Shown: positions 1 through 64,000 of the stretch, piece after piece
Layout: each line of letters begins with the position of its first letter
Position numbering within the stretch: position 1 is the first letter of the stretch
The notes under the pieces: generated by a model
What the model saw: only the letters and a program-made list of their open reading frames with translations
Told to the model about the DNA's origin: nothing
The model's database searches: none
Position numbers and translations under genes: made by a program
Origin: Clostridia bacterium
GTDB taxonomy: Bacteria; Bacillota; Clostridia; Oscillospirales; CAG-272
Length of the DNA: 64,000 nucleotides
Assembly (NCBI GenBank): GCA_017453245.1
Contig: JAFTKM010000008.1
Coordinates: 19,017 to 83,016, forward strand
Reading direction: 5' to 3'

Positions 1-831
1 CATAAGAGCGCGCACCTTAGCGGCGGTAATAAGCGCCTGAGCGGCACGGGGAGACGCGCCGTACTTGATGTACTTGGATGCGGTCGCGGACGCGCCGTCG
101 AGCTCGGGGTGAGTCGCGGAAACGAGATTTACTGCATACTCAAGCACGTCATCGATAACGGGAACACCGGATGCGAGCTGACGCATACCGAGTATGGTCT
201 CGCCGTCCATAACCGTCTCTGCGGTCTCAAGCATAGTAGCCTGAGTCATGGTAACTATATTCTTGAGCTCCTCGGTGCCGGGGAACTTCATAATAAGCTT
301 GAACATAAATCTGTCCATCTGAGCCTCGGGAAGCGGATAGGTACCGTCCTGCTCGATGGGGTTCTCGGTCGCCATTACAAAGAAGGGCTCGGCGATCGCG
401 TGAGTAGCTCTGCCGATGGTAACCTTGTGCTCCTGCATTACCTCAAGCATTGCGGACTGAGTCTTGGGAGTAGCTCTGTTGATCTCGTCTGCAAGAACGA
501 GGTTTGCAAAGATGGGGCCTCTGCGGAATACGGTACGCATATTGCCGTCCTTGTCCTTCTGAATGATGTTGGTACCCGTAACGTCGGAGGGCATAAGGTC
601 GGGGGTAAACTGAATTCTCGAGAAAGGAAGGCCAAGGGTACGGCTGAGAGAACGGACAAGTCTGGTCTTACCTACGCCGGGTACGCCCTCAAGAAGCACG
701 TTTCCGCCCGAGATAATGGCGATGATAATATTCTCGATAACCTCCTCGTTACCGACGACGTCCTTTGCGAGCTCTGCCTTAATACTCGCAATTCTGGCGC
801 TGAAGCTTTTTGCATTTTCCATATTTTCCAT
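1..831 (-). CDS. MoxR-like AAA+ ATPase, first 277 codons; the 3' end runs off the window
   Basis: My own minus-strand translation from the ATG at 831 gives MENMENAKSFSARIASIKAELAKDVVGNEEVIENIIIAIISGGNVLLEGVPGVGKT (Walker A), then VLADEINRATPKTQSAMLEVMQE (Walker B/sensor), then FFVMATENPIEQDGTYPLPEAQMDRF. It is absent from the ORF track because the frame is open at the window edge. The + ORF 109..849 is its antisense shadow. Confidence 0.85.
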   Translation of the reverse strand, partial: MENMENAKSFSARIASIKAELAKDVVGNEEVIENIIIAIISGGNVLLEGVPGVGKTRLVRSLSRTLGLPFSRIQFTPDLMPSDVTGTNIIQKDKDGNMRTVFRRGPIFANLVLADEINRATPKTQSAMLEVMQEHKVTIGRATHAIAEPFFVMATENPIEQDGTYPLPEAQMDRFMFKLIMKFPGTEELKNIVTMTQATMLETAETVMDGETILGMRQLASGVPVIDDVLEYAVNLVSATHPELDGASATASKYIKYGASPRAAQALITAAKVRALM

Positions 832-850
832 TTATATATCCTCACTTAAA

Positions 851-2254
851 TTAATCGTTTTTGGGCGCGCCGTCGAAGAGGGAGCCGAAATACTCCTCTG
901 CCGCGTCGGAGAGCTCTTCCGAGGCCTTGCCGTCGGTTATCTTTTCATTTGCCTTGGCAAAATAATCGCCGAGAATCTCGCCAAGAGGTCTGTGTGTATT
1001 AGTATCGGGATCAAAGACAAGGTCGTTGCTGCCGTAGATGACGTCACCCGTGCCAAGACCTCCCGAGCCTATGTTTTTATCGGGCTCTTCGCCTCCGGGC
1101 GGTACGGGCGGAGGCGGAGTTTCGGGATCGCGAAGATCGATATCGGTGTCGGGGTCGACAGCGGTAAGGTCGTCCTCGGTGATGCCGAAGAGATTGCAAA
1201 GCTTGTTAATAACTATCCTCATCGTGGATCTGTTGACGTTCTGTACGATGACCTCTGCGTTAAGAGCGGTTGCAGCCTTTGAAAACTCGTCCTCAATATC
1301 CGAGCCTTCTCTGATAGCCGCAGTCAGCCCCTTAAAGAGAAGGTAAAGAGTGTCGCCCGAGTGAACTCCCGAGGCGGCGAGATAGGAATCGATTTCATCA
1401 GCGGTGAAGTCACGGTCATCCGCGCCCGAAGCCGCAACAGACTCGCCAAGAGCGACAAGAGCGTTCTTGGAGCCCGAGCCCGCAAGCTCGCCAAGAGCCT
1501 TTGCAAGCTCCTTTACGGCGTCATCCGAGCTCTCAAGGAATACGACCGACAAGGACTCTGCGGAGTTTGCCTCGACGAGAGCGGCATTAATGCCGAGAAC
1601 CGTGGAGATGGCCTTGGTCTTCATCTCGGAGAGATAATCCGACGACTTGACAAAATCGAGCAAGGAGTTAAGCTCGGTGAGGACCTTTCCTCTCAAGCTA
1701 TCGTTTATGTATGCGCCCTCAACGGTGGTGATCAGCTCGCCGATGGCGGTGATTATCCACTGCTTGTCAAACTCGTCGATAACCGACTCGCCTCCGTCCG
1801 CCTTGGCAGGGACGATGAGCGCGCCGACGATGCATCCAACGGAAATGCAGAAGACAAGAAGTCCTGCGACAAGCTGACGCGCCTTAAGGGATTTTATCGG
1901 CTTTTCACCAAGGCGCTGATCGGCATCCTCGCGCTGAAGACGGGCAAATCCGCCCTCGTCGTCGCGGAGCTCGACCATTGTGCTGACCTTCTCGTCAAGA
2001 CCGTAGAGCGAGTCAAGACGCCTTGCAAGCCGCTTGTCCGACGGCATGAATATGAGATAGAGAACCAGAGAAAGCGCCGCCGCAAATACTGCCGCAAGCA
2101 CGTAAAAGATCGGCTTTACCGCATTGCCGCCAAGCTTACCCGCAAGTATGACTGCGGCAAGGCTGACGACCGATACGCCGACGCCCAGAAGCGCGGATAC
2201 GGCGATTGCCTGCGCTCTGACTCTCCTTTTGAATTTGTTAAAGCTTTTGCTCAT
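851..2254 (-). CDS. Hypothetical membrane protein (467 aa) with N-terminal TM helices and a Pro/Gly-rich C-terminal segment; lies 19 nt upstream of the MoxR gene
   Basis: Long ORF with hydrophobic stretches (AIAVSALLGVGVSVVSLAAVILAG, IFYVLAAVFAAALSLVLYLIF, LVAGLLVFCISVGCIVGALIV) and ETPPPPVPPGGEEP near the C-terminus. I recognise no family. Confidence 0.6.
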   Translation of the reverse strand: MSKSFNKFKRRVRAQAIAVSALLGVGVSVVSLAAVILAGKLGGNAVKPIFYVLAAVFAAALSLVLYLIFMPSDKRLARRLDSLYGLDEKVSTMVELRDDEGGFARLQREDADQRLGEKPIKSLKARQLVAGLLVFCISVGCIVGALIVPAKADGGESVIDEFDKQWIITAIGELITTVEGAYINDSLRGKVLTELNSLLDFVKSSDYLSEMKTKAISTVLGINAALVEANSAESLSVVFLESSDDAVKELAKALGELAGSGSKNALVALGESVAASGADDRDFTADEIDSYLAASGVHSGDTLYLLFKGLTAAIREGSDIEDEFSKAATALNAEVIVQNVNRSTMRIVINKLCNLFGITEDDLTAVDPDTDIDLRDPETPPPPVPPGGEEPDKNIGSGGLGTGDVIYGSNDLVFDPDTNTHRPLGEILGDYFAKANEKITDGKASEELSDAAEEYFGSLFDGAPKND

Positions 2255-2438
2255 TTATACCTCTCGAAAAATATATACAATAAAAATAATTCACACCCAA
2301 TTTTATCATACGGTCTTTGCTTTGTCAAGTAAATTAAAGCCGTTTCCGATGGTGGGTGTGAATTTTTAGACATTCTGTATTATTTTGTCAATTTGGTGTT
2401 TTTGTTTTTGTTGATGATGACAAGCCTTTTTTGGACAC

Positions 2439-2996
2439 TTAAAGCTCGGCGGACAACACGCTCTTAAGATTCTCTGCGGCTATATCCGCGCTCTCGTATC
2501 CGCCGTCGACAAGAATGACAGCGCCATAGATGACCGAAAGGAGCTTAAAGGACAGCTTTGCCTTATCGGATATGCCGCTTTTTTCGGCATAGCGCTCAAC
2601 AGCGGAGATTATCGGCCTGTCGAATTCCTCGAGGGGGCCCATCTTGCCCTTAGCAAGCGTGGCGGAGGCGGAAATAACAGTGCGGAAATTGCCGTTGGCT
2701 ATCCAGAAACGGAGTCCCGCTACCGCAAGCTCGGTGAGGAGCGCCTTGGGGTCGGATGCGAATATCTCGGTAATCTGTCGGGATAAAAGCGTCCAGCCCT
2801 CAATCACAAATTGCATAACAGAGGTTATAAGCTCGTCCTTGTCCTTGAAGTGGCGATAGGGAGCGGCGCAGGAAACTCCTGCGTCCTGAGCAACGCGGCG
2901 GAGTGAAAAATCGCTGACGCCGTGTGTCTCGAGCTCCTTGAGGCCGGAAAAGAGCAATCTTGATCTCACGTTATCGGGGGTAAAGTTTTCTTCCAT
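2439..2996 (-). CDS. TetR/AcrR-family transcriptional regulator
   Basis: N-terminal HTH signature FSLRRVAQDAGVSCAAPYRHFKDKDELI. The 185-aa size is typical. Divergent from the aromatic amino-acid operon. Confidence 0.85.
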   Translation of the reverse strand: MEENFTPDNVRSRLLFSGLKELETHGVSDFSLRRVAQDAGVSCAAPYRHFKDKDELITSVMQFVIEGWTLLSRQITEIFASDPKALLTELAVAGLRFWIANGNFRTVISASATLAKGKMGPLEEFDRPIISAVERYAEKSGISDKAKLSFKLLSVIYGAVILVDGGYESADIAAENLKSVLSAEL

Positions 2997-3013
2997 AATA
3001 TATAATCCCTTTA

Positions 3014-3028
3014 GTTAACAGTATTAAC
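3014..3028. promoter_or_regulatory. Candidate operator O1 (GTTAACAGTATTAAC), immediately downstream of the tetR -10
   Basis: The 18-nt AGTTAACAGTATTAACAT here is near-identical to AGTTAACAATGTTAACAT at 3125-3142. The motif is built on the GTTAAC palindrome. Confidence 0.4.
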
Positions 3029-3034
3029 ATCTAC

Positions 3035-3063
3035 ATTCTAGCACGTTTTTTCATATATTTCAA
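3035..3063 (-). promoter_or_regulatory. Candidate sigma-A promoter of the TetR gene
   Basis: On the minus strand: TTGAAA (3058-3063), 17-nt spacer, TGcTAGAAT (-10 at 3035-3040, extended TGn). Confidence 0.45.
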
Positions 3064-3082
3064 GTGCTTTTTACAAAAAGAC

Positions 3083-3110
3083 TTGACTTTTTCCCTATTT
3101 CGTGTATAAT
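3083..3110 (+). promoter_or_regulatory. Candidate sigma-A promoter of the aromatic amino-acid operon
   Basis: TTGACT (3083-3088), 16-nt spacer, TATAAT (3105-3110). A second TATAAT lies at 3115-3120. Confidence 0.5.
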
Positions 3111-3125
3111 ATGTGTATAATCCAA

Positions 3126-3140
3126 GTTAACAATGTTAAC
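3126..3140. promoter_or_regulatory. Candidate operator O2 (GTTAACAATGTTAAC), between the operon -10 and the RBS
   Basis: Two GTTAAC palindromes spaced by 3 nt. This is the paralogue of O1 at 3014-3028. Confidence 0.4.
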
Positions 3141-3154
3141 ATTACGGAGGAATT

Positions 3155-4351
3155 ATGATCAACGACAAGATGTACGCGCTCGGTTCTCAGCGCTCCGAGA
3201 TACGCGAGCTTTTTGAATACGGAAAAAAAAGAAAGGCCGAGATAGGCGAGGAGAACGTATTTGACTTCTCGCTCGGTAACCCGAGTGTCCCCTGCCCCGA
3301 GGAGGTTAACGAGGCAATCGTCTCCCTCGTCAGGAGCGGCAACTCTGTGAGCCTGCACGGCTACACGTCAGCGCAGGGCGATAAGGGTGTGCGCGATGCT
3401 ATCGCCTCGCATATTTCACGGGCTCACGGCTTTGAGGTATCCGGTGACGATCTGTATCTCACGGTTGGCGCGGCGGCGGCTCTTACCTGCTCCCTGACTG
3501 CAACGGTATGCCCCGGCGAGGAGGTCATTCTCCTGGCTCCGTATTTCCCCGAATATAAGGTTTTCGTCGAGAGGACGGGAGCGAGCGTCAAGGTAGTCAA
3601 ATGCACGGAAGGAAGCTTCGAGCCTGACGTTGATGCTATCAGGTCGGCTATCACCGAGAGGACTGCGGCGATCATAGTTAACTCACCGAACAACCCCACC
3701 GGCGCGGTATACTCCGAGAGTAGCATCAAGGCTATCGTAGAGGTCTTGAATGAGAAATCACGCGAGTACGGAAGGGACATATATCTCATAGCGGACGAGC
3801 CGTACAGAGAGCTTGTCTACGACGGTGTGTACGTGCCGTTTATTCCTAAGTATTACGATAATACTATCGTCTGCTATTCGTACAGTAAATCGCTCTCTCT
3901 CCCGGGCGAGAGAATAGGCTATTGCCTTGTCAGCCCGAGAGCACATGAGCACCTGAGGGTATACCTTGCGATATGCGGAGCGGGACGCGCGCTCGGTTAC
4001 GTTTGCGCACCGTCACTTCTGCAAAAAGCGATACCTTACTGCATAGGACTTTACTCAGATTTGAGCGTTTATGATAAAAATAGACAACTTTTGTTGACAA
4101 ATCTTACCGAATACGGTTTTGAAGTGGTAAAGCCGCAAGGAGCGTTCTATTTATTTATCAAGGCTCCGGATGGCAATTCGAAGGCTTTCTCCGAGGAGGC
4201 TAAGAAGCATGAGCTACTTATAGTCGCGAGCGACAGCTTCGGCTACTCGGGATACGCCAGAATATCCTACTGCGTAAAAACCGAACAGATAGAAAAGGCC
4301 CTCCCCGCCTTCCGCGCTTTGGCGGAGCGCTTAGGGCTTTGCGGAGAATAA
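3155..4351 (+). CDS. PLP-dependent class I/II aminotransferase (aspartate/aromatic type)
   Basis: 398 aa. Motifs NPSVPCP, NSPNNPTG and YSYSKSLSLPGERIGY (PLP-lysine motif). GGAGG RBS. First gene of the aromatic cluster. Confidence 0.85.
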   Translation: MINDKMYALGSQRSEIRELFEYGKKRKAEIGEENVFDFSLGNPSVPCPEEVNEAIVSLVRSGNSVSLHGYTSAQGDKGVRDAIASHISRAHGFEVSGDDLYLTVGAAAALTCSLTATVCPGEEVILLAPYFPEYKVFVERTGASVKVVKCTEGSFEPDVDAIRSAITERTAAIIVNSPNNPTGAVYSESSIKAIVEVLNEKSREYGRDIYLIADEPYRELVYDGVYVPFIPKYYDNTIVCYSYSKSLSLPGERIGYCLVSPRAHEHLRVYLAICGAGRALGYVCAPSLLQKAIPYCIGLYSDLSVYDKNRQLLLTNLTEYGFEVVKPQGAFYLFIKAPDGNSKAFSEEAKKHELLIVASDSFGYSGYARISYCVKTEQIEKALPAFRALAERLGLCGE

Positions 4352-4354
4352 ATA

Positions 4355-5443
4355 ATGAAGAATAAGCTGACAGTTGCAAGAGAAAAAATCAATGAGATAG
4401 ACCGCGAGATGGCAAAGCTCTTTGTCGAGAGGCTTAAGGCATCCGAGCTCGTTGCGGAATACAAGCAGGAGCACGGTCTTGAAATACTCGACCCGATAAG
4501 AGAGGCGGAGGTAATAAGACGCAATTCCGAGGCGGTCGAAAACGATGTTTACAGAGAATATTACGTCAACTTCCAGAAGAATACGATGTCACTCTCGAGA
4601 GCGTATCAGGCAAGACTCCTTGGGGGAATGAAGGTAGCTTACTCAGGTACTGAGGGAGCGTATGCGCACCTCGCCGCAAAGAAGCTCTTCCCTACCTCTG
4701 AGGCAATAGGATACGGCAGCTTTGACGAAGCGTATGCCGCTGTGGAAACGGGTGAATGTGACGTCGCCGTCCTCCCTATTGAAAACAGCTATAACGGAGA
4801 CGTAGGACAGGTGAGCGACCTGATGTTCTCGGGCCCCTTGTACGTCAATACCGTGACAGAGCTGGCAATATCTCACGACCTACTCGCGCCTCGTGGTACA
4901 AAGATCGAGGATATCAAAACGGTCATCAGCCATCCTCAGGCTCTCGGACAATGTCACGGCTACATCGTCGGGCACGGATACTCGGAGATGGAGTTTGCGA
5001 ATACCGCTCTCGCGGCAAAATACGTTTCGGAATGCACAGACGGAAAGACGGCGGCGATAGCGAGCGCGGAGGCGGCAGAGATATTCGGCCTTGAGGTGCT
5101 AGCGACAAATATAAACGAGTCGAGAAGCAATACCACGAGATTTGCGGTATTCTCGCGCTCGGAAAACAAGAATTCCATCACCGATAAGAGAGTGCATACG
5201 ATACTTCTCTTCACCGTGCGCCACGAGGCGGGAGCGCTTGCTAAGGCGCTTGAAGTTATCGCAAAATACGGCTTCAATATGGGCGCGCTTCGCTCACGTC
5301 CGATGAAGGAGCTGCTCTGGCAGTATTACTTCTACGTTGAAGCGGAGGGTAACCTGGACAGCGAGGACGGAAGAAAAATGATGGAGGAGCTCAAGGCTTA
5401 CTGTGACAGACTCAAGACCGTAGGCTCGTATACTGTAATCTGA
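4355..5443 (+). CDS. pheA: Bifunctional chorismate mutase / prephenate dehydratase
   Basis: N-terminal CM_2-like helix (REKINEIDREMAKLFVERLKASELVAEYK). PDT domain (VAYSGTEGAYAH, IENSYNGDV) and a C-terminal ACT-like region (TRFAVF...TILLF). Confidence 0.85.
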   Translation: MKNKLTVAREKINEIDREMAKLFVERLKASELVAEYKQEHGLEILDPIREAEVIRRNSEAVENDVYREYYVNFQKNTMSLSRAYQARLLGGMKVAYSGTEGAYAHLAAKKLFPTSEAIGYGSFDEAYAAVETGECDVAVLPIENSYNGDVGQVSDLMFSGPLYVNTVTELAISHDLLAPRGTKIEDIKTVISHPQALGQCHGYIVGHGYSEMEFANTALAAKYVSECTDGKTAAIASAEAAEIFGLEVLATNINESRSNTTRFAVFSRSENKNSITDKRVHTILLFTVRHEAGALAKALEVIAKYGFNMGALRSRPMKELLWQYYFYVEAEGNLDSEDGRKMMEELKAYCDRLKTVGSYTVI

Positions 5444-5458
5444 TAAACGGAGTTAATA

Positions 5459-6481
5459 ATGACAGTTTTGAATATGAATCTCGGGGAGAATTCCTACCCT
5501 ATCACAGTAGGCCAAGGACTCCTCGATAGATGTAACGAATACTTCGATCTTAACCGAAAGGTATTTATAATAACCGACGATGGCGTTCCGAATAAATATG
5601 CAAATACAGTTGCGAATTTATGCAAGGAGGCTACCGTCTATACCGTAAAGCAGGGTGAAGGCTCGAAGAGCATCGGCACGCTCGAGGGCGTGCTTGTAGC
5701 TATGGCAAATGCTGAGCTCGGACGCTCGGACTGTGTGGTTGCGATTGGCGGAGGCGTTGTCGGAGACCTTTCCGGATTTGCGGCATCGGTATATATGCGC
5801 GGCATAGATTTCTACAACGTACCAACCACCCTTCTCTCCCAGGTCGACTCGTCGATAGGAGGAAAGACCGCGGTAAATCTCGGCGGTATCAAGAATATCG
5901 TAGGCGCTTTCAAGCAACCGAAGGCGGTGCTTATCGACACAGACGTGCTTGACACTCTGCCGAAAAGACATATGGCAAACGGTCTATGCGAGGCAATCAA
6001 AATGGCGGCGACAAGCAATGCCGCGCTCTTTGGAAAACTCGAGACCTTGAATGAAAGCGACATATATAATAACATAGAAGAGATCATTGTCGAAGCACTC
6101 AAGATCAAGAAGACAGTAGTGGAAGAGGACGAGAAGGAATCAGGTCTTAGAAAAATACTCAACTTCGGTCACACTCTCGGTCACGGAATAGAAGCAAACG
6201 AGGACCTCGGCAACCTGTATCACGGAGAGTGCGTAGCTCTCGGTATGCTGCCAGTGACCTTCGGCGAGGCAAAGGAAAGACTCGCAAGACTCCTCAAAAA
6301 GGTGTCCTTACCGACCGAATACTCTGGAGATATAGGCGCCGCGCTCAGCTTTGTTTCGCACGATAAAAAGTGCGCCTCGGGCAAGGTTTCGGTCATACTC
6401 TGCGAGAAGATCGGAGAGTGTAAGATCGAGTCAATGAGCATCGACGAGTTCTCTAAATTAGTTCTTAACCATTATAATTGA
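5459..6481 (+). CDS. aroB: 3-dehydroquinate synthase
   Basis: 340 aa. Motifs GGGVVGDLSGFAAS, PTTLLSQVDSSIGGKTAVN and NFGHTLGHGIE. Confidence 0.9.
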   Translation: MTVLNMNLGENSYPITVGQGLLDRCNEYFDLNRKVFIITDDGVPNKYANTVANLCKEATVYTVKQGEGSKSIGTLEGVLVAMANAELGRSDCVVAIGGGVVGDLSGFAASVYMRGIDFYNVPTTLLSQVDSSIGGKTAVNLGGIKNIVGAFKQPKAVLIDTDVLDTLPKRHMANGLCEAIKMAATSNAALFGKLETLNESDIYNNIEEIIVEALKIKKTVVEEDEKESGLRKILNFGHTLGHGIEANEDLGNLYHGECVALGMLPVTFGEAKERLARLLKKVSLPTEYSGDIGAALSFVSHDKKCASGKVSVILCEKIGECKIESMSIDEFSKLVLNHYN

Positions 6482-6518
6482 CAACAATTATTTGCAAATA
6501 CCCCTTATAGGAGTAGAT

Positions 6519-7610
6519 ATGAAAAATACATTCGGAAACAATATATCCGTAACATTATTCGGCGAGAGCCACGGCGAGATGATTGGCGCGGTTCTCGACG
6601 GTCTTTGCGCAGGTGTGAAGATCGACTACGATCTTATAAAGAAGGAAATGGATAAAAGACGCCCCTCGGGCAAAATATCCACCCAAAGACGCGAGGCGGA
6701 CGAGGTAAGGATTGTCAGCGGTGTGATGAACGGTTACTCAACGGGTACACCCATCACCGTCCTTATAGAAAATACAAACACCAAGAGCAAGGATTACTCT
6801 CTGCTTAAGGACACACCCAGGCCCTCGCACGCAGACTATACCGCAGAGATTAAGTATCACGGCTTCCAGGACTACCGAGGCGGCGGACACTTCTCGGGAA
6901 GACTTACGGCACCCTTGGTCGCAGTCGGCGCTATCCTCACGTCTGCCCTTGCGGATAAGGGAATATATATCGGCACTCATATAAAGACTCTGCACGGAAT
7001 TTGTGACAGAGATTTCTCCTCTCTTAAAGATGACGTTGCACTTCTCTCGGACAAGCTCTTCCCCGTGCTTAATAACGAGTGTGAGAAGGCTATGACGGAG
7101 GAGATACTCAGGGCGAAGGAGATGGGAGACAGTGTTGGAGGCATTCTCGAATCAGCCGTTATCGGTCTTGACGCAGGCGTAGGCGAGCCGTGGTTTGATT
7201 CGCTCGAGAGCACACTCTCACACGCGCTCTTCTCTATCCCCGGTATTAAGGGTGTGGAGTTTGGTCTCGGCTTCGGCTTTGCCGACAAGTATGGCAGCGA
7301 GGCTAACGATCCCTTCGTGATCACGAACGAAAAAATATGCACAAAAACGAATAATAACGGCGGTATCAACGGAGGTATCTCCAACGGTATGCCGATCATT
7401 TTCAGAGTGGCGGTAAGACCTACTCCATCTATATTCAGGGAGCAACAGACCGTCAGCCTCTCAAAAATGGAAAATACAACGCTGAAGATAGACGGCAGAC
7501 ACGATCCCGCTATCATTCACAGAGCAAGAGCGGTAGTAGATGCTGTGACGGCGATCGCTATTGCCGACGCTGTGGCAACTGCTTTCGGCACCTCATATCT
7601 CGGAGGTTAA
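6519..7610 (+). CDS. aroC: Chorismate synthase
   Basis: MKNTFGNNISVTLFGESHGEMIGAVLDG, RPSHADYTA and GGGHFSGR. I prefer the ATG at 6519 (preceded by taggag) over the alternative start at 6492 in the ORF track. Confidence 0.9.
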   Translation: MKNTFGNNISVTLFGESHGEMIGAVLDGLCAGVKIDYDLIKKEMDKRRPSGKISTQRREADEVRIVSGVMNGYSTGTPITVLIENTNTKSKDYSLLKDTPRPSHADYTAEIKYHGFQDYRGGGHFSGRLTAPLVAVGAILTSALADKGIYIGTHIKTLHGICDRDFSSLKDDVALLSDKLFPVLNNECEKAMTEEILRAKEMGDSVGGILESAVIGLDAGVGEPWFDSLESTLSHALFSIPGIKGVEFGLGFGFADKYGSEANDPFVITNEKICTKTNNNGGINGGISNGMPIIFRVAVRPTPSIFREQQTVSLSKMENTTLKIDGRHDPAIIHRARAVVDAVTAIAIADAVATAFGTSYLGG

Positions 7611-7611
7611 G

Positions 7612-8850
7612 ATGAAATACGGTCTGATAGGAGAAAAGCTCGGACACAGCTTCTCAAAGGAAGTACATTCGATGCTCTCCGACTATGAATACGAAATACG
7701 CGAGATACCGAGAGATGAGCTCGACAGCTTTATGAGAGAGGCCGACTTTAAGGCTATCAACGTCACAATTCCCTACAAGGAAAGCGTTATTCCCTACCTC
7801 AGTTATATCAGCGAGGAGGCGAAGAAAATCGGTGCGGTAAACACGATAGTTAACCGCGGCGGCAAGCTCTACGGCTACAACACAGACTTCCTCGGAATGA
7901 CGGCAATGATCAATAAAATGAGACTTTCTCTTGCCGGAAAGAAAACTGTTATCCTCGGTACCGGTGGCACGTCAAAGACCGCCTTTGCCGTCGCGCAAAG
8001 CCTTGGTGCATCCCCGATCATTACCGTCAGCAGAACAAAAAGGGACGGTGTTATCGACTACGGCGAGCTTATAAAGGATCACCTTGATGCCGAGATAGTT
8101 ATTAATACCACACCGGTTGGAATGTATCCTGACAATTATTCATCGCCCCTTGATATAACCCCATTCAAAAATCTTGAGGGTGTGATCGACGCGATATACA
8201 ATCCGATCAGAACAACGCTCGTTATCGATGCGCTCGAGCGAGGTATCAAGGCAGAGGGCGGACTCTATATGCTTGTTGCTCAGGCAGTATACGCATCCGA
8301 GATATTCCTCGACGTCAAGTACCCCATAGAGAGGCTTGACAAGATCTATAAAAAGATCAAGAGAAAAAAGGAAAATATCGTACTTATCGGTATGCCCGCC
8401 TCGGGAAAATCGACCGTCTCGGCTCTGCTTGCAAATGACCTCTCAAGAAGGGTGCTTGATACCGATCAGATGATAATCGACGCAAGAGGTTTGAATATAC
8501 CCGAGATTTTCGCATCAGAGGGTGAGACAGCCTTCAGAGATTACGAAAGCACAGAAATTGCAAATGCAAGTTTACAAAACAATCTAATTATCGCAACGGG
8601 CGGCGGCGCGATACTGAGAAGAGAAAACGTCAGAATGCTGAAGCAGAACGGAGTTCTCTTCTTTATCGACAGACCGTATGAGAAGCTCGTACCTACCTCG
8701 GACAGGCCCTTGGCAAGTGACCTTGAGGCAATAAAAAAGAGATACGAGGAAAGATACGATATTTACGTAAGAGAGGCTGATTTTGTGATAGACGCGGACG
8801 ATCAGCCCGTAAACGTAGCAAAGAAAATCACCGGAGTGTTCTACAAATGA
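7612..8850 (+). CDS. aroE-aroK: Fused shikimate dehydrogenase (N-terminal) and shikimate kinase (C-terminal)
   Basis: N-terminus: YGLIGEKLGHSFSKEVH, NVTIPYKE, GAVNT, ILGTGGTSK. C-terminus: NIVLIGMPASGKSTVSALLA (Walker A), IIATGGG. ATG at 7612, 1 nt after the aroC stop and preceded by GGAGG. Confidence 0.85.
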   Translation: MKYGLIGEKLGHSFSKEVHSMLSDYEYEIREIPRDELDSFMREADFKAINVTIPYKESVIPYLSYISEEAKKIGAVNTIVNRGGKLYGYNTDFLGMTAMINKMRLSLAGKKTVILGTGGTSKTAFAVAQSLGASPIITVSRTKRDGVIDYGELIKDHLDAEIVINTTPVGMYPDNYSSPLDITPFKNLEGVIDAIYNPIRTTLVIDALERGIKAEGGLYMLVAQAVYASEIFLDVKYPIERLDKIYKKIKRKKENIVLIGMPASGKSTVSALLANDLSRRVLDTDQMIIDARGLNIPEIFASEGETAFRDYESTEIANASLQNNLIIATGGGAILRRENVRMLKQNGVLFFIDRPYEKLVPTSDRPLASDLEAIKKRYEERYDIYVREADFVIDADDQPVNVAKKITGVFYK

Positions 8851-9281
8851 AGAAGCTATATTACATAATCAACGGACCTAACTTAAATATGCTCGGCATA
8901 AGAGAGCCTGAGCACTACGGAAAAGAGAGCTACAAGGCACTCGTCAAAAGCGTAAAGGATACCGCAAAGGAGCTCGGTGTACGTATTAAGCTCTACCAGT
9001 CAAATCACGAGGGAGACCTTGTCGACAAGATTCAAGAGGCATACTTCAAGGGCGCCACGGGAATAGTCATAAATCCCGGAGCTTACACCCATACGAGCGT
9101 TGCTCTGCTTGACGCGGTAAAGTCAACAAGGCTCCCTACTGTCGAGGTGCATATCTCTAAGGTTGAGGAGCGCGAGGACTTCAGGCAGATAAGCTATATA
9201 AGTCTTGCCGCCGAGAAAAGAATTACCGGACGCGGAATTGCCGGCTACTCGGAAGCGCTCAGATATCTAGCTTCTAAATAA
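8847..9281 (+). CDS. aroQ: Type II 3-dehydroquinate dehydratase
   Basis: 144 aa. Motifs INGPNLNMLGIREPEHYG, QSNHEGDLVD, INPGAYTHTSVAL. Confidence 0.9.
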   Translation: MKKLYYIINGPNLNMLGIREPEHYGKESYKALVKSVKDTAKELGVRIKLYQSNHEGDLVDKIQEAYFKGATGIVINPGAYTHTSVALLDAVKSTRLPTVEVHISKVEEREDFRQISYISLAAEKRITGRGIAGYSEALRYLASK

Positions 9282-9351
9282 GCTTTTTGACTACTTTTAT
9301 TTTCAATATAGGCTTTATATACCTCACCAAGAACACTAAAAGGAAAACATA

Positions 9352-10566
9352 ATGAACGTAAGAATAAATAAGGGAGTGCCAGGGGGAAGAGTCAATGCCC
9401 CGCCCTCAAAATCCATGGCGCACAGAATGCTGATCTCTGCGGCTATGGCATCGGGTACAAGCAGAATACGCGGAATCTCCGACTGCGAGGACGTAAGAGC
9501 AACCATTGACTGTCTCGTTGCTCTGGGAGTACAGATCGAGCAGAGCGGAAACGACGTAACCGTCACGGGCGTTGATATGACCGCCTCGGCACCGCGCTCG
9601 GCACTTAACTGTAACGAGAGCGGAAGCACGCTGAGATTCCTATTGCCTATCGCGCTCCTATCCGGCAAAAACACTCTGTTTATGGGCGCTGAGGGCCTTA
9701 TGAAAAGGCCAATGAACGTCTACGAGGAGCTCTGCAAGAAAAAAGGGCTCAGCTACAACGCGGACGGCGAAAGTATCGCTGTACGCGGACCTCTCCCGGC
9801 GGGCGAATTTGAGGTGGTCGGTAACGTGAGCAGTCAGTTTATCAGCGGTCTGCTCTTTGCCCTCCCCTGCCTTCCTACCGACAGTAAAATCAAGATCATC
9901 CCTCCCATAGAAAGCAGGTCGTACATTGATCTGACCATTGAAGCTCTCGCGCTTTTCGGAGTCGAGGTAAAGTGGTCTGACGACACTACCCTTTACGTCA
10001 AGGGAGGACAAAAATACCGTCCCGCAGATCTTACCGTAGAGGGAGATTACTCGGGCGCGGCATTTATAGATTCCTTCTCACTCTTTGGCAGAGACGTCAG
10101 CGTTGACGGTCTTAACCCCGACAGCACTCAGGGTGACAAGGTCTACAAGCTTCTCTTTGATATGATAAAGAGAGGCGTACCCACAATACACATCGGAAAC
10201 TGTCCCGATCTTGGACCTATTCTTTTCGCGGCGGCCGCGGCAAAGCACGGCGCGGTCTTTACGGGCACGAAAAGGCTTAAGATAAAGGAAAGCGACAGAG
10301 CGGCGGCGATGGCCGAGGAGCTGTCTAAATTCGGAGTATCCGTGACCGTTTATGAAGATAAGGTAGTGGTCTACCCCATCAGCTTCCACGCTCCCAGCGA
10401 GACCTTATGCGGACACAACGATCACAGAATAGTAATGGCTTTGGCTGTCCTCTTGACGCTTACGGGCGGAGAGATCACGGGCGCTGAGGCAATAAATAAG
10501 AGCTATCCCTCATTCTTCGAGGATCTCAGAGCGCTTGGAATTGAGGTTACGGAATATGAAGCTTGA
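9352..10566 (+). CDS. aroA: 3-phosphoshikimate 1-carboxyvinyltransferase (EPSP synthase)
   Basis: 404 aa. Motifs PPSKSMAHR, CNESGSTLRFLLP, KESDR, HNDHRIVMA. Confidence 0.9.
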   Translation: MNVRINKGVPGGRVNAPPSKSMAHRMLISAAMASGTSRIRGISDCEDVRATIDCLVALGVQIEQSGNDVTVTGVDMTASAPRSALNCNESGSTLRFLLPIALLSGKNTLFMGAEGLMKRPMNVYEELCKKKGLSYNADGESIAVRGPLPAGEFEVVGNVSSQFISGLLFALPCLPTDSKIKIIPPIESRSYIDLTIEALALFGVEVKWSDDTTLYVKGGQKYRPADLTVEGDYSGAAFIDSFSLFGRDVSVDGLNPDSTQGDKVYKLLFDMIKRGVPTIHIGNCPDLGPILFAAAAAKHGAVFTGTKRLKIKESDRAAAMAEELSKFGVSVTVYEDKVVVYPISFHAPSETLCGHNDHRIVMALAVLLTLTGGEITGAEAINKSYPSFFEDLRALGIEVTEYEA

Positions 10567-11419
10567 CAAAAATACAAAGATACTGATAATAGGTCTTGGC
10601 GTTATAGGAGGCGGATACGCCTCGGCGCTGACCGAAAAGGGATATAACGTCTCTTGCATCACTAAGGAGCAAAAGGATATCGATTACGCTCTAGAAAGAG
10701 GTATGATAAAACACGGCACGACAAAGGTCGACCCCGAGCTTATCGGCGAGGCTGAGCTTGTTATCTTTGCCCTCTATCCTACCGTCTTTATCGAGTGGAT
10801 CGAAAAATACCAAAGGTATTTTAAACCGGGCACACTTATCACCGACGTGACCGGTGTCAAGGAAAGCGTTGTCGGCACTGTGCAATCGATGTTAAGAGAT
10901 GACGTCGAGTTCATCCCGGCGCACCCGATGGCGGGACGTGAGAGAAGCGGCGTTGAATACTCTGACCCGCAGGTTTTTAAGGGCGCAAACTACATAGTCA
11001 CCCCCACGAAGAAGAATACGGCTGAGGCTATTGAGCTCTGCAAGAGCCTTGGTGAAATACTCGGCTTTGCGAGAATAAGCGTGCTATCCCCCGAGGAGCA
11101 CGACGAAATGATCGCCTTCCTCTCCCAGCTAACGCACTGCATAGCAGTTGCGCTGATGACCTGCAACGAGGCGGAGGGACTTGAAAAATATACGGGAGAC
11201 TCCTTCCGTGACCTCACAAGAATCGCGAAGATAAACGATGCGATGTGGAGCGAGCTTTTCCTTATGAACAAGGACGCGCTCATTAAGGAAATGGACGCTT
11301 TTGTCGGCGAGGTCGAAAAAATGAAGAGAATGCTCATCTCGGGTGACCGCGAGGGACTCAGAGCCCTGATGCAAAGGTCGACCGAAAGGCGCTCACTCTT
11401 CGACAAACCGACTGTGTAA
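10556..11419 (+). CDS. tyrA: Prephenate dehydrogenase
   Basis: MKLDKNTKILIIGLGVIGGGYA (Rossmann fold) and HPMAGRERSG. ATG at 10556 overlaps the aroA stop. Confidence 0.85.
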   Translation: MKLDKNTKILIIGLGVIGGGYASALTEKGYNVSCITKEQKDIDYALERGMIKHGTTKVDPELIGEAELVIFALYPTVFIEWIEKYQRYFKPGTLITDVTGVKESVVGTVQSMLRDDVEFIPAHPMAGRERSGVEYSDPQVFKGANYIVTPTKKNTAEAIELCKSLGEILGFARISVLSPEEHDEMIAFLSQLTHCIAVALMTCNEAEGLEKYTGDSFRDLTRIAKINDAMWSELFLMNKDALIKEMDAFVGEVEKMKRMLISGDREGLRALMQRSTERRSLFDKPTV

Positions 11420-11480
11420 TGTCGGAAAATGTAAGAAAACAAAGAATTTGTATTATGATTGTACCGAAAGGACGGTAAAA

Positions 11481-12518
11481 ATGGAAAAGAATTTAACCTT
11501 CTACAGAAAGCTGCCTATACCGAAGGAAATTAAGGCAGAATTCCCTATCTCAAAGGAGCTCGCCGAGTTAAGACAGAGACAGCTCGACGAAATGAGAGAC
11601 ATCTTCGAGGGCAGGTCGCAAAGGCTCCTGCTCATCATAGGTCCCTGCTCCGCGGACGCAGAGAAGCCTGTGCTCGATTATATCTCGCGTCTAAGAAAGG
11701 TCCAGGACGACGTTAAGGAAAAGATAATGATCGTGCCGAGAGTATACACCAACAAGCCGAGAACAACCGGCGAGGGCTACAAGGGTATGCTCCATCAGCC
11801 CAATCCCAATGCCGCGCCCGACCTGCTCAAGGGTATAGTCGCGATAAGACAGCTCCATCTCAAGACTCTCGCGGAGACCGGCTTCTGCCCCGCTGACGAG
11901 ATGCTCTATCCCGAGAATTACAGATACCTCTCGGATATACTCGGCTACGTTGCCATCGGCGCGCGCTCATCGGAAAACCAGCAGCACAGACTCGTCTCCA
12001 GCGGCATCGACGTGCCCGTAGGTATGAAGAATCCGACCGGCGGAGATATATCGGTAATGATGAATTCCATAAAGGCGGCTCAGTCGGGCCACACCTTCCT
12101 TTACAGAGGCTGGGAGGTCGAGAGCAAGGGCAATCCTCTCTGCCACGCCATACTCCGCGGCTACGTCGACAAGCGCGGTCAGTCGCACCCCAACTATCAC
12201 TTCGAGGACCTGTACTCTCTTTGGGAGACGTATCAGGCATCGGGACTCAAGAATCCCGCGGTAATAGTTGACACCAACCACTCAAACTCCGGCAAGAAAT
12301 ACCTCGAGCAGCCGAGAATCGCGAAGGAGATACTCCACAGCGCAAGATATTCTCCCGAGGTGCGCTCGCTCGTCAAGGGACTTATGATCGAGAGCTATAT
12401 TGAGGACGGCTCGCAGAAGATTTCCGACTGCGAGGTATACGGAAAATCCATCACAGACCCCTGCCTCGGCTGGGATAAGACGGAAAAGCTCATCTACGAC
12501 CTCGCGGACGTGCTTTAA
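11481..12518 (+). CDS. aroG: 3-deoxy-7-phosphoheptulonate (DAHP) synthase, class I
   Basis: Motifs IIGPCS, VYTNKPRTTGEGYKGM, GMKNPTGGD, DTNHSNS. I prefer the start MEKNLTFY at 11481 over 11448. Confidence 0.85.
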   Translation: MEKNLTFYRKLPIPKEIKAEFPISKELAELRQRQLDEMRDIFEGRSQRLLLIIGPCSADAEKPVLDYISRLRKVQDDVKEKIMIVPRVYTNKPRTTGEGYKGMLHQPNPNAAPDLLKGIVAIRQLHLKTLAETGFCPADEMLYPENYRYLSDILGYVAIGARSSENQQHRLVSSGIDVPVGMKNPTGGDISVMMNSIKAAQSGHTFLYRGWEVESKGNPLCHAILRGYVDKRGQSHPNYHFEDLYSLWETYQASGLKNPAVIVDTNHSNSGKKYLEQPRIAKEILHSARYSPEVRSLVKGLMIESYIEDGSQKISDCEVYGKSITDPCLGWDKTEKLIYDLADVL

Positions 12519-12528
12519 TAGCTTTAAA

Positions 12529-12571
12529 GGAACAGATAAGAGACAAAAGCTCTCCGTCTGTTCCTTTTTTC
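12529..12571 (+). terminator. Putative intrinsic terminator of the aromatic operon
   Basis: GGAACAGA (12529-12536) pairs with TCTGTTCC (12557-12564), followed by TTTTTT. The loop is long (20 nt), so this is only moderately convincing. Confidence 0.5.
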
Positions 12572-12674
12572 TTGTCTTGAGCGTGAAAAAACTCACTTAT
12601 ATAAGACACGTGTCAATTAATAACATATATAAAATGAATAAGATGTAAATTCCTGCTTTTAGTCAAACTCAGTC

Positions 12675-12703
12675 TTGACTTTTAAAGCTTGAAGTGGTAA
12701 GAT
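12675..12703 (+). promoter_or_regulatory. Candidate promoter of the surface-lipoprotein operon
   Basis: TTGACT (12675-12680), 17-nt spacer, TAAGAT (12698-12703). Confidence 0.4.
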
Positions 12704-12760
12704 ATAGGATGGCTTTATATATTTTCACACGTGTTTATTATTTTTTAAAGGAGCAGATAT

Positions 12761-15700
12761 ATGAACTTCAAAAAACTGATATCGTTTCTCCTTTGTCTTA
12801 TTCTCACTCTCAGCTGCGTGCTTCCGCTAGTCAGCTGCGGAGGTAAGGATAACGGCGGGGATGATGACGATGGCAAGACACCCGGCGGCAGTGTCGTCGG
12901 AGGCGGTAACGGAGGCACCACGGAAAACGGTGAAACCGAATATACCGTCAAGGTAGTAACCGTAGGCGGAATGCCTCTTGAGGGCGTTATGGTATACATC
13001 CATAACGGTGAAGCATACAGCGTATGCACCGCGCCTCAGGAGACTGACAAGGACGGTATCGCAAAATTCAAGCTCAAGACGTCTAACGACTACTCCGTAC
13101 AGATCGACGGCGCGCCTAACGGCTACAACGTAAAGGAAGGCCTTACCAAGGATGACAGATATCCTCTCACGGCGCCCGACACGCTCATTACCCTTTCCTC
13201 CGCACCTATCACAAGCGGCGGCTTCAAGAGCTCTTACGATATTGGTGACGTTATGTACGACTTCACCCTTACCGACATCAACGGCGACACGTACAAGCTC
13301 TCCGAGATGCTCAAGACCAAGGATATGGTAATGCTCAACTTCTGGTACGTAGGTTGCTCGAACTGCTACTATGAGTTCCCCTATATCAACAACGTATACA
13401 AGAATTACATGGACGATATTGAGATCCTTGCGATCAACGACTATACGACCGATACCAAGCAGGACGTGATCGACTATCCCGAATATCTCGGCGAGGAGCT
13501 CGCAATGCCCCTGTTTAAGGTCGGCAACACCGCGAACGATCTCACCCTCTCCAAGTTCCCGAGTGAGGGTTATCCCACCACCGTTATTATCGACAGATAC
13601 GGTGTTATCTGCATGATCGAGGTCGGCGCAGTTCTCGGCGACTCCAAGTGGAAGAACATATTCGATCACTTTGTAGGCGATGACTACAAGCAGACTCTCA
13701 TCACAGACAACTCCATCCTCAATCCTCAGCTCGAGCCCACCGTTAAGTGGGATGACGATTCCGCCGAGGAAATTGCAAATGCGTTTAACAGCGGTGATAT
13801 CACCGTAAGCTATCATCCCGAGACAAACGAGAAGGACGCTAAGTACGCCTGGCCCTTCATCGTGGACACATATAACGGTGAAACAGTCGTACGCCCCTCC
13901 AACAACGGCGTTGACAACTCCTTCGCAATTCTTTACGCTGACGTACAGCTCAAGCCCGGTCAGGCAATTATGTTCGACTGGTTTGCTTCGACTCAGAATA
14001 ACGAGATGGGTACGGACGTGCTCTACATTCTCGTTGACGGCAAGGATATCTACTCTATATCCGGTATCAGCGAGGACGGCTACGAGATCTGCTGTACCTA
14101 CGTTGACCCCCGTCCCGTAACCGAGACTAACAAGGACGACGTCGCTACCTATGAGGTTGCGTTCGCGTACTATAAGGACACGGTTGAATCCGAGGGCGAC
14201 GACACCGTTTACCTCAAGAATCTCAGAGTTGTCGGAGTTGACGAGATTCCCGTTGAGACCTACATCTTCCGCTATGCGGCAACAGATCTTAACGAGACCG
14301 GTGACGGCTACAACACCTACGTTACCGTACATCTCGGTGCTGACGGCTACTACCACGTAGGCTCTGTGGACGGACCTCTCCTTCTTGCAAACCACTTAAG
14401 CTACACTCAGTTTGACTCCGAAAAGACCGTATCCGAGAGAGTTTACGCTAACTACTCACTTATGGTTAACGGAGTAAACAAGTTCCAGAACTGGGTAACC
14501 TACGGCAACGCCGCATCCAACTCCCAGATGTACTACTACACCCCCGTAACCGAGGAGCTCCGCGAGATGCTTATGGCATACTGCGAGGAGCACAGACGTG
14601 AGGTTGGTAAATCTGCGAGCGAGAACCTCTGGCTCCAGCTCTGCGTTTACTATGACGCATACGGAGTTGACGAGGATGGCAACCCCGCAGAGCACCTTCC
14701 CGACCCCATTCAGGGTCTTACCTCCTTCTCCGCATTCGAGGTGGAGATCACAAACGATAATCCTACTACTCAGGGCGACGTTGTCGCAAGCGCTGAGGTC
14801 ACCTACAACAGAGTAATTATGCCCCGTGGCTACCTCTACAAGTTCGTACCCACCAAGTCCGGCGTATACCGCATCACCTCTAAGAGTGAGCAGGAGGTAA
14901 ACGGCTGGATCTTCACCGGTAACAACGATGAGTGGGTAAAGAACGAGGGTGACAGAACCATTCTTACAAGCGATTCTGTCGCAGAGCGTATAACCGACGA
15001 TCTCCTTATTGAGAATGAGGACGGCACTATGGCCTTCGACCGTACCAACGTATCTCTTGTTGCGTATATGGAAGCGGGCGAGGCATACTACATCGACATC
15101 GCGTACTATGACGTATACGCGGTAGGCACCTTTACCTTTGACGTTAAGTGGATCGGCGAAAGCTTCGGACACTTCATCCAGGCATCTCCCGGACCTATCA
15201 CCTATATCGAGTCTGTAAACGGCGGTATGGGCCAGCTTATCGCAGGCGGTATCGACGTTGACTTCAAGACTGTGGACGGCGTTGAATACGCATATCAGGT
15301 TCTCGAAAGAGACGAGAACGGAAACGTTACAAAGTGGGGCGAGAAGATCTATGCAGACTTCTACTATCCCACCACACTCTTCCCCTCGCAGTCCATCGAG
15401 GCGCTCCTCAAGGCTAACGCCTTCAACTACACCATCACCGAGCTTGACAGAGAGGCTCTTATACTTCTCGACGGTGTAAGAGTTGACGGTAAGGCAGCTC
15501 TCATCGATAAGTGGATCAAGGAAGAAACCGTAGCCGACAAGGATGCGGCAGAGGCTAAGTGGGCAGAGCTCGGACTTGACGATATCGTTAAGGACGGACT
15601 CGACGGCACATATGACGGCACCTACACCGACGAGGCACTCGCACTCGCTGATTACGTAATTGCAGAGGGTACGTACGAGCTCAAGGCCGAGTGGGGCAAG

Positions 15701-16315
15701 GAGCTTCTCAGCAGCTACGTATGGGATCAGTACGAGATGGATAGCGTTATCCGCGGAGCCTTCAGCGCTGACGAGACAACGGCTGCAAAGCAGGCGGAAT
15801 ACCTCGAAAATGTAAACAATAACTTTACAGAAGCGTGGAATTACTACCAGATGGACGATGTCAAGCGCGGCATCTTCCACAACCACGATAACAGAACCGA
15901 CAAGGATATGAAGGCTCTCGAGTATCTCGAGATCTACAACGCAGACGGCAAGGAAGCTCTTAAGGCTTACTGGGATTCTGAGTTCAGCTCTATCCTTCCC
16001 GGCGAGGACGATGACGTAACCGATATTTCCGAGTGGAGATATAACTACTTCTGGAATTATTATAAGATGGATGACGTTATCGCAGGTATCTATCACGGCA
16101 AGGTTGCAGACTATACCGACGAGATGCTCGCGTATGTCGAAAAAATGGAAAATGACGTCGCTAATAATCCCGAGCGTCAGGGATGCGTTGCGGTAACAAG
16201 AGAGCTTGCTGAGATTCTCGATACTCTCATCGCAAGAGAGGTATTTGAGGACGTACAGAACGGTTGGCTCAAGTTCTGCTTCTACTACGATATGCTCGGC
16301 ACGTATGCTGAGTAA
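12761..16315 (+). CDS. Large surface lipoprotein (1184 aa): prealbumin/CarboxypepD_reg-like Ig domain, TlpA/redoxin-like thioredoxin-fold domain (CSNC), then a long uncharacterised region with C-terminal W-x-YY-x-MDDV repeats
   Basis: Lipoprotein signal LILTLSCVLPLVSCGG. YTVKVVTVGGMPLEGVMVYI...DKDGIAKFKL. Redoxin motif VMLNFWYVGCSNCYYEFPYI, with CSNC at nt 13355-13366. Three repeats: VWDQYEMDSVIRGAF, AWNYYQMDDVKRGIF, FWNYYKMDDVIAGIY. Confidence 0.8.
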   Translation: MNFKKLISFLLCLILTLSCVLPLVSCGGKDNGGDDDDGKTPGGSVVGGGNGGTTENGETEYTVKVVTVGGMPLEGVMVYIHNGEAYSVCTAPQETDKDGIAKFKLKTSNDYSVQIDGAPNGYNVKEGLTKDDRYPLTAPDTLITLSSAPITSGGFKSSYDIGDVMYDFTLTDINGDTYKLSEMLKTKDMVMLNFWYVGCSNCYYEFPYINNVYKNYMDDIEILAINDYTTDTKQDVIDYPEYLGEELAMPLFKVGNTANDLTLSKFPSEGYPTTVIIDRYGVICMIEVGAVLGDSKWKNIFDHFVGDDYKQTLITDNSILNPQLEPTVKWDDDSAEEIANAFNSGDITVSYHPETNEKDAKYAWPFIVDTYNGETVVRPSNNGVDNSFAILYADVQLKPGQAIMFDWFASTQNNEMGTDVLYILVDGKDIYSISGISEDGYEICCTYVDPRPVTETNKDDVATYEVAFAYYKDTVESEGDDTVYLKNLRVVGVDEIPVETYIFRYAATDLNETGDGYNTYVTVHLGADGYYHVGSVDGPLLLANHLSYTQFDSEKTVSERVYANYSLMVNGVNKFQNWVTYGNAASNSQMYYYTPVTEELREMLMAYCEEHRREVGKSASENLWLQLCVYYDAYGVDEDGNPAEHLPDPIQGLTSFSAFEVEITNDNPTTQGDVVASAEVTYNRVIMPRGYLYKFVPTKSGVYRITSKSEQEVNGWIFTGNNDEWVKNEGDRTILTSDSVAERITDDLLIENEDGTMAFDRTNVSLVAYMEAGEAYYIDIAYYDVYAVGTFTFDVKWIGESFGHFIQASPGPITYIESVNGGMGQLIAGGIDVDFKTVDGVEYAYQVLERDENGNVTKWGEKIYADFYYPTTLFPSQSIEALLKANAFNYTITELDREALILLDGVRVDGKAALIDKWIKEETVADKDAAEAKWAELGLDDIVKDGLDGTYDGTYTDEALALADYVIAEGTYELKAEWGKELLSSYVWDQYEMDSVIRGAFSADETTAAKQAEYLENVNNNFTEAWNYYQMDDVKRGIFHNHDNRTDKDMKALEYLEIYNADGKEALKAYWDSEFSSILPGEDDDVTDISEWRYNYFWNYYKMDDVIAGIYHGKVADYTDEMLAYVEKMENDVANNPERQGCVAVTRELAEILDTLIAREVFEDVQNGWLKFCFYYDMLGTYAE

Positions 16316-16329
16316 TCAGGAGGACAATT

Positions 16330-17019
16330 ATGACCTTTAAGAAATTTATTTCACTCATTCTCGTATGCTTTATGCTTATGGCGGTGCTTTCACTCACCGC
16401 CTGCGGCGGCAACGATGACAACAAGGATAACGAAAACACCAATGAAGGTGGCGAAAACAATACCACCGACAAGACCTACGCTGTTACGGTTCTTGATGAG
16501 GACGGTGCTCCCATTGAGGGCGTTAAGCTGGTTATCACAGACGGTACAACCTACCCCACCGCAACAACCGATGCAAGCGGTAAGGCGAGCGTTCAGCTCC
16601 CCGAGGGAACTATCAGCGTAATGATCACAACTGTTCCCGACGGCTATCTCAAGCCCGAGAAGGTATCCGGTGGTGTATACCACGGCGTATTTGCAAGCGG
16701 CACAAACGAGCTTGCAATCACACTTGAGAAGGATGTTGTTATTGATACCAAGGTAGAATATACCGTTAAGGTTGTCGATACATCCGGCAATCCTGTGGTT
16801 GGAATGAAGGTTCAGGTTTGTCCCGGAGGGGTTTGTTTGCCTGATGACTTCTATACCGATGAAAACGGTGAGATAAAGGCAATGATTACTCCCGGAACGG
16901 AAGTAAAAATACAACTTATCGAACTCGACGGATACAACCTTCCCACTACCGTTGACGGTACTTATCACGCTATAATACCGGTAGGCGAAACCGAAATAAC
17001 AATAGATACCGTTACATAG
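16330..17019 (+). CDS. Lipoprotein with two prealbumin-like (CarboxypepD_reg / SdrD-B-like) domains
   Basis: Signal plus lipobox MAVLSLTACGG. YAVTVLDEDGAPIEGVKLVI...DASGKASVQL and YTVKVVDTSGNPVVGMKVQV...DENGEIKAMI. GGAGG RBS. Confidence 0.8.
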   Translation: MTFKKFISLILVCFMLMAVLSLTACGGNDDNKDNENTNEGGENNTTDKTYAVTVLDEDGAPIEGVKLVITDGTTYPTATTDASGKASVQLPEGTISVMITTVPDGYLKPEKVSGGVYHGVFASGTNELAITLEKDVVIDTKVEYTVKVVDTSGNPVVGMKVQVCPGGVCLPDDFYTDENGEIKAMITPGTEVKIQLIELDGYNLPTTVDGTYHAIIPVGETEITIDTVT

Positions 17020-17036
17020 AACTAAATAAATAGTTT

Positions 17037-17072
17037 AGCGCCCCGAGGACGATGCCTCGGGGCGCTTTTTTA
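17037..17072 (+). terminator. Intrinsic terminator
   Basis: AGCGCCCCGAGG / CCTCGGGGCGCT is a perfect 12-bp stem, followed by TTTTTTATTTT. Confidence 0.8.
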
Positions 17073-17124
17073 TTTTGATAAGATGAATTTTAAGAAATAT
17101 GATCCGATAGATTCATATCGTTTT

Positions 17125-18675
17125 TTACTGTGCGTTTGACATAGCCGCCATAACGAGAATCAAAAGAGTATCGTAGTCAAGCTCTGTCTGCTGAAGCGAG
17201 TATATCTCGCCGTTCGGGTCTACAACAATAGTTATAGGATAGGTTCCCGTACCGCCGAGGGTGGTATAAAGGTATTCGCCCGAGGTGGTGTCTCCATCCT
17301 TTATAAGACGGTCAACACCAAAGAGGATCTTGCTCTGTGGGAAATTCTCCTCGATATACTCGTCGGACTCCTCCATCTGGTCGAAGGTATGTATCGCAAT
17401 AACGTCAACCTCACCGTAGAAGTCGGTTGCTATCTGGTCAAAATAAGGAAGCTCCTTGATGCAACCGGGACACCAAACACCCCAGAAATTGATGATGGTA
17501 ACCTTGCCCTTGTTATCCGTGGGATCAAAGCTTTCGGTGTATTCTCCCTCGCCGTTGTAGATGGGAATATCAAGGCTCGGACACGCGTCACCCTCGCCGT
17601 AGATCTTGAGCGTGTCATCAATAGGTTTATCGATGAAATTATAGTAAACAAGCGCGCTCACAAGAAGCGACACCATAAGAACTGCGGCAACAATTTTAGT
17701 AATTAAGCGGCGTTTTGCTAACTTTCGATTACTTTTTGCGGTGTTTTCAAGACACACCTCGCGTTCTTCATCGGACATATCTGAAGTCACGAGCGCGATC
17801 TCGTCGGGAGGTAAAATGACCTTACCGCCGCGCCAGGAGATAGCCTTGGTGGGGCAAACGCCGACACACTCACCGCAGTTGATACACTCGTGGTCACCGA
17901 CCTCGCGTATATCCATTTTACACTTTGAAATACAGAGTCCGCAATCGATGCACTTCGGCTTCTCAAGCTTGATGCCGAGGATGGCAAACTTGTTGAAAAG
18001 ACCGTAAAGAGCGCCGAGGGGACAGATAAATCTGCAGAACACTCTGAAGATGAATACAGAGCCTACGATCACGCTGACTGCGAGCGCAAACTTCCAGGTA
18101 AAGAGCGGACCGAGTCTTGCAAGCTCGCCCTCGTTTACCTTGTTTGAGAGCAGACCGAAGGCGCCCTCAATGGTGCCTGCGGGACAAACGTACTTGCAGA
18201 AGCCGGGGAGCGGCACGTTGCGCAGACCGTAAAGCACCGGCACGATAACAACTAAGAATACGAGAAGCACGTACTTGAAGTATGAGAGTATTCTCGTGAA
18301 GCGGTTTTTCTTAAGCTTCGGTGTCTTTATCTTGTAAAGCAGCTCCTGAATAAGTCCGAAGGGACAGAGGAAGCCGCAGATGAGTCTGCCAAGAAGGATA
18401 CTGTAAAGAAGGATTATGCCGACAACGTAGTACGGTGTTCTCTTCTCTGACGCGCCGAGCGCATTCTGAAGCGAGCCGAGAGGACAAGCTCCCGACGCTC
18501 CCGGGCAGGAATAGCAGTTAAGTCCCGGGGTGCATATATTTTTGAGCGGGCCCTGATATATTTTTCCGTTAGCGAAGCCCTTCAGATTGGCGTTAAAAAG
18601 CAACGCCGAATAGAGCTGAATAAGCTTACGCTTAGTAGGTACAAGGCTCTTAAGTTTAGTTACAAATTTACTCAT
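17125..18675 (-). CDS. Membrane polyferredoxin (NapH/MauN/COG0348-like, 2x[4Fe-4S]) fused through a TM helix to a C-terminal TlpA-like thioredoxin domain (CPGC)
   Basis: CYSCPGASGACPLG and FLCPFG / FICPLG TM-associated motifs. CIDCGLCISKC and CINCGECVGVCP ferredoxin motifs (nt ~17836-17955). TM helix ITKIVAAVLMVSLLVSALVYY. VTIINFWGVWCPGCIKELPYF, with CPGC at nt 17461-17472. Confidence 0.85.
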   Translation of the reverse strand: MSKFVTKLKSLVPTKRKLIQLYSALLFNANLKGFANGKIYQGPLKNICTPGLNCYSCPGASGACPLGSLQNALGASEKRTPYYVVGIILLYSILLGRLICGFLCPFGLIQELLYKIKTPKLKKNRFTRILSYFKYVLLVFLVVIVPVLYGLRNVPLPGFCKYVCPAGTIEGAFGLLSNKVNEGELARLGPLFTWKFALAVSVIVGSVFIFRVFCRFICPLGALYGLFNKFAILGIKLEKPKCIDCGLCISKCKMDIREVGDHECINCGECVGVCPTKAISWRGGKVILPPDEIALVTSDMSDEEREVCLENTAKSNRKLAKRRLITKIVAAVLMVSLLVSALVYYNFIDKPIDDTLKIYGEGDACPSLDIPIYNGEGEYTESFDPTDNKGKVTIINFWGVWCPGCIKELPYFDQIATDFYGEVDVIAIHTFDQMEESDEYIEENFPQSKILFGVDRLIKDGDTTSGEYLYTTLGGTGTYPITIVVDPNGEIYSLQQTELDYDTLLILVMAAMSNAQ

Positions 18676-18679
18676 ATCT

Positions 18680-19507
18680 TTATCCTAAGCCTATACATTC
18701 TGTGCAAATTTTGATTGCCTTGTTAAGCACGTCTGCCATACCGCCGTTGGTTATTCCCATAACAATGAAAGCAACCGCGCATCCAACGAGAGCAATTCTG
18801 ACTCCGAGGACTATCGGCTTCTCGTTTTTCTTAAGGTAATCCGCCGCTTTGCATATCACACAGCTATGCGAGCTCTCCCGAGTCTCGCAGATTCCCGAGG
18901 ACGCGAGAGCCTCCTTCAAGAGTGCGTGCTCTCTTTTAAGCGAGAGGTCGCGAAGGATAACGTAGACCACCTCGTAAACGAACAAAGGAGCCAAAAATGC
19001 GAGGTATACCAGCATACCGTGTAAAATTTCAGCGTTATATTCACCGCTCACCGCGGGGAAGTTGGCAGGGTTGAGGAGGAAGATAAGAGGAAGGACAGCG
19101 CTAAGAGTGATGAGGGTGAGTCTGACGTATCCGAGGATACTGCGCAGTTTTCTTTCCTTCACTATTTTTTCTGCCGTTTGCCCGTCCGCGCCGGAAAGGT
19201 CTACCCTTTCGGAAAGCTTCTTGACAAGCACGGTGAGTGAGCGCGCGCCCTTAAGCTTCTCCCCTTCGGTAGGCAAGGCAATCGATACGCCAACGCCGAC
19301 GATAACAAGAGAGACGGTGATATACACCCACACCGCAATTTTCGAAAACGCCCGAGCTATGCTCTCTCTTGTAAACGGGCTCTGCCCGCTCTTATAGATT
19401 GAATAGCAGGAGGTTATAAACAGGATACCCACAAGCACAAGCATAGCCGACATCAGTATGCCGAAGCCGAGGTGTATCCGCTTTTTGCTTTTTTCGGTCA
19501 GTTTCAC
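18680..19507 (-). CDS. Polytopic membrane protein (275 aa) with C-terminal CxxC pairs; translationally adjacent to the polyferredoxin-TlpA gene (4-nt gap)
   Basis: Several hydrophobic helices. GICETRESSHSCVICK (CVIC at nt 18851-18862) and KICTECIGLG at the C-terminus (CTEC at nt 18695-18706). I recognise no family. Confidence 0.65.
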   Translation of the reverse strand: MKLTEKSKKRIHLGFGILMSAMLVLVGILFITSCYSIYKSGQSPFTRESIARAFSKIAVWVYITVSLVIVGVGVSIALPTEGEKLKGARSLTVLVKKLSERVDLSGADGQTAEKIVKERKLRSILGYVRLTLITLSAVLPLIFLLNPANFPAVSGEYNAEILHGMLVYLAFLAPLFVYEVVYVILRDLSLKREHALLKEALASSGICETRESSHSCVICKAADYLKKNEKPIVLGVRIALVGCAVAFIVMGITNGGMADVLNKAIKICTECIGLG

Positions 19508-19599
19508 TTTTGATTTCCTTTCAAGTGAATTTCGTTTCTACCCTTCAGTATACCACAAGAATATCCGAAAGTCAATAGCTGGTGAAGGTGTCGGGGGGG

Positions 19600-19652
19600 C
19601 AGAAAAGCACTTATGACAGACGGTTTTTATCGTTTATCATAAGCGCTTTTTT
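19600..19652 (-). terminator. Putative terminator downstream of the Cys-rich lipoprotein gene
   Basis: GCACTTATGA (19607-19616) pairs with TCATAAGCGC (19637-19646) at 9 of 10 positions. On the minus strand it is followed by TTTTCTG. The T-run on the plus strand is better, so it may be bidirectional. Confidence 0.45.
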
Positions 19653-19705
19653 TATTTGGTTAAACTATATTTTCGGATTTTCTATAATTCTGCATTCTGC
19701 ATTCA

Positions 19706-22700
19706 TTATTCGACTATTTCCGAGGTGTAAACGAAGTAAACGTTTCCGTAGGTAAATTCTTCTGTGGGATTGCCGTCGTAGTCGTTTACCGAATCAACGT
19801 TATAGCTTTGAACGTACTCGTTATAGTCCTCTACCGTGTAGCAGGTTGAGATGCTGCCCCAAGGATCAAGCACGACGATGCGTATATCCTCCGCGGTCAT
19901 CTTGTAGCATTCCTGGAACCACATTCCCTCAAAACAGAAGTCACCGGCATTTATAGCAAAAGACATACCGCTAAGCGATACCTCATATTCGAGGTCGGTG
20001 TGCTTTTCGAACAAGCCGCCGGAGTAGATATTGTAGAAGCTGAGAGTGTTCTCGTCGATTCTGATGACTTGATTATCGGTTAAGTAAAGTCCGCACAGAC
20101 GGTCGAAATCTACCTCGAATTTCGCGTTGAGAGATACCGCGGTAAGCTTGAGCGCGAAGAGATCTTCTACCGAGTTTATGGTAATTGCTCCGTCCTCGGA
20201 CCTATATTCCCACTCGCCCGAGAAGTACATTATTCCGTAGGTAAAGTCGGTATACTGTGAATCGAGCTCGGGTGTGCTCCATTCGCCATCACGCGTATAA
20301 ACGTAAGGGCTTTCGTAATCGCCGACGAGCCCTACCTCGGTGTAGAAGAATACCTTGACCTCGTTGAAGGCGGAGACGTATATGTAGCACGAGTTGCCCT
20401 CTGTCGCAACCTCTGCGTCGGGATCGGTTACAGTAGATCCGTCAACGTTCCACGTATATCCGTCAAGGTCAAGCTCGAGCCCGTGCTCTTCGTTAACGAG
20501 AGCTATCACCTCGGCAAGAGTTAGATTCGCAGTGTGATAGATTTTGTAATCGTTTCCGTTCGTGTGTACCGCTACGCAAGGACGGTTATCGGTGCCCCAC
20601 AGCTCGAGGGATGCGTAGGGTACGTAATCCTTAGAGAAGCCGTCTATGTACTCGTATGAGTTGTAGTTCCAATCGTAATTGTCAAACTCAAGGCCGAAGT
20701 AGATCGTAAGAATTTCACCGACTGTAAGACCGTCGTTCTTATTGACGAACTTTTCTCCGTAATAGTTCTCCGTGCTTACGCTCATGCGGAAGGTCTGACA
20801 TATACCGATAATTTTATACGAAGTATAGCTGCGGTCGTAATCCGTCTCGCTGAAGGCGGGATCATAATAGAGCGTGATATCGAGGCTTTCTATTTCCTCA
20901 CAGCTTCCGTCGGGATAGTACAGAGTCCAGACGTACACGCCCTCGGTGGGATATCCGAATTGTGCGAGATCGAAGCAGATATCGCCTGTGAACTCTTCGG
21001 TGTATTCGTATCCGTTCTCGTCGAAAACGGAAACGGTAACGCGCACCTGATTAGGCGTGAAGAAAACGCTGAAGGCGCGGAACTCAAAGCACGTGCCAAC
21101 GAAGGTGTCGTAATCGTACTGCATTCCTTCGACGTTGATGGTGTACATAGTGAGATCCGCATCGATGAACTCGGCTATTTGAGCTCCGTTAGGAACACTG
21201 TCAAATACGAGTGCTTCGTAAATGTAATTTCCCGTGATCGAATCATATAACTCAACGTAAGCTACGTAGCAGGGAATGATCTCAACGGTGCAGTCCTTGT
21301 AAATGAAGCCGTACCATGATTCCAATTCGGGATGATAATCCGTATTTCCAACTCTGTAAAGATACTCGGGAGAGTAGCCGGGAAGAGAGAAATATCCTTC
21401 GTCTTCGGTATATACGTCTTGATAAGCGAAGTATTCGATCGAGGTCGGCGAGGTGAGAGTAATCGTTCCTTCGAGCGTCGTGTACTCATCCATTACGTAG
21501 ATGACGTTTACCGTGATCTCCTCTTCAACCTCGGATTTTTCAATGAGGAAAAGAGTTGAATAGCTTGTCGTGTTAAGATCCTCGATGACCGAGCCGTAGT
21601 TAAATATTACGTAATCGTCGACATTGATTCCGATACCGCCTAAAAATTCCGCAACGCTGGGGAACTGTGTAGCAGAGTATACCTCGGATGCAAGCATCTT
21701 GGTGCCGCTATCGGTAACAAGATATGCACTTGCGTGCTTTTGACATTCAATGTAAGATACGTTGATCTCACCGTAAGCTAAACTGTCAATAGTGCTGTTA
21801 TTGTCAACTATAGTGTATATATTGCTGTCTATTGCGTGCTTAACGTAGAATTCGTCTACGAGCTCGTAATAGGAAACTGGGCAGGGGAAGCTATGAACCT
21901 CCTCGATGCCGAGAGAGGGAATGCTTATGGTAACGGTAGAGCTGAAGTCCTCGGGATGTCCCTTCTGTATAGCAACGAGCTTGTCGTCTACACGTATAAG
22001 ATAATCCTCGGTGAGCTCCTCGCCGTTTGCATACCATACGTAATTTGATTCGCCAAGAGTTGTTCCGTATCTTTCCGAAAGGAGGTTCGCGAGAGTATTA
22101 CGCTTTTCCGTGATACCGCCGGTATACATATCACCCTTGTCGTAATTGACTGTTGCTTCGTAATATCCGCTTTCGTCGTAGGTGTAGTATTCGAAGAGAT
22201 AGATAAGGAAGTACACGTACTCGGGATAGTAATCAGGATTGGATTCGCTGCATCTGTTGCAGTAGCCCTCACTGTTGTAGTCGTGACCGTAGGCGTATTC
22301 ACCTATGATCTTACACAGCTCGCAGTAGCCGTCCTCGGTACAGGTGGGATCTGCCCACACGTGCTCGCATTCGGTGGAGTAGTCGGGATCGGGATCGCCG
22401 CAGTTTACGCAAGAGCCGTCAATATACTGGTGTCCGTAAGCAGCGACAAGGATAGTTCCGCACGCGTAGCATACGCTGTCCTCGGTACAGGTCGCTTCGG
22501 TACGGTTTTCGTGGTAGCAGTAATCGGGATCTACGACCTCACCGAAGTAGCCTGAGCAGTGGATGCAGTAGCCCGCGTCGTCAAGCTCGTGATCGCCGAG
22601 ACCGGTGTTCTCGTAGTAGCGATCACCGCACTCTGTGCAGGTGTAGTAAATAATACCTTCCGTGATGCAGGTAGCATCTTCGACCTTCATCTCGTAGTTG

Positions 22701-23665
22701 TGCTTGCACTCGACGTCATCGGGCGTGTAGTCAGGGTCAGCCTCGCCGCAGTTTACGCAGTAGCCGTCAGAATAGCTGTGTCCCTTTGCGCTCTCGCCGG
22801 GCTCTTCACAGAGCTCGCAGTAGCCGTCCTCGGTACAGGTGGGATCTGTCCACACGTGCTCGCACTCGGGAACAAAGTCGGGATCGGGCTCGCCGCAGTT
22901 TACGCAGTAGCCGTCAGAATAGCTGTGTCCCTTTGCGCTCTCACCGGGAGCTTTACAGAGCTCACAGTAGCCGTCCTCGGTACAGGTGGGATCTGTCCAC
23001 ACGTGCTCGCACTCGGGAACAAAGTCGGGATCGGGCTCGCCGCAGTTTACACAGTAGCCGTCAGAATAGCTGTGCCCCTTTGCGCTCTCACCGAGAGCTT
23101 TACAGAGCTCGCAGTAGCCGTCCTCGGTACAGGTGGGATCTACCCACACGTGCTCGCAGCCGGGTGTGAAGTCGGGATCGAGCTCACCGCAGTTTACGCA
23201 ATAGCCGTCAGCATAGCTGTGTCCGTTAGCTGTGCCACGTGTAGCGGAGCAGTTACGGCAGGTCTCGGGAGTTGTGCATCCTGCCTTCTGCCAGGTGTGT
23301 CCCATCGCCTCACCGTATGTAAAGCTTTCGGTATCAGCCTCACCGCACTCGCAGGAATAGTAGTATTCCGCAGCAGAGGTACAGGTAGCCGAGCTCTTGA
23401 GATATTTGTCGCTCGCTACCTCCTCGGAGTAATCGTGAGTATGTGAATCGGTCGGCTTGTCGTCCGGTTTTTCTCCGGAATCGTCGCCGGGCTTATCTCC
23501 CGTATCATCCCCAGGTGTGTCATCGGTGTTGTCGGGGTTTTCGTCATTTCCGCCGTTAAGAATTTGACCGATATTAAGGTTTCCGTTTTCATCGCAGGAA
23601 GCGAAGGTGAAAACAAGGCTTAATACCATAACGGAAATAAGCAAAAGGTAGAGTAACTTTTTCAT
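19706..23665 (-). CDS. Large secreted lipoprotein (1319 aa) with ~7 Cys-rich (CxxC-containing) 49-aa modules in the N-terminal third and an uncharacterised C-terminal region
   Basis: Signal plus lipobox VLSLVFTFASCDENG and an acidic linker. Repeated module GHSYSDGYCVNCGEPDPDFVPECEHVWTDPTCTEDGYCELCKAPGESAK. Confidence 0.85.
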   Translation of the reverse strand: MKKLLYLLLISVMVLSLVFTFASCDENGNLNIGQILNGGNDENPDNTDDTPGDDTGDKPGDDSGEKPDDKPTDSHTHDYSEEVASDKYLKSSATCTSAAEYYYSCECGEADTESFTYGEAMGHTWQKAGCTTPETCRNCSATRGTANGHSYADGYCVNCGELDPDFTPGCEHVWVDPTCTEDGYCELCKALGESAKGHSYSDGYCVNCGEPDPDFVPECEHVWTDPTCTEDGYCELCKAPGESAKGHSYSDGYCVNCGEPDPDFVPECEHVWTDPTCTEDGYCELCEEPGESAKGHSYSDGYCVNCGEADPDYTPDDVECKHNYEMKVEDATCITEGIIYYTCTECGDRYYENTGLGDHELDDAGYCIHCSGYFGEVVDPDYCYHENRTEATCTEDSVCYACGTILVAAYGHQYIDGSCVNCGDPDPDYSTECEHVWADPTCTEDGYCELCKIIGEYAYGHDYNSEGYCNRCSESNPDYYPEYVYFLIYLFEYYTYDESGYYEATVNYDKGDMYTGGITEKRNTLANLLSERYGTTLGESNYVWYANGEELTEDYLIRVDDKLVAIQKGHPEDFSSTVTISIPSLGIEEVHSFPCPVSYYELVDEFYVKHAIDSNIYTIVDNNSTIDSLAYGEINVSYIECQKHASAYLVTDSGTKMLASEVYSATQFPSVAEFLGGIGINVDDYVIFNYGSVIEDLNTTSYSTLFLIEKSEVEEEITVNVIYVMDEYTTLEGTITLTSPTSIEYFAYQDVYTEDEGYFSLPGYSPEYLYRVGNTDYHPELESWYGFIYKDCTVEIIPCYVAYVELYDSITGNYIYEALVFDSVPNGAQIAEFIDADLTMYTINVEGMQYDYDTFVGTCFEFRAFSVFFTPNQVRVTVSVFDENGYEYTEEFTGDICFDLAQFGYPTEGVYVWTLYYPDGSCEEIESLDITLYYDPAFSETDYDRSYTSYKIIGICQTFRMSVSTENYYGEKFVNKNDGLTVGEILTIYFGLEFDNYDWNYNSYEYIDGFSKDYVPYASLELWGTDNRPCVAVHTNGNDYKIYHTANLTLAEVIALVNEEHGLELDLDGYTWNVDGSTVTDPDAEVATEGNSCYIYVSAFNEVKVFFYTEVGLVGDYESPYVYTRDGEWSTPELDSQYTDFTYGIMYFSGEWEYRSEDGAITINSVEDLFALKLTAVSLNAKFEVDFDRLCGLYLTDNQVIRIDENTLSFYNIYSGGLFEKHTDLEYEVSLSGMSFAINAGDFCFEGMWFQECYKMTAEDIRIVVLDPWGSISTCYTVEDYNEYVQSYNVDSVNDYDGNPTEEFTYGNVYFVYTSEIVE
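22735..23224 (-). repeat. In-gene tandem repeat, 147-nt period, ~3.3 near-identical copies (Cys-rich modules)
   Basis: The aa 148-310 modules are nearly identical. The antisense ORF 22786..23169 shows the same 49-codon periodicity (SSRPRYRWDLSTRARTREQSRDRARRSL...). Confidence 0.85.
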
Positions 23666-24008
23666 ATGTACCTCCTTGAAAATTGAGTTCTATCTTTATT
23701 TTAACATATATGTACGCAAAAATCAAGGAAAATATGGAAGAGAGGGAGAATAAGTCGGGGGAGCGGACTACTCGGTTTTCATTACTACCCTTTCGGTCCG
23801 AGATCACCAATCGGTGCTAAAAATCGGACAGCTTGAAATTCACCCACCCGCGCGAATACGCGTATCGTAAGCACGGTATTTGTTACGCTTTCGGAATACT
23901 GTCCAAAAACAGATTGTATACAATCACCAAATTACATCGATTGGATTTTATCTTTTTCTACATATTAACATTTATTTAGATTAATATTTTAAATTAATGT
24001 GAACTGTA

Positions 24009-24037
24009 TTGAATTTTTGTCAATGTTGTGTTAAAAT
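24009..24037 (+). promoter_or_regulatory. Candidate promoter of the giant protease gene
   Basis: TTGAAT (24009-24014), 17-nt spacer, TGtTAAAAT (-10 at 24032-24037). This implies the ORF-track start at 24009 is not used. Confidence 0.45.
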
Positions 24038-24104
24038 AGTTAAGCGCGTTTTTACGTACGCGTGTATACATATGATTAATAAAAGAAAGGCAAAACCGAA
24101 AAAA

Positions 24105-27100
24105 ATGAAGAAGAAATCATTCACAAGGGTTTCATCAAGAATCCTGATGGCTCTTCTTGCGGTGGCTATGGTCTTCACCTTTGCCGCTTCTACCCTCGGG
24201 ACTACGGTCGCGGCGGACGGAGGCGTGTTCAAGAAGAACGATTCCATCTACACCGACTACAAGAGCTATCTCGACGGCTCGGTGGTACAGGCTCTGCCTG
24301 CCACGGTCGACAAAAATGAAACCATCTCGGTGATAGTCAAGCTTGACACACCGACTCTTATGGATGCGTACAACAAGACGGACAAGGCAATGTCCTTCGG
24401 TGAGTACGTAATGACAGAAGAGGCACAGAAGATCAAAGCCGATATTCAGGCCGAGAAGGAGGAATACCTCATCGCTCTTACAAGAAGCGGTATTCCCTAC
24501 GAGGTAGGCTGTGACTACGCGAATATCCTCGCGGGCTTTGAGGTACTCTACACTGCAAAGAACTTTGAAAACGCCTGCAAGTATCTCCCCACCGACGCAA
24601 CAGCGATCATCGGTGAGGTATACAAGGTGGCAGAAACCCAGCTCGTCGAGAATAAGATCGACGTATACGAGGAGACCGGAATCTTCGATAGCTCGGATTT
24701 CACCATTAACGGCGAAAAGTACTCGGGCAGCGGTATGGTAGTTGCGGTCCTTGACACGGGACTTGACTACACCCACCCCGCATTTGACCCCGCAAGACTC
24801 AACTCGAACAGACTCGGCCTTACCAAGAGCGAGGTTGAGAGCCACGTAGCCAACACCGTGGCGGCATCGAGAGTCCCCGGTCTTACCGCTGACGACGTAT
24901 ACATAAACGAGAAGGTTCCCTTCGCGTTCGACTACGCGGACAACGACTCCGACGTGTACTCGCTCCACAATAACCACGGTACTCACGTATCCGGCGTTAT
25001 CGTAGGTCACGACGACACCATCATCGGCGTTGCGCCCGACGCTCAGCTCGTATCGATGAAGATATTCTCCGACGTTCAGGATTCCGCAAGAGCCTCCTGG
25101 ATACTCGCGGCTCTGGAGGACTGCGTCGAGCTCGGAGTTGACGTAATCAACATGTCGCTCGGTACCGCCTGCGGCTTCAGCCGTGAGACGGACGAGGAGC
25201 AGATGTCCGGAGTATACGACGACATAAGAGCTCTCGGTATCAGCCTTGTAGTTGCGGCTTCCAACAGCTTCAACTCGGCGTACGGCTCGGAGAAGAACGG
25301 TAACCTCGGTCTTACCTCCAATCCCGATACCTCAACGGTAGGCTCTCCCTCCACCTATGACGGCGCGCTCTCCGTTGCGTCTATCAACGGTGTAAAGACT
25401 CCCTACATCCTTGACTCCAAGGGCACTATTATCTACTTCGTTGAGTCCTCTGACAGCGCGGGTGAGGAGAAGAACTTCTTTACCGAGCTGCTCGGCTCGG
25501 AGCTCAGCGAAACAGAGCTTGAATACGTGCTTATCCCCGGTGTAGGTAACCCCTCCGACTACGACGGCATCGACGTTATGGGTAAGATAGCCCTCGTACG
25601 CAGAGGCTCCAACACCTTCGAGGAAAAGGCAAAGGCGGCAGAGGCGGCAGGCGCAAAGGCGCTTATCGTATATAACAACACCTCGGGTGACATCAGAATG
25701 AACGTGGGAATCGTGTCTATCCCCGTCTGCTCTGTCAGCCAGGACGACGGTGAGATGCTCGCCGCCGCAAAGAACGGTACTCTCAAGATCAGCAAGTCGC
25801 AGACCTCCGGTCCCTTCATGTCCGACTTCTCCTCCTGGGGTCCCTCTCCCTCCCTCCAGATCAAGCCCGAGATCACCGCTCACGGCGGTAACATTCTCTC
25901 GGCTGTAACAGGCCACGGATACGACAGACTTTCCGGTACGTCGATGGCTTGTCCCAATATGGCGGGCGCGATCGCGCTTATGCGTCAGTACGTTATCACC
26001 AATTTCGAGTCAAAGATCAAGAACGAGAGCGGTGTTATCGACTACGTGGAGGTCAATTCCATTGTAAACAGACTTCTTATGTCCACTGCGGACATAGTCA
26101 ATAATAAGAACGGTCTTCCCTACGCGGTAAGAAAGCAGGGCGCAGGTCTTGCCAACCTCGGCGATGCTATCACTACCGGCGCTTATATACTCACCTATGA
26201 CAGACTCGACGGCTCGGTAATGGATAAGTCCAAGATCGAGCTCGGCGATGACCCGAACAAGACGGGTGTATATACTCTTAAGTTCACGATAGACAATTTC
26301 GGTAAATCTGCACTTTCATATGATATATCAGCAAACGTTATGACCGAGGGTGTCAGCGAGACACCCACCTATCAGGGCGAAACCGTTGTTTCCGAGGAGG
26401 GCTACCTTCTTTCGGGCGCGCGTGTTGAGATCACCTCCACCAAGGGCGGAGCGATAAGCGGCAACACCGTGACCGTAGAGGCGGGAGCAAGGTGCGACGT
26501 CGTTATCACCGTCACTCTCGGCGAGGATGATAAGGCGTACCTCGATTTTTCCTTCGAAAACGGTATGTACATAGAGGGCTTTGTAACCCTCACAGCCAAG
26601 GACGAGGGCTCTACCGACCTGAACGTGCCTTACCTTGCCTTCTACGGCAACTGGTATCAGGCTCCCCTCTTCGACCTTGACTACTTCGAGACCAACGCGG
26701 ACGAGCTCGACGACTCTCTCGCAACTCTCGATAAGACTCTTCCCGACGCTTACGCTACACGTCCTATCGGCGGTATCTCCGGTGACTACGTAAGCTATCT
26801 CGGCTCCTACTACTTCTTACAGAATCCCAAGAACAAGATAATCTCCGCATCGAGAGACTATATCGCGCTTTCCAACAATGACGGAACGATCCGCTCGCTT
26901 CGTTTTGTCTGGGGAGGTATGCTCCGTAACTCGGAGAGAATAGTTATCACGATAACCGACGACGCGACCGGCGAGGTTATTTTTGAGAAGGTGGAGACCT
27001 CCATCCGTAAGTCCTACGGTGACGGAGGCTCATACATCTACCCCGCAAATATCGAGATCGAGTTCGATACCGCGGACTACAACCTCAAGAATAACGCGAC

Positions 27101-30100
27101 CTATACCGTAAAGCTTCAGGGCTATCTTGATTACGATGACGGCACCGGCGAGAACAAGACTCCCGACGAGAACCTTAAGAGCACCTTTGAGTTCCCCTTA
27201 ACCGTAGACTTTGAGGCTCCCTCTCTTACCGACTGCGAATTCTACACCGAGTACGACAAGGATGCCAAGAAGACCCGCCTCTACGCTAAGATGGCGGTGT
27301 ATGATAACCACTACGCGATGGGTATGCAGATAGGCTACGTCGGCGTAGGTAACTACGTTGATGAGAGCACGGGTGAGATGGTAGAGGGCAATATGCTCTA
27401 CCCCTTCGAGACCTACATGACTCCCATCTACTCCGAGCGCAACGGCACGACCTACGTGACCTACGAGCTCACCGATTACATATACGACATCAAGCAGAAT
27501 TCCTACAACAAGAACACCTTCGCGGTTTCTTTTTACGACTACGCAATCAACGAGGCTACCTACGAGATCGAGCTCCCCGACGACTTCGCAGAGCTCTACC
27601 TTGAGGAGAGCGAGATCACCCTCAACCCCAACGAGGTATACACCATCACCGCAAACGTATACCCCGAGAGCGAGTGGGATGAGCTGCTCGAGTTCTCCGC
27701 CTCCGGTAATGCAGTACGTATCGTAAACAACAAGATCGTAGCGGTCAAGCCCGGCAAGAGCTCGGTATTCATCTACGATCCCAAGACAAACAAGGAAGTG
27801 ACGATGACGGTCACCGTCAGAGCTCCCGGCGACGAGGGCTACAAGGAGGTGACAAAGCCGGTTGCGGACGTATTCAAGCTCACGGGCTACGATACTCTCA
27901 ACGCGTTCTACTTCCTCTCCAACGATGACAGAGACATAGGCGAGACGGGCGACGTAGTGCTCTTCAACGGCGAGAACTATTCCCTCTCCTTCTATCCGTC
28001 CGAGTCGGTAAAGATCAACTACAAGCTCGACGCTTACTTCCCTGACGCGACAACCGTTGAGTTTATCTCGAGCAACGAGAGCATCGTGACCGTTGACCAG
28101 AGCGGAACGATAGTTGCTCTTGACGAGGGATACACCTCCATCACGGTAAGAGTCCTTCAGGACGGCAAGGCAACATATACCACCAAGACCATCTCGATAG
28201 AGGTCAAGGACCCCTACGTGAGAACAGGTCCCACGCTTAACAATTACTTCGGCGCAGGTCATATGAACTCGGGTAACGTTGAGATACCCGCGGATATGCT
28301 CTTCACCCAGATCGGTCAGTACGCATTCTCGAACTCCACTTATATCGATAAGACGGAGGAGCAGATACTCGAGGATCCCGAATCCAAGGATGCGACGATA
28401 ATTACCTACATCGGTAACGACGACATCAAGAGAGTCGTTATTCCCGAGGGTGTAGAGACCATCGGCGCCTACGCCTTCGCAAATCTCACAGCGCTTGAGG
28501 AGGTCGTGCTCCCCTCGACTCTCGAGGCAATCGAGTACGGCGCGTTCTTCAACTGTATCAGCCTCAAGACCGTCAAGGGCCTTGAGCACGTAAAGCTTAT
28601 TAACCAGAACGCTTTCGCTAACTGTAACATCTCGAACGACCTCTCGCTCGACAGCATCCACGCTATCGGTGACTACGCGTTCGCAAACAACAGAAGCCTC
28701 AAGTCCGTAACCTTCCCCTCAACACTTTCATCCATAGGCGCGTACGCGTTTATGAGCAATACCTCTCTTGAGAACTTTGACGTTTCGGAGTGCGGTACCG
28801 TCAAGTACGGTCCTTACGTATTTATGAACTGCCGTTCGCTTGAGACGATCACAATGAACACGAGCGTTATTCCCTCGGGAGCGTTCTACAACTGTGTGGA
28901 CCTTACCACCGTGAATATCGGCTCAACCGTATCCTACATCGGCGAATACGCCTTCACCGGCACCGCTGTCACAGAATTCACCGTAGCGGACGGAAACACC
29001 GCCTACAAGCCCTCGGCTAACAAGAATTACCTTCTCTCCCCCGACGGCACGACTCTTCTTCTCGTAGCCCCCGGCGTTAAGGGTGACTTTACCCTTGAGG
29101 GCGTTACTGAGATAGGCATCGGCGCGTTTGCGGGTAACAGCGACATTACCTCGGTAAATATGCCCGACGTGACCGTTGTTAACGATTACGCGTTTGCTGA
29201 GTGCAAGAGCCTCACAGACGTTACTCTCGGCAGTCTCGCGGCAGTCGGAAAGTATTCCTTCTTCCTCACCTCCATAACAGAGCTTCCCTCTCTTGAGGGC
29301 GTGGACGTTATCGGAGATTACGCCTTCAGCTTCACCCTCATCACCGAGGTAACGATCGGTGACGGTAAGGTTATCGGCGAGGGCGCATTCTGTGAATGTA
29401 CCGAGCTTAAGAAGGTCACTATCGGCAACGACGTACTTATCGGAAAGAGCGCATTCTTAAGAGGTACTACCACCGATGACCCGAGAAATCCCGGCAGCTA
29501 TCTCAACCTCGGCCAGAAGGCGGTTGAGGATATCGAGAGCGGCTTCTACCGTTACGATTACCTCTCCAAGCTCACAAGCCTTACCATTGGTAAGAACGCG
29601 GATATAGGCGAGGCGGCATTTATGGGCGCTTCCTACCTCACCAAGGTTACTCTCGGCGAGGGAGCCATTATCGGCAAGATGGCATTCTACAACTGCCGCG
29701 CGCTCTATGAGATAGATCTCTCCGGCGCTAAGAGGATCGGCAATATGGCGTTCTCGGGTGATAACACCTACGCCTTCATCGACGCTCTCGGCTCCGACTA
29801 TGCTGTACGCGATAACGCATACGTGCTCGTGTACTTCAACCCCATCATCACGAGCGTTGACCTCTCCTCCTGCGAGGTTATCGAGGATCAGGCGTTCATT
29901 CACTGTAAAAAGCTCACAACAGTCAAGCTCGGTGAAAAGCTCACCGATATTCCCTATATGGCGTTCGCAAACTGCGATTCTCTCACCACGGTAAACCTTG
30001 AAAACGTTGTTACCCTCGGCTACGCCGCATTCGGCGAGACCGACCTTGTCAGCGCAAATCTTTACAGGGCTGAGAAGATCGGCGACTACGCCTTCACCTA

Positions 30101-32384
30101 TTGCGAAAACCTTGACAACGTAATCTTCAACCCCATCGGTACAGAGGTCGGCGAGGGAGCATTCTCCTACTGCTCGACTCTTAACGCTACCGAGCACTTC
30201 AACAAGATTTACAGCATCGGCGATTACGCCTTTGCATACACCGACGTAAGAGAGGCTGACCTTGAGTGCGCGACTCTCGTCGGAGACTTCGCCTTCATCA
30301 AGGAGGAGATGACTCCCTTCGAGGTAACGCTCGGCAAGAATCTTGTGACTCTCGGTGACAACCCCTTCGCAAACTGTCAGATAGGTCCGTTCTACTCCAT
30401 CGTAGAGGAGACCTGGAACGGCGCGGTCGTTAAGACCGAATACGTATACACCTACGATATTAACGATCACGTTAAGATCATCAACGGCTCTATCTACTGC
30501 GTAGTGCCCGACGGACTTGAGCTCACCACCTACGTGGGACTCGACAAGGACGGCAAGAGCCTTGACAAGGATAACGTCAAGCTCGACGAGAGCACCGTGA
30601 GAATCACCGCTATGGCGTTTATGGGTGCGGATATAACGAGAGTTACCCTTCCTCACTCGCTCCGCTCTATCGGTCACAAGGCATTCTATCAGTGCGGAAA
30701 TCTCTCGCTCGTTGTATTCGAGAGCTATGAGGCTCCCGTGCTCGAGGAGGAGTTTGACCAGGCGCTTTACGACGCATTCCTCAATATCCCCTGCAAGGGT
30801 GAATACGACTTCACCTACTGGGAGGATCAGGACGGCGACGGCAAGCTCGACTCTCAGACTCCCGTTACCTACAAGGGCCTTGAGATCATTCCCTACTACA
30901 TGTGGAATATTTCCTCCACTAAGTACAACAACATCTTCTACGGCGCAAGCTTCGTTGACCATATCGGTTACGTAAACGATGCGAACCGTAACTACGCCAA
31001 CATGGGCAACCTCATTATGGTGGCTCCCTCCAACGGCGTATACTACGATACCTTCATTCTTGACCAGTACTTCAGCTCTATTATCTCGGGCGCGGTTGCG
31101 GCAGACGACGTAACTCTCGCGGCTATCGCGGCTATCAACGCTCTGCCCGACAGAGTAACGCTTGATGACGAGCCTCTCGTTATCGCGGCAAGAGCGGCGT
31201 ATAACAAGATCAGCAGCGCCGAGCAGCAGGCTCTCGTCACAGAACAGCTCCAGAAGCTCGTTACCGCAGAGAATCTTATCAAGGCGTACAGGAATACGGG
31301 AAGCGAGGAGCCTCCGGTAGTTGACGACGACCAGACCGTCACCAAGGATCCCACCAAGACCGCGCTTATCGTTCTTTCCGTGATCGAAGCGGTTGAGATC
31401 ATTGGCATTGCGGCCGCAGTTATCGTATGGTTCTATATCAAGCGCAGAAGAAAAATGCGCGAAAATCTCGCGCTCCGCGGCGGACTCACCACGGTGACTG
31501 TAAAGAAGCCCGTGGCTGAAGAGACCGTAAAGGAAGAAACCGCCGAGGAAATGGCAGAAAGACTCAAGGAGCACGAAAGACGCGCTGAAGAGGCTAACGC
31601 CAAGCACGAGAGAAACAGAAGGATAAAGAACATCGTTATCTACGTTCTTCTCTTTGCTATCTGTATTGCGGGTGTGGCGTTTGTAATGACGAAGTGCAGT
31701 AAGGATACCTCTCCTTACGCCGGCTACGGCGACGAGGGATACAGCGTCAGCATCAAGTATGACGCAAACGGCGGTATCTTCACCACCAACACCTCCGTGC
31801 TCGTGGATACTTACAGCTTAAACGATCTTCCCTCCTCCGAGGACGGAAGTAAGCTAATCACTCTCCTTGACCCGAACAGCCCCGCAAGAGGCAATCAGGC
31901 ATATCTGGCGGCCAAGGTCGGCTACCACCTCGCAGGCTGGTACACCGAAAGAACCGCAGTTACCGACGAGGCGGGAGAGGTTATCGGCTACACCTATTCG
32001 GGCAAATGGGACTTTGAGAATTCAAGGTACGCTATCAGCCCCGACGCAAATTATAACCCCGCAAGACCTATTCTCACCCTTTATGCGGCGTGGGTGCCCT
32101 CGTTCAGCTGTGAGTTCTATTCGGTTGATGAAAGCGGCGCGCTCACTCTTATTGACACTAAGGAAATAAATCCCGTGGAGGGCGCAAGAATCACCCTTCC
32201 CACGTACGACGAGGAGGCGGGAGCCTTTGAGATCGACGGAATACTCTACGATCTCTACTACACCGAATCCTGCACCGGCGAAAAAATCAGCGGCGAATCT
32301 GTATCCCATAGCGGCTTCTTCAATTCGGCAAACGCGACGGTTGAAAACCCCGTTATGAAGATATACTGCAAGCCCGTAGGCTAA
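24105..32384 (+). CDS. Giant cell-surface protein: signal peptide, subtilisin S8 peptidase with PA insert (lactocepin/C5a-peptidase-like), Ig-like domains, long BspA-type leucine-rich-repeat region, TM hairpin, C-terminal Listeria-Bacteroides (Flg_new) repeat domain
   Basis: Signal MKKKSFTRVSSRILMALLAVAMVFTFAASTLG. Catalytic motifs VAVLDTGLD (D codon 24753), NNHGTHVSG, SGTSMACP (S codon 25941). LRR units such as IGDYAFANNRSLKSVTFPSTLSSIGAYAF across ~28270-30700. TM1 at nt ~31363-31440 and TM2 at ~31633-31695. YDANGG...GYHLAGWYT...LYAAW at the C-terminus. The start could instead be 24072. Confidence 0.85.
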   Translation: MKKKSFTRVSSRILMALLAVAMVFTFAASTLGTTVAADGGVFKKNDSIYTDYKSYLDGSVVQALPATVDKNETISVIVKLDTPTLMDAYNKTDKAMSFGEYVMTEEAQKIKADIQAEKEEYLIALTRSGIPYEVGCDYANILAGFEVLYTAKNFENACKYLPTDATAIIGEVYKVAETQLVENKIDVYEETGIFDSSDFTINGEKYSGSGMVVAVLDTGLDYTHPAFDPARLNSNRLGLTKSEVESHVANTVAASRVPGLTADDVYINEKVPFAFDYADNDSDVYSLHNNHGTHVSGVIVGHDDTIIGVAPDAQLVSMKIFSDVQDSARASWILAALEDCVELGVDVINMSLGTACGFSRETDEEQMSGVYDDIRALGISLVVAASNSFNSAYGSEKNGNLGLTSNPDTSTVGSPSTYDGALSVASINGVKTPYILDSKGTIIYFVESSDSAGEEKNFFTELLGSELSETELEYVLIPGVGNPSDYDGIDVMGKIALVRRGSNTFEEKAKAAEAAGAKALIVYNNTSGDIRMNVGIVSIPVCSVSQDDGEMLAAAKNGTLKISKSQTSGPFMSDFSSWGPSPSLQIKPEITAHGGNILSAVTGHGYDRLSGTSMACPNMAGAIALMRQYVITNFESKIKNESGVIDYVEVNSIVNRLLMSTADIVNNKNGLPYAVRKQGAGLANLGDAITTGAYILTYDRLDGSVMDKSKIELGDDPNKTGVYTLKFTIDNFGKSALSYDISANVMTEGVSETPTYQGETVVSEEGYLLSGARVEITSTKGGAISGNTVTVEAGARCDVVITVTLGEDDKAYLDFSFENGMYIEGFVTLTAKDEGSTDLNVPYLAFYGNWYQAPLFDLDYFETNADELDDSLATLDKTLPDAYATRPIGGISGDYVSYLGSYYFLQNPKNKIISASRDYIALSNNDGTIRSLRFVWGGMLRNSERIVITITDDATGEVIFEKVETSIRKSYGDGGSYIYPANIEIEFDTADYNLKNNATYTVKLQGYLDYDDGTGENKTPDENLKSTFEFPLTVDFEAPSLTDCEFYTEYDKDAKKTRLYAKMAVYDNHYAMGMQIGYVGVGNYVDESTGEMVEGNMLYPFETYMTPIYSERNGTTYVTYELTDYIYDIKQNSYNKNTFAVSFYDYAINEATYEIELPDDFAELYLEESEITLNPNEVYTITANVYPESEWDELLEFSASGNAVRIVNNKIVAVKPGKSSVFIYDPKTNKEVTMTVTVRAPGDEGYKEVTKPVADVFKLTGYDTLNAFYFLSNDDRDIGETGDVVLFNGENYSLSFYPSESVKINYKLDAYFPDATTVEFISSNESIVTVDQSGTIVALDEGYTSITVRVLQDGKATYTTKTISIEVKDPYVRTGPTLNNYFGAGHMNSGNVEIPADMLFTQIGQYAFSNSTYIDKTEEQILEDPESKDATIITYIGNDDIKRVVIPEGVETIGAYAFANLTALEEVVLPSTLEAIEYGAFFNCISLKTVKGLEHVKLINQNAFANCNISNDLSLDSIHAIGDYAFANNRSLKSVTFPSTLSSIGAYAFMSNTSLENFDVSECGTVKYGPYVFMNCRSLETITMNTSVIPSGAFYNCVDLTTVNIGSTVSYIGEYAFTGTAVTEFTVADGNTAYKPSANKNYLLSPDGTTLLLVAPGVKGDFTLEGVTEIGIGAFAGNSDITSVNMPDVTVVNDYAFAECKSLTDVTLGSLAAVGKYSFFLTSITELPSLEGVDVIGDYAFSFTLITEVTIGDGKVIGEGAFCECTELKKVTIGNDVLIGKSAFLRGTTTDDPRNPGSYLNLGQKAVEDIESGFYRYDYLSKLTSLTIGKNADIGEAAFMGASYLTKVTLGEGAIIGKMAFYNCRALYEIDLSGAKRIGNMAFSGDNTYAFIDALGSDYAVRDNAYVLVYFNPIITSVDLSSCEVIEDQAFIHCKKLTTVKLGEKLTDIPYMAFANCDSLTTVNLENVVTLGYAAFGETDLVSANLYRAEKIGDYAFTYCENLDNVIFNPIGTEVGEGAFSYCSTLNATEHFNKIYSIGDYAFAYTDVREADLECATLVGDFAFIKEEMTPFEVTLGKNLVTLGDNPFANCQIGPFYSIVEETWNGAVVKTEYVYTYDINDHVKIINGSIYCVVPDGLELTTYVGLDKDGKSLDKDNVKLDESTVRITAMAFMGADITRVTLPHSLRSIGHKAFYQCGNLSLVVFESYEAPVLEEEFDQALYDAFLNIPCKGEYDFTYWEDQDGDGKLDSQTPVTYKGLEIIPYYMWNISSTKYNNIFYGASFVDHIGYVNDANRNYANMGNLIMVAPSNGVYYDTFILDQYFSSIISGAVAADDVTLAAIAAINALPDRVTLDDEPLVIAARAAYNKISSAEQQALVTEQLQKLVTAENLIKAYRNTGSEEPPVVDDDQTVTKDPTKTALIVLSVIEAVEIIGIAAAVIVWFYIKRRRKMRENLALRGGLTTVTVKKPVAEETVKEETAEEMAERLKEHERRAEEANAKHERNRRIKNIVIYVLLFAICIAGVAFVMTKCSKDTSPYAGYGDEGYSVSIKYDANGGIFTTNTSVLVDTYSLNDLPSSEDGSKLITLLDPNSPARGNQAYLAAKVGYHLAGWYTERTAVTDEAGEVIGYTYSGKWDFENSRYAISPDANYNPARPILTLYAAWVPSFSCEFYSVDESGALTLIDTKEINPVEGARITLPTYDEEAGAFEIDGILYDLYYTESCTGEKISGESVSHSGFFNSANATVENPVMKIYCKPVG

Positions 32385-32397
32385 GAAAGGAGAAAGC

Positions 32398-35337
32398 ATG
32401 AAAAAAAGAATAATATCTATGCTCTTGTGCGTGGTAATGTGCTTCTCCGCATCGGTGACGCTCACGGGCTGCGCGGCCGGTAACTCCGGTACGGACGCTT
32501 TCGTTATAATGACGGAAAGCCTCGACGGACTCTTCAATCCGTTCTTCTCCACGTCGGCAAACGACGGTACTATCGTATCAATGACTCAGATCGGTATGCT
32601 CTCCTCTAAGCTTAACGAGGCGGGAGAGGTTGACGTGGCCTTCGGCGAAAACGAGGCCACGGTAACCCTCGACTTCGAGCAGAGCGAGCTTAACGAGAAT
32701 AACGAAACCGTCTACACCTTCGTTCTTAAGAACGGCATCAAGTATTCGGACGGACACCCTCTTACTATGGAGGACGTGCTCTTCAATCTCTACGTTTACC
32801 TCGACCCCGTATATACCGGCTCGGCTACCATCTACTCGACTGATATCAAGGGTCTGGCGGCGTACAGAAACCAGTCTCTCGGAGCTGACAGCGACAACAA
32901 CAGCGAGGACACCATCAACCAGACTGCGGCGAGCAGAGCCTCGCAGAGAGTGATGACACTCGTACAGCTCTATTGGGACACCAACAAGAAGATCAACGGC
33001 TCGAGCGCATCGACCAACAACGTAACCTACCAGCAGATGGTCGAGGCTATCAAGGCCTACAACATCCAGGCAGACCTCGGTTATCTCTCGGCGGTGGCAA
33101 CCTCCGACAAGCACTCGGAGATAACCTATCAGAATCTCCTTAACGACTATGAGCTCGCTCTTACGTACTTCCGCGAGGAGCTCGAGAGCGACTACAAGAA
33201 CGCGAAGGACGCCTACACCGAGTCTCCCTACAAGGAGCACGAGGAGTTCAAGGACGAGGTCTTCTGCTTCATGTTCACCGAGGGCTTCATTACTCCCGAG
33301 TATGAGAAGATCCCCGGCACAAACAAGGACGATAAGTCCAAAATTAAAGGTTTTGTTTACAATTACAACAATGAAACGATAACAACGAAGGAAGCGGCTA
33401 TCGAGAAGGTATACAACGATACCGTAACTCAGAGCCTCGACGCGATCCTCCTTTACTGGGCGACCGCATCCAAGCTCAACACCGAATTCACCGCTAAGGC
33501 GAAGGAGGTCATCCTCCGTGAGAGCGCGATCGGAGGTCTTATCGTTCCCAACATTGAGGGTATCGTATCCCTCGGTCACACCACCGGCATTGAGAGTGTC
33601 ACCGTCAACGGCACCGACTACAAGGTTGCTCACGACCACGACGAGAACGGCGCTCCCGTGAACGAGGATGAGTACGACGTGCTCAGAATCACCATCAACG
33701 GCGTCGACCCCAAGGCAATATGGAACTTTGCCTTCTCGGTTGCTCCCCAGCACTATTACGGCAAGGGCAGCGCGGTCGGCGTGGATATTGCAAACAACCA
33801 GTTCGGCGTGGAGTTCTCCTCCTTTGACTACATGAGAGACGTGCTCCAGACTCCCGACAACAACAAGCTGCCTATGGGCGCGGGCGCGTACAAGGTTACC
33901 GACCGTTCCGGCAGCGATAACCCCGACAGAAACGATTTCTTCAGCAACAACATCGTTTACTTCAAGGCGAACAACTACTTCGAGACCGTTGGCGAGGGCA
34001 TCAGCAATCCCAAGATCGAGAAGGTACGTTATCAGGTAATCAGCGCATCCAACGCTCTTGCGGCGCTCGAGGAAGGAAGCGTACACTACATCACACCTCA
34101 GTATTCCAAGGATAACTACACCAAGATCGCGGAGCTTGAGAAGAAGAACTTCGAGAGCCTCTTAACCGATCAGCTCGGTTACGGTTACATCGGTATCAAC
34201 GCATCCAAGGTAACCGACATCAATATCCGTAAGGCGATCATGGCGGCGATGAACACTACCCTCGCTCTTGACTACTACGCGAGCGGTACTGCATCGCAGA
34301 TCTACTGGCCGATGTCCAAGGTCTCCTGGGCTTATCCCAAGGGTTCGGGTGACAACATCACCAACGACAAGGGCTATCCTCAGCCCGGCGGAACCTTCAA
34401 CGAGGCTGATGCCGAGGCGGCAATACAGAGCTATATGCAGGCGGCGGGCGTGAGCGCAGGCCATCCGAGTCTCTCGGTCACCTTCACCATCGCGGGCTCC
34501 AACCTCAACGATCACCCCACCTACAAGACCTTCAGAGACGCGGCAGACCTGCTCAACAGACTCGGCTGGGACGTAACCGTCGAGCCCGATACTCAGGCTC
34601 TCACCAAGCTCGCGACAGGTTCTCTCGAGGTATGGGCGGCGGCTTGGGGCTCGACCATCGACCCCGACCTTTATCAGGTATATCACAAGAACTCTACCGC
34701 GACCTCCACTCTCGCCTGGGGCTACCCCCACATAAAGGCGGCGGGCAGCGAGGAGGAGAAAAACATTCTCAACGACCTCTCCGATAAGATCGAGGCGGCA
34801 CGTGAGACAACCGACAGAGGTACCCGTTCCGCTCTCTACAAGGAGGCTATGGGTCTTATCCTCGACCTCGCGATCGAGCTTCCCGTATACCAGCGTTCCA
34901 CCGTATACGTATACAATACCGACGTTATCAATCCCGACTCCGTACCCGACGTTGTCAACCCCTACTCCTCTCCCCTTGACAGAATATGGGAGCTTGAGTT
35001 CAACGAGGGCGCGTTTGCCGGTAAGAGCACGGTAGACGTAGGCCTTATCTTCGCTATTATCGCTTCCGTTATGGCGATTGCGGCAGTTGTGCTTACTATT
35101 GTTTACATAACAAAGAAGAAAAACGAAAAATCACCTATGCTTGCTTACGCTGTTACTCTCTCCGATATAGAAGCAGGAAACGTCAGACTCCCCGGTCAGC
35201 CTAAGCAAAAAAAGCAAAAGGCGGCCTCGCCTGCCATATGCGCAGATGACGCGCAGGCAGAGGAGACGGCGCCCGAGCAAGCAGAACAAACCAATGAAAA
35301 TGAAAGTGACACTGAGAAAGGAGAAGAAGAATGTTAA
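32398..35337 (+). CDS. ABC transporter substrate-binding lipoprotein, family 5 (Opp/Dpp-type), enlarged to 979 aa with a C-terminal TM helix and acidic tail
   Basis: Lipobox SASVTLTGCAAG and an SBP_bac_5-like core (YSDGHPLTMEDVLFN...). C-terminal VGLIFAIIASVMAIAAVVLTIVYITKKK (nt ~35040-35125), then an E/Q-rich tail. Confidence 0.8.
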   Translation: MKKRIISMLLCVVMCFSASVTLTGCAAGNSGTDAFVIMTESLDGLFNPFFSTSANDGTIVSMTQIGMLSSKLNEAGEVDVAFGENEATVTLDFEQSELNENNETVYTFVLKNGIKYSDGHPLTMEDVLFNLYVYLDPVYTGSATIYSTDIKGLAAYRNQSLGADSDNNSEDTINQTAASRASQRVMTLVQLYWDTNKKINGSSASTNNVTYQQMVEAIKAYNIQADLGYLSAVATSDKHSEITYQNLLNDYELALTYFREELESDYKNAKDAYTESPYKEHEEFKDEVFCFMFTEGFITPEYEKIPGTNKDDKSKIKGFVYNYNNETITTKEAAIEKVYNDTVTQSLDAILLYWATASKLNTEFTAKAKEVILRESAIGGLIVPNIEGIVSLGHTTGIESVTVNGTDYKVAHDHDENGAPVNEDEYDVLRITINGVDPKAIWNFAFSVAPQHYYGKGSAVGVDIANNQFGVEFSSFDYMRDVLQTPDNNKLPMGAGAYKVTDRSGSDNPDRNDFFSNNIVYFKANNYFETVGEGISNPKIEKVRYQVISASNALAALEEGSVHYITPQYSKDNYTKIAELEKKNFESLLTDQLGYGYIGINASKVTDINIRKAIMAAMNTTLALDYYASGTASQIYWPMSKVSWAYPKGSGDNITNDKGYPQPGGTFNEADAEAAIQSYMQAAGVSAGHPSLSVTFTIAGSNLNDHPTYKTFRDAADLLNRLGWDVTVEPDTQALTKLATGSLEVWAAAWGSTIDPDLYQVYHKNSTATSTLAWGYPHIKAAGSEEEKNILNDLSDKIEAARETTDRGTRSALYKEAMGLILDLAIELPVYQRSTVYVYNTDVINPDSVPDVVNPYSSPLDRIWELEFNEGAFAGKSTVDVGLIFAIIASVMAIAAVVLTIVYITKKKNEKSPMLAYAVTLSDIEAGNVRLPGQPKQKKQKAASPAICADDAQAEETAPEQAEQTNENESDTEKGEEEC

Positions 35338-36320
35338 AGTACATACTTAAAAGAATCGGACTTGCCATACTTATTCTCATCGGCGTGTCCCTCATCATCT
35401 ACTTCCTTATCAGACTTATGCCCGTTGACTTCATTCAGAATAAGGTCAACGCGATGAACCAGTCCAACACAGTACCCGCGGATGCGGTTGAGAAGCTGTA
35501 TGAAATGTACGGACTTGACAACAGCGGATTTAAGGGTATCGTAAAGGGCTATTTCAATTGGCTTGGCGCACTCGCTAAGCTTGATCTCGGTAAGAGCTTT
35601 GTTGACTACGCTCCCGTAGCAGAGGTCATCGCAAAGAATATGGGTATATCCTTCGCAGTTGCTCTTATCGCTACCATCTTTGAGTTCATGATCGCGATCC
35701 CTCTCGGTATCACGGCGGCGACTCATCAGTATTCCTTCCGCGACTATCTGGTAACCGTACTTGCAATGATCGGTATTTCCCTGCCCTCATTCTTCTTCGG
35801 CCAGATGTTAAAGAACGTATTCGCCCTCCAGCTCGGATGGTTCCCGAGCCAGGGTACACTTTCGGGTGCGGGCTCGGCAACCGGTCTTGCGCTCATCCCC
35901 GACTACTTAGCTCATATGTTCCTTCCCATTCTCACCGTTGTAATACTCAGTATCGGTCCGAGAATGAGAATGACCAGAACGAATATGCTCGAGGTTATGA
36001 ACTCCGACTATATCCGTACCGCAAGAGCAAAGGGTCTTACCGAAACCAAGGTTATCTACAAGCACGCATTCCGTAACACGCTCATTCCTCTCGTTACTAC
36101 CCTCGCAGGTCTTCTTCCCTCGCTCTTCTCGGGTGCTATCATCACAGAGCAGGTATTCGGCCTCGACGGTATCGGTAACATAGCGCTCAACAGAATGATG
36201 CAGGGTGATATCCCCTTCATCATGGGCTACAATATGTTCCTCGCTATGCTTTCCGTGCTCGGCGTGCTTCTCTCCGACCTTATGTACGTTATCGTTGACC
36301 CGAGAGTCAAGCTTGATTAA
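35331..36320 (+). CDS. ABC transporter permease (OppB/DppB-like)
   Basis: MLKYILKRIGLAILILIGVSLIIYFL. The EAA-loop region reads SDYIRTARAKGLTETKVIYKHAFRN. Confidence 0.9.
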   Translation: MLKYILKRIGLAILILIGVSLIIYFLIRLMPVDFIQNKVNAMNQSNTVPADAVEKLYEMYGLDNSGFKGIVKGYFNWLGALAKLDLGKSFVDYAPVAEVIAKNMGISFAVALIATIFEFMIAIPLGITAATHQYSFRDYLVTVLAMIGISLPSFFFGQMLKNVFALQLGWFPSQGTLSGAGSATGLALIPDYLAHMFLPILTVVILSIGPRMRMTRTNMLEVMNSDYIRTARAKGLTETKVIYKHAFRNTLIPLVTTLAGLLPSLFSGAIITEQVFGLDGIGNIALNRMMQGDIPFIMGYNMFLAMLSVLGVLLSDLMYVIVDPRVKLD

Positions 36321-36329
36321 GGAGGACTT

Positions 36330-37571
36330 ATGGAAGAAAAGAATATTCTTACAAATGAAAACGAAGTTCTCCTTGACACCGCTCCCGAGGTAGAAAGCGC
36401 CGAGGCAGTCGTTGATACTGCCGAGGCTACCGTGACTGCAGAAATTGCAGACGAGTCTTGCGAAACGGTCGAAAAAGAGACCGCAGAGTCGGCAGAGGCT
36501 GTGTATGAAGCGGCAGAGAGCGAGACCGAAGCAGCAGAGTCGGAAATCGCTGACGCAGAGACCGAGGACACCGAGGTGCCCCTTGACAGAAACGTCAAGC
36601 TTATGTCTCCCATGCAGATGGTCATCCGCCGTTTCTTCCGCTCCAAGCTCTCTATCGTAGGTCTTGTTATGATAGTATCCCTCTTCCTCTTCAGCTTTGT
36701 CGGTCCTCTCGTTTACACGAGATGGGGCGAGATAGAGCTTGACGAGTCGGGTACGGTATCATACACCACTCAGGAGATAGAGGTCGTCGGCGAGGACGGC
36801 ACCGTAACAATAATCAAGCAGACTGTCGAAAGACAGGAGAAGGATAACTACCTTGCTCCCCCCTCCAAGGATCACCTCCTCGGCACCGACGAGCAGGGCT
36901 ACGACGTATTCACAAGACTTATGTACGGCGGACGAATCTCGCTGTCCGTAAGCTTTATCGCGGTGCTTGTTATCACCGTACTCGGCGTTATACTCGGCGG
37001 TATCGCGGGATACTTCCGCGGCTTTGTCGACAATCTCATAATGAGAATATGCGACGTGCTTATGTGTCTGCCCGGTATTCCCATCCTTCTTATCATCAGT
37101 ACGCTTCTTGAGGCGGCAGAGGTTGACGCTAAGTACAGAATATACTGGCTTATGGTCTACCTTACCCTCTTCTCCTGGCCCGGCACCGCGCGTCTTGTAC
37201 GCGGACAGATACTCTCTCTGCGTGAGCAGGAGTATATGGTGGCTGCGGAGGCGATGGGTTACTCCACCGGAAGAAAGATCTTCAAGCACCTCGTTCCCAA
37301 CGTTATGCCCCAGCTCATCGTACAGATGACTCTCAGCCTTGGCAGTATGATACTCTACGAGGCTACCCTTTCCTACCTCAACATGGGTGTTAAGGCGCCC
37401 TATGCGGCTTGGGGTACTATGATCAACATCATTTCCACCAATACCGATATCCTCCAGAACAACTTCAACGTCTGGGGTGCTCCCGGTATTTGTATAGTAA
37501 TCGCGGTTTTGGGCTTCAACTTTGTCGGAGACGGTCTCAGAGACGCCCTCGACCCGAAGAGCAGGAGGTAA
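36330..37571 (+). CDS. ABC transporter permease (OppC/DppC-like) with an ~85-aa acidic N-terminal extension
   Basis: E/A/T-rich low-complexity N-terminus, then DHLLGTDEQGYDVFTRLMYGGR and EYMVAAEAMGYSTGRKIFKHLVPN. Confidence 0.9.
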   Translation: MEEKNILTNENEVLLDTAPEVESAEAVVDTAEATVTAEIADESCETVEKETAESAEAVYEAAESETEAAESEIADAETEDTEVPLDRNVKLMSPMQMVIRRFFRSKLSIVGLVMIVSLFLFSFVGPLVYTRWGEIELDESGTVSYTTQEIEVVGEDGTVTIIKQTVERQEKDNYLAPPSKDHLLGTDEQGYDVFTRLMYGGRISLSVSFIAVLVITVLGVILGGIAGYFRGFVDNLIMRICDVLMCLPGIPILLIISTLLEAAEVDAKYRIYWLMVYLTLFSWPGTARLVRGQILSLREQEYMVAAEAMGYSTGRKIFKHLVPNVMPQLIVQMTLSLGSMILYEATLSYLNMGVKAPYAAWGTMINIISTNTDILQNNFNVWGAPGICIVIAVLGFNFVGDGLRDALDPKSRR

Positions 37572-37574
37572 TCT

Positions 37575-38951
37575 ATGAGCCTTGTTGATAAGAATAAGAA
37601 CATAGCGGGCAAGACCGGCAAAAGCACCGCCAAGTCCAAGAATTACCTCACAGGTAAGGAGATCCGCGCGATAGCAAAGGAAAACTCCAAGATAATGTTC
37701 AGACTCGAGAAGTACAAGTACCGCAAGGCGGAGGAGTCTGAATTTACCACAAAGATGAAGGACGACGCTAACATCCTCGAGATCGAGGACCTCAACACAT
37801 ACTTCTTCACCGATCAGGGTGTAGTCAAGGCGGTAAACGGCGTTTCCTTCAATATTCCAAAGAACACCACCGTCGGTATCGTAGGCGAGTCCGGATGCGG
37901 TAAGTCGGTAACGAGTATGTCCGTAATGAGACTCCTTCAGGGACCTCAGGGACAGATCTACTCCGGCAGCATCCGCTTCAAGGCGTACGACTACAAGCGT
38001 GACGAAAAGGGCAACCCTATCCCCAAGCTTGTGACCGACGAGAATGGCGACTATATCTACACCGAGCTCCTTGACAAGAAGGGCCGGGTGAAGATGAACA
38101 GACGCGGCGAGGCTCTCTACGTGCCGATGCAGGAGCACGACGAAAAGGGCCGCCCCGTCTATGAGACCGAGGAAAAGGTCTACGATATCGCAAAGATGCC
38201 TATGAGAGAGATCCACCGCATCAGAGGAAAGCAGATCGCAATGATCTTCCAGGAGCCTATGACCTCTCTTAACCCCATCTTTACCATCGGCGAGCAGCTC
38301 GACGAGGTAACCTTTATCCACACTCCCGGCGCGACGAAGGAAATGGCGAAGGCACGCTCGCTTGAGATGCTTGAGCTCGTTGGTATCGCGATGCCCGAGA
38401 GAGTGTACAAGTCCTTCCCCCACGAGCTCTCGGGCGGTATGCGTCAGAGAGTAATGATCTCCATGGCGCTGGCGTGTGACCCAAGACTCATTATCGCAGA
38501 CGAGCCCACCACGGCTCTTGACGTTACCATCCAGGCGCAGATACTCGACCTTCTGCGCGACCTTAAGGACAGAATCGACGGCTCTATCATGCTTATTACC
38601 CACGACCTCGGTATCATCGCAGAGATGGCTGACTACGTGGTGGTAATGTATGCGGGACGTGTTATCGAGCAGGGTACGGTAAAGGAGATCTTCCACGATC
38701 CCAAGCACCCCTACACCATCGGCCTTCAGAAGTCCAAGCCCACTATGCGCTCGGGCAACGAGTCCGACACGCTCTTTAATATCCCCGGCAACGTGCCGAA
38801 CCCCGTAAATATGCCTAACCACTGCTTCTTCAAGGAAAGATGCTCGCAGTGTAAGGCAAAGTGCTCGGGTGACTATCCCTGTATGGTGCAGGTAAGCCCC
38901 ACGCACTACGTTGCATGTCACCTTTACACAGAGGAGGAGAACAATGGCTGA
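37575..38951 (+). CDS. ABC transporter ATP-binding protein (OppD-like) with a ~65-aa insertion between Walker A and the Q-loop
   Basis: [31 protein letters not shown] and a C-terminal oligo_HPY region. The insert is [72 protein letters not shown]. Confidence 0.9.
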
Positions 38952-40053
38952 AAACGAAATACTCACAGAAGTTAATAACGAGCAGACAGAAGCTCCTCTT
39001 TACGACGATGAGGCCATAATGGCGGCTCACCGCGAGGCAAAGGAGGCACAGCGTCAGGCTGACTTCGAGAAGCCCTTTGACGAGGAGGCGCTGCTCGAGG
39101 TAAGACATCTTCGAAAGTGCTTCCCCATCAAGAAGAGCATCACCGGTAAGACTCTCCAAGAGCTTATCGCGGTGGATGACATATCCTTCAAGCTCAATCC
39201 CGGCGAGACCCTCGGTATCGTTGGTGAGTCGGGATGCGGTAAGACCACGATGGGAAGAACTATTCTCAAGCTCCATCAGCCCTCGGGCGGTCAGATCATC
39301 TTTGACGGCAAGGATATTACGAATTACACCAACAAGGAAATGAGAGATATCCGCACCAAGATGCAGATAATCTTCCAGGACCCCTACTCCTCCCTTCCTC
39401 CCCGTAGCACCGTCGGTGATATCATCTCCGAGCCCGTGCTCGTTCACGGCATCGTGCCTAAGGAGCAGGTGAAGGATTACGTGCTTGACCTTATGGATAA
39501 GTGCGGTCTGAGAGACTACTACTACGAGAGATACCCACACGAGTTCTCGGGCGGTCAGAGACAGAGAATCTGTATCGCAAGAGCCCTCTCGGTAAATCCT
39601 CAGCTTGTGGTCTGTGACGAGCCGGTTTCCGCGCTCGACGTATCTATCCAGGCGCAGATAATCAACCTTTTGAAGAGCTTACAGAAGTCGATGAACCTCA
39701 CCTACCTCTTCATTTCTCACGACCTCTCCGTAGTTAAGTTTATCTCGGATAAGATCGGCGTTATGTACCTCGGCTCTATGGTCGAGTTTGGTAACAAGAA
39801 GGACATCTTCGACAATCCCCTGCACCCCTACACTCAGGCGCTCTTCTCAGCTATCCCCGAGCCTAACCCCGACGTGAAGATGAACAGAATCGTTCTCAAG
39901 GGAGATATTCCCTCCCCCGCAAATCCTCCGAAGGGCTGTCTCTTCCATACGAGATGTCCCCACGCTACCGAAAAGTGCAAGCACGTGCCTCCGGCATACA
40001 AGGAGCACGAGCCCGGTCACTTCGCGGCGTGTCACCTTCTTAACGAGGACTAA
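38944..40053 (+). CDS. ABC transporter ATP-binding protein (OppF-like)
   Basis: [33 protein letters not shown] prefer the start MAENEIL at 38944, which overlaps the OppD-like stop. Confidence 0.9.
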   Translation: MAENEILTEVNNEQTEAPLYDDEAIMAAHREAKEAQRQADFEKPFDEEALLEVRHLRKCFPIKKSITGKTLQELIAVDDISFKLNPGETLGIVGESGCGKTTMGRTILKLHQPSGGQIIFDGKDITNYTNKEMRDIRTKMQIIFQDPYSSLPPRSTVGDIISEPVLVHGIVPKEQVKDYVLDLMDKCGLRDYYYERYPHEFSGGQRQRICIARALSVNPQLVVCDEPVSALDVSIQAQIINLLKSLQKSMNLTYLFISHDLSVVKFISDKIGVMYLGSMVEFGNKKDIFDNPLHPYTQALFSAIPEPNPDVKMNRIVLKGDIPSPANPPKGCLFHTRCPHATEKCKHVPPAYKEHEPGHFAACHLLNED

Positions 40054-40056
40054 GCG

Positions 40057-40308
40057 ATGGGAAAGAAAAAAGAAAAAAAGCCGAAGGTCAAATATATCGA
40101 CGACGGAAGAACCATTGCCGATATGTCGGGCCTTCAAGGAGTTGACAAGCGCTATACAGGTCCTAAGGGCGGCTTTAAGGCTCAGCTCAGAACCTATTGG
40201 AATACGGTGAAGCTCATGTTCGTGCCAATGATGGTCACGATAGGAATAATCACTCTCGCATTCCTTATTATGTGGATAATGTTAACTCTTAGTTACACTA
40301 TTAACTAA
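40057..40308 (+). CDS. Small membrane protein (83 aa), last gene of the Opp operon
   Basis: Basic N-terminus MGKKKEKKPKVK and one TM helix (MFVPMMVTIGIITLAFLIMWIMLTL). Lies 3 nt after the oppF-like stop. Confidence 0.5.
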   Translation: MGKKKEKKPKVKYIDDGRTIADMSGLQGVDKRYTGPKGGFKAQLRTYWNTVKLMFVPMMVTIGIITLAFLIMWIMLTLSYTIN

Positions 40309-40355
40309 AAAATTCCCCTGCGGGGCGCTCTGCCCTGCAGGGGAATCTTTATTTG
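40306..40355. terminator. Bidirectional intrinsic terminator
   Basis: AAAAAATTCCCCTGCGGGGC / GCCCTGCAGGGGAATCTTTATTT. Long GC stem flanked by an A-run and a T-run, between convergent genes. Confidence 0.7.
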
Positions 40356-40364
40356 ATTTGATTT

Positions 40365-40985
40365 TTAGGTATTCTTCATTACGATAGAGCCGACGCAATC
40401 GCTGACGTGCTCGCAGGCATCTGCGCAAGCCTCGAAGCAATCGAAGACCTTATACCAGGAAACGGTCTTAAGAACGTCGGTGGAGTTCTTGGTGAGAGCG
40501 TGCATGGTGGAGAGATAGAGCTTATCGCACTCCTCCTCAACGTCGTTGCACTCTACAACGAGAGCGTGAAGTCTCTTGGACTTCTTGAAGTTCTCAAACT
40601 CGCTCATGATCTCGCAAAGGAGATCGCAAGCCTTGACAAGGTTTCTCGCATACTCGATAGCGGCGGGCTCGATTTCCTTGATATCGTAGATGTAGAGCTT
40701 CTGGAGAACCTCCTCAAGAAGGTCGAGAACGTTGTCTAGCTGGTGGCTCATCATATCGAGGTCCTCGCGGTCAACGGGGGTAACGAAAGCCTTTGCGAGA
40801 GTCTCGTTCATCTCGTGCTTCTTTATATCAGCGCCGTGCTCGAAAACGTGCATTTCTTTAAGCATATCCTCAATCTTCTCGGGATCGTAGTTCTCAAGGC
40901 AGCTTACAAGGTATTCCGCAGCCTGCTTTGCAAGAGAGGTGCACTGCGCGAAGTTATCAAAATAGAATTTATCCGATTTAGCCAT
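40365..40985 (-). CDS. DUF47-family (PhoU-like, YkaA-type) phosphate-transport accessory protein
   Basis: 206 aa. MAKSDKFYFDNFAQ... and an all-helical profile. Immediately downstream of a PiT transporter gene, which is the conserved pairing. Confidence 0.75.
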   Translation of the reverse strand: MAKSDKFYFDNFAQCTSLAKQAAEYLVSCLENYDPEKIEDMLKEMHVFEHGADIKKHEMNETLAKAFVTPVDREDLDMMSHQLDNVLDLLEEVLQKLYIYDIKEIEPAAIEYARNLVKACDLLCEIMSEFENFKKSKRLHALVVECNDVEEECDKLYLSTMHALTKNSTDVLKTVSWYKVFDCFEACADACEHVSDCVGSIVMKNT

Positions 40986-41001
40986 TTTAGTTATTTCCTT
41001 T

Positions 41002-42054
41002 CTAGTTGAAGATTAACAAGAACAGTTTGGTAACGAGGAATGCAAGAAGTCCGCATCCCGGGAAGGTGAGTATCCAGGTCATTACCATTTCCTTTACGAC
41101 ACCGAAGTTGATAGCCGAAACTCTCTTCACCGCACCGACACCCATAATGGAGGTAGTCTTTACGTGAGTAGTGGAAACGGGCAGACCGAATACTGAGCAG
41201 AATACAAGAGACAGAGCCGATGCGATATCCGCGGAGAAGCCCTGATACTTCTCAAGCTTAACCATATCCATACCGACGGACTTGATTATCTTCTTGCCGC
41301 CGATAGCGGTTCCTGCCGCCATAACGAGCGAGCAGACTATCATAAGCCAGGTCGGAATAGCAAAGCTGGCCGCGGCGACTCCCGCGCCCTCGAGAGTGAA
41401 GACACAAAGAAGTATGATACCCATAAACTTCTGTCCGTCCTGAGCGCCGTGCATAAATGCCATTGCCGCCGCGCCCGCTATCTGCGCGCCCTTGAAGAAG
41501 GGCTCAGTCTTGGGACGGTCCATATTAAAGCATATCCTGGTCACAAGCTTGCAAATCAGCCAAGCAAGACCAAAGCCGAGAACAACCGAGATAACGATAC
41601 CGTAAACGACCTTCATCCACTCGCTGAGAACCACCGCGCCGAGTCCGTTAAGTGCCATTGCTCCACCGGTAAGACCTGCTATAAGCGCGTGGCTCTCACT
41701 AGTGGGGATACCAAACGCCCAGGCTAAGGTCGCCCAGATAACTATCGCGAGCATTGCGGCGCAAAGAACGATAATTACGGTACGCTCGGGGTTGTCACCG
41801 AAGTTGACCATACGGGTGATTGTGACCGCAACCTCGTTGCTGATCTTAGTCATAACGAACACGCCAAGGAAGTTAAACACCGCCGCCATAAGTATCGCCG
41901 CCTTAGGTGGCATACATCTGGTTACGACGCAGGTCGCGATGGCGTTAGGGGCGTCCGTCCAGCCGTTTACCAGAATAACGCCGAGTGTGAGCGTTACCGC
42001 GATAAACAGAAGAGGATTGGCCGTCATCTGTTGCCAAAATTCTAAAAATTCCAT
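41002..42054 (-). CDS. pit: Inorganic phosphate transporter, PiT family
   Basis: 350 aa. NGWTDAPNAIAT, FGIPTSESHALIG-like (FGIPTSESHALIAG) and LPVSTTHV motifs. Confidence 0.85.
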   Translation of the reverse strand: MEFLEFWQQMTANPLLFIAVTLTLGVILVNGWTDAPNAIATCVVTRCMPPKAAILMAAVFNFLGVFVMTKISNEVAVTITRMVNFGDNPERTVIIVLCAAMLAIVIWATLAWAFGIPTSESHALIAGLTGGAMALNGLGAVVLSEWMKVVYGIVISVVLGFGLAWLICKLVTRICFNMDRPKTEPFFKGAQIAGAAAMAFMHGAQDGQKFMGIILLCVFTLEGAGVAAASFAIPTWLMIVCSLVMAAGTAIGGKKIIKSVGMDMVKLEKYQGFSADIASALSLVFCSVFGLPVSTTHVKTTSIMGVGAVKRVSAINFGVVKEMVMTWILTFPGCGLLAFLVTKLFLLIFN

Positions 42055-42127
42055 AGTATTCCTTTCTTTATAGTCCGCGGGACATTCTCCCGCTTTTTAA
42101 AAAACAGATCACTAATTAAAGTATTTG

Positions 42128-42937
42128 CTAATTATTATTTACAATATCCAGATTTCTCTCAACGGTTTTTCTTCCGCGCCAGGCAAACGCCCTCTTAAGA
42201 AACGCAGGCTTGTCCATAGCGTCAAGAAGACCTCGGGTGAGATACGGAATACGGTCGCGGTGGAAAAATTCTATCGGTGTCACCATCGGCTCGCGGTTGT
42301 AGGGACAAGAGCTCTGGCAGAGGTCACAGCCCCAAGCGGTGTTGTACTTGCGCATAAGGTCGGCTTCCGCCGCGGTGAGCTCACCCTTTCGCTGAGTTAT
42401 AGCGCTGAGGCAATCACTTTCCTCTCCCCTGAGGCTACCCGTCGGGCAGGCTCTCTTACAAGAGCCGCAATGCAGGCAATGCTCAACCTCGCGCGGCAAG
42501 ACCGCGCCAAGCTCCTCGGGTGGGACGTCTGTGATAACGTCGCCGATAAAAACGTATGAGCCGTATTTCTCATTGATGATAAGTCCGTTGTCGCCGATAA
42601 TGCCTAGCCCTGCGCGGAGCGCGGCGCCAACCTCATCGATCGGGCTGTGGTCTCCGTAGCCCTTGGCGTGTACGTCGGGACGTAGCTCACGAAGAGCCGA
42701 GATAAGTCCGTCTGCGCACTCACGGAGCGCAAGATGATAATCAAGCGATGCCGCATAGCGCGAGATATTCACCGTCTCGCCCGTATAATAAGGCAAGAGG
42801 TACAGTATAACGCTGCGGGGCGTGAAGTCCTCGCGCGACATTATGCCGGGGTTGATCTCTCTGCAATCCGAGTAGGAGAGCACGGCGTAAAATTCGACGC
42901 CGAAGGACTCAAAATATCCTTTTAAAGCATTCTTCAT
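42128..42937 (-). CDS. Epoxyqueuosine-reductase-like Fe-S protein (QueG/DUF1730-type, short form)
   Basis: CLHCGSCKRACPTGSL and CDLCQSSCPYN cluster motifs, plus GLGIIGDNGLIINEKYGSYVFIG. ATG at 42937 has GGAG 8 nt upstream. The protein is shorter than canonical QueG. Confidence 0.55.
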   Translation of the reverse strand: MKNALKGYFESFGVEFYAVLSYSDCREINPGIMSREDFTPRSVILYLLPYYTGETVNISRYAASLDYHLALRECADGLISALRELRPDVHAKGYGDHSPIDEVGAALRAGLGIIGDNGLIINEKYGSYVFIGDVITDVPPEELGAVLPREVEHCLHCGSCKRACPTGSLRGEESDCLSAITQRKGELTAAEADLMRKYNTAWGCDLCQSSCPYNREPMVTPIEFFHRDRIPYLTRGLLDAMDKPAFLKRAFAWRGRKTVERNLDIVNNN

Positions 42938-43108
42938 CTTACAAACTCCAAGCTTATTATTTATATAATAACACATAAAAACAAAAATTGCAATAGGGTA
43001 TATTTATATTAAAATATTGACTTTAGGTAGATTTTAATATATAATGTAAATAGCAAAATTTTGCTATATTCGGATTTTCGGTTAAAAATACGTATATAAG
43101 GAGGCTTT

Positions 43109-43825
43109 ATGTTTAATCTTAACGAAGGATTACTTGCCTATCTCTTCCCTGACGGAATGCAGCCAATCGTGCTTTTCGGCTGTCTTTTCGTCGTTCTGTG
43201 CGCTTCCTACCTTCTCGGAAGCATTAACTCTGCAATACTTATCTCAAAGGTGATATACAAGGACGATATCCGTACTCACGGCTCGGGCAACGGCGGTATG
43301 ACAAATATGCTCCGTACCTTCGGCGGCAAGGCGGCGCTTCTCACCCTCGCGGGTGACCTCGGCAAGACTGCCATAGCGATCGTTCTTGCGGGAATTGTGT
43401 TCGGCTTCGGCTACGTTGCGGGCATCTCGGTCAGCGAGTTCTGCTACTTTGCAGGTCTGTTTGCCGTGCTCGGCCATATCTTCCCCATCTACTACAAGTT
43501 CAAGGGCGGCAAGGGTGTGCTCGTCACCTCTACGATGGCGCTTATCCTCACTCCCGTCCCCTTCCTTATTCTCTTCGGCGTTTTCGCGGCGGTGTACGGA
43601 ATGTCCAAGTACATCTCCCTCGGCTCTGTGAGCGTTGCGGTGCTCTACCCCGTTGTGCTCCACGGCTACTTTGCGGTAGTCTTTGAGATGCCGATGCCCG
43701 GACTCATTGCGCTCGCGTCGATCCTTCTTGCCTGCATCATCGTATGGTGCCACAGAGAGAATCTCAAGAGAATCAGCGAAAGAACAGAGAGAAAGACTTA
43801 TTTGAGAAAGAAGAAAGATGACTAA
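43109..43825 (+). CDS. plsY: Glycerol-3-phosphate acyltransferase PlsY
   Basis: YLLGSINSAILISKVIYKDDIRTHGSGNGGMTNMLR and FKGGKGV. Confidence 0.85.
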   Translation: MFNLNEGLLAYLFPDGMQPIVLFGCLFVVLCASYLLGSINSAILISKVIYKDDIRTHGSGNGGMTNMLRTFGGKAALLTLAGDLGKTAIAIVLAGIVFGFGYVAGISVSEFCYFAGLFAVLGHIFPIYYKFKGGKGVLVTSTMALILTPVPFLILFGVFAAVYGMSKYISLGSVSVAVLYPVVLHGYFAVVFEMPMPGLIALASILLACIIVWCHRENLKRISERTERKTYLRKKKDD

Positions 43826-44990
43826 ACAGGAATCCTTTATTGAAGCTGTCAAGCTCTCCTTTGACAAGGAAGTAATAAAGAAGCTCGTCTTCTCGCGCCC
43901 TAAGGAAAGCGAGATCTCCAAGGTCTCGGCAAGGCTGGTCTTGCACAGAGGCAGGCGCATGCTCGCCTTTGAGTACAGTCTGCCCGGCAACACCGTCTCG
44001 CACAAGAACGTGGGTGAGGGTGAGCTCGAGTCCTTCCTTAGTGAGCTGCTCGGCGAATATTCACAAGCTAACCTTCTGACCACGGCGGGTGACGTCGAGT
44101 GGAAGGTGTCGAAGTCGGGCAAGGAGGCTCTCCTCGGTCAGGACAAGCTAAAGAATAAGCTTGATAGTGAGGCCGTCGGCTTTGAGGCGGCTATCGAGGC
44201 ACTTGACAACAAGAAAAATTACCTGCTTTCGGGCTCGGAGACCTTCCTCATCAAGCTCGGTATCAGCGATAAAAACGGACGCGTGCACGACAAGCGCCAG
44301 GGCAAATTCAGACAGATATGCCGCTTTCTCGAGATAGTGGAGGACGTCTATCACGAGCTCCCGAAGGACGGTGACGTGACCGTATACGACCTCTGCTGCG
44401 GAAAGAGCTACCTGAGCTTTGCGGTCTACTACTACCTCACCGAGAGAAAAGGAAGAAGAGTCAGGATGCTCGGCATCGACCTCAAGCGCGATTGCATCAA
44501 TTGGTGCTCGGAGCTTGCCTCATCGCTCGGCTACGTCGGTATGACCTTTGTCACCGATGACGTAAGAAACACACCTAAGGGTGTTACGCCCGATATGGTT
44601 ATCTCGCTCCACGCGTGCGATATAGCCACGGATATAGTTATCAACCGCGCTATGGAGCTCGGCGCTAAGGTTATACTCTCTACCCCCTGCTGCCACAGAC
44701 ACATTAACGATAAGATATCGGCAGGCGAGCTCTCCTTTGTGACCGACTACCCGCATCTTACAAACAAGCTCGGTGACGTGCTTACCGACGCTATAAGAGT
44801 CGCAAGGCTTGAGGCAGAGGGCTACTCGGTGGCGGCGCTTGAGCTTGTCGACCCCGACGATACACCCAAGAATACTCTCATCAAGGCTATAAAAAAAGGC
44901 TCTCCAAAAGAGGAAAAGAGAGCGAGATACGAGGCAATACTTGACTTTGTCCTCGGTGAGAAAAAGAATGAATACCTAAAGAACATTTGA
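43818..44990 (+). CDS. Class I SAM-dependent methyltransferase (390 aa)
   Basis: VYDLCCGKSYLSF (motif I-like) and VISLHACDIATD. Overlaps the plsY stop. Confidence 0.65.
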   Translation: MTKQESFIEAVKLSFDKEVIKKLVFSRPKESEISKVSARLVLHRGRRMLAFEYSLPGNTVSHKNVGEGELESFLSELLGEYSQANLLTTAGDVEWKVSKSGKEALLGQDKLKNKLDSEAVGFEAAIEALDNKKNYLLSGSETFLIKLGISDKNGRVHDKRQGKFRQICRFLEIVEDVYHELPKDGDVTVYDLCCGKSYLSFAVYYYLTERKGRRVRMLGIDLKRDCINWCSELASSLGYVGMTFVTDDVRNTPKGVTPDMVISLHACDIATDIVINRAMELGAKVILSTPCCHRHINDKISAGELSFVTDYPHLTNKLGDVLTDAIRVARLEAEGYSVAALELVDPDDTPKNTLIKAIKKGSPKEEKRARYEAILDFVLGEKKNEYLKNI

Positions 44991-45002
44991 CGGATTTGAC
45001 AT

Positions 45003-45440
45003 ATGATTTACAGAGCAAACAGTGATGTCGAAACCGAAGCAATCGGTAAAAAACTCGCGGAAATGCTAACTAATCTTGGCAAAAAACGCGCATATATCGC
45101 CATGAGAGGCGAGATGGGCGTTGGCAAGACCGTTTTTACCAGAGGCTTTGTTTCACACTTCGGAAGGGCTAACGTAAAGAGCCCGACCTACACCATAGTA
45201 AACGAATACCGAGTCGGCGGGGTGAACATCTACCACTTCGACCTGTACAGGATCTCGGACGGGGATGACCTTGAGAGCATTGGCTACCACGAATACGTGG
45301 AGTCGGATGCCTACTCCATCGTGGAGTGGAGCGAGAGAGTGCCCGAATATATTCCCGAGGACGCTATCACGGTTACGATCTCAAGAGTGGCTGAGAATGA
45401 GGCGCTCCGTGATATAGAGATAGTTGGAGGCGCGATATGA
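45003..45440 (+). CDS. tsaE: tRNA t6A37 biosynthesis ATPase TsaE
   Basis: IAMRGEMGVGKTVFTRG, SPTYTIVNEY, HFDLYR. Confidence 0.85.
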   Translation: MIYRANSDVETEAIGKKLAEMLTNLGKKRAYIAMRGEMGVGKTVFTRGFVSHFGRANVKSPTYTIVNEYRVGGVNIYHFDLYRISDGDDLESIGYHEYVESDAYSIVEWSERVPEYIPEDAITVTISRVAENEALRDIEIVGGAI

Positions 45441-46165
45441 TCATACTTGCTTTTGACAGCACCGCAAAGGCGGCGTCGGTCGCGGTGTGCGACGGCGAGA
45501 AGCTGCTCGCAAACTACAATATAGACAACGGACTTACACAGAGTGAATTGCTCCTGCCTATGGCGGAGAATATGCTCGCGAGCCTAAAGCTCACCTTCGA
45601 CGACGTAGAGCTTCTTGCCTGCTCTGTCGGCCCCGGCTCATTCACCGGAGTGAGAATCGGCGTTGCGCTCGTTAAGGGCATCGCCTTCGGCAAGAATATC
45701 CCCTGCGTCTCGGTCTCGACTCTTGACGAGCTGGCTGAGAATCTTAAGGGACTTGAGGGTATTATCGTCCCCTGTATGGACGCAAGACGCAACCAGGTAT
45801 ATACCGCGACCTATCGCGGTAAGGACGGAGAGCTTGAAAAGCTCACCGAGGACAGAGCTATAGCAATCACAGAGCTTGCAGAGGAGCTTGGAGAATACGG
45901 TGACACACCGATATACCTCTCGGGCGACGGCTACGACGTGGCAAAGCGAGGACTTGAGTCAGCGGGCATCAAGGTAGCGAATACACCGAAGCTCCTTATC
46001 ACCGAGAATGCATACTCGGTAGCACTGATAGCAAAGAGAAAATACGAGGCGGGCGAGTATGGCACAGACCTTGAGATAGCGCCCACCTACCTACGTATGC
46101 CGCAGGCTGAGCGCGAGAGACTAGAAAGACTCGCGAAGGAAAAAGAAGAACAGAACAAGGAATAA
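45437..46165 (+). CDS. tsaB: tRNA t6A37 biosynthesis protein TsaB
   Basis: ILAFDSTAKAASVAV and VGPGSFTGVRIGVALVKG. Overlaps the tsaE stop. Confidence 0.85.
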   Translation: MIILAFDSTAKAASVAVCDGEKLLANYNIDNGLTQSELLLPMAENMLASLKLTFDDVELLACSVGPGSFTGVRIGVALVKGIAFGKNIPCVSVSTLDELAENLKGLEGIIVPCMDARRNQVYTATYRGKDGELEKLTEDRAIAITELAEELGEYGDTPIYLSGDGYDVAKRGLESAGIKVANTPKLLITENAYSVALIAKRKYEAGEYGTDLEIAPTYLRMPQAERERLERLAKEKEEQNKE

Positions 46166-46188
46166 GAATAACAAGTGAGGTAAATAAA

Positions 46189-46644
46189 ATGGAAAAGAGA
46201 AAGATCTACATCGGCGCTGACTCAGCGGGCTACACACTCAAATGCGAGGTTATTCCCTACCTCGAGGAAAAGGGCTACGAGGTCGTTGACTGCGGCACGG
46301 ACAGCGCGGCATCCTGCCACTATCCCCTCTTTGCAAACGCGGTATGCGAGAAGGTAAAGGAGGACCTTGACGGCTCCTTCGGTATTCTCATCTGCGGCAC
46401 GGGTATCGGTATGTCGATGTGCGCAAACAAGCACAAGGGCATCCGCGCGGCGCTCTGCTCGGACACCTACTCGGCAAAGATGACCAGACTCCACAACAAC
46501 GCTAACGTCCTCTGTATGGGCGCGAGAGTTATCGGCTCCTGCCTCGCTCTTGACATCATCGACTCCTTCCTTTCTCACGGCTTCGAGGGCGGCAGACACG
46601 GCCTCAGAGTCGATATGATGATGGACATCGAAAGCCAAAATTAA
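46189..46644 (+). CDS. rpiB: Ribose-5-phosphate isomerase B
   Basis: 151 aa. KIYIGADSAGYTLK, ILICGTGIGMSMCANK, ARV(I)G. Confidence 0.85.
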   Translation: MEKRKIYIGADSAGYTLKCEVIPYLEEKGYEVVDCGTDSAASCHYPLFANAVCEKVKEDLDGSFGILICGTGIGMSMCANKHKGIRAALCSDTYSAKMTRLHNNANVLCMGARVIGSCLALDIIDSFLSHGFEGGRHGLRVDMMMDIESQN

Positions 46645-46858
46645 TTTTGGCTCCAAATCTTTGATTTGGTAACGATTTGTCAAAATCGTCGATTCAAGCT
46701 TCAATGACTGCGTTCAAAAAGACGTCAAGACTTTTTACAGGTTGATTCATCAGCCGACGGAAAAACACAGTTTTTCCCGTATGGCGTTAGTCATTATGAT
46801 GAAGATCAAAAACAAGGGATTGACTTTAATTCAGCCCATATCCACACTACTATATTTT

Positions 46859-46898
46859 AAAAGCACTATGGACGTTTTGCAGTTCATAGTGCTTTTTT
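46859..46898. terminator. Intrinsic terminator between convergent rpiB and the mecA-like gene
   Basis: AAAAGCACTATG / CATAGTGCTTTTTT. Confidence 0.6.
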
Positions 46899-46940
46899 AG
46901 CTTTATTTTGTCAACTTTTGTTGTAATTTTGAGTAGTTAA

Positions 46941-47552
46941 CTAAAAATCCTCGGATATAATTCTATCGATGGTATTTTCGCTTATCAAGAGTCTGCCGTA
47001 CTCAGCGAGAACGTGGATAGGCAGGTCCTTGAGCCTCTCTGCGTACTCTATCAAGACCTCGTGGTCGGATATGCCGTTGACTATCCCCTCCTCAAGGCTT
47101 ATGTAATACTGACCGACGTCGTCAACGTAAAGAGAGCATTCGGGCTTCTCCCCCGCGATAGCTCTTGCGGCGACTATAAGCTCCTCCCTCGAGGAAAAGC
47201 GGTATATCCCGCGCCTATGCTCAAGAGTTGATAATCCGTCCGCCAGGCGGAGCGCCGCCCTATCCTTACCCGAGAGTCCCGTGAGCTTTGTGACGAATAT
47301 CTCACACTCGCCGCTTGGCAAGGGATATAGCTGAACAAGTATCTTTTCGCTCGTCACAGAGAAGCCGCACCTCTCCTCCGCAAGCAGTATTATATCTCTC
47401 ATTACACCCTTTATCTCGCCGCGAGTGAAGTCGGTTTTCGTAGTATCTATTCCATACCTCAGGCACTCACCGGACGTCAGGGTGACCTTAAGCTTTGTAT
47501 CTCCAATATTCAAAAATTCCAATATACTTACCTCTCTTTTTCCTATATCCAT
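46941..47552 (-). CDS. MecA-family adaptor protein (Clp adaptor)-like
   Basis: 203 aa. The pattern resembles MecA: LKVTLT..., ILVQLYPLPSGECEIFVTKL, then a C-terminal IYRFSSREELIVAARAI...SLYVDDVGQYYISLEEG...LIEYAERL. This is a recollection-based call. Confidence 0.55.
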   Translation of the reverse strand: MDIGKREVSILEFLNIGDTKLKVTLTSGECLRYGIDTTKTDFTRGEIKGVMRDIILLAEERCGFSVTSEKILVQLYPLPSGECEIFVTKLTGLSGKDRAALRLADGLSTLEHRRGIYRFSSREELIVAARAIAGEKPECSLYVDDVGQYYISLEEGIVNGISDHEVLIEYAERLKDLPIHVLAEYGRLLISENTIDRIISEDF

Positions 47553-47660
47553 TGTACTCTATTTTATCAAAGAATGATACAGGTAAGATAAGGCTCTTAA
47601 GGTTAGTTATGCCTCATTTCGCCCATTTTTCAGATATTATTCCTTTTTTGGAATAAGGTG

Positions 47661-47689
47661 TTGCTTTTTTCTCAAAAATGTGATAGAAT
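47661..47689 (+). promoter_or_regulatory. Candidate promoter of queT
   Basis: TTGCTT (47661-47666), 17-nt spacer, TGaTAGAAT (-10 at 47684-47689). Confidence 0.5.
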
Positions 47690-47696
47690 AAGTCCA

Positions 47697-47800
47697 CCTG
47701 CAAATGAACTTAGATGCCGTTTGCGTCCGGTGAGTTCGAGACCTTCCTCACCGATGGGATGCCCTGCGTCCCCAAAAAAAACAAAACTAAAGGAGAAAAA
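47697..47800 (+). ncRNA. Candidate preQ1 riboswitch in the queT leader (class uncertain: I-like 3' module, or class III given the ~100-nt length)
   Basis: GGGAUGCCCUGCGUCCCC hairpin (47756-47773) followed by AAAAAAAACAAAACUAAAGGAG, which runs into the RBS. That A-rich ...ACUAA tail is typical of preQ1-I. An upstream GGTGAG/CTCACC hairpin sits at 47729-47752. The downstream gene is QueT, a classic preQ1-regulated gene. Confidence 0.45.
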
Positions 47801-48313
47801 ATGAAAAGGAACGTAAGAAGGGTCACCTCATCGACCCGTTATCTGACACGCGGAGCGCTTATTGCGGCTCTGTACGTCGGCCTCACCTACGTATCGACGG
47901 TTTTCGGCCTCTCAAGCGGAGCTATACAGTTCCGTATATCCGAGGCGCTGATCATTCTGCCGATATTTATGCCTGAGGCTATCCCCGGACTGTTTATTGG
48001 CTGTATTCTCTCGAATATAGTCAGCGGATGCGTGCTGTGGGACATTGTTTTTGGCAGTATAGCCACGCTTATCGGAGCTGTCGGCGCCTATACGCTAAGG
48101 GATCTGCCGATTAAATTCAAATGGGCGGCAACGCTGCCGAATCTTATCTCCAATATGGTTATCGTGCCGTTTGTGCTGATGTACGCATACGGAGTGGAGG
48201 GCGGCTTCTGGCTTTTATCACTGTCGGTCGGCATCGGCGAGGCGGTATGCGGAGTTATCGGAGGCTCGGCGCTCTATTATTCGGTCAAGGACCTGAGAAT
48301 TTTTAAAATATGA
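47801..48313 (+). CDS. queT: Queuosine-precursor transporter QueT (ECF S-component-like)
   Basis: MKRNVRRVTSSTRYLTRGALIAALYVGLTYV...QFRISEALIILP. Start at 47801 after AAAGGAG. The upstream part of the ORF in the track is leader sequence. Confidence 0.8.
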   Translation: MKRNVRRVTSSTRYLTRGALIAALYVGLTYVSTVFGLSSGAIQFRISEALIILPIFMPEAIPGLFIGCILSNIVSGCVLWDIVFGSIATLIGAVGAYTLRDLPIKFKWAATLPNLISNMVIVPFVLMYAYGVEGGFWLLSLSVGIGEAVCGVIGGSALYYSVKDLRIFKI

Positions 48314-48661
48314 TTCGATGTTAAAGTCGGGGCGAGGTCGTTTTCTCGCTCCGCCTTTTTCTTTTACGTGCTCATGCCTGAGAGAATAATACGAAATAGT
48401 ATTTTCTTCCCCGGCAGAGAGAGGTTGTATTCGCGTCTGTTTGTGAAGATTACACAAAACTTCTTTGCTTTTTTAGTTTGATATAAGCTTTATTTTTGCC
48501 TTTTATATAAAATGTTCAAAAAAGATATTGTATTTTGATTGTTTTTGTGTTAAAATACTATGGTAGATAATATAAACTATCAGCTTGTATGTATTTTGAA
48601 CGTATATAAATGGCGCACATCCAAAAAATAATCGGTAAAGGACCGAGAAGGACGGAAGGAC

Positions 48662-50071
48662 ATGTCGCGAAAAACAAAGCTTGATCTTTGGATAGAGAGA
48701 CTCGAACAAATATCAGCCTGCCCAAAGGATATATTCAAAACAATTGAACCGGACGAGAAGCTTTTTCTCACTATTGAAAATGCTGACAAGGGTGACGTAT
48801 GCTCTGTCAGGGAGCTCGTCCTGTCACTCTACGAAATATACAAGAATGAGGAGCAGCTTAACGCCGCGCTCTTCCACTATACAAAAAAAGGACTTGAGCT
48901 CGGTGATAAGGATTGCGCACGAATTGCGCTTAAGCTGATCTCGGGCTTCAACACCGGCTTTGAGCTTCTTGACGAGGTGTTTGCCGCGCTTGAAGGAGAG
49001 AAAAAAGACGAAAACACAGAGCGCCTGATAACGGGAGTAAGGGTAAAACGTATTATTGCGAGCGCAACGTCCGATGCCGACTATAATCAGCTCACCGATA
49101 CACTCTCCGAGATGTACGACGAGTATTCTGCCTACGCGCGCATATACCTTGCAAGCCGCAGACTTAACTACACCGGATACTATGACAAGGAGAAGGTCGA
49201 CGCGCTCGCGGCGGCTCTTGACGTGCCGAGAGTTATTACCCTACCCGTCTTTGCGGGTGAGAGATGCAACGAGTCAACCGTCTCGGTCAACAGCGTGAAG
49301 GAGCACTCAGCGCTGAGATACGCTCTCGGACTTATCGATATGGACGAGTGGCGCGACTTCTGGCTCAGAGCTATATACGAATACTCCGAGATATATCTTG
49401 ACGGCAATCTGCTGCCCTTCACAAACGAAATGCTCACGGCAATAGACGGTCGGGCGGAGTATCCGAGAAAAAATCTCCACAAGCTGGCTATCAAGAAATA
49501 TTACCTTGATCTTACCGGCGGCGGAAAGAGCGAATACACGGCTTTGGAATCCGAGTGTAAATTCTATGGCTTGGAGTTTGATATCTCGGGCGAGGCGGAG
49601 CGCGATGCCGTGATCAAGGAGGCGGTATATACCGACAGCAAGATGGAAAGAGAGCGTCACGCCGCCGCATCAATGCTCGGCACGGAAATAATCCACGCGA
49701 AGAACAGATACTCGCTCACAGCTACTGTGAAAAATCATCTGAAGCGCGGAAACAAGCATATGTGGCCGATAACTCTCTCGATACAGACGAGTCAGGACAC
49801 ACCGCCCGTTATGGGACCGATAAGAATAAGTGAAAGACGTCACGAGGTCTGCCGCGGCGGAGTTACGCTCGGGGCTGACAGAAAGCTCTCGCAGGTTTTG
49901 TGCCGCGGAGATATAGTGATAGGCGATAAGGCTCACCCCTTCGAGGTCGACCTTGTTCTCGACATTTCCTACGTCAGCTCGACAAAGTGCGAGTGGTTCG
50001 ACGTCAAGGTCAGAGAGTACAACAGAATGGGTGACTATCTGGTCATAAACGGCGCGATCTCCATATACTGA
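48662..50071 (+). CDS. Hypothetical protein (469 aa), monocistronic
   Basis: Long ORF with an AGGACGGAAGGAC RBS region, an AT-rich upstream region and a strong downstream terminator. I recognise no motif. Confidence 0.6.
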   Translation: MSRKTKLDLWIERLEQISACPKDIFKTIEPDEKLFLTIENADKGDVCSVRELVLSLYEIYKNEEQLNAALFHYTKKGLELGDKDCARIALKLISGFNTGFELLDEVFAALEGEKKDENTERLITGVRVKRIIASATSDADYNQLTDTLSEMYDEYSAYARIYLASRRLNYTGYYDKEKVDALAAALDVPRVITLPVFAGERCNESTVSVNSVKEHSALRYALGLIDMDEWRDFWLRAIYEYSEIYLDGNLLPFTNEMLTAIDGRAEYPRKNLHKLAIKKYYLDLTGGGKSEYTALESECKFYGLEFDISGEAERDAVIKEAVYTDSKMERERHAAASMLGTEIIHAKNRYSLTATVKNHLKRGNKHMWPITLSIQTSQDTPPVMGPIRISERRHEVCRGGVTLGADRKLSQVLCRGDIVIGDKAHPFEVDLVLDISYVSSTKCEWFDVKVREYNRMGDYLVINGAISIY

Positions 50072-50082
50072 TATCTATAAAT

Positions 50083-50136
50083 AAAACGCTTACAGTCGAC
50101 GGCAATGTCCGTTTTTCTGTAAGCGTTTTATTTTTA
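50083..50136. terminator. Bidirectional intrinsic terminator
   Basis: AAAACGCTTACAG / CTGTAAGCGTTTT is a 13-bp stem, followed by ATTTTTAT. Lies between convergent genes. Confidence 0.75.
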
Positions 50137-50190
50137 TCGTTTTTTTGTTTACGATCGTAAAAAAGTGATTATCTCTTATATTTGACAACT

Positions 50191-51600
50191 TTAGTTAGCC
50201 AAATACTTATGGATAGACTCCGCGGCAACCTTGCCCGCTCCCATAGCCGAGATAACGGTTGCGGCGCCTGTTACAGCGTCTCCGCCTGCGTACACGCCCT
50301 TGCGGCTGGTGAGTGCATCCTCGGAGATTATGATACCACCCCACCTGTTGACCTCAAGGCCCTCTGTGGTATCCTTGATAAGAGGGTTCGGCGAGGTGCC
50401 GATGGAAATGATGACTGTGTCAACGTCGATTTCGTGCTCCGAGCCTTTGACCTCGACAGGTCTGCGGCGGCCTCTTTCGTCGGGTTCGCCAAGCTCCATA
50501 CGGATGCACTTCATGCCCGTGACAAATCCGTTTCTCGGGTCTCTCGAGTCGTCGGTGTTATTGTAACCGAGTATCTCGGTGGGGTTGCAAAGGAGCTTGA
50601 ATTCAATGCCCTCCTCCTCTGCGTGCTCGACCTCCTCGCGTCTTGCGGGGAGCTCCTCCATAGAGCGGCGGTAGACGATATATACCTTCTCCGCGCCGAG
50701 TCTGAGAGCAGTTCTCGCAGCGTCCATAGCAACGTTTCCTCCGCCTACGACAGCGACCTTACCGCCCTTCATAATGGGGGTATCGCTACCCTCTCTGTAA
50801 GCCTTCATAAGATTGGCTCTCGTGAGGAATTCGTTAGCGGAATATACGCCCTTAAGGCTCTCACCGGGGATACCCATAAAGTTCGGAAGTCCTGCGCCCG
50901 AGCCGATAAATACAGCCTCATAGCCCATTTCGAAGAGCTCGTCTATCGTAAGCGTCTTGCCTATAATTACGTTGGTGAGGATCTCAACTCCCATAGCCTT
51001 AAGGCTCTCAACCTCCTTAGCCACGATGGACTTAGGAAGTCGGAATTCGGGTATGCCGTAGACGAGTACACCGCCCGCTGTGTGGAGCGCCTCAAATACG
51101 GTTACCGAGTAGCCGAGTCTTGCGAGGTCGCCCGCGCAGGTAAGACCGGAGGGACCTGAGCCCACTACCGCAACCTTGCGGCCGTTTTTGGGCGCGGTTA
51201 TGGGTGCTTCGGTACTGTGAGAGTTGTGCCAATCGGCAACAAAGCGCTCAAGTCTGCCGATACCGACGGGCTCGCCCTTGATACCTCTGACACACTTTGA
51301 CTCGCACTGAGTTTCCTGCGGACATACTCTGCCGCAGACTGCGGGGAGCGAGGAGCTCTCGCTGATTATCTTGTACGCGCCCTCAAAATCAAGTTCGCGT
51401 ATCTTCTCTATAAACTCGGGGATATGGATCTTTACGGGGCAACCGCCGACGCAGGGCATTGTCTTACAGCCGAGGCATCTTGCCGCCTCGTCGAGCGCCT
51501 GCTCCTCGGTGTAGCCGAGGGCTACCTCGGAAAATACCTTGCCGCGCTCGATGGGATCAAGTGTGGGCATAGGATTCTTTTTCGGTGACATATTAGCCAT
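50191..51600 (-). CDS. nfnB: NADH-dependent reduced ferredoxin:NADP oxidoreductase large subunit (NfnB; GltD/SudA-like)
   Basis: CLGCKTMPCVGGCPV (Fe-S), VAVVGSGPSGLTCAGDLAR (FAD) and VAVVGGGNVAMDAART (NADPH). I prefer the start MANMSPKK at 51600, which overlaps the upstream stop. Confidence 0.8.
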   Translation of the reverse strand: MANMSPKKNPMPTLDPIERGKVFSEVALGYTEEQALDEAARCLGCKTMPCVGGCPVKIHIPEFIEKIRELDFEGAYKIISESSSLPAVCGRVCPQETQCESKCVRGIKGEPVGIGRLERFVADWHNSHSTEAPITAPKNGRKVAVVGSGPSGLTCAGDLARLGYSVTVFEALHTAGGVLVYGIPEFRLPKSIVAKEVESLKAMGVEILTNVIIGKTLTIDELFEMGYEAVFIGSGAGLPNFMGIPGESLKGVYSANEFLTRANLMKAYREGSDTPIMKGGKVAVVGGGNVAMDAARTALRLGAEKVYIVYRRSMEELPARREEVEHAEEEGIEFKLLCNPTEILGYNNTDDSRDPRNGFVTGMKCIRMELGEPDERGRRRPVEVKGSEHEIDVDTVIISIGTSPNPLIKDTTEGLEVNRWGGIIISEDALTSRKGVYAGGDAVTGAATVISAMGAGKVAAESIHKYLAN

Positions 51601-52456
51601 TGTTCTCTGCCCCCTTCTTAAAGAGATTGCAAGCCGACTCGTAAGCGTGGCGCTCGAAGTCGCGATACATATTTCCGCGCGAGATAGCCTCGTCAAAGTC
51701 TACCTCATAGCCGTTAAAGTCAGGACCGTCAACGCAAGCAAACCTGGTAACGCGCTTGCCGTCAATATTGAGGGTGAGTCGACAGCCTCCGCACATTCCC
51801 GTGCCGTCGATCATTATGGGGTTCATCGATACGTCGCAGGGGATACCCGTAGGCCTTGTTGCCTCAGTAACAAACTTCATCATAACGAGAGGTCCGATGG
51901 TGATGACCTTATCAAAGCTTCTGCCCGATGCGAACATTTCACCAAGAGGCAGACAGACGTTACCCTCTCTTCCATACGAGCCGTCATCGGTCATAACAAT
52001 AAGCTCGTCGGACGCCGCGCGGAACTCATCCTCGAGGATAACAAGGTCCTTCAAGCGGAAGCCGATAATAGAGGTGACAGAGCATCCGAGTCTCTTTAAT
52101 TTCTCGGCAATAGGAAGCGCGATAGCGCAGCCAACGCCGCCGCCAACAATACAAACCTTCTTCAGCCCATCGGTATGAGTCGGGACTCCGAGAGGACCTG
52201 CAAAGTCGGAGAGCGAGTCGCCCTCGTTCATCTCGGCAAGCTTTTTTGTGGTCGCGCCAACCGTCTGGAATATGATTCTTACCGTTCCCGCATCTCGGTC
52301 ATAGCCCGCAACTGTGAGGGGGATTCTCTCGCCCTCGGAGTCGGTGCGAAGAATGATAAACTGTCCTGGCTCAGCCTTTCTCGCAACGAGGGGAGCCGCT
52401 ATATCCATAAGAGTCACGTAAGGATTCAGGACTCTTTTATAAACTATTTCGTACAT
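51593..52456 (-). CDS. nfnA: NfnA (PyrK/SudB-like FAD/[2Fe-2S] subunit)
   Basis: 287 aa. FIILRTDSEGERIPLTV, VGGGVGCAIALP, GTGMCGGCR. Confidence 0.8.
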   Translation of the reverse strand: MYEIVYKRVLNPYVTLMDIAAPLVARKAEPGQFIILRTDSEGERIPLTVAGYDRDAGTVRIIFQTVGATTKKLAEMNEGDSLSDFAGPLGVPTHTDGLKKVCIVGGGVGCAIALPIAEKLKRLGCSVTSIIGFRLKDLVILEDEFRAASDELIVMTDDGSYGREGNVCLPLGEMFASGRSFDKVITIGPLVMMKFVTEATRPTGIPCDVSMNPIMIDGTGMCGGCRLTLNIDGKRVTRFACVDGPDFNGYEVDFDEAISRGNMYRDFERHAYESACNLFKKGAENNG

Positions 52457-52597
52457 GATCTCTCCTAAAATATTTTATCTATTCTATTTTAGCACAACGA
52501 TATGCTTTTTGCAAGGTGGTTGGAGCTTTTTATTTATTTTGTTATACCCGTGTTCATAAAAACTCAAGCGAGAAAAATAAAAGGATTTTCGGCAAAA

Positions 52598-52636
52598 TAT
52601 AAAAGCTGTCGTGAATGACGTGCGACAGCTTTTTTG
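52598..52636. terminator. Bidirectional intrinsic terminator closing the cassette array
   Basis: AAAAGCTGTCG / CGACAGCTTTTTTG. On the minus strand it is followed by TTTTATATTTT. Confidence 0.7.
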
Positions 52637-52776
52637 TGGGTTTATGTATACTTTGATTAGCATTATGCTAAATTAAGATGATTTTGCGGCACGTGATAAC
52701 AACCGCGTTATGAGATTCATCAAAAGGAAATCTTATATTTGCTCCTCTCTGAAATCAAAACTTGTTTGTTAATTGT

Positions 52777-53124
52777 TCTATAGCACACCGGGGCGAAAAA
52801 GTAAAGGACGGTTTGATTACTCGGGGCCGCCCTGCTTTTAACCTTCCCCAGCGAAGCGAGTTGGGGAAGGGGGACCACCTTTGGTGGTGGATGAGGTTGA
52901 ATTGATGCTCACGCATCATAAATTGCACGTTGTGCATGAATTGGCTACACCATGAATTGACGGCAAAGTCGTCACTATGGTGAAGTTTTTGCCTACGGCA
53001 AAAGTGAAGTTGTGCGAAGCACAGTGAAGTTTGAGGCGTTGCCTCAAGTGAAGTTGATTTTGCTCGGTGCAAAATCAGTTATTCGGTAAGAGACCTCATG
53101 GCTTTGGCAATACAGTCGGGGTAA
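52777..53124 (-). repeat. Cassette junction repeat copy 5 (cotJC-tail mimic 53079-53117, word-hairpin array 52842-53075, promoter block 52777-52835); followed by no ORF
   Basis: The mimic encodes DCIAKAMRSLTE-stop on the minus strand. The array is parsed in the findings. TTTACT, 17 nt, TATAGA. Confidence 0.8.
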
Positions 53125-53571
53125 CTAATTATTCAATAGATGATTTATCAACTCTTCGAGTCCGTCGGAATCAACGTTATAACCCCTCTTGCCGGTTTCG
53201 CTTTCTTCTGTTGCTTTATCCACCCACCCCGAATATGAAAATTGTAGCTCATACGTGGGGTAATAAAAAACAAGAACATTCTCTCTAGGCCAGTTTGGCT
53301 CCATAACTATCAGTTTTTCAAATTTCATATTAGCTATTTCTGATATTGCATAATCACATTCTTCGGCACTTAATGTTTTGACAATTTCGGTATTGAATTG
53401 ATATTCCGGTTCATAAATAGTAGAATAAGTGACAATCTCCGCCTTTACTAAATCGGCGCTTAATTCATCGTAAGTATAAGTTACGTAAGAGCCTGTACAT
53501 GATGCTGTGTTGAATAAAACGCAAAATACAATAAGCAAAACTAGTACGCACTTCACATTGTTATTATTCAT
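53125..53571 (-). CDS. Cassette D cargo: small lipoprotein (148 aa), hypothetical
   Basis: MNNNNVKCVLVLLIVFCVLFNTASCTGS (signal plus Cys). GGAGG lies 8 nt upstream of the ATG at 53571. AT-rich. Confidence 0.7.
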   Translation of the reverse strand: MNNNNVKCVLVLLIVFCVLFNTASCTGSYVTYTYDELSADLVKAEIVTYSTIYEPEYQFNTEIVKTLSAEECDYAISEIANMKFEKLIVMEPNWPRENVLVFYYPTYELQFSYSGWVDKATEESETGKRGYNVDSDGLEELINHLLNN

Positions 53572-53915
53572 AGTTGTTCCCTCCATAAAAAACTTATAGA
53601 ATGATGCCACATTTATTATACCACACTCACACGAAAAAGTAAAGGACGATTTGATTTCTCAAACCGCCCTATATGATGAATTGATGCTCACGCATCATGA
53701 ATTGCACGATGCGCATGAATTGGCTACGCCATGAATTGACGGCAGAGCCGTCACTATGGTGAAGTTTTTGCCTATGGCAAAAGTGAAGTTGTGCGAAGCA
53801 CAGTGAAGTTTGAGGCGTTGCCTCAAGTGAAGTTGCTTTTGCTTCTTGCAAAATCAGTTATTCGGTAAGAGACCTCGTAGCTTCGGTAATACAGTCAACA
53901 TAAAGCATTATTCAA
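53572..53915 (-). repeat. Cassette junction repeat copy 4 (mimic 53858-53896, array 53676-53855, promoter 53615-53643)
   Basis: The mimic encodes DCITEATRSLTE-stop. Promoter is TTTACT, 17 nt, TGgTATAAT. Confidence 0.85.
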
Positions 53916-54773
53916 TCACTTTAATTTTTCTTTACAATAACGCAAAAGCTCTTTGGTTAAGCAACAGAACGATTCACCTTTCACCTGTACCTTTCCATTG
54001 GAATCTATGAACTCACAACAAAATTCAATATAGTAGCACAACTTTATACTATTATCCAACAGGACTCTAATTGGTGAGCCAATTTGGACAAGTTCTTTTT
54101 TTCTCCAAAGATTTCGGTCAATGAAAATGCCTTTATCATCATAGTCAGAATTACTCGCAATTTGCTCTAATGGCTCAAATGAGAAGTATATTCCAAGATA
54201 TGTTGAATTTTCATTAGATAAAAACATTGTGAGTTCTACAAAATCAACTTGCTTAAAGCATCTTTTCCCAAATTCATTCCAATACCAAAGATATATTAAC
54301 AGTTGCTTTTGGGAAAGAAATTCAGTCAATCCAGATAAATCTTCTTTTTCCCAAAATCCACCGATCGTATATGTTTTGTATTTTATTTTTGGTTGTTCGC
54401 AATAAGTAATTGCCTGTTCAAACAACTGTGACGAGGGCGAATAATCAATATCAATTCTGCCAAATGTTTTGGTCTTGCCACATTCCGTGCATTGTGAGAC
54501 AAGCTCAACGGAAATAAAATCATCTGTTTCTTTTCTTCGCAGGTAATCAAAACGAACCTTAAAGAAATCATTTTTACAGGAACACTTTTGCTTGCTTGGA
54601 TGCTTTTCTTGAATTAAATCATACCAATATTCTTTACTATCAAGAATAAAATAGGATTTATCAGAACGAGATATAAGAATACCTGCATTTTCATCACGAA
54701 TATATCTGATTTGAAACTCATCTTCTCCTATAGATGACACAATTTCTTTTTGTATTTTTCTTTCGTCAAGCAT
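53916..54773 (-). CDS. Cassette C cargo: hypothetical protein (285 aa) with a CxC...CxxC putative zinc-ribbon
   Basis: KQKCSCKNDFF...SQCTECGKTK. AAAGGAA RBS. A hand count of one 60-nt line (54001-54060) gives 17 G+C. Confidence 0.7.
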   Translation of the reverse strand: MLDERKIQKEIVSSIGEDEFQIRYIRDENAGILISRSDKSYFILDSKEYWYDLIQEKHPSKQKCSCKNDFFKVRFDYLRRKETDDFISVELVSQCTECGKTKTFGRIDIDYSPSSQLFEQAITYCEQPKIKYKTYTIGGFWEKEDLSGLTEFLSQKQLLIYLWYWNEFGKRCFKQVDFVELTMFLSNENSTYLGIYFSFEPLEQIASNSDYDDKGIFIDRNLWRKKELVQIGSPIRVLLDNSIKLCYYIEFCCEFIDSNGKVQVKGESFCCLTKELLRYCKEKLK

Positions 54774-55018
54774 ATGGCAATTCCTTTCTTTTGTTATACA
54801 ATGTCAAACGATGAATTGAGCCGTTGGCTCATGAATTGCACAAAGTGCATGAATTGGCTACGCCATGAATTGACGGCTATGCCGTCGTTGTGGACACCTC
54901 ATCCACCACTTCGCGGTCGACCCCCTTCTCCCACTGGAGAAGGCTGAGGTTATTCGGTCAAAGACCTCATAGCTTCGGCAATACAGTCAGAGTGAAGTAT
55001 TCTTTTTAAATACGGTTC
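54774..55018 (-). repeat. Cassette junction repeat copy 3 (mimic 54950-54988, short array 54808-54949); lacks the conserved promoter block
   Basis: The mimic encodes DCIAEAMRSLTE-stop. About 55 nt (CCTTCTCCCACTGGAGAAGG hairpin through CATAGCTTCG) is near-identical to the true cotJC end at 57021-57075. Confidence 0.85.
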
Positions 55019-55522
55019 TCATTTGCCACAACAGCTATTACAAGCACTATCGGGTTCTTTACAATGATACCAACAATAATCCTGGCTAATTCGAGACGCA
55101 TATTTTGAAGCCTGAATTTCAAGAGAACGATTGTTTTTTTCCTTATCATCATAAAAATACCATTGAAAATAATGTGTCAGTTCATGACTTAGCGAATCGT
55201 ATATTTGGCATAAGCTTTGTTGCGTAGGAATGTATATCTGCGGATATGCTCGTTCGCCACTTTCATGATTTGAGAAAAACATCCCATAGCTATATCCCCC
55301 TTTGTGCTTACGAAATTTTTCTTGATTGCAAAAATAAACATTACATCTTATCGGGAAGTAAAATTCTTTTCTTAAATAGCGTACAAAATTACATATACAT
55401 TTCTTGGTTTTAGGGTCAATGTCTGATGCAAAATGAAGAGAAAGATTTGATTTAGGTGCTGAATCTGCATAAAATGCCAAGTTTTCCTCTGTTTTTGTTA
55501 CCCACAAAAAGTTATTTGCCAT
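55019..55522 (-). CDS. Cassette B cargo: hypothetical HExxH protein (167 aa), possible small zinc metallopeptidase, Cys-rich C-terminus
   Basis: LSHELTHYFQW and C-terminal CWYHCKEPDSACNSCCGK. ATG at 55522 has GGAGGT 8 nt upstream. Confidence 0.7.
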   Translation of the reverse strand: MANNFLWVTKTEENLAFYADSAPKSNLSLHFASDIDPKTKKCICNFVRYLRKEFYFPIRCNVYFCNQEKFRKHKGGYSYGMFFSNHESGERAYPQIYIPTQQSLCQIYDSLSHELTHYFQWYFYDDKEKNNRSLEIQASKYASRISQDYCWYHCKEPDSACNSCCGK

Positions 55523-55895
55523 TTTTAAGCACCTCCATTTCAAATCGACTCTATGATAATTATACCACACACCTACCAAAAAGTAAAGGACGATTTGATC
55601 TCTAAACCGCCCTATTGAATGAATTGAGCCGTTGGCTCATGAATTGCACGTTGTGCATGAATTGGCTACGCCATGAATTGACGGCTATGCCGGCGTTGTG
55701 GACACCTCACCCACCGTCTGCGACGTCCCCCCTCCCCAAAGGGGAGTGTAAATGCCACCTTCGCAAAGCGAAGATTTCATCGCTTTAGCGATTTCATCCG
55801 ACCTCGTCGGATTTATTTCGTCTTGGACGGATTTAATTGCGAAGCCTACTCCGTAAGGCTTCGCATGGCTTCGCCAATGCAGTCGACATGAAGTA
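55523..55895 (-). repeat. Cassette junction repeat copy 2 (recoded mimic 55846-55884, array 55616-55845 with ATTTCAT-type words, promoter 55559-55587)
   Basis: The mimic encodes VDCIGEAMRSLTE-stop with different codons for RSLTE-stop. Promoter is TTTACT, 17 nt, TGgTATAAT. Confidence 0.85.
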
Positions 55896-56669
55896 CTATT
55901 TATTGTTTTCCACCAACTTTTTTATGTAATCGCTTCTGCTTCCGTCCCAATGACACAATTCGCATTTGCCGTCCTTAAATTGATGCTTACACTTTTCATA
56001 ACCATAAAGAATATGTGCACACTCGGGACAAAGCGACATCATTTGCGATTTAGTTTTAATAAACTTGCTTCCGCATTCATCACATTCGTGACAGATTGAG
56101 CCAAGAGTTTCTTTCATTTTTTCTCTATCATAATCTAAAAAATAACCTTCAAGTTTTGGATAAAACTCAATATATTTATTCTCAGAAAAGAAAACAATAT
56201 CACAACCCCTATCGTCATAGACTGAAAATATAAATTGATCATCAAATGAAACAAAACTGACCAAAGGTGAATATTGATTATCTATTTGTTTTTTTATTAT
56301 TCTTTCAAAAACTGCGAAATCAACATCAAATGAAATATATCTTTTTACTGTTTCAACATCTTCGTCTATTAGATCTATACTATGTAGCACATCCATATCA
56401 AGATTAATTACTTCGTCAATGGTTATTCCAAAATTGCCAACTTCGCATGCTTTGCCGTCAATAAAATACTCTAAATAAAATGCCGCATCTATTTTTTTGT
56501 TTTCAAATAAAATGTTAGCAATTTTCATTGCTCTCTCTAAAGCGTTATCAAAATATTCTTTGCCTTGACCAATTCCCAACTCGCATCTTAAAGCTAATTT
56601 ATTACTGTAAAACCAGGGCTGCGAGTAATCGAAAGTGGGGTCAAGTATTTTTTCACGCATATTGTTCAT
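55896..56669 (-). CDS. Cassette A cargo: hypothetical protein (257 aa), DUF3885-like N-terminal region (tentative) plus C-terminal double zinc-ribbon
   Basis: SVYDDRGCDIVFF, and CHECDECGSKF...CPECAHILYGYEKCKHQFKDGKCELCHW. AT-rich. Confidence 0.7.
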   Translation of the reverse strand: MNNMREKILDPTFDYSQPWFYSNKLALRCELGIGQGKEYFDNALERAMKIANILFENKKIDAAFYLEYFIDGKACEVGNFGITIDEVINLDMDVLHSIDLIDEDVETVKRYISFDVDFAVFERIIKKQIDNQYSPLVSFVSFDDQFIFSVYDDRGCDIVFFSENKYIEFYPKLEGYFLDYDREKMKETLGSICHECDECGSKFIKTKSQMMSLCPECAHILYGYEKCKHQFKDGKCELCHWDGSRSDYIKKLVENNK

Positions 56670-57045
56670 GTTACTTGCTCTCTTTTAGAATATAATATTG
56701 TTTTTTACATTATACCACAACCCACATGAAAAAACAAGGACGATTTGACTAATCAAACCGCTAATCAAACCGCCCTTGTGGATGAATTGAGCCGTTGGCT
56801 CATGAATTGCACAGAGTGCATGAATTGGCTACGCCATGAATTGACGGCTGTGCCGTCGTTGTGGTGAAGTTTGCGTTTCACGCAAGTGAAGTTGTGCGAA
56901 GCACAGTGAAGTTGATTGTAGCCTTCTCCTGAGGGAGAAGGGGGACCACTTGTGGTGGATGAGGAGTTGGCTATAATTACAACAAAAGTGACACCTCATC
57001 CGCCTCACTTCGTTCAGCACCTTCTCCCACTGGAGAAGGCTTAGG
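56670..57045 (-). repeat. Cassette junction repeat copy 1 (abuts the true cotJC stop; array 56781-57045, promoter 56709-56737)
   Basis: Same ATGAATT and GTGAAGTT word-hairpin grammar. Promoter is TTGTTT, 17 nt, TGgTATAAT. Carries a duplicated GGTTTGATTAG unit. Confidence 0.8.
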
Positions 57046-57594
57046 CTATTCGGTCAAAGACCTCATAGCTTCGCCAAAGCGCTGGTAGTGGACAATCTCG
57101 CGCTGGCGGAGGAATTTGATAGCGTCGTTTACGTCGGGGTCGTCGCTAAGGCGGAGGATATTATCGTAGGTGACTCTCGCCTTCTGCTCTGCCGCGAGGT
57201 CCTCGTTGAGGTCGGAGAGCGCGTCTCCCTTTGAGGATATTGCAAACGCGTTGAAGGGCTCGCCCGATGCCGCCGAGGGGAAGACACCGTTGCCGTGGCC
57301 GATGTAATACTTATCAAGGCCGCCGGCAGTTATCTGCTCGGGGGTGAGGTTGCGTGTGAGCTGATAGATGATACTGCCCACCATCTCGGCATGCCCGAGC
57401 TCCTCATTGCCGATGTCCGTTAAGGTAGCGATAATCTTGCCCTTAGGCATAGTGAATCTCTGATTCAGGTATCTTGTCGCGGCGCCGAGCTCACCGTCGG
57501 GACCTCCGAGGGCGTCTATAATAAGACTTGCTAAGCGCGCGTTGGGGTTCTTAATCTTTACGGGGTACTGAAGCTTTTTCTCATATATCCACAT
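57046..57594 (-). CDS. cotJC: Spore coat protein CotJC (manganese-catalase-family)
   Basis: MWIYEKKLQYPVKIKNPNARLA...GELGAATRYLNQRF...EELGHAEM...REIVHYQRFGEAMRSLTE. Close to my recollection of B. subtilis CotJC. Confidence 0.9.
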   Translation of the reverse strand: MWIYEKKLQYPVKIKNPNARLASLIIDALGGPDGELGAATRYLNQRFTMPKGKIIATLTDIGNEELGHAEMVGSIIYQLTRNLTPEQITAGGLDKYYIGHGNGVFPSAASGEPFNAFAISSKGDALSDLNEDLAAEQKARVTYDNILRLSDDPDVNDAIKFLRQREIVHYQRFGEAMRSLTE

Positions 57595-57597
57595 ACC

Positions 57598-57852
57598 TTA
57601 GTCCTCCTTCCCACCCAGCTGCCAGGGCCAGGGGCCGTCCACCCAATTCCACTTATCACCGACTGTCATATCGGCAAAGAGGGGGCCGTACTTGTTCTGA
57701 TACTCAGTCATAAGGGTGTCAAGCTGATCGCGCATTTCTCTGAAATATGTCAGCGCGTCACGGCACTCGGGGTGAGTGTCGAGGAAAAGCTGAGCCTCGG
57801 TCATAGCGAAGCTTAAGGCGTGGATCCTCTTCATAAGCTCTTCTCTACTCAT
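57598..57852 (-). CDS. cotJB: Spore coat protein CotJB
   Basis: MSREELMKRIHALSFAMTEAQLFLDTHPECRDALTYF...PWPW. Start at 57852 inside the longer ORF in the track. Confidence 0.85.
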   Translation of the reverse strand: MSREELMKRIHALSFAMTEAQLFLDTHPECRDALTYFREMRDQLDTLMTEYQNKYGPLFADMTVGDKWNWVDGPWPWQLGGKED

Positions 57853-58060
57853 TGCCGTACACCTCCATAGGCATATCCAGCTCCTCGAAGATCGTACCGC
57901 GCATAAGACCGTGCTCGGGCTCATACAGCATTCTCCATCGCTGGATCGGTACGTAGGCGTAGCCGAGCGGCTTGTCGTGGAGGGTGGCGGCATCATTCTC
58001 GGGACAGAGCTCTGCCTCGGGGCGTACCTGCTCGGGTATGCCTCTCGCATTTCTTTCCAT
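57845..58060 (-). CDS. cotJA: Spore coat-associated protein CotJA
   Basis: 71 aa. LGYAYVPIQRWRMLYEPEHGLMRGTIFEELDMP. Confidence 0.8.
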   Translation of the reverse strand: MERNARGIPEQVRPEAELCPENDAATLHDKPLGYAYVPIQRWRMLYEPEHGLMRGTIFEELDMPMEVYGNE

Positions 58061-58194
58061 TTGTTTTCGTCCTTTTGTTTTTCGTAAGGGAGCGTTTTTT
58101 CATACTTCCCTTCCTTGTCAGTATATTCGATTTGTCGTTTTTTGTTAGTGCGATATAGACTTGAGCAGGTGATGCAGTTTTTCGCGATGAGTTC

Positions 58195-58223
58195 TTGACT
58201 AAGCTCTCAAAAAGCGGTATAAT
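58195..58223 (+). promoter_or_regulatory. Candidate sigma-A promoter of the DUF4416-MazG operon
   Basis: TTGACT (58195-58200), 17-nt spacer, TATAAT (58218-58223). Confidence 0.55.
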
Positions 58224-58273
58224 GAGTATAGAATATCGAAAAGATCGGATAAGAGTTTTTCGCGGAGGTCGAA

Positions 58274-58825
58274 GTGGGACAGATTTACGATTTTGAAAAG
58301 GAAAAGCTGATCGTCGGCGTGATATACAACGACGAGGAAATATACGATAGAGCGCTCGGGATGTTAAGGGACGCCTTCGGTGAGATAGACGGTGAGTCGG
58401 AGAGATTCTCCTTCTCAAAGGAGTTCTCGGACTACTACGACGAGGAGCTCGGCGGCGAAGGTCAGAGGGTGATTCTTTCCTTCAAGGACACAGTTGACCC
58501 GTCGCGTCAGGCGGAGATAAAGAAGGCTACCAACGAGATGGAGCGTATACTCTCGGATGGTAATGGCAACAGACTTATCAACCTTGACCCCGGCTTTATC
58601 AACCACGGCAGACTTATGCTTGCAACGACGAAAAAAGCGGGCTTCAGAATCCCCCTTGAGGATGGAATCTACACCGAGCTTACCCTCTTCTGGGCGAAGG
58701 GTGCGTGGCATAAGCTCCCCTGGTCGTACAGAGATTATCAGTCGGAGAGAGTGCAAAAATTTATCACCGAGGTAAGAAAGAGCTACCTCAAGGAAAGAAA
58801 AGAATTCTTAAAGAACGAGGAATGA
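58274..58825 (+). CDS. DUF4416-family protein (tentative)
   Basis: 183 aa with a GTG start after GGAGG. EKEKLIVGVIY...NLDPGFI...LATTK pattern. The family call is from memory. Confidence 0.6.
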   Translation: MGQIYDFEKEKLIVGVIYNDEEIYDRALGMLRDAFGEIDGESERFSFSKEFSDYYDEELGGEGQRVILSFKDTVDPSRQAEIKKATNEMERILSDGNGNRLINLDPGFINHGRLMLATTKKAGFRIPLEDGIYTELTLFWAKGAWHKLPWSYRDYQSERVQKFITEVRKSYLKERKEFLKNEE

Positions 58826-59166
58826 GCGAAATGATCTCAAAGGAAACGATAGATATAGTAAAGAAGTTCAGAGATGACCGCAACTGGAGTCAATTCCATA
58901 ATCCGAAGGATTTGGCGATATCCCTGAACCTTGAGGCGGCTGAGCTGCTTGAGATATACCAATGGAGCGCAGATGACCTTGAGTGCCTTAAAAGGCTTGA
59001 TGAGGTCAAGGAGGAGCTTGCCGACGTGCTCTGCTACTCAATACTCCTTGCTGACAGATACGGACTTGATCTTGATGAGATAATACAGAATAAAATGAAG
59101 AAAAATGCCGAGAAATACCCTGTCGAAAAAGCGGCTGGCGTCAGCACTAAATATACGGATTTGTAA
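58822..59166 (+). CDS. MazG-like nucleotide pyrophosphohydrolase (small, all-alpha NTP-PPase)
   Basis: FRDDRNWSQFHNPKDLAISLNLEAAELLEIYQW...EELADVLCY. Confidence 0.75.
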   Translation: MSEMISKETIDIVKKFRDDRNWSQFHNPKDLAISLNLEAAELLEIYQWSADDLECLKRLDEVKEELADVLCYSILLADRYGLDLDEIIQNKMKKNAEKYPVEKAAGVSTKYTDL

Positions 59167-59195
59167 ATTGTAATTGACAAAATCGGAGGTTAATT

Positions 59196-59516
59196 ATGTT
59201 TGTTAAGAATAACGATATAGAGCTCAAAGATCTCGGAGGCGGAGTATCAAGAAAAGTGCTCGCCTATGATGAGAATATTATGTCGGTTGAGGTAAGGTTT
59301 GAGAAGGGCGCTGTCGGCGCTATGCATACACACCCGCACACTCAGATCTCATACGTGCTCGAGGGCAAGTTTGAGGCTACTATCGACGGTAAGACAGAGG
59401 TCATCTCAAAGGGCGATACGTACATTACCCCGCCCGATGTACCTCACGGAGTTGTGTGCCTTGAAGAGGGCGCACTGCTCGACATCTTCACTCCTATGAG
59501 GAAGGACTTTGTATAG
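59196..59516 (+). CDS. Cupin-domain protein
   Basis: 106 aa. GAMHTHPHTQISYVLEGKFE...GDTYITPPDVPHG. Confidence 0.75.
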   Translation: MFVKNNDIELKDLGGGVSRKVLAYDENIMSVEVRFEKGAVGAMHTHPHTQISYVLEGKFEATIDGKTEVISKGDTYITPPDVPHGVVCLEEGALLDIFTPMRKDFV

Positions 59517-59517
59517 C

Positions 59518-59725
59518 GTGTTCTCCGTCAAGAAGAACACACTATAACTAAGTTTGCCCTTTCGGGCAAGTGCAGTTGTCTTCGACAGTGAAGTTCACTT
59601 CGTGAGTGAAGTTTTGCCTGTCGGCGAAGTGATGGGCAAACTTAACTACACTGCGAGCATTTGCGAGCAACTTCACTGTGCTTAGCACAACTTCACTTTC
59701 GCTTTTGCGAAAACTTCACCAGCAG
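59518..59725. repeat. Word-hairpin array with AGTGAAGTT (x2) followed by its reverse complement AACTTCACT/C (x3)
   Basis: AGTGAAGTT at 59587-59595 and 59605-59613. AACTTCACT at 59669-59677 and 59689-59697, and AACTTCACC at 59712-59720. Each pair is separated by a 9-15-nt mini-hairpin. Confidence 0.8.
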
Positions 59726-59774
59726 AAAAAGAGCAGACATGCGAGATTTTTCATCTTACATGTCTGCTCTTTCT
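59726..59774. terminator. Bidirectional terminator (mainly for the minus-strand heparinase-like gene)
   Basis: AGAGCAGACATG (59730-59741) pairs with CATGTCTGCTCT (59759-59770). On the minus strand it is followed by TTTTTCT. Confidence 0.7.
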
Positions 59775-59798
59775 ATTGTATATAGGCTTAAGCTTACA

Positions 59799-61793
59799 CT
59801 AAATATTAAATTTTAGTTCCCTAATTTTACCCGATTTTTCCGTGACGGTGACCTCTACATTGCCGTCTGTATTTTTCATTTCAACCGACGTAATTACCGA
59901 GTCGGACTTATACGCCTCGATGACGTTTATGAATATCGGGCATTTCTCGGTTGTGCGCTCAAGAAGATATGACACGCTCGAGGTTGCGGGATTGTTAGGT
60001 CCCTTAGCTAGTATCAGCTCCTTGCCTTCTGCCAAGGTGTGGACGTCCATACACCAACCGTCAGCGCGGTATGTGAGCTTGGTCGGGCGGTCGCATCGGT
60101 AGGAATAAGCTTCGCCAAGGTAGACTCCTGCGCCCTTGTCAGAGACCTTGCCGATATACTCAGCCTCCTTCGGTAGCTCTGCCTCCGCATTGATATGCCA
60201 GATCCATTCCTTCTTTAAGTCGTTATCCGATCTTACAGAGAAAACGTCGATGAAATACTTATCGTGCCACGAGATGATGCGGCGCATTGTGACACCCCTG
60301 TATGACTCGTCCGACCACTGCTTGATGGTGAAGGAGTCGAGCATCTCATACTCCTCGGGCGGCAGAGTCTCGGCATCAAGGTAGATATCGTCGGGAGCAC
60401 TCATACGATATTCTCTGATACGGGTATCACAGGGCGCCATATTCTCACCGTCGATAACAACGGTATTATGCGCCAGAGTATTCTTAAAATAACCGTAATG
60501 AAGAGGCGAACCGTAGCCCGAAGCGGTGCCAAAATCCATACACGCCCCCGCGCCAAAGGCGTCAAAGGAGAGAGCCAAGCGGTCATAGTGATCGTGCTCA
60601 CCGCCATAGGGTGTCGCCTTAAATAAGAGGGTTCTGCCCTCGGTTCCGTGAAGGATAGCGAGACCTGATCCACGCTCGGAAAGATAGTTTTCAAGCGGTA
60701 TTTCGTGACGCGCGGGAAGGTTATCTACGCCATAGATCAGCGCGTCAAGATGTCCCCTCTTACCTTCTCTGTCACTTAAGTAAAGCAGAGCAAGTATTTC
60801 GTCCGTGCCAAATACCGAGTAGGCAAATTCGTATATGTCCGAATAGCCCGAGAGTGAGCCGTGACCGTCGTTTAGCCTTGCGGTATTCGAGTCGTTCACA
60901 CGGAGCTTGAGAGGCAGGATCAAGGCCTTATAGAGCTTGTCGCGGTAGTGCGGATCTCCGAAAAGGCTATGCTCTGTGTTCTTCGCCATCTTCTCAAAGG
61001 TCATAAACCACCTGAGAGCATAGAGATGGTAGGATACCGAGCACTCAAACCACAAATTATCCTCGAGGTAGGCGTGGTCTATCTGGTATTTGAGACCGTA
61101 CTTGGTATCGGTGGCAAAGCGCACAAGCTCCCCATCTTCGATGGCAAGACCTATCGCGGCGATCGACGTGCAGATAGCGACCTCGTGGTTGTGTAGCTGA
61201 GGGGTAAGATACTTCCTCTGATGCTCTGCCGCGGGGCGGAACAGCTCGTTCTCGATAATGGTACGTTCCTCGTCTGTGAAGCTGAATTTGATAAGCGAAT
61301 ATGCGGGAGCGAGATTGCAGATTGGCTCGCAATCGGTAAGCACCTGAGCGGCAAATCTGCCCGGGTGATTATACGGAATGCCTCCGTTAACCTCATAGTT
61401 TTTGTAGTTTTCGGCGTAGCCGAGTATTATTGTCTTTGCGACAGATAAGAAGTCCTCCCTGCCCGTCGCAACATAGCCTATGGCAAGCTTATATGCGGCA
61501 GAGGTTGTCATAGTGAGGACCGTCTCCCACCACGCGCCAAGGTATGGCTCGCCCGTCTGCACACCTCCGCACTCGGGGCAGACAAAGCGCTCGTTGTCAT
61601 TATAGTTGAAGCTAAGGCGCGTGCCGCACTCGGGACAGGTGAAATAGTGATACCACGTGGCAAGACCTGTCTTTTGTATATAGAGCTTTCGGCGGACGTT
61701 GCTTGTGCTATTCTCGATCTTTGTTATATATTCGGGGTGATTTTCCACCCTTTTTCTTATTATTTCGATGTCTCTTTCGGAAAATATCATCAT
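59799..61793 (-). CDS. Heparinase II/III-like (alginate-lyase-superfamily) protein with an N-terminal zinc-ribbon
   Basis: 664 aa. CPECGTRLSF...CPECGG, SVSYHLYALRWF, GGEHDHYDRLALSF, KNTLAHNTVVIDGENM. No signal peptide. Confidence 0.7.
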   Translation of the reverse strand: MMIFSERDIEIIRKRVENHPEYITKIENSTSNVRRKLYIQKTGLATWYHYFTCPECGTRLSFNYNDNERFVCPECGGVQTGEPYLGAWWETVLTMTTSAAYKLAIGYVATGREDFLSVAKTIILGYAENYKNYEVNGGIPYNHPGRFAAQVLTDCEPICNLAPAYSLIKFSFTDEERTIIENELFRPAAEHQRKYLTPQLHNHEVAICTSIAAIGLAIEDGELVRFATDTKYGLKYQIDHAYLEDNLWFECSVSYHLYALRWFMTFEKMAKNTEHSLFGDPHYRDKLYKALILPLKLRVNDSNTARLNDGHGSLSGYSDIYEFAYSVFGTDEILALLYLSDREGKRGHLDALIYGVDNLPARHEIPLENYLSERGSGLAILHGTEGRTLLFKATPYGGEHDHYDRLALSFDAFGAGACMDFGTASGYGSPLHYGYFKNTLAHNTVVIDGENMAPCDTRIREYRMSAPDDIYLDAETLPPEEYEMLDSFTIKQWSDESYRGVTMRRIISWHDKYFIDVFSVRSDNDLKKEWIWHINAEAELPKEAEYIGKVSDKGAGVYLGEAYSYRCDRPTKLTYRADGWCMDVHTLAEGKELILAKGPNNPATSSVSYLLERTTEKCPIFINVIEAYKSDSVITSVEMKNTDGNVEVTVTEKSGKIRELKFNI

Positions 61794-61824
61794 ATTTACC
61801 TCGCGGCTGGTTGATTTCGTCTCT

Positions 61825-61853
61825 ATTTTAGCATATTAAAGCGAAGTTGTAAA
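61825..61853 (-). promoter_or_regulatory. Candidate promoter of the heparinase-like gene
   Basis: On the minus strand: TTTACA (61848-61853), 17-nt spacer, TGcTAAAAT (-10 at 61825-61830). Confidence 0.45.
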
Positions 61854-61858
61854 GTAGA

Positions 61859-62154
61859 GTGACGATGATTCTTTACTCCGTAAAGAGATATATTCGCCCT
61901 GAGGCGAGTGATATGTTGCTTTTCGCAACGTGATATTATTTCGCCGTGCGAAATAGTGATATGCTCGCTACAAGCGAGCGTTAAAAGAAAAAGCAACCAG
62001 CAGGTGACGATGATTCTTTACTCCGTAAAGATCGATATTCGCCTTACGGCGATCGATATGCGCTTCGCGCTCGATATATTGGCTTCGCCAATTCTATATG
62101 TGCTCTCACGAGCACGATAAAAGAAGAAAGCAACCATCTACCGGTTGCTTTTCT
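61859..62154. repeat. Two tandem word-hairpin arrays, each opened by GTGACGATGATT-CTTTACtccGTAAAG; words GTGATAT (array 1) and TCGATAT (array 2)
   Basis: Array 1 spans 61859-61979 and array 2 spans 62004-62116. Each is followed by an AAAAGAAnAAAGCAACC... terminator-like motif. Full parse in the findings. Confidence 0.8.
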
Positions 62155-62160
62155 AATATA

Positions 62161-62197
62161 AAAAAGAACGGTCAGCAGGTGACCGTTCTTAATTTTT
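62161..62197 (-). terminator. Terminator T2 of the rplL pseudo-copy
   Basis: AAGAACGGTCA gcagg TGACCGTTCTT. Same loop and flanks as the true rplL terminator, but a completely different stem. Confidence 0.65.
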
Positions 62198-62208
62198 ACA
62201 GAGTGTGA

Positions 62209-62257
62209 ATTACTTAACTTCAACTTCTGCGCCTGCAGCCCCCGAGTCTGCTGCAGA
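62209..62257 (-). pseudogene. rplL 3'-end fragment F2 (last ~10 codons plus stop plus 3' UTR)
   Basis: 62209-62240 is identical over 32 nt to 62695-62726. It then diverges in a 5-nt patch (CCCGA instead of TTGAG). Confidence 0.85.
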
Positions 62258-62390
62258 TAATCAAGCGAAGCGTATCGGGGAGCTCGCTCACCAGTACGCG
62301 AGCGCAGATTGCTCCGTGGCGGCTCGTCACAGACGAGCATAGGCGCGTAGCGCCAAGGACACGAAGTGGACTTACGCCACATAGGAGTAT
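62256..62390. repeat. Structured ~135-nt element, copy B
   Basis: About 93% identical to 62498-62631 (about 9 differences by eye). Contains perfect triloop hairpins GCTCGTC-aca-GACGAGC and GGCGC-gta-GCGCC, enclosed by GTGGCG/CGCCAC. Confidence 0.85.
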
Positions 62391-62502
62391 CTTCTCAGCC
62401 TCTTCCTTAGAGATGCCTTCCTTGATGGTCTTGGGAGCAGTCGGGCAAGATCCTTAGCATCCTTAAGACCAAGACCGCAAACGTCCTTAACAAGCTTGAT
62501 AA
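62387..62502 (-). pseudogene. rplL internal fragment F1 (codons for IKLVKDV...EAEK), frameshifted
   Basis: 50 nt and then 54 nt are identical to 62744-62793 and 62801-62854. They flank a patch where real ACTCAAC (7 nt) is replaced by TCGGGC (6 nt), shifting the frame by one. Confidence 0.85.
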
Positions 62503-62631
62503 TCAAGCGAAGCGTATCGGGGAACTCGTTCACCAGTACGCGAGCGCAGATTGCTCCGTGGCGGCTCGTCGCAGACGAGCATAGGTGCGTAGCGCCAAGG
62601 ACACAAAGTGGACTTACGCCGCAGGGAGCAT
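62498..62631. repeat. Structured ~135-nt element, copy A
   Basis: See copy B. Lies between the true rplL terminator and fragment F1. Confidence 0.85.
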
Positions 62632-62650
62632 AACGGGGATTTTAAAAGAA

Positions 62651-62690
62651 AAAAGCAACCAGCAGGTGGTTGCTTTCTTCTTTATAGAGA
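62651..62690 (-). terminator. rplL intrinsic terminator T1
   Basis: On the minus strand: AAAGCAACCA cctgc TGGTTGCTTTTTTCTTTT. Confidence 0.75.
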
Positions 62691-62695
62691 TGAAA

Positions 62696-63067
62696 TTACT
62701 TAACTTCAACTTCTGCGCCTGCAGCCTTGAGGTCTGCAGCGAGCTTCTCAGCCTCTTCCTTAGAGATGCCTTCCTTGATGGTCTTGGGAGCAGACTCAAC
62801 AAGATCCTTAGCATCCTTAAGACCAAGACCGCAAACGTCCTTAACAAGCTTGATAACGTTAAGCTTGGATGCGCCTGCGCTGGTAAGAACAACGTCAAAC
62901 TCGGTCTTCTCCTCAACAACGGGAGCTGCTGCTGCAACTGCGCCAACTGCTGCTACGGGAGCTGCGGATACACCGAACTCCTCCTCAAGAGCCTTAACGA
63001 GATCAGCAAGTTCAAGAATAGTAAGACCCTTTACAAGGTCAAGAATCTGGGTAGACTTTTCGTTCAT
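62696..63067 (-). CDS. rplL: 50S ribosomal protein L7/L12
   Basis: [36 protein letters not shown]...[56 protein letters not shown]. Confidence 0.95.
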
Positions 63068-63121
63068 TTTAAAATCCTCCGAATATTATACAAATTTTAT
63101 TACTAAATCAGTTTGCAGAAA

Positions 63122-63652
63122 TTAAGCCTCTGCGGGAGCCTCGGTAGCTTCGCCACCTTCATTTTCCTTATCAATCTTAGCCTGAAGAACATATGCAAGA
63201 CCGTAAAGAGAAGACATAAGGCTGCCCATCATCTTACCGATGAGAACTTCCTTAGAAGGAGTAGCTGCGAGAGCCTCTACGCCTGCCTGATCGATTACGC
63301 CACCGTCAACGAAACCAGCCTTGATTTCGAAAGTGGGAATCTTGTCAGCGTATTCCTTCATAATCTTTGCAGGAGCAATAGCGTCATCCTGGCTGATCGC
63401 GATAGCGGTCATACCGGAGAGGTACTGCTTCATGTCACCGTAACCAACCATCTCGCAAGCTCTGCCGGTTAGAGTATTCTTCATTACGGAATACTCGATA
63501 CCTGCCTTACGAAGAGCGGCTCTGAGTGCGGTGTCATCTGCAACGGTAATGCCTTCGTACTTAACAAGCACGCCGGATACAGCGGTCTGTAACTTACCGG
63601 CAAGCTCTTCTACGACCTGTTTCTTGGCTTCAAGAACCTTATTACTTGGCAT
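63122..63652 (-). CDS. rplJ: 50S ribosomal protein L10
   Basis: 176 aa. MPSNKVLEAKKQVVEELAGKLQTAVSGVLVKYEGITVADDTALR. Immediately upstream of rplL. Confidence 0.95.
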   Translation of the reverse strand: MPSNKVLEAKKQVVEELAGKLQTAVSGVLVKYEGITVADDTALRAALRKAGIEYSVMKNTLTGRACEMVGYGDMKQYLSGMTAIAISQDDAIAPAKIMKEYADKIPTFEIKAGFVDGGVIDQAGVEALAATPSKEVLIGKMMGSLMSSLYGLAYVLQAKIDKENEGGEATEAPAEA

Positions 63653-63835
63653 TTTGTTTCCACCTCCATAAAAATTTCAAATAAAAAATCCTTTCCGGGA
63701 GAAACACACAACTCTCCGAGAAAGGACAACCAAAATGAACGCAACGGTACTCCATCGCGTAAAATTATTGAATTTGTCTCACCTCGGCAGGAAAGCTATG
63801 CGCTTTTACCGGAACCTGCTGTCTTAGGATACCTA
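63653..63835 (-). ncRNA. rplJ 5' leader, candidate L10-leader-type attenuator
   Basis: ~180-nt UTR between the promoter and the ATG. Imperfect stem CCTTTCTCGGAGA / TCTCCCGGAAAGG (63690-63726) followed by ATTTTTTATTT on the minus strand. Autoregulatory L10 leaders are well known in Firmicutes. The structure has not been checked against a covariance model. Confidence 0.4.
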
Positions 63836-63839
63836 TGGT

Positions 63840-63868
63840 ATTATACACGAAGTGAAGTCACTTGTCAA
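63840..63868 (-). promoter_or_regulatory. Consensus sigma-A promoter of rplJL
   Basis: On the minus strand: TTGACA (63863-63868), 17-nt spacer, TATAAT (63840-63845). Confidence 0.7.
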
Positions 63869-64000
63869 TACCTTTTTTGAAAAAAGTTTGAGATTTTTTT
63901 AGTTAGCCTGGATTTAGGATGTAAATCGTCGCTATTCAATCAAGAGGGTATATACATACGTCAGAGAGAAGATAGTTGAACCCATAATATTTTCCCACTC

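Follow-up and report, generated by a model that had tools for sequence, protein, structure and literature searches.

A putative terminator-promoter head on single-gene cassettes at the cotJC locus of uncultured gut Clostridia

The cassette array downstream of cotJC

The window, the whole stretch of 64,000 nucleotides analysed here, contains an array of single-gene cassettes on the minus strand, downstream of cotJA/B/C (Table 1). Members of the genus are uncultured ruminant-gut Clostridia, known as metagenome-assembled genomes (MAGs). The four cargo genes are AT-rich (GC 0.32-0.36, versus ~0.49 for the genome). Three of the four cargo proteins had no match in Pfam, and PADLOC and NCBIfam returned nothing useful on cargo function. 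Homologues were found for cargo A in a cassette of G558 (83% identical), for cargo C in G460 and G501 (80% amino acid identity) and for cargo D behind a block in G516 (72% identical). Judged by eye, the N-terminus of cargo D looks like a signal peptide or a lipoprotein leader. Behind cargo A, the P arm of the 3' boundary matches the half-site adjoining the 519-aa serine recombinase of G031 and G538.

Table 1 Parts of the array from cotJC to the terminal unit, in positions of the window
Feature	Positions	Strand	Basis
cotJC, Mn-catalase-like spore coat gene	57046..57594	minus	Pfam Mn_catalase, E=5.9e-52; CotJB upstream
First tail, the final ~30 nt of cotJC (..GEAMRSLTE-stop)		minus	Tail repeats seen
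Hairpin block A, left arm lengthened by a 12-nt duplication, then T-tract	56734..56779	minus	Fold -24.8 kcal/mol, z -7.0; terminator-like in scan
Cargo A promoter: -35 TTGTTT (56737-56732), 17-nt spacer, TGTGGTATAAT, -10 (56714-56709)	56709..56737	minus	Direct sequence reading and alignment A1
Cargo A, 257 aa, DUF3885 with C-terminal Zn-ribbon, GC 0.32	55896..56669	minus	PF13021, E=2.2e-16
3' boundary after cargo A: P half-site TACTTCATGTCGACTGCATTG, core GCGAAGC, recoded cotJC tail (..EAMRSLTE-stop)	55846..55894	minus	
Hairpin block B, stem GGGCGGTTT / AAATCGTCC, 7-nt loop, palindrome broken	55587..55613	minus	Fold -12.2 kcal/mol; terminator-like in scan
Cargo B promoter: TTTACT, 17 nt, TGTGGTATAAT	55559..55587	minus	Scan 10/12 with TG
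Cargo B, 167 aa	55019..55522	minus	No family match
P half-site, core and tail copy after cargo B	54950..55000	minus	Sequence
Cassette C block remnant CGTTTGACATTGTATAAC	54793..54810	minus	Alignment with the intact blocks of the G460 and G501 homologues
Cargo C, 285 aa	53916..54773	minus	No family match
P half-site, core and tail copy after cargo C	53858..53908	minus	Sequence
Hairpin block D, AGGGCGGTTTGA-GAAA-TCAAATCGTCCT (the copy on which the original prediction centred)	53643..53670	minus	Fold -16.6 kcal/mol, z -5.7; antisense -7.9; terminator-like in scan
Cargo D promoter: TTTACT within the T-tract, 17 nt, TGTGGTATAAT	53615..53643	minus	Scan 10/12 with TG
Cargo D, 148 aa	53125..53571	minus	No family match
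P half-site, core and tail copy after cargo D	53079..53126	minus	Sequence
Terminal ('empty') block: weakened hairpin (52833-52806), T-tract TTTACTTTTT, decayed -10 TATAGA (52782-52777)	52777..52833	minus	Fold of the hairpin -10.9 kcal/mol, z -0.9
Lost-cargo remnant, 22 codons, start ATG changed to ATA	52668..52736	minus	12/20 identical to Imm33-like N-terminus

The original prediction described a shared block, a promoter with an upstream TTTGA-N4-TCAAA palindrome, at four places in the array. All four copies were found on the minus strand, at 56779-56709, 55613-55559, 53670-53615 and, in degenerate form, 52833-52777. The 14-mer TCAAAYCGTCCTTK occurs four times on this strand, against 0.11 occurrences expected by chance. 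As had been claimed, the gap between TTTACT and TATAAT is 17 nt in all four copies, with TTGTTT at the TTTACT position of the 56.7-kb copy and TATAGA at the TATAAT position of the degenerate one. TG precedes the -10 in the three intact copies, and the distance of 37-44 nt between the end of the -10 and the ATG was also reproduced for cargo A, B and D. The palindrome stood in part: it is intact in only two of the four window copies, and it is broken in the 55.6-kb copy (TTTAG-AGA-TCAAA) and in the 52.8-kb copy (CCCGA-GTAA-TCAAA). Common to all window copies is a longer stem, GGGCGG...CGTCC. The half-site duplication noticed in the 56.7-kb copy proved to be a 12-nt tandem duplication of the left stem arm, which the homologous G558 cassette does not have. 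The duplicated segment (GGTTTGATTAGC, 56748-56771, minus strand) extends the putative terminator stem to ~19 pairs, with a predicted fold of -24.8 kcal/mol.

Gaps between tail and hairpin in the window (52840-57040) are filled by word-hairpin arrays, in which the words CAATTCAT, AACTTCAC and ATGAAATC stand between mini-hairpins. Such arrays occur at dozens of intergenic sites genome-wide, and in this window the Gut-1-like repeats have evidently been inserted between tail and hairpin. Rfam gave sub-threshold Gut-1 matches in the neighbouring word-hairpin arrays only, and no match for the block.

Cassette C was said to lack the block. It has none now, but this is a secondary loss, as the homologues in G460 and G501 carry the full block. 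Cassette C retains TTGACATTGTATAAC; the hairpin is gone, the -10 is mutated to TATAAC, and 11 nt are deleted downstream, a pattern indicating that the hairpin was lost and the promoter crippled. With no terminator upstream, cassette C may be read through from cassette B, or may be silent. The reading of the last unit as empty had to be abandoned: it is a truncated cassette with a decayed -10 and 22 codons of cargo, which agree at 12 of 20 residues with the N-terminus of an Imm33-like cassette protein of 92 aa (G460, G516; E=5e-7). An ancestral empty site was rejected on the same grounds, the decayed promoter and the Imm33-like codons. The orthologous terminal unit in G486 (L073) is better preserved, with a -10 of CATAAT.

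Stem-loop and promoter features of the block

A stem of 10-11 bp, GGGCGGTTTGA / TCAAATCGTCC, has the TTTGA-N4-TCAAA palindrome as its upper part. Alignment A2 combines 45 distinct block copies, which were drawn from the window and from other genomes of the genus and represent at least 23 species. Across the 45 copies, 94.7% of the cells of the 11-pair stem were paired, versus at most 55% when the 3' partner was slid by 1-3 columns. Pair 7-31 was GU in 27 copies, GC in 14 and AU in 3, and pair 10-28 was GU in 35, GC in 6 and AU in 4; the copies are related, and these pair counts represent non-independent events. UA-to-CG double changes were seen at pairs 11-27 and 13-25, and double-sided covariation was modest (5 cells, 2 pairs). 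RNAalifold recovered the base of the stem on its own. Because the stem uses G-U pairs, the fold is stronger on the coding strand: in 43 of 45 copies the sense hairpin exceeded its antisense counterpart in stability (mean -13.4 versus -7.5 kcal/mol). The loop spans four aligned columns in 30 copies, five in 5 and six in 10, and some copies carry compensatory half-site replacements (CCCGA/TCGAG, GGCT/AGCC, TTTGGG/CCCAAG).

These properties bear on the proposal that TTTGA-N4-TCAAA binds a dimeric transcription factor which co-regulates all the cargo promoters. In its favour, the half-sites adjoin the -35 on its upstream side, a position typical of activators and repressors, and ~37 of the 45 copies have genuine Watson-Crick palindromes at the five inner base pairs. 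However, the half-sites stand at varying distances (loops of 4, 5 or 6 columns), the outer stem depends on G-U pairs, which form no palindrome in duplex DNA, and in some copies the half-sites are replaced by the compensatory pairs listed above. The 55.6-kb copy combines a broken palindrome with an intact promoter. The genome-wide search for a regulon suggested in the original prediction was also carried out. Searching the whole 1.59-Mb assembly (27 contigs) for block and core with up to four mismatches returned the four array copies only, and neither the 33-nt head nor looser versions of it occurred elsewhere in these contigs. No site outside an array was seen in this genome or among the checked copies from the genus; with no block copy outside the array, there is no regulon. 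Pfam checks of the neighbours of the array (DUF4416, MazG-like, cupin, heparinase-like, NfnAB-like and QueT) revealed no recognisable DNA-binding regulator. Given the G-U stem, the variable loop, the missing outside copies and the missing neighbouring regulator, co-regulation of the cargo by one DNA-binding factor did not hold up, and we regard an operator at this position as highly improbable.

Directly after the stem, at least six of the first 10 nt are T in all 45 copies. This tract reads TTTACTTTTT, TTGACTTTTT or TTGCTTTTTT, and the corresponding U-tract is interrupted by AC. A GC-rich stem-loop of 10-11 bp at -12 to -25 kcal/mol is followed by a T-tract, and pairing, not sequence, is conserved, on one strand, as is expected of an intrinsic terminator. 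In anatomy, hairpin and T-tract together match a predicted intrinsic terminator and not a duplex operator with spaced half-sites.

The T-tract opens with TTTACT in 28 copies, TTGACT in 8 and TTGCTT in 5 (of 45). TATAAT was present in at least 36 of the 45 copies, the 17-nt spacer in at least 36, and TGTG before the -10 in 37. The block has the elements of a sigma-A extended -10 promoter, namely TATAAT, TG at -15/-14 and a TTGACA-like hexamer 17 +/- 1 nt upstream. Voskuil and Chambliss reportedly described in 1998 such an extended -10, TRTGnTATAAT, as the '-16 region' of Firmicutes. AC occupies positions 4-5 of the -35 in 37 of the 45 copies, and the six copies with TTGCTT or TTGCCT have G at position 3 instead; this pattern suggests that a -35 constraint may act on top of the U-tract. 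A consensus scan listed the block sites of the window twice, as terminator-like and as promoter-like with TG. When applied to the compact array of G537, it returned just four terminator-like sites, all of them block hairpins and each overlapping a top-scoring promoter. Sequence reading and scan agreed with the earlier claim that each block-bearing cassette has its own well-formed sigma-A-type promoter with an extended -10, and promoter and upstream element were indeed found to form a conserved cassette module (45 copies, at least 23 species).

Position of the block and boundaries of the cassettes

The block was present in at least 23 of the 151 species genomes of the genus, always in single-gene cassette arrays at the cotJC 3' end or a remnant of it; the genus-wide copies that were checked lay in arrays at cotJC or its 3'-end remnant, or at contig ends. 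The strict pattern had no match in 97 other genera of the family. Viral contigs matched neither the block nor P-arm plus core, and metagenome contigs yielded 12 short contigs only. Neither the arrays nor the junction module turned up in the literature that was searched.

A fold-based scan detected hairpin and T-tract at 43 of 48 junctions from 24 genomes, and 36 of these also have TGnTAYAAT. The basic junction in relatives is ~120 nt long and consists of the cargo stop, ATACTTCAyNyTGACTGTATTG, GCGAAGC and a short cotJC-like tail with a stop codon, followed by CTAAATAAAACA, the hairpin, the T-tract/-35 and then the -10. Four junctions (L059, L063, L071) have a second junction type instead of the block, containing ..TCTTCACAGGGCAAGCCCTGATTGATCTGCTTCTTGTTTC.. 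with the -10 ~76 nt further on. In L090 (G021:C75), block, promoter and a lipoprotein-like cargo gene stand directly behind full-length cotJC; there is no upstream copy of P-arm or tail, and the flank CCTTTACCCGGGACGG resembles the P arm. In L069 (G504:C89) and L070 (G477:C62) the block is present, and all that is left of cotJC is a short piece of its 3' end or a tail copy alone, following an unrelated gene, which suggests that cotJC may have been lost or rearranged after the array formed.

Behind cotJC, cassette-free relatives carry a canonical but unrelated terminator at the position of the block hairpin. For this reason the hairpin could not, as a general statement, be equated with the native terminator of cotJC. 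A gene in the same orientation precedes the hairpin, and no second terminator separates the two; in the scan of the window, the intervals from each cargo stop to the following block contained no further strong terminator candidate. The last unit of the array, next to the downstream nfnA-like gene, has lost its -10 in five species and still has the hairpin and the T-rich stretch; this would fit a terminator that remains necessary for the last cassette.

These observations can be set against the view that only the promoter works and that the hairpin is a passive relic, or only stabilises the preceding mRNA at its 3' end, and does not truly terminate transcription. An extended -10 promoter requires few other elements, small hairpin repeats such as the Gut-1-like arrays are common throughout the genome, and the terminal hairpin in the window is decaying. 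Yet pair-preserving substitutions keep the hairpin in many species, it always abuts the T-tract, it survives in terminal units with a decayed promoter, and the scan offers no other terminator candidate for cotJC or for any cargo gene. We consider a promoter without a terminator to be decidedly unlikely.

We find it probable that the block is a fused terminator-promoter head making each cassette an insulated expression unit. Transcripts from cotJC or from the preceding cassette would fold into the GC-based hairpin GGGCGGTTTGA-loop-TCAAAUCGUCC and would terminate within the U-tract after it. The same T-rich DNA (TTTACT or TTGACT) would serve as the -35 of a sigma-A-type promoter, with the 17-nt spacer and the extended -10 TGTGnTATAAT next, and ~30-37 nt would separate the start of the new transcript from the RBS and ATG of the cargo behind it. 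The cassettes would be insulated, probably constitutive units, independent of the sporulation-specific cotJ operon. The anatomy of the block, its conservation, strand bias and position are observed; that termination and initiation actually occur at these positions is what we infer from the sequence.

A 519-aa large serine recombinase (Resolvase, Recombinase and Zn_ribbon_recom domains) is encoded in G538 and G031, directly upstream of the boundary sequence, and was found in these 2 of the 151 genus genomes. No Resolvase-domain gene was matched in the present assembly, which is 64% complete. The 8.2-kb element of G031 is bounded on one side by cotJC...CGCTTTGGCGAAGC joined to AATACAGTCAGGGTAAAG and on the other by CTTTACGTTGATTGTTTTG joined to the GCGAAGC-tail, and attL and attR of this genome served to define the crossover core GGCGAAGC and the inverted P/P' arms. 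These bounds identify the 3' boundary of the cassettes as the putative P half-site and core of the 519-aa recombinase. Cassettes carry the P half-site only, never P'. At the left end of the 8.2-kb element, a stop codon and a terminator-like hairpin come right after the cotJC junction, an analogy that favours the terminator reading of the block. Two elements interrupt cotJC in G031:C48 (L074/L082, ~349-15669): one of 6.5 kb, encoding a 586-aa serine recombinase, lies near cotJC codons 47-65, and the 8.2-kb element lies at the GGCGAAGC core.

CotJC is 182-185 aa long in array-bearing species versus ~200-207 aa in most cassette-free relatives (L085-L101), for which reason the short tails (EAMRSLTE-stop, EAMNILRDKKF-stop, EAMEILKGKKF-stop) look element-derived. 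G010 has a short tail, yet no cassette.

Six cross-species pairs of near-identical cassettes share a segment that starts between 15 nt before and 80 nt after the hairpin start and ends within ~27 nt of the recombinase core; the flanking cotJC tails are not shared. Since this boundary of near-identity falls in or next to the block, the block may also, or instead, serve recombination. It could be mainly a 5' recombination signal or homology arm with secondary terminator and promoter features, acting either as a strand-specific folded site like the attC of integrons or as a conserved stretch for homologous recombination that swaps cargo. The segments shared by the six pairs, from near the hairpin start to near the core, agree with this. 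The hairpin is strand-specific, as an attC site is, and the P half-site stands without P' in the cassettes, so that a second boundary signal is missing. On the other hand, large serine recombinases use duplex sites of ~40-50 bp, and the hairpin starts ~45-50 nt, or several hundred nt, downstream of the core, outside the att site. The left boundaries of the shared segments scatter over ~95 nt with no single point, which fits homologous recombination in any conserved stretch; recombination of this kind in the conserved head and the P-arm would explain the bounds of the six pairs. Tail and Gut-1-like arrays flanking cassette D look duplicated (alignment A1), as core-by-core crossover predicts, and a recombination signal leaves both the T-tract and TGTGnTATAAT at a fixed 17 nt unexplained. 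A mainly recombinational role appears unlikely to us.

Only tentatively do we suggest that the fused terminator-promoter head belongs to an integron-like, gene-collecting platform built on a large serine recombinase. A cassette would then consist of terminator, promoter, gene and P half-site, and the head would double as the 5' recombination boundary or homology arm by which species exchange cargo.

Comparison with known systems

A 65-nt terminator-promoter head on each unit would account for how little-known mini-cassettes of uncultured gut Clostridia could express their cargo. If this is right, the cargo (immunity-like and unknown proteins) is predicted to be expressed in vegetative cells at any position in the array, and transcription of the cotJ operon to be cleanly ended. 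The block would be a compact natural 'insulated expression part', testable in Firmicute hosts, and its conservation provides a simple sequence handle for locating such arrays. A false lead is also removed, a hidden regulon or operator being unsupported.

The block resembles an ordinary terminator abutting a sigma-A promoter in its GC-based stem of 10-11 bp, its loop of 4-7 nt and its U-tract, and in having TGTG-TATAAT 17 nt from a TTGACA-like hexamer with the RBS and ATG 30-45 nt downstream. It differs in that U-tract and -35 are the same nucleotides, and in that the 65-nt unit is a portable module placed before dozens of unrelated cargo genes in many species.

Integrons mostly use one platform promoter, and cassettes far from this promoter tend to be poorly expressed. 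Like them, the cotJC arrays string single-gene cassettes with unrelated cargo together at one site in the chromosome, gain new cassettes next to a fixed end and have a conserved strand-specific hairpin at every junction. Unlike integrons, the cotJC arrays have no attC architecture; their junctions consist of a large-serine-recombinase half-site and a copy of the cotJC end, and no IntI tyrosine recombinase was found among the scanned flanking ORFs. The contrast with the typically promoterless integron cassette, drawn in the original prediction, was upheld: 36 of 48 junctions have their own extended -10 promoter behind a terminator-like hairpin, and in cotJC arrays an own promoter and putative terminator are the rule, not the exception. 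Integron cassettes with a promoter of their own do exist, the Sucellos cassette among them (bioRxiv 10.1101/2024.07.02.601686).

As in SCC and psi-SCC islands, insertion of the cotJC cassettes is in the last codons of a conserved gene whose end is restored, elements accumulate in tandem, and those without a recombinase are presumably moved in trans. SCC and psi-SCC islands reside at the 3' end of rlmH (orfX) and are moved by Ccr large serine recombinases. In contrast to these islands, cotJC units are 0.5-1.2 kb long with one gene each and a standard terminator-promoter head, and the recombinase whose P half-site the cotJC cassettes carry was found in only 2 of the 151 genus genomes.

Sporulation genes are also interrupted by intervening elements with a large serine recombinase, such as skin in sigK and SPbeta in spsM. 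Further examples are gin in gerE (PMC5595907) and yin in yabG (PMC10747680), and according to one preprint, which cites Abe et al. 2013, such elements frequently integrate at cotJC (bioRxiv 10.1101/2021.11.22.469490). The 8.2-kb (519-aa recombinase) and second (586-aa recombinase) elements of G031 split cotJC in the manner of such elements, and the 3' ends of the cassettes have the same P half-site. The cassettes differ from intervening elements in leaving cotJC intact by means of a replacement tail, and in forming arrays that carry neither a recombinase nor a P' arm.

Follow-up and report, generated by a model that had tools for sequence, protein, structure and literature searches.

Word-hairpin arrays of a Clostridia genome are a variant of the Gut-1 repeat and possible orphan partners of S23p/IVP elements

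Background

Three described systems stand closest to the arrays considered here. The Gut-1 RNA motif (RF01706) was reported by Weinberg et al. in 2010 from unknown organisms and is annotated "Gene; sRNA" with no function; its authors rated it as certainly RNA and not cis-regulatory (PMC2864571). No literature on Gut-1 was found beyond the original paper. Proteins of the S23p type form the second system. S23p of Xanthomonas is a homopentameric toroid, and the S23p ORF of Coxiella is preceded by three to four tandem GACAGAT heptamers whose number differs among strains; Warrier et al. question whether the Coxiella protein is made at all (PMC4990558). Third, Beggiatoaceae, Cyanobacteria and Bacteroidetes carry intergenic tandem heptamers (TAACTGA and the like) in runs of two to tens, function unknown, and that work draws no link to four-helix-bundle proteins, the terms 'four helix' and 'S23' being absent from it (PMC4679880). 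Beyond the Coxiella observation, no literature linking heptamer repeats to S23p was found.

Results

Array grammar in the window

In the window, i.e. the whole 64,000-nt stretch of Clostridia DNA analysed, constant 7-nt words (ATGAATT, GTGAAGT) alternate with variable Watson-Crick mini-hairpins, and these arrays are confirmed as genuine. The array under study, copy 2 (53676..53855, plus strand), comprises four ATGAATT followed by four GTGAAGTT, all with hairpins, and reads as parsed in the preliminary description. Read in the sense of the flanking genes, on the minus strand, its words are AACTTCAC and AATTCAT. The grammar does recur as reported at 52897-53075, 54808-54890, 55616-55700 and 56781-56915, so that all five sites show word-hairpin alternation. 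Copy 1 (52897..53075, plus strand) has four ATGAATT-type words, then four GTGAAGTT, with a mini-hairpin after each word. Copies 3 (54808..54886) and 4 (55616..55694), also on the plus strand, consist only of four ATGAATT with hairpins, and copy 5 (56781..56915, plus strand) of four ATGAATT then three GTGAAGTT with hairpins. Contrary to what had been claimed, the words are largely but not wholly invariant across copies: in copy 1 two are mutated to TTGAATT and ATAAATT.

Alignment of the five copies bears out the reported pattern of variation, in which loops vary while words and stems hold. GCAC-NNN-GTGC carries the triloops GTT, GAT, AAA, GTT and AGA, GACGGC-NNN-GCCGTC carries AAA, AGA, TAT, TAT and TGT, and one hairpin is replaced between the same words, GATGC-tcac-GCATC standing in two copies and GAGCC-gtt-GGCTC in three. 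MAFFT misregisters the replaced hairpin; pairs in these copies were therefore assessed by eye, and the formal covariation test was made on the module described below as module L.

Three array loci lie beyond those first listed, at 55769-55839, 59545-59730 and 61885-62100. The first (55769..55839, minus strand) is built on a third word, ATGAAAT/AATTAAAT, with four hairpins in opposite orientation. The second is an inverted pair (59545-59722), the five listed copies being direct arrays only. Its left half, module L (59545..59643, plus strand), reads ACTAAGTTTGCCC-nnnn-GGGCAA, then GTGCAGTT/GTGAAGTT words with three hairpins and a closing GGGCAAACTT; its right half (59644..59722, minus strand) has three GTGAAGTT and one degenerate word, with hairpins, and abuts the bidirectional terminator of a heparinase-like gene. 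The third comprises a GTGATAT array (61885..61975, plus strand) of three words and a TCGATAT array (62028..62100, plus strand) of three to four, both with hairpins and each preceded by a copy of GTGACGATGATTCTTTACTCCGTAAAGA.

Shuffled sequence does not mimic the arrays, a control proposed in the preliminary description. The window has 18 occurrences of ATGAATTG (2.0 expected) and 16 of GTGAAGTT (1.8 expected), counts reached by none of 100 shuffles in either case, and every copy of both is clustered. A generic search for word chains, defined as a 7-mer recurring at least three times at 13-34 nt spacing, returned 24 chains in the window and a mean of 0.16 (maximum 3) in block-shuffled sequence. 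All arrays of the window fall within its last 11 kb; the word-chain search and a permissive Rfam scan found none in 1-52 kb.

Hairpin conservation and strand asymmetry

The hairpins measure 9-21 nt (spacers 8-21 nt) and their stems 3-8 bp, and the hairpin sequence changes from unit to unit and from copy to copy. Pairing is conserved. Across genomes, 204 of the 286 distinct GTGAAGTT spacers are centred hairpins, as against 2% of shuffled spacers, and 96% of stem pairs are Watson-Crick. Across 24 module L copies, 95.7% of cells pair, dropping to 31-50% in slid controls. Compensatory change was found at 9 pairs, with 57 double-change cells against 14.7 in shuffles, a value that none of 500 shuffles reached; the covariation suggested as a check thus supports the stems.

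The two strands of the hairpins are not equivalent. In word sense the triloop is T-N-Y at any stem length, hence C[R-N-A]G on the other strand, a bias not clearly shown by the ATGAATT hairpins of the window itself. Loops are closed by a C-G pair in 85% of hairpins, and stem mismatches are C.T/T.C in 22 cases against G.A in one. Of 1086 stem pairs, 0.6% are wobbles in word sense and 0.9% in the opposite sense, a difference that does not tell the strands apart. Both strands of 53672-53858 fold more stably than shuffles, with z-scores of -4.06 (minus) and -3.33 (plus) as RNA and -5.72 (minus) and -4.60 (plus) as DNA; the cleanest chain, of eight hairpins, is given by the minus strand folded as DNA. 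The T-N-Y loops and the mismatches biased to C.T/T.C point to a folded form that would be single-stranded and strand-specific.

Words had also been proposed to be phased about two helical turns apart. This is not supported: their spacing ranges over 16-24 nt along with stem length, and the loop bias is centred on the hairpin, evidence for a folded single strand and against duplex DNA.

Relation to Gut-1

The preliminary description recognised no described repeat family and named a match to a catalogued one as grounds for giving up that claim. Such a match largely exists. Gut-1 is the sole Rfam family matched by the arrays in a permissive scan, and its consensus, GUGAAAU words between three variable hairpins, has the same grammar. 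At gathering score, the Rfam scan gave no match at the arrays; the six Gut-1 scores in the window are 46.2, 41.6, 30.7, 25.4, 24.8 and 18.1 bits, none of which attains the gathering score of 50. The best, 46.2 bits (59545-59617), belongs to module L. The GTGATAT array scores 41.6 bits (61885-61966), the third-word array 30.7 bits, and copy 5 24.8 and 18.1 bits. No Gut-1 match was reported for 53676-53855 itself in the Rfam scans, and the five copies are sub-threshold variants of Gut-1 at no more than 24.8 bits. Homologues of module L at five loci of other Clostridia genomes score 50.6-55.3 bits, above the cut-off. At least three hairpins separated by a GUGAAAU-like 7-nt word are present in the arrays, and stem covariation is present in module L. 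The arrays are thus a variant of this catalogued gut-bacterial repeat.

Distribution in other genomes

Arrays of this kind are abundant in gut and rumen Clostridia. A genome scan returned at least 118 stretches, mostly from metagenome-assembled genomes of these habitats and often several per genome, and the search of metagenomes that had been suggested does find arrays there. Matches to three successive ATGAATTG need reading with care, about 100 of 120 in metagenomes being unrelated simple repeats, and of 63 matches on viral contigs four are true arrays, most of the others being unrelated. Gut-1 and its kind are multi-copy extragenic repeats of Clostridia. Elsewhere, they lie in convergent and tandem intergenic regions, most of them between ordinary housekeeping genes. 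Inverted pairs run from a word array to a reverse-word array in 60 cases and the other way in 4; single arrays have no orientation bias relative to flanking genes (12 versus 7). Since the arrays of the window are confined to 11 kb, a dispersed character is suggested by these other genomes.

Association with S23p/IVP genes

All-against-all BLAST of 739 ORFs from array loci found no recurrent transposase or recombinase near the arrays. A four-helix-bundle protein was the only recurrent small family and became the main lead. This is PF05635, S23p or "23S rRNA intervening sequence protein" (IVP), whose gene is flanked in Clostridia by hairpin-bearing word arrays. Arrays and IVP genes are physically linked: the gene starts 10-45 nt past the last word of a composite array, the word being GTGAAGT at six loci (L030, L034, L064, L074, L081, L089), TCGATAT at two (L039, L173) and GTGATAT at one (L209). 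Contexts retrieved through protein identity show the same layout in each of the six intergenic regions read. Among ten IVP homologues on viral contigs, six have it, with the words GTGAAAT, GTGAAGC and ATGATAT, and two further ones have (TAATTCG)x4. In other phyla, all ten annotated plasmid or chromid loci examined have the IVP ORF bracketed by inverted short-word arrays, mostly without hairpins. The words at the Chlorohelix locus are ATGAATT/AATTCAT, ATGAATT being the word of the array under study, and TAACTGA-type words flank the IVP gene of Chondrinema. Four of the five word types of the window (GTGAAGT, GTGATAT, TCGATAT and ATGAATT) therefore flank IVP genes elsewhere.

Word and protein also vary in step. 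In a neighbour-joining tree of 19 IVPs, every word type with at least two members forms one clade, and the change from GTGAAGT to TCGATAT affects every word of an orthologous composite at once. Most Clostridial cases are one orthologous locus (rumA/rlmCD, composite, IVP), and neighbouring sequences inherited together could by themselves account for the match between tree and word type. Whether the words lie on the IVP coding strand or on the opposite one differs among phyla. To our knowledge, binding has been shown for no stand-alone IVP.

The window has no IVP gene (tblastn with a Clostridial IVP gave nothing below E = 0.2) and no PF05635 ORF, so its copies would be orphan arrays; about 95% of sampled arrays are likewise not adjacent to an IVP gene. 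The link is accordingly one of association, as for REP and RAYT. Among the three functions first suggested, arrays of protein-binding words is the one most supported, by this association with S23p/IVP genes, the two-turn phasing apart. An insulator or terminator stack, also among those suggestions, is a possible role.

Gene cassettes, terminators and promoters

Each of the five listed copies lies between a gene end and the next promoter, as had been described. Minus-strand intrinsic terminators follow three arrays, and TG-extended -10 promoters follow two. Directly after copy 2 in minus sense is the terminator at 53643..53670 (minus strand; AGGGCGGTTTGA..TCAAATCGTCCT plus T-run), with similar ones on the minus strand at 55587-55613 and 56734-56779. 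A promoter-like site of the next cassette gene (53615..53643, minus strand) has TTTACT, 17 nt and TATAAT with a TG extension, and the same site is found at 55559-55587. Directly upstream of copy 2 in minus sense, 53858..53899 (minus strand) is a copy of the last cotJC codons (..AEATRSLTE*). Equivalent copies are at 53079-53119, 54950-54992 and 55846-55888, and cotJC itself ends at 57046-57095.

Four orphan genes in a row (53125-56669) are inserted at the cotJC 3' end. Their proteins have no Pfam, NCBIfam or PADLOC match except DUF3885 in one; a part in immunity or defence is conceivable for them. Arrays sit at the boundaries of such variable gene cassettes. A related syntenic species has the same cassettes, terminator-promoter module and cotJC-end remnant but lacks the arrays, which are therefore dispensable insertions.

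Discussion

Orphan partner repeats of IVP elements

The best explanation, to which we give somewhat less than even credence, is that the arrays are orphan copies of the repeat partner of S23p/IVP elements, with words as protein ligand and hairpins as fold-out spacers. They would be the Clostridial, hairpin-interrupted form of the roughly 7-nt word arrays that flank S23p/IVP genes, Gut-1 would be one catalogued version of these, and the copies in the window, with no IVP gene nearby, would be orphan modules. A cognate homo-oligomeric IVP protein may recognise the constant heptamer as its sequence-specific ligand and would bind the words in single-stranded form; this may have some effect on the host or the element. 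The variable mini-hairpins would be spacers folding out of one strand, either RNA or single-stranded DNA, and could thereby set words side by side, as in the pure tandem heptamer arrays of some other phyla. Fold-out spacers would tolerate any pairing sequence, so that loops drift while the words of an array stay identical. The modules may act like dispersed extragenic repeats of the REP/BIME type, placed after genes and beside terminators, singly or in inverted pairs, and they mark the borders of variable gene cassettes.

A wider version is more tentative again: the 7-nt words could be specific ligands of toroidal IVP pentamers, one word per clade. A single widespread repeat-protein system, selfish or regulatory, would then comprise Gut-1, the 23S rRNA intervening sequences and the tandem heptamers of Cyanobacteria, Beggiatoaceae and Bacteroidetes, and the fold-out hairpins of Clostridia would be a sign that the ligand is single-stranded.

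Alternative explanations

Position and dispensability could also fit a self-sufficient hairpin repeat of the REP/BIME kind with no dedicated protein, acting in cis as a 3' exonuclease block or as a back-up or bidirectional terminator and spread by recombination, its words being conserved linkers of an ancestral unit. Arrays do stand after stop codons and beside intrinsic terminators, in convergent as well as tandem regions, with no recurrent enzyme gene nearby; both strands fold far better than chance, and the syntenic relative lives without the arrays. This explanation is nevertheless unlikely, as it leaves unaccounted for the 7-nt words that stay identical within arrays and across bacterial families while stems and loops turn over, the concerted switch from GTGAAGT to TCGATAT, and the same words bracketing IVP genes; the absence of orientation bias among single arrays (12 versus 7) is unexpected for a 3'-UTR element.

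The cassettes raise the question of folded attC-like or att-like recombination sites that capture single genes at the 3' ends of conserved genes; attC-like sites were put forward in the preliminary description. Each of the four cassette genes is followed by a cotJC 3'-end copy and then arrays. At locus L314 an IVP gene and a 208-aa gene stand between copies of a 120-bp direct repeat composed of the rumA 3' end and module L, at L034 two composites bracket three genes, and the stop codon of rumA is part of the first word, AACTAAGTT. Such capture is nonetheless improbable. No integrase was noticed among the ORFs at 40-64 kb, the eight Pfam-scanned proteins or the recurrent families near other arrays, nor any recombinase among the window ORFs inspected at 40-64 kb or recurrently near arrays, and the attC core (R''-L''...L'-R', GTTRRRY) was not seen in arrays read by eye. 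The relative keeps cassettes, terminator-promoter module and cotJC-end remnant without arrays, most arrays lie between ordinary housekeeping genes, and single-crossover homologous recombination explains the duplicated gene ends equally well.

A shade less probable again is a stand-alone small RNA gene, e.g. a sponge offering repeated single-stranded GUGAAGU-type sites to an RNA-binding protein. Covariation supports the stems, some U.G pairs are present in word sense in module L, and the motif was judged certainly RNA by its discoverers (PMC2864571). Against this, copies are numerous within a region, occur in both orientations and in inverted pairs, and often stand just past terminators without promoters of their own; the asymmetry of loops and mismatches points to the strand opposite to that of the Rfam model. 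G.U pairs are usually common in RNA helices, and the low wobble counts given above are like those of a DNA palindrome rather than an RNA helix.

Operator arrays on duplex DNA for a transcription factor controlling the downstream promoter are very improbable: ATGAATT words do lie 30-130 bp upstream of cassette promoters and the last word overlaps a -35-like hexamer in some IVP loci, but longer or shorter stems shift the spacing by several base pairs (16-24 bp), neither compensatory changes in stems nor a hairpin-centred loop bias would mean anything on duplex DNA, and many arrays lie between convergent genes, where there is no promoter.

Significance

Three orphans of bacterial genomics may be one problem: Gut-1, an Rfam motif known since 2010 without host or function; the intergenic heptamer repeats, abundant in several phyla; and stand-alone IVP-type proteins. 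The last belong to a very large four-helix-bundle family of small proteins related to Avd, the accessory protein of DGRs, and no role is known for the stand-alone members of this family. With the same words found beside IVP genes, both orphans, repeat and protein, gain a testable partner. If the words are ligands of a ring protein, simple binding assays and phylogenetic profiles could test it, and annotators would stop labelling such arrays sRNA genes. Independently of the ligand reading, the arrays mark hot spots of orphan cassettes at conserved-gene 3' ends in gut Clostridia, and they break metagenome assemblies.

Comparison with known systems

CRISPR arrays have repeats of 23-50 nt, unique non-palindromic spacers of like length and cas genes. 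The preliminary description rightly set them apart, as here words have 7-9 nt, the spacers between them are 8-21 nt palindromes, and no cas genes are among the neighbours. Type III toxin-antitoxin RNA repeats, TRAP/CsrA-type sponges, Rex/CRP boxes and dif/Xer sites were also considered and set aside, as they gave no fit in sequence or architecture.

The arrays resemble REP/BIME and REPIN-RAYT of Proteobacteria in being extragenic, multi-copy and hairpin-forming, in clustered mosaics with conserved linkers, in inverted pairs and position after genes, and in a putative single-copy cognate protein gene flanked by the repeat. They are not classical REP/BIME, as had been noted. The REP/BIME unit is a palindrome of 20-40 bp conserved in sequence within a genome; here hairpins of 9-21 nt are variable and the linker conserved, the reverse of REP, stems are 3-8 bp versus 12-18 bp, and no GTAG or CGTC tag was seen at the hairpin foot in the arrays. 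The associated protein is a four-helix bundle and not an HUH Y1 transposase, and the proposed search for RAYT-like (Y1 HUH) genes turned up no recurrent transposase-like family near the at least 118 array loci.

With integron attC and the NIME/minimal mobile elements of Neisseria the arrays share structured repeats bounding single-gene cassettes between conserved genes. They differ from attC in that no integrase was noticed at 40-64 kb and no R/L core or extrahelical bases were seen on reading, and from both in that the cassettes carry their own promoters and terminators and the arrays are dispensable in the syntenic relative. Tandem heptamer repeats (PMC4679880) are likewise lineage-specific 7-nt words, intergenic and often just upstream of start codons, but have a pure period of 7, whereas here a hairpin of 9-21 nt separates the words.

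S23p/IVP elements (Coxiella, Leptospira 23S rRNA IVS; PMC4990558) share repeated words of about 7 nt, which there lie next to or around an ORF with the two flanks inverted; in the window the pair at 59545-59722 is inverted and the five listed copies are direct. The four word types of the window named above are found flanking IVP genes elsewhere. Differences are that the window has no IVP ORF, that the classic IVS lies inside 23S rRNA with plain inverted repeats, and that, among the loci examined, mini-hairpins stand between words only in Clostridial and viral-contig loci.

Gut-1 has an identical grammar. Its 7-nt word, GUGAAAU or GUGAUAU in the seed, alternates with three variable covarying hairpins; inverted pairs are frequent, the origin is the gut, and homologous GTGAAGT copies elsewhere pass the family gathering score. 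The arrays under study differ in using ATGAATT and GTGAAGT in four plus four units, in being without the closing AAGTTTGCCC/GGGCAAACTT pairing and reaching at most 24.8 bits, and in that Rfam models the strand opposite to the one favoured by the loop bias. The repeat grammar was thus already known, being catalogued in Rfam as Gut-1; the association of such arrays with IVP genes is the new lead.

Word-hairpin arrays and their kinship with Gut-1

The word-hairpin arrays of the window are a Clostridial variant of a kind of iterated-short-word repeat that is physically tied to PF05635 genes (23S rRNA intervening sequence protein, S23p or IVP) in at least six bacterial lineages. Re-reading of the array at 53676-53855 gave exactly the parse of the preliminary description: on the plus strand, four ATGAATT words each with a mini-hairpin, a short joint, and four (A)GTGAAGTT words each with a hairpin. 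The same grammar is repeated, as described there, at 52897-53075, 54808-54886, 55616-55694 and 56781-56915. Within the window ATGAATTG occurs 18 times (2.0 expected) and GTGAAGTT 16 times (1.8 expected), counts reached by no shuffle. That such chains exceed chance is borne out by a word-agnostic search for any 7-mer recurring at least three times at a spacing of 13-34 nt, which gave 24 chains against 0.16 in shuffled sequence. Alignment of the five copies agrees with the free variation claimed for the triloops and with the replacement of GATGC-tcac-GCATC by GAGCC-gtt-GGCTC; the words, claimed as invariant, generally are, except for two mutated in the copy at 52897. Three loci had been missed: an ATGAAAT array at 55769-55839 (minus strand), an inverted pair of GTGAAGT arrays between convergent genes at 59545-59722, and GTGATAT and TCGATAT arrays at 61885-62100. 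Every array is confined to the final 11 kb. The region 53676-53855 folds far more stably than shuffles on both strands, and with DNA parameters its minus strand gives the cleanest eight-hairpin chain (z = -5.7).

The supposition that this is not a described repeat family has to be withdrawn. Gut-1 (RF01706) is catalogued with the same grammar, its consensus being CAaUGAAAU[hairpin]GUGAAAU[hairpin]GUGAAAU[hairpin]GUGAAAU. No array of the window reaches the Rfam gathering score of 50 bits; under permissive thresholds Gut-1 is the sole family matched, with 46.2 bits at 59545-59617, 41.6 at 61885-61966, 30.7 at 55769-55839, and 25.4, 24.8 and 18.1 elsewhere. Homologues of module L, the left half of the inverted pair (59545-59643, plus strand), reach the cut-off at five places in other genomes (50.6-55.3 bits), so that on Rfam's terms the GTGAAGT module counts as Gut-1. 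The arrays of the 53676-53855 type are diverged Gut-1 relatives, a variant of a catalogued kind. Weinberg et al. (2010, PMC2864571) described Gut-1 from human-gut sequences and from no sequenced organism, with 43 representatives, and rated it an RNA that is not cis-regulatory; a literature search yielded nothing on the motif after that paper. The Gut-1 seed alignment already contains words other than GUGAAAU (GUGAUAU), as well as inverted pairs.

With each species represented by a single genome, a scan for three GTGAAGTT words gave at least 118 stretches. Among the matches listed, hosts are mostly gut or rumen Clostridia MAGs, often with several stretches per MAG, and include Oscillospiraceae, Acutalibacteraceae, Christensenellaceae, 'Ca. 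Scatosoma' and Ruminococcus; the Gut-1 kind is a multi-copy extragenic repeat of Clostridia. The usual composite comprises a variable hairpin, AACTAAGTTTGCCC-nnnn-GGGCAA and three GTGAAGTT words with hairpins, then GGGCAAACTT, three or four AACTTCAC words with hairpins and often a bidirectional terminator. Among the same matches, paired arrays run from word array to reverse-word array 60 times against 4, the genes on either side of a composite are convergent (17), tandem (23) or divergent (4), and single arrays favour neither orientation (12 vs 7). Metagenomes contain ATGAATTG arrays of the same composite design, with some recurrence of the hairpin types GATGC..GCATC and GACGG..CCGTC, and true arrays are found on four viral contigs.

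Association with PF05635 genes

Clustering of 739 ORFs from array loci among the matches listed revealed no recurrent transposase or recombinase. A protein of about 117 aa recurs directly beside arrays and belongs to PF05635 (23S_rRNA_IVP, E = 3e-24); its sole solved sequence relative is PDB 2RLD, with five chains. At nine loci from other genomes the IVP start codon lies 10-45 nt past the last word of a composite, the words being GTGAAGT (L030, L034, L064, L074, L081, L089), TCGATAT (L039, L173) or GTGATAT (L209). In further contexts picked by protein identity, blind to arrays, the IVP gene mostly lies directly 3' of a rumA/rlmCD-type methyltransferase gene and has variable genes downstream. 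All six intergenic regions read in these contexts consist of a composite, with the stop codon within the first word, AACTAAGTT, in five. On viral contigs (L331-L340; 39-55% identity), six of ten IVP homologues have the composite upstream, with the words GTGAAAT (the canonical Gut-1 word), GTGAAGC and ATGATAT, and a further two have four tandem TAATTCG heptamers. On annotated plasmids or chromids (L342-L351), inverted, lineage-specific arrays of ~7-nt words, mostly without hairpins, bracket the IVP ORF in ten of ten cases from other lineages (Monoglobus, Treponema, Nostoc, Planktothrix, Chlorohelix, Bernardetia, Euhalothece, Gloeocapsa, Pseudanabaena and Chondrinema). A number of the IVP genes lie within operons, between hsdS and hsdR (type I R-M), helicase and methylase, or RND-pump adaptor- and permease-subunit genes. 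The Chlorohelix gene has ATGAAGG/ATGAATT upstream and AATTCAT-type words downstream, the word of the array at 53676-53855.

In a neighbour-joining tree of 19 IVPs, every word type with at least two members forms one clade. The whole set of words in the orthologous rumA-IVP spacer has changed in concert from one lineage to another, GTGAAGT giving way to TCGATAT. Both word types can occur in one genome, since at L039 a GTGAAGT array lies ~800 nt from the TCGATAT-type IVP gene. A REP/BIME-like element acting at 3' ends independently of any protein would fit the position of the arrays but neither the constancy of the words nor their concerted switching, and is unlikely.

Additional observations concern the surroundings of these genes. 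The plasmid and viral-contig IVP ORFs often lie within operons or just downstream of tRNA genes. Direct repeats consisting of a rumA-type 3' end plus module L (L314, 3740-3865 and 5085-5205; L034, 461-732 and 3060-3334) bracket the IVP gene and neighbouring variable genes. At L030 and L034 the variable hairpin upstream of AACTAAGTT is formed by the last rumA codons (..VETIVCL.. / ..VESVVCL..) and their reverse complement, so that the RumA C-terminal tail is dictated by the palindrome.

In Coxiella, 3-4 tandem GACAGAT heptamers, in strain-variable number, stand ahead of the S23p ORF, and terminal inverted repeats are cut by RNase III (PMC4990558); for S23p of Xanthomonas, that paper refers to a structure in the form of a homopentameric toroid. 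TAACTGA heptamer repeats are abundant in Beggiatoaceae, Cyanobacteria and Bacteroidetes according to PMC4679880, which makes no mention of an IVP-type protein. The Coxiella anecdote apart, no link of arrays to an S23p/IVP partner was found in the literature searched.

Genes and cassettes around the arrays

Genes flanking the five-copy region are all on the minus strand. Four orphan single-gene cassettes of low G+C (52457-57100, minus strand; 161, 285, 186 and 257 aa) lie between cotJC (Mn-catalase family) and the gene for the dihydroorotate dehydrogenase B electron-transfer subunit, and only the 257-aa protein has a Pfam match (DUF3885). In minus sense each intergenic region runs from the upstream stop codon through a copy of the last cotJC codons, optional other hairpin modules, the AACTTCAC array, the AATTCAT array and an intrinsic terminator to the promoter of the next gene. 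The G.U pairs of these terminators are functional on the minus strand only, and the promoters are of the TG-extended -10 type. The cotJC-end copy after each of the four cassettes still translates to ..DCI(A/G)(E/K)AMRSLTE*, and one keeps the peptide through synonymous changes, so that its evolution as a genuine gene end took place at another site, before it came to lie here. The arrangement suggests that insertions have entered repeatedly at the cotJC end.

The syntenic locus of a related species (L306) carries cotJABC, a 117-aa gene, a homologue of the 285-aa gene, GNAT-family acetyltransferase and SfsA-family genes and the dehydrogenase subunit gene; its cassette set at the cotJC site differs from the window's. 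The terminator-promoter module and a cotJC-end remnant are present there and word-hairpin arrays are not, so the arrays are separable insertions rather than an obligatory cassette part. Attachment sites of the attC kind would account for the cassette boundaries and for the duplicated gene ends in the window and L314; they are improbable, since no recombinase was noticed among the ORFs of 40-64 kb or as a recurrent family near other arrays, no attC core was seen on reading of the arrays, and a relative retains cassettes without arrays.

Other features accompany the cassettes. A terminator (AGGGCGGTTTGA..TCAAATCGTCC + T-run) fused to a TG-extended -10 promoter (GTGTGGTATAAT) precedes several cassette genes (53615-53670, 55559-55613, 56700-56779; L306, 5330-5400 and 5900-5970) and, being repeated and conserved in the related species, appears portable. 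A second repeat family, with hairpins CCTTCTCC-nnnn-GGAGAAGG and GGGGGACCAC..GTGGTGGATGAGG modules in both orientations, shares the intergenic regions (52830-52895, 54890-54945, 55700-55760, 56915-57040). The 186-aa protein (55019-55579) has an HExxH motif (SHELTHY), the DUF3885 protein (55896-56669) has C-terminal zinc-ribbon-like CxxC pairs, and a homologue of the 285-aa protein at L310 has a defence-island-like neighbourhood (SIR2, OLD nuclease, AAA_15). Downstream of intact rplL, a decayed second copy of its 3' half (62212-62640, ending ..AAGAEVEVK*), another duplicated gene end beside arrays, is broken by two copies of a ~125-bp element without Rfam match (62258-62380, 62500-62620). An ordinary ribosomal protein L10 leader (RF00557; 45.7 bits, cut-off 44) precedes rplJ at 63674-63846.

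Pairing, covariation and strand

Of the distinct spacers that separate GTGAAGTT words, 204 out of 286 form centred hairpins, compared with 2% after shuffling; the hairpins have a C-G closing pair in 85% of cases. In a 24-copy alignment of module L, 95.7% of cells are paired, falling to 31-50% in slid controls; double-sided changes affect nine pairs (57 cells), matched by none of 500 shuffles, and an alternative long-range pairing of AAGTTTGCCC with GGGCAAACTT is also kept, with one compensatory change. The stem variants are a few discrete subtypes recurring across species, so independent compensatory events are fewer than cell counts suggest. Among 1086 stem pairs, 96% are Watson-Crick and wobbles make up 0.6% if the word strand is read and 0.9% if the other strand is. 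Functional RNA helices usually have many G.U pairs, and the stems are more reminiscent of DNA palindromes that stay perfect on both strands; their upkeep may come from selection or from template switching within quasi-palindromes. A stand-alone sRNA, as in Rfam, would fit the covariation but is quite improbable for elements that have hardly any wobble pairs, are present in many copies and in both orientations, and lie beyond terminators.

Triloops read T-N-Y in the word sense at any stem length (T at the first position in 75%, C or T at the third in 85%), a bias that is weak in the window's own ATGAATT hairpins. Mismatches across the stems are C.T/T.C (22) rather than G.A (1). The opposite strand carries loops of the form C[R-N-A]G and G.A mismatches, and the units are strand-asymmetric. 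GNA triloops closed by C-G are said, after Hirao and Yoshizawa, to be especially stable DNA mini-hairpins. Since the loop bias follows the hairpin centre, a folded single strand (RNA or DNA) matters; it is the opposite of the strand modelled by Rfam, and the Rfam strand is probably misassigned. Operators read as duplex DNA are hardly credible beside such hairpin-centred constraints and variable spacing.

A candidate role for the arrays

The PF05635 protein is a candidate partner of the arrays. The word may be what a cognate, ring-shaped IVP oligomer binds, and the Clostridial hairpins could be spacers that fold out of the single strand, leaving the words next to one another, like those of pure tandem heptamers. 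Spacers of this sort would explain the constant words, the free hairpin sequence with strict pairing, and the drifting loops. This joint reading, with orphan arrays in the window, is favoured only tentatively and at slightly less than even chance, because the window has no IVP gene, few of the arrays have one next to them, a single orthologous locus supplies most of the Clostridial examples, and the strand relation of word and IVP gene differs between phyla. Through the link to S23p/IVP and to heptamer repeats, three unexplained features can be tested together. Compared with Gut-1, arrays of the 53676-53855 type have other words, 4+4 units and no closing helix; as putative orphans, the copies in the window would be comparable to REP sequences away from a RAYT gene.

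Follow-up and report, generated by a model that had tools for sequence, protein, structure and literature searches.

The 39-base segment at 55846-55884 of the window (that is, the whole stretch of 64,000 nucleotides of Clostridia DNA analysed here) is very likely an attR-type junction, made up of P arm, core and B' arm and left by a family of large serine recombinases (LSRs) that targets the F-G-E-A codons (TTYGGCGAAGC) of cotJC; its right part would be a copy of the cotJC end from another allele, spare and in frame. As the first-pass annotation had claimed, the minus strand of the segment (55884..55846; GAC TGC ATT GGC GAA GCC ATG CGA AGC CTT ACG GAG TAG) encodes DCIGEAMRSLTE-stop, and the three other copies read as given there: DCIAEAMRSLTE-stop (54988..54950), DCITEATRSLTE-stop (53896..53858) and DCIAKAMRSLTE-stop (53117..53079). 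The end of cotJC in the window is GGC GAA GCT ATG AGG TCT TTG ACC GAA TAG. The statement that every codon of R-S-L-T-E-stop differs from it held for all five amino-acid codons (9/15 bases) but not for the stop, which is TAG in both cotJC and the copy; TAA is only used by the other three copies. Translation of the tail in place was considered and rejected, as the preceding cassette ORF is read in a different frame and stops at 55896 and, in the tail's own frame, a TAA stands seven codons before GAC. A second RSLTE-stop, at 48277-48294, lies within the conserved C-terminus of QueT and is not a related site.

The cotJC locus and the junctions (I1-I4) comprise the following features:

57046..57594, minus strand: cotJC, 182 aa, spore-coat gene of the Mn-catalase family, with cotJB and cotJA upstream
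57046..57093, minus strand: attB-type site in the cotJC 3' end, with B arm ..GTCCACTACCAGCGCTTTG, core GCGAAG at 57074..57069 and B' tail C TATG AGG TCT TTG ACC GAA TAG
55875..55895, minus strand: element-side P arm of I1, TACTTCATGTCGACTGCATTG, with the 'DCI' codons inside
55869..55874, minus strand: putative crossover core GCGAAG of I1, centre of the P/P' dyad and homology breakpoint of shared cassettes
55846..55868, minus strand: target-side B' tail of I1, C ATG CGA AGC CTT ACG GAG TAG, a recoded cotJC end (MRSLTE-stop)
54950..54999, minus strand: junction I2, P arm, CCGAAG and the tail AGG TCT TTG ACC GAA TAA
53858..53907, minus strand: junction I3, degenerate P arm (TGCTTTATGTTGACTGTATTA) and the tail ACG AGG TCT CTT ACC GAA TAA
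53079..53128, minus strand: junction I4, the most degenerate P arm and the tail AGG TCT CTT ACC GAA TAA

The cotJC product belongs to the CotJC/Mn-catalase family: it matched Pfam Mn_catalase (PF05067) with E 5.9e-52 and 176.9 bits (cut-off 27), and CotJB (Pfam E 2.8e-29, 101.6 bits) and CotJA lie upstream. The same cotJC locus carries its annotation, CotJA included, in L109. All contigs returned by an exact look-up of the CotJC protein carry the same four-cassette array, and all sequences used for comparison (L numbers below) were MAGs or metagenome contigs.

A natural cotJC with the codon set CGA AGC CTT ACG GAG TAG, for which a search had been proposed in the first-pass annotation, could be identified in an uncultured Ruminococcus sp. 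MAG (L001), the closest species found (96% CotJC protein identity), which is free of cassettes. Its cotJC ends in GGT GAA GCT ATG CGA AGC CTT ACG GAG TAG and is identical to the I1 tail in 18/18 bases past the ATG, which supports the earlier view that the segment was once a translated gene end from a different cotJC allele or host. It should be noted that 'natural allele' here means a currently translated cotJC end, and an element may have left the L001 tail there, in which case it would not be ancestral, because the L001 3' flank holds cassette-type hairpin modules and is not a naive site. The cotJC genes of L002 and L003, both array-free, encode RSLTE/RSLTD with further codon choices, so that RSLTE is a genuine C-terminus of CotJC under selection in this clade. 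At least six codon sets for RSLTE/D were observed over cotJC genes and junctions, and the CGA AGC set of the I1 tail recurs in L097, L089 and L083. Given that the cotJC bodies of the window and L001 share 80% nucleotide identity and differ in 48% of codons, codon difference by itself is weak evidence for tail swapping. Cassette tails match the CotJC ending of their host: in L010, CotJC ends in GEAMNILRDKKF-stop and the cassette junctions in DCIGEAMNILRDKNF-stop, ...EILKDKKF-stop, ...NILLNK-stop and ...NILRDKKI-stop, and the junction tail of L103 is the native cotJC tail of L004, including the first 14 downstream bases. Thus, the suggestion that cassettes travel together with a cotJC tail was supported and could be extended to tails of the NILRDKKF type.

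The anatomy of the junction could be read directly from these comparisons. The I1 P arm fits the consensus TACTTCAYNNTGACTGTATTG found past the LSR stop codon in L093 and L100-L107 and corresponds, as an inverted repeat, to the P' arm at L105:4777; the consensus of the element-side arm is TACTTCAynnTGACTGTATTG. The 'DCI' codons, previously noted as shared by all mimics, are a DNA half-site for the LSR and not a conserved peptide. The reconstructed attP is TACTTCATGTTGACTGTATTGGCGAAGCAATACAATCAGGGTGAAGCA, with a dyad centred on GCGAAG. This core is common to the cotJC attB-type site and all junctions, and is also the breakpoint at cotJC::attL in L105 and L110. Consistent with it, a cassette found in two contexts (ORF285 of the window and its counterpart in L089, 82.5% nucleotide identity over 910 nt) loses homology exactly past ...GAAGC, and the tails beyond differ. 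The crossover had previously been placed inside GAAGCYATG, which was nearly right: the dyad centre GCGAAG overlaps that stretch, but lies a few bases more 5'. On the basis of the sequence, the LSR would cleave in GCGAAG with a 2-bp stagger at GA, the presumable central crossover dinucleotide at the dyad centre. The tail 3' of the crossover is part of the next unit downstream, not of the preceding ORF. The I4 tail is probably the original cotJC end of the lineage, and further downstream of I4, the stretch 52978..52803 shows 82% identity to the 3' flank of L001 cotJC. It should be noted that the B' arms are highly variable in sequence, which is unusual for a specific half-site and counts against an LSR origin of the junctions.

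In other genomes the junction is linked to an LSR gene. The ORF (family size ~505 aa) contains Resolvase, Recombinase and Zn_ribbon_recom domains, is encoded beside the att site in L093 and L099-L108, and ends 1-8 nt before the P arm in L093, L100, L101, L102, L103, L104, L105, L106, L107 and L108. It is absent from the window: a tblastn search of the LSR against the window and 80 cotJC loci matched only L093 itself, and no P' arm could be found in the 64-kb window, so that the other genomes are what suggests an action of the LSR on the window array. L105 and L106 share the order cotJA-cotJB-cotJC (...TTTGGCGAAG joined to CAATACAATCAGGGTGAAGCA), a 6.7-kb element, the LSR, P arm and core, and then cassettes. 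This attL at cotJC is the only place where the P' arm occurs in sense orientation; in L105, P' and the inverted P arm agree at 16/22 positions around GCGAAG, with perfect CAATACA.TCA / TGA.TGTATTG. Hybrid sites were thus present as attL at cotJC (L105, L110) and as attR past the LSR, beside attB-type ends in L001, L002 and L003. The attR of L108 keeps the remainder of a long-form cotJC (LRIAQDRTDCKNFYAYNPSFD-stop) together with the native terminator, the long form being split at the same core, and a distant family member (P0064; 58% identity, 600 member sequences) lies 11 nt from a cotJC that is again cut at GGCGAAGC. Over 120 protein clusters belong to the LSR family, including one of 600 members. 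Its catalytic domain is homologous to TP901-1 and SprA/YokA; the best match in the phage collection showed 32% identity, and thus no close phage source was found. A scan of viral contigs with the P-arm motif gave 0 matches, and hence no sign of cassettes riding on catalogued phages.

The window contains four cassettes, none of which has an LSR gene, and a terminal unit. These and the non-coding modules behind the I1 tail are:

55896..56669, minus strand: cassette 1 ORF, 257 aa, DUF3885 (Pfam 2.2e-16) and a C-terminal Zn-ribbon
55019..55522, minus strand: cassette 2 ORF, 167 aa, HExxH motif, no family match
53916..54773, minus strand: cassette 3 ORF (ORF285), 285 aa, no family match
53125..53571, minus strand: cassette 4 ORF, 148 aa, predicted lipoprotein-like N-terminus
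52780..53078, minus strand: terminal unit without ORF, hairpin arrays, terminator and promoter-like sequence
55838..55865, minus strand: stop-spanning hairpin, 5' arm in the coding tail and 3' arm past the stop
55769..55839, minus strand: four small hairpins with xAAAT spacers, resembling the Rfam Gut-1 RNA motif
55619..55715, minus strand: four hairpins with AATTCAT spacers (repeat family D1), present in all five units
55559..55613, minus strand: intrinsic terminator and next-cassette promoter, AGGGCGGTTT..AAATCGTCCT and a T-run, overlapping TTTACT-17-TGgTATAAT

The Zn-ribbon end of cassette 1 is also found on cassettes in L010 and L106, and cassette 2 shares 83% nucleotide identity with L092:175-815, where the copy stands behind a different tail. 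ORF285 and ORF186 each have a different tail, hairpins and promoter on the 5' side in the two contexts compared; the parts of a cassette unit are not stably linked, which counts against a reading as LSR-borne cassettes. Pfam and NCBIfam searches with the cassette proteins of the window and 33 from other loci gave mostly no family, apart from scattered matches to DUF3885, DUF2310, DUF2691, SF0329 and RHS and weak ones to Imm32 and Imm33; a role in polyimmunity is therefore only a hint. Next after the terminal unit is a conserved DHODB_Fe-S gene (52456..51593), and DHODB_Fe-S and gltD-like genes follow the arrays of the window, L099, L100, L102 and L103, which thus occupy the same chromosomal slot.

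The 8-bp hairpin reported in the first-pass annotation (GCGAAGCC at 55864..55857 with GGCTTCGC at 55846..55839) was recovered by RNAfold, which lengthened the stem to 10 bp (-17.8 kcal/mol, z = -4.5; 0/200 shuffles folded as well). Analogous hairpins are present on different tails in L093a, L084, L010 (cassette 3) and L008. The array at 55769-55839 scored 30.7 bits (E = 0.004) against Gut-1 RNA (RF01706), below the gathering score of 50; the same post-tail array reached 51.5 bits, above gathering, in L084 and 42-46 bits in five other loci. The D1 array also occurs downstream of cotJC in the empty site L001. A fixed-spacing search for GTGAAGTT repeats found none, because spacer lengths vary. 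The terminator spans 55613..55587 and the promoter 55587..55559, with equivalent modules at 53670..53615 and 56779..56706.

Several other explanations of the recoded tail have to be considered. A random 18-mer would encode RSLTE-stop with a probability of 7.5e-8, and among sequences at a Hamming distance of 9 from the cotJC tail only 27/9.85e7 still read RSLTE (2.7e-7). In favour of an accidental match, or of one that is a by-product of hairpin selection, the tail belongs to a strong hairpin in a region rich in hairpin modules. However, within the codons the hairpin ties only a single pair of bases (first position of the Leu codon, last position of the stop), and enumeration under this constraint gave 2304 / 1.7e10 = 1.3e-7; the hairpin therefore cannot account for the peptide, and the chance test proposed earlier excluded chance at ~1e-7 with the hairpin allowed for. 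As the identical sequence is the translated cotJC end of L001 and other tails keep the peptide with different hairpin arms, such an origin has a practically negligible probability, and we consider it refuted by the L001 allele and the 2.7e-7 count. It also appears unlikely that the I1 tail is the former cotJC end of the window lineage itself, displaced by cassette 1 (ORF 56669..55896) and not imported. The junction does lie directly behind the first cassette, exactly where insertion at the core would move the resident tail, and the codon set is shared with L001, the nearest relative identified (96% protein identity). On the other hand, tail I4, the farthest from cotJC, has the AGG TCT codons and borders a flank orthologous to the L001 3' flank, so that the original end was more plausibly of this type; the CGA AGC tail and its Gut-1-like array are also found in arrays unrelated to that of the window, in L089 mixed with a NILRDKKF tail; and the tails of the window and L001 are 18/18 identical, whereas their cotJC genes differ at 20% of bases.

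With regard to the array as a whole, the co-oriented single-gene cassettes and the structured repeats that separate them resemble an integron-like array under a tyrosine recombinase, in which the junctions would be attC-like folded single-strand sites with the hairpins as substrates, and a 311-aa ORF upstream of the LSR matches Phage_integrase in L112. This is very unlikely to be the explanation here: cotJC has no neighbouring tyrosine recombinase in the window, L004, L008 or L010, and the gene regularly found right beside the junction codes for a serine recombinase. Each cassette is equipped with a promoter, the junction is conserved as a duplex dyad half-site and not as a hairpin, and further hairpin modules are located at another place in the genome (59555-59720). 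Also unlikely, in our opinion, is a history in which the LSR only brought the first element and cassettes were shuffled mainly by homologous recombination between modules, with the recoded tail arising by gene conversion. The modules (40-300 bp) are 82-95% identical between units, those 5' of the same ORF differ between contexts, and the window has no LSR, all of which favours such a history; but the homology breakpoint of ORF285 falls exactly at the core, and the P arms, which have no coding role, are conserved across hosts whose CotJC proteins are only 71% identical, which argues for continuing selection by a recombinase.

If the junctions are the work of the LSR, each integration or excision would exchange DNA at the core, and the sequence 3' of any junction could thereby become the translated end of cotJC. 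This possible use would keep the tails in frame, short and of the C-terminal type of the host, with codons that drift or come from other hosts. The I1 tail most likely entered the array with the following cassette (ORF 55522..55019), and would have served as the cotJC end while that cassette stood first in line. Arrays without LSR may have formed when an LSR element excised with a distal attR, taking cassettes along, integrated into another cotJC and later left by its own proximal attR, so that the cassettes remained and the attB-type cotJC end was restored; both this mobilisation and the order of events are proposals. Canonical LSRs recombine attP with attB, or attL with attR in the presence of a directionality factor. 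An array of attR-type sites and one attB-type site would thus need non-canonical reactions, or the indirect route proposed above, for the movement of single cassettes, and shuffling could just as well be the result of homologous recombination among the repeated modules. It is quite possible, if still short of probable, that gut and rumen Clostridia possess an undescribed, integron-like gene-capture platform built on an LSR, with its att site in the last cotJC codons and promoter-bearing single-gene cassettes stacked as chains of attR-type sites. Each site would carry a spare, host-matched CotJC C-terminus, so that gain, loss or exchange regenerates cotJC, and the Gut-1 motif would be a structured 3' module whose first hairpin lies on the coding tail.

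The closest analogue of the proposed system would be the SCC elements with Ccr recombinases at rlmH. As in SCC/SCCmec of staphylococci, where the LSR (Ccr) integrates into the last codons of rlmH (orfX), the target is the end of a conserved gene. In SCC, the integrated DNA brings a replacement gene end, and repeated att sequences flank tandem elements. SCC elements without recombinase also gather beside recombinase-bearing ones and are mobilised in tandem (PMC11470126). In contrast with SCC, the target here is cotJC, with no integration at rlmH (orfX), the hosts are gut or rumen Clostridia, the LSR is not a Ccr (NCBIfam CcrA/CcrB/CcrC 79-107 bits against cut-offs of 700-900), and the units are single genes of ~0.8-1.1 kb with their own terminator and promoter, whereas SCC islands measure 20-60 kb. 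Phage and ICE serine integrases (phiC31, Bxb1, A118, TP901-1, SPbeta SprA) share the Resolvase, Recombinase and Zn-ribbon architecture, an attP with a ~21-bp inverted-repeat dyad around a short core, and attL/attR hybrids; however, identity to any in the collection was at most 32%, and to our knowledge chains of attR-type sites with interchangeable B' arms have not been described for them. Integrons are similar as gene-capture arrays: their cassettes hold one gene each, point the same way, occupy a fixed chromosomal site and are found in more than one species. They differ in that no IntI, attI, attC or common Pc is found here and the site lies inside a coding sequence: the surroundings of cotJC in the window, L004, L008 and L010 contain no IntI with adjacent attI/Pc, and in place of promoterless cassettes with attC hairpins each cassette has a TTTACT-17-TATAAT promoter, a terminator and a duplex half-site. 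CIMEs, tycheposon-like satellites and tRNA-gene islands accrete in tandem at the 3' end of a gene, where duplicated att sites regenerate the gene end. They use tyrosine recombinases and larger units, whereas peptide mimicry with synonymous recoding is visible here. The hairpin array with xGAAAT separators after the I1 tail fits the model of the Gut-1 RNA motif, the window copy being below threshold; this motif has no assigned function and is found here in a defined setting, 3' of cotJC-type tails. A literature search for cotJC cassettes, a serine recombinase at cotJC, an attB in an Mn-catalase gene or integron-like arrays in Clostridia found no description.

The recoded tail makes directly visible that selection can act on a recombination site at the protein level: as the site serves at the same time as an exchangeable gene end, five residues and the stop persist in at least six different codon sets. 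An abundant LSR family with cotJC as landing pad is thereby recognised, together with arrays of small accessory genes that lack an LSR and pass between species with CotJC proteins only ~70% identical. In the proposed reading, cassette gain and loss need not break cotJC. Should the mechanism be confirmed, it would represent a serine-recombinase counterpart to integrons and SCC islands, give the Gut-1 RNA motif a genomic context, and make available a natural set of orthogonal attB tails for an LSR, which would be of interest to genome engineers. In addition, phi027 of C. difficile sits beside a CotJC homologue (PMC11222575).

The recoded copy of the cotJC tail and cotJC itself are located as follows:

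57594..57046, minus strand: cotJC, a 182-aa ORF (Pfam Mn_catalase, 5.9e-52) with CotJB directly upstream; 3' end GGC GAA GCT ATG AGG TCT TTG ACC GAA TAG
55884..55846, minus strand: recoded cotJC-tail copy, GAC TGC ATT GGC GAA GCC ATG CGA AGC CTT ACG GAG TAG, encoding DCIGEAMRSLTE-stop

The first-pass annotation had proposed that the RSLTE peptide was kept here while its codons changed, and 5/5 sense codons (9/15 bases) indeed differ from cotJC. Its statement that the stop codon also differs was wrong, since TAG is used in both. Its description of three further tail copies matched the window sequence, and the hairpin that it reported was real (GCGAAGCC pairs with GGCTTCGC in a stem reaching 10 bp; -17.8 kcal/mol, z = -4.5). 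Translation of the recoded tail in place was rejected, as the preceding cassette ORF stops at 55896 in a different frame and the tail's own frame contains TAA seven codons upstream of GAC.

The chance check suggested earlier was run by enumeration. At 9/15 differences from the cotJC tail, 27 of 9.85e7 sequences still encode RSLTE (2.7e-7), and the probability of RSLTE-stop in a random 18-mer is 7.5e-8. Because the coding part contains only a single hairpin base pair, the probability conditioned on the hairpin stays at 1.3e-7. The hairpin does not explain the conserved peptide.

We also surveyed natural cotJC ends by scanning one genome per species, which returned 80 cotJC loci. Three relatives are shown below.

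cotJC ends in relatives without a cassette array (locus; CotJC identity; 3' end)
L001, uncultured Ruminococcus sp.; 96%; GGT GAA GCT ATG CGA AGC CTT ACG GAG TAG
L002; 92%; TTG CGC TCA TTA ACC GAG TAA
L003; 87%; CTC AGG TCG CTT ACC GAC TAA

The L001 codon set is exactly that of the recoded tail, and thus the predicted natural allele exists. Since all three end in RSLTE/D, this is a genuine, selected C-terminus in the clade; L002 and L003 have ordinary terminators downstream of the stop. Most other CotJC proteins run about 25 residues further (GEALR..Q[DE]..KNFYAFNPSFDK). It should be noted that 20% of the bases and 48% of the codons are different between window and L001 cotJC, so the fact that all five tail codons changed does not in itself demonstrate a swap. 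More weight falls on the junction being 18/18 identical to L001 and to unrelated arrays. Cassette-type hairpin modules are already present in the L001 flank, and therefore the L001 tail may itself be element-deposited. Overall, the earlier interpretation of the recoded tail was supported.

The tail belongs to an array of four low-GC cassettes (35-39% versus about 51%), flanked by cotJC on one side and a DHODB_Fe-S/gltD-like gene pair on the other. In cotJC sense, each unit comprises the tail (..GAAGCNATG plus RSLTE-stop), small-hairpin arrays, an intrinsic terminator (AGGGCGGTTTGA..TCAAATCGTCCT plus T-run) overlapped by a TTTACT-17-TATAAT promoter, a ribosome-binding site, one ORF and the closing motif TACTTCAynnTGACTGTATTG. 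A fifth, terminal unit lacks an ORF; at 52700-52840 it carries a promoter-like TTTACT-17-TATAGA and a ribosome-binding-site-like GAGAGGAG, and may be a lost-cassette remnant or the original cotJC 3' flank. Beyond the last tail, the flank shares 82% identity with that of L001 cotJC. The unit of ORF285 (the 285-aa ORF of cassette 3) is without the terminator-promoter module of the other units (54774-54830), and only a wrongly spaced TTGACA..TATAAC lies upstream; ORF285 may therefore need read-through from the upstream cassette.

The exchange point could be located by homology breaks. ORF285 and L089 are 82.5% identical over 910 nt up to ...GACTGTATTNNCGAAGC, past which the tails differ, and a break of the same kind separates ORF186 from L092. 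The tail is thus part of the unit downstream of the junction. The L093 contig starts with a large serine recombinase (LSR) ORF whose stop lies 3 nt before a junction; this family (about 505 aa; Resolvase, Recombinase and Zn_ribbon_recom) contains >120 clusters at >=53% identity. Genomic contexts were examined for seven members. L099, L100, L102 and L103 show LSR, junction, 0-4 cassettes and then the DHODB_Fe-S and gltD-like genes that also follow the window array. L105 and L106 show DUF4416, cotJA, cotJB and cotJC followed by a 6.7-kb element with the LSR at its end, the junction and six cassettes. In L105, cotJC is joined at ...TTTGGCGAAG to CAATACAATCAGGGTGAAGCA, and the protein ends GEAIQSG-stop. 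Because this arm is an inverted repeat of the cassette-side arm, in an orientation found only there, attP could be reconstructed as TACTTCATGTTGACTGTATTG-GCGAAG-CAATACAATCAGGGTGAAGCA. Another cotJC, 11 nt away from a family member at 58% identity (600 sequences), is again cut at GGCGAAGC and ends GEALQSR-stop, and the L108 attR retains the long-form remainder LRIAQDRTDCKNFYAYNPSFD-stop and the native terminator.

The window cotJC end is attB-type, and each of the four tail copies is an attR-type junction made up of P arm, core and B' arm. P arms decay the farther they lie from cotJC, with 2, 0, 3 and at least 4 mismatches at junctions I1, I2, I3 and I4, numbered outward from the gene. No P' arm or LSR gene was found in the 64-kb window.

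Directly upstream of the LSR gene (L105:8230-9978; also L103, L104, L106, L107 and L112) is a conserved trio of ORFs, namely a ~306-311-aa ORF (Phage_integrase match in L112), a ~140-aa protein (weak Resolvase match) and a 60-aa ORF, possibly accessory or directionality factors. Adjacent cargo includes an OLD-family nuclease/AAA_21 gene, restriction-modification genes, a BlaI/BlaR1-like pair and an RHS-repeat lipoprotein; therefore, some elements at the cotJC site carry defence or conflict genes.

LSR-adjacent cargo
L099:2647-4362
L100:1-8184
L101:1-9406
L108:2648-5493
L103:13660-14559

Junction tails follow the host's CotJC ending. In L010 (71% identity), CotJC ends GEAMNILRDKKF-stop and the cassette junctions read DCIGEAMNILRDKNF-stop, DCIGEAMEILKDKKF-stop, DCIGEAMNILLNK-stop and DCIAEAMNILRDKKI-stop. 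L004 and L008 have one cassette each and share the junction motif with the window, and the L103 junction tail is the native L004 cotJC tail, first 14 downstream bases included. Scanning metagenomes for the cassette-side motif gave eight true junctions. L097 has the same CGA AGC CTT ACG GAG TAG tail and hairpin arm; L089 has the recoded codons with a TAA stop, and a NILRDKKF tail in the same array; L083 has an ACA variant. Separately, L099 reads CGT AGC CTT ACA GAG TAA and L093 CGT TCC TTA ACG GAG TAA.

L092:100-170 contains a cotJC-like B arm (..TTACAGCGTTTTGATGAAGCTATG AAC ATA CTG CGA GAT AAG AAA TTC TAA, QRFDEAMNILRDKKF-stop) with no cotJC body upstream, and this site may have decayed or be secondary. 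Next to it comes a cassette homologous to window cassette 2 (ORF 55522..55019); the distal junction of that homologue enters a terminator-like GCGAGGGTATC..GGTATCCTCGC.

As to the history of the array, the AGG TCT tail at I4 would be the lineage's original cotJC end, and the CGA AGC tail would have arrived with the cassette following it. An LSR-less array could form if an LSR element excised using a distal attR, was transferred and integrated, and later excised via its proximal attR. Reactions of attR x attB fall outside what canonical LSR rules predict. Cassette shuffling probably also involves homologous recombination between modules.

The closest known analogue is SCC/SCCmec with Ccr recombinases at rlmH, in which recombinase-less units are mobilised in tandem (PMC11470126). 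The cotJC-associated LSR is not a Ccr, and it shows <=32% identity to known phage integrases. An integron was rejected, as the array has neither IntI nor attC and its cassettes, unlike those of integrons, carry their own promoters. Our literature search found no paper describing a cotJC-targeting LSR cassette system.

The stop-spanning hairpin, with the coding tail as 5' arm, recurs on different tails; L001, L083 and L099 show it weakly or not at all.

Stop-spanning hairpins (5' arm / 3' arm)
L093: GCGTTCCTT / AAGGAACGC, z = -3.35
L084 (NILLGK-stop): GAACATTTTAC / GTAAAATGTTC, z = -3.4
L010 cassette 3: GAATATTTTAC / GTAAAATATTC, z = -6.9
L008: GAGAATTTT / AAAATTCTC, z = -2.55

The hairpin may reflect either selection that favours structure at the 3' end of cotJC or a 3' arm of templated origin. 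Directly 3' of cotJC-type tails, four small hairpins with (A/G)TGAAAT spacers match the orphan Rfam Gut-1 RNA (RF01706), with one copy above the gathering score (L084, 51.5 bits; window, 30.7 bits, E = 0.004).

Gut-1-like arrays (RF01706 matches)
55769-55839, minus strand: window
L084:39-110
L097:856-927
L089:2041-2112
L083:832-906
L093:1555-1626
L008:11190-11261

Hairpin modules like those of the array, separated by GTGAAGTT/AACTTCAC and in both orientations, also fill the unrelated intergenic region 59555-59720 between cupin and heparinase-like genes; the modules behave as genome-wide REP-like modules. Within the L085 cassette array, a tandem TD-1 RNA motif pair (RF03155) occurs at 777-894 and 932-1051 (66.6 and 65.1 bits; both exceed the gathering score).

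Elsewhere in the window, very large ORFs (1184, 1319, 2791 and 979 aa) were observed (12761-16315, 19706-23665, 24009-35337). The sequence TTATTCGGTCAAGGACCT at 48277-48294 agrees at 17/18 bases with the reverse complement of the cotJC tail (RSLTE-stop, minus strand) and lies where a QueT transporter gene encodes its conserved C-terminus (..LYYSVKDLRIFKI-stop); this is probably coincidence, yet the nucleotide match is improbable by chance (about 1e-4).
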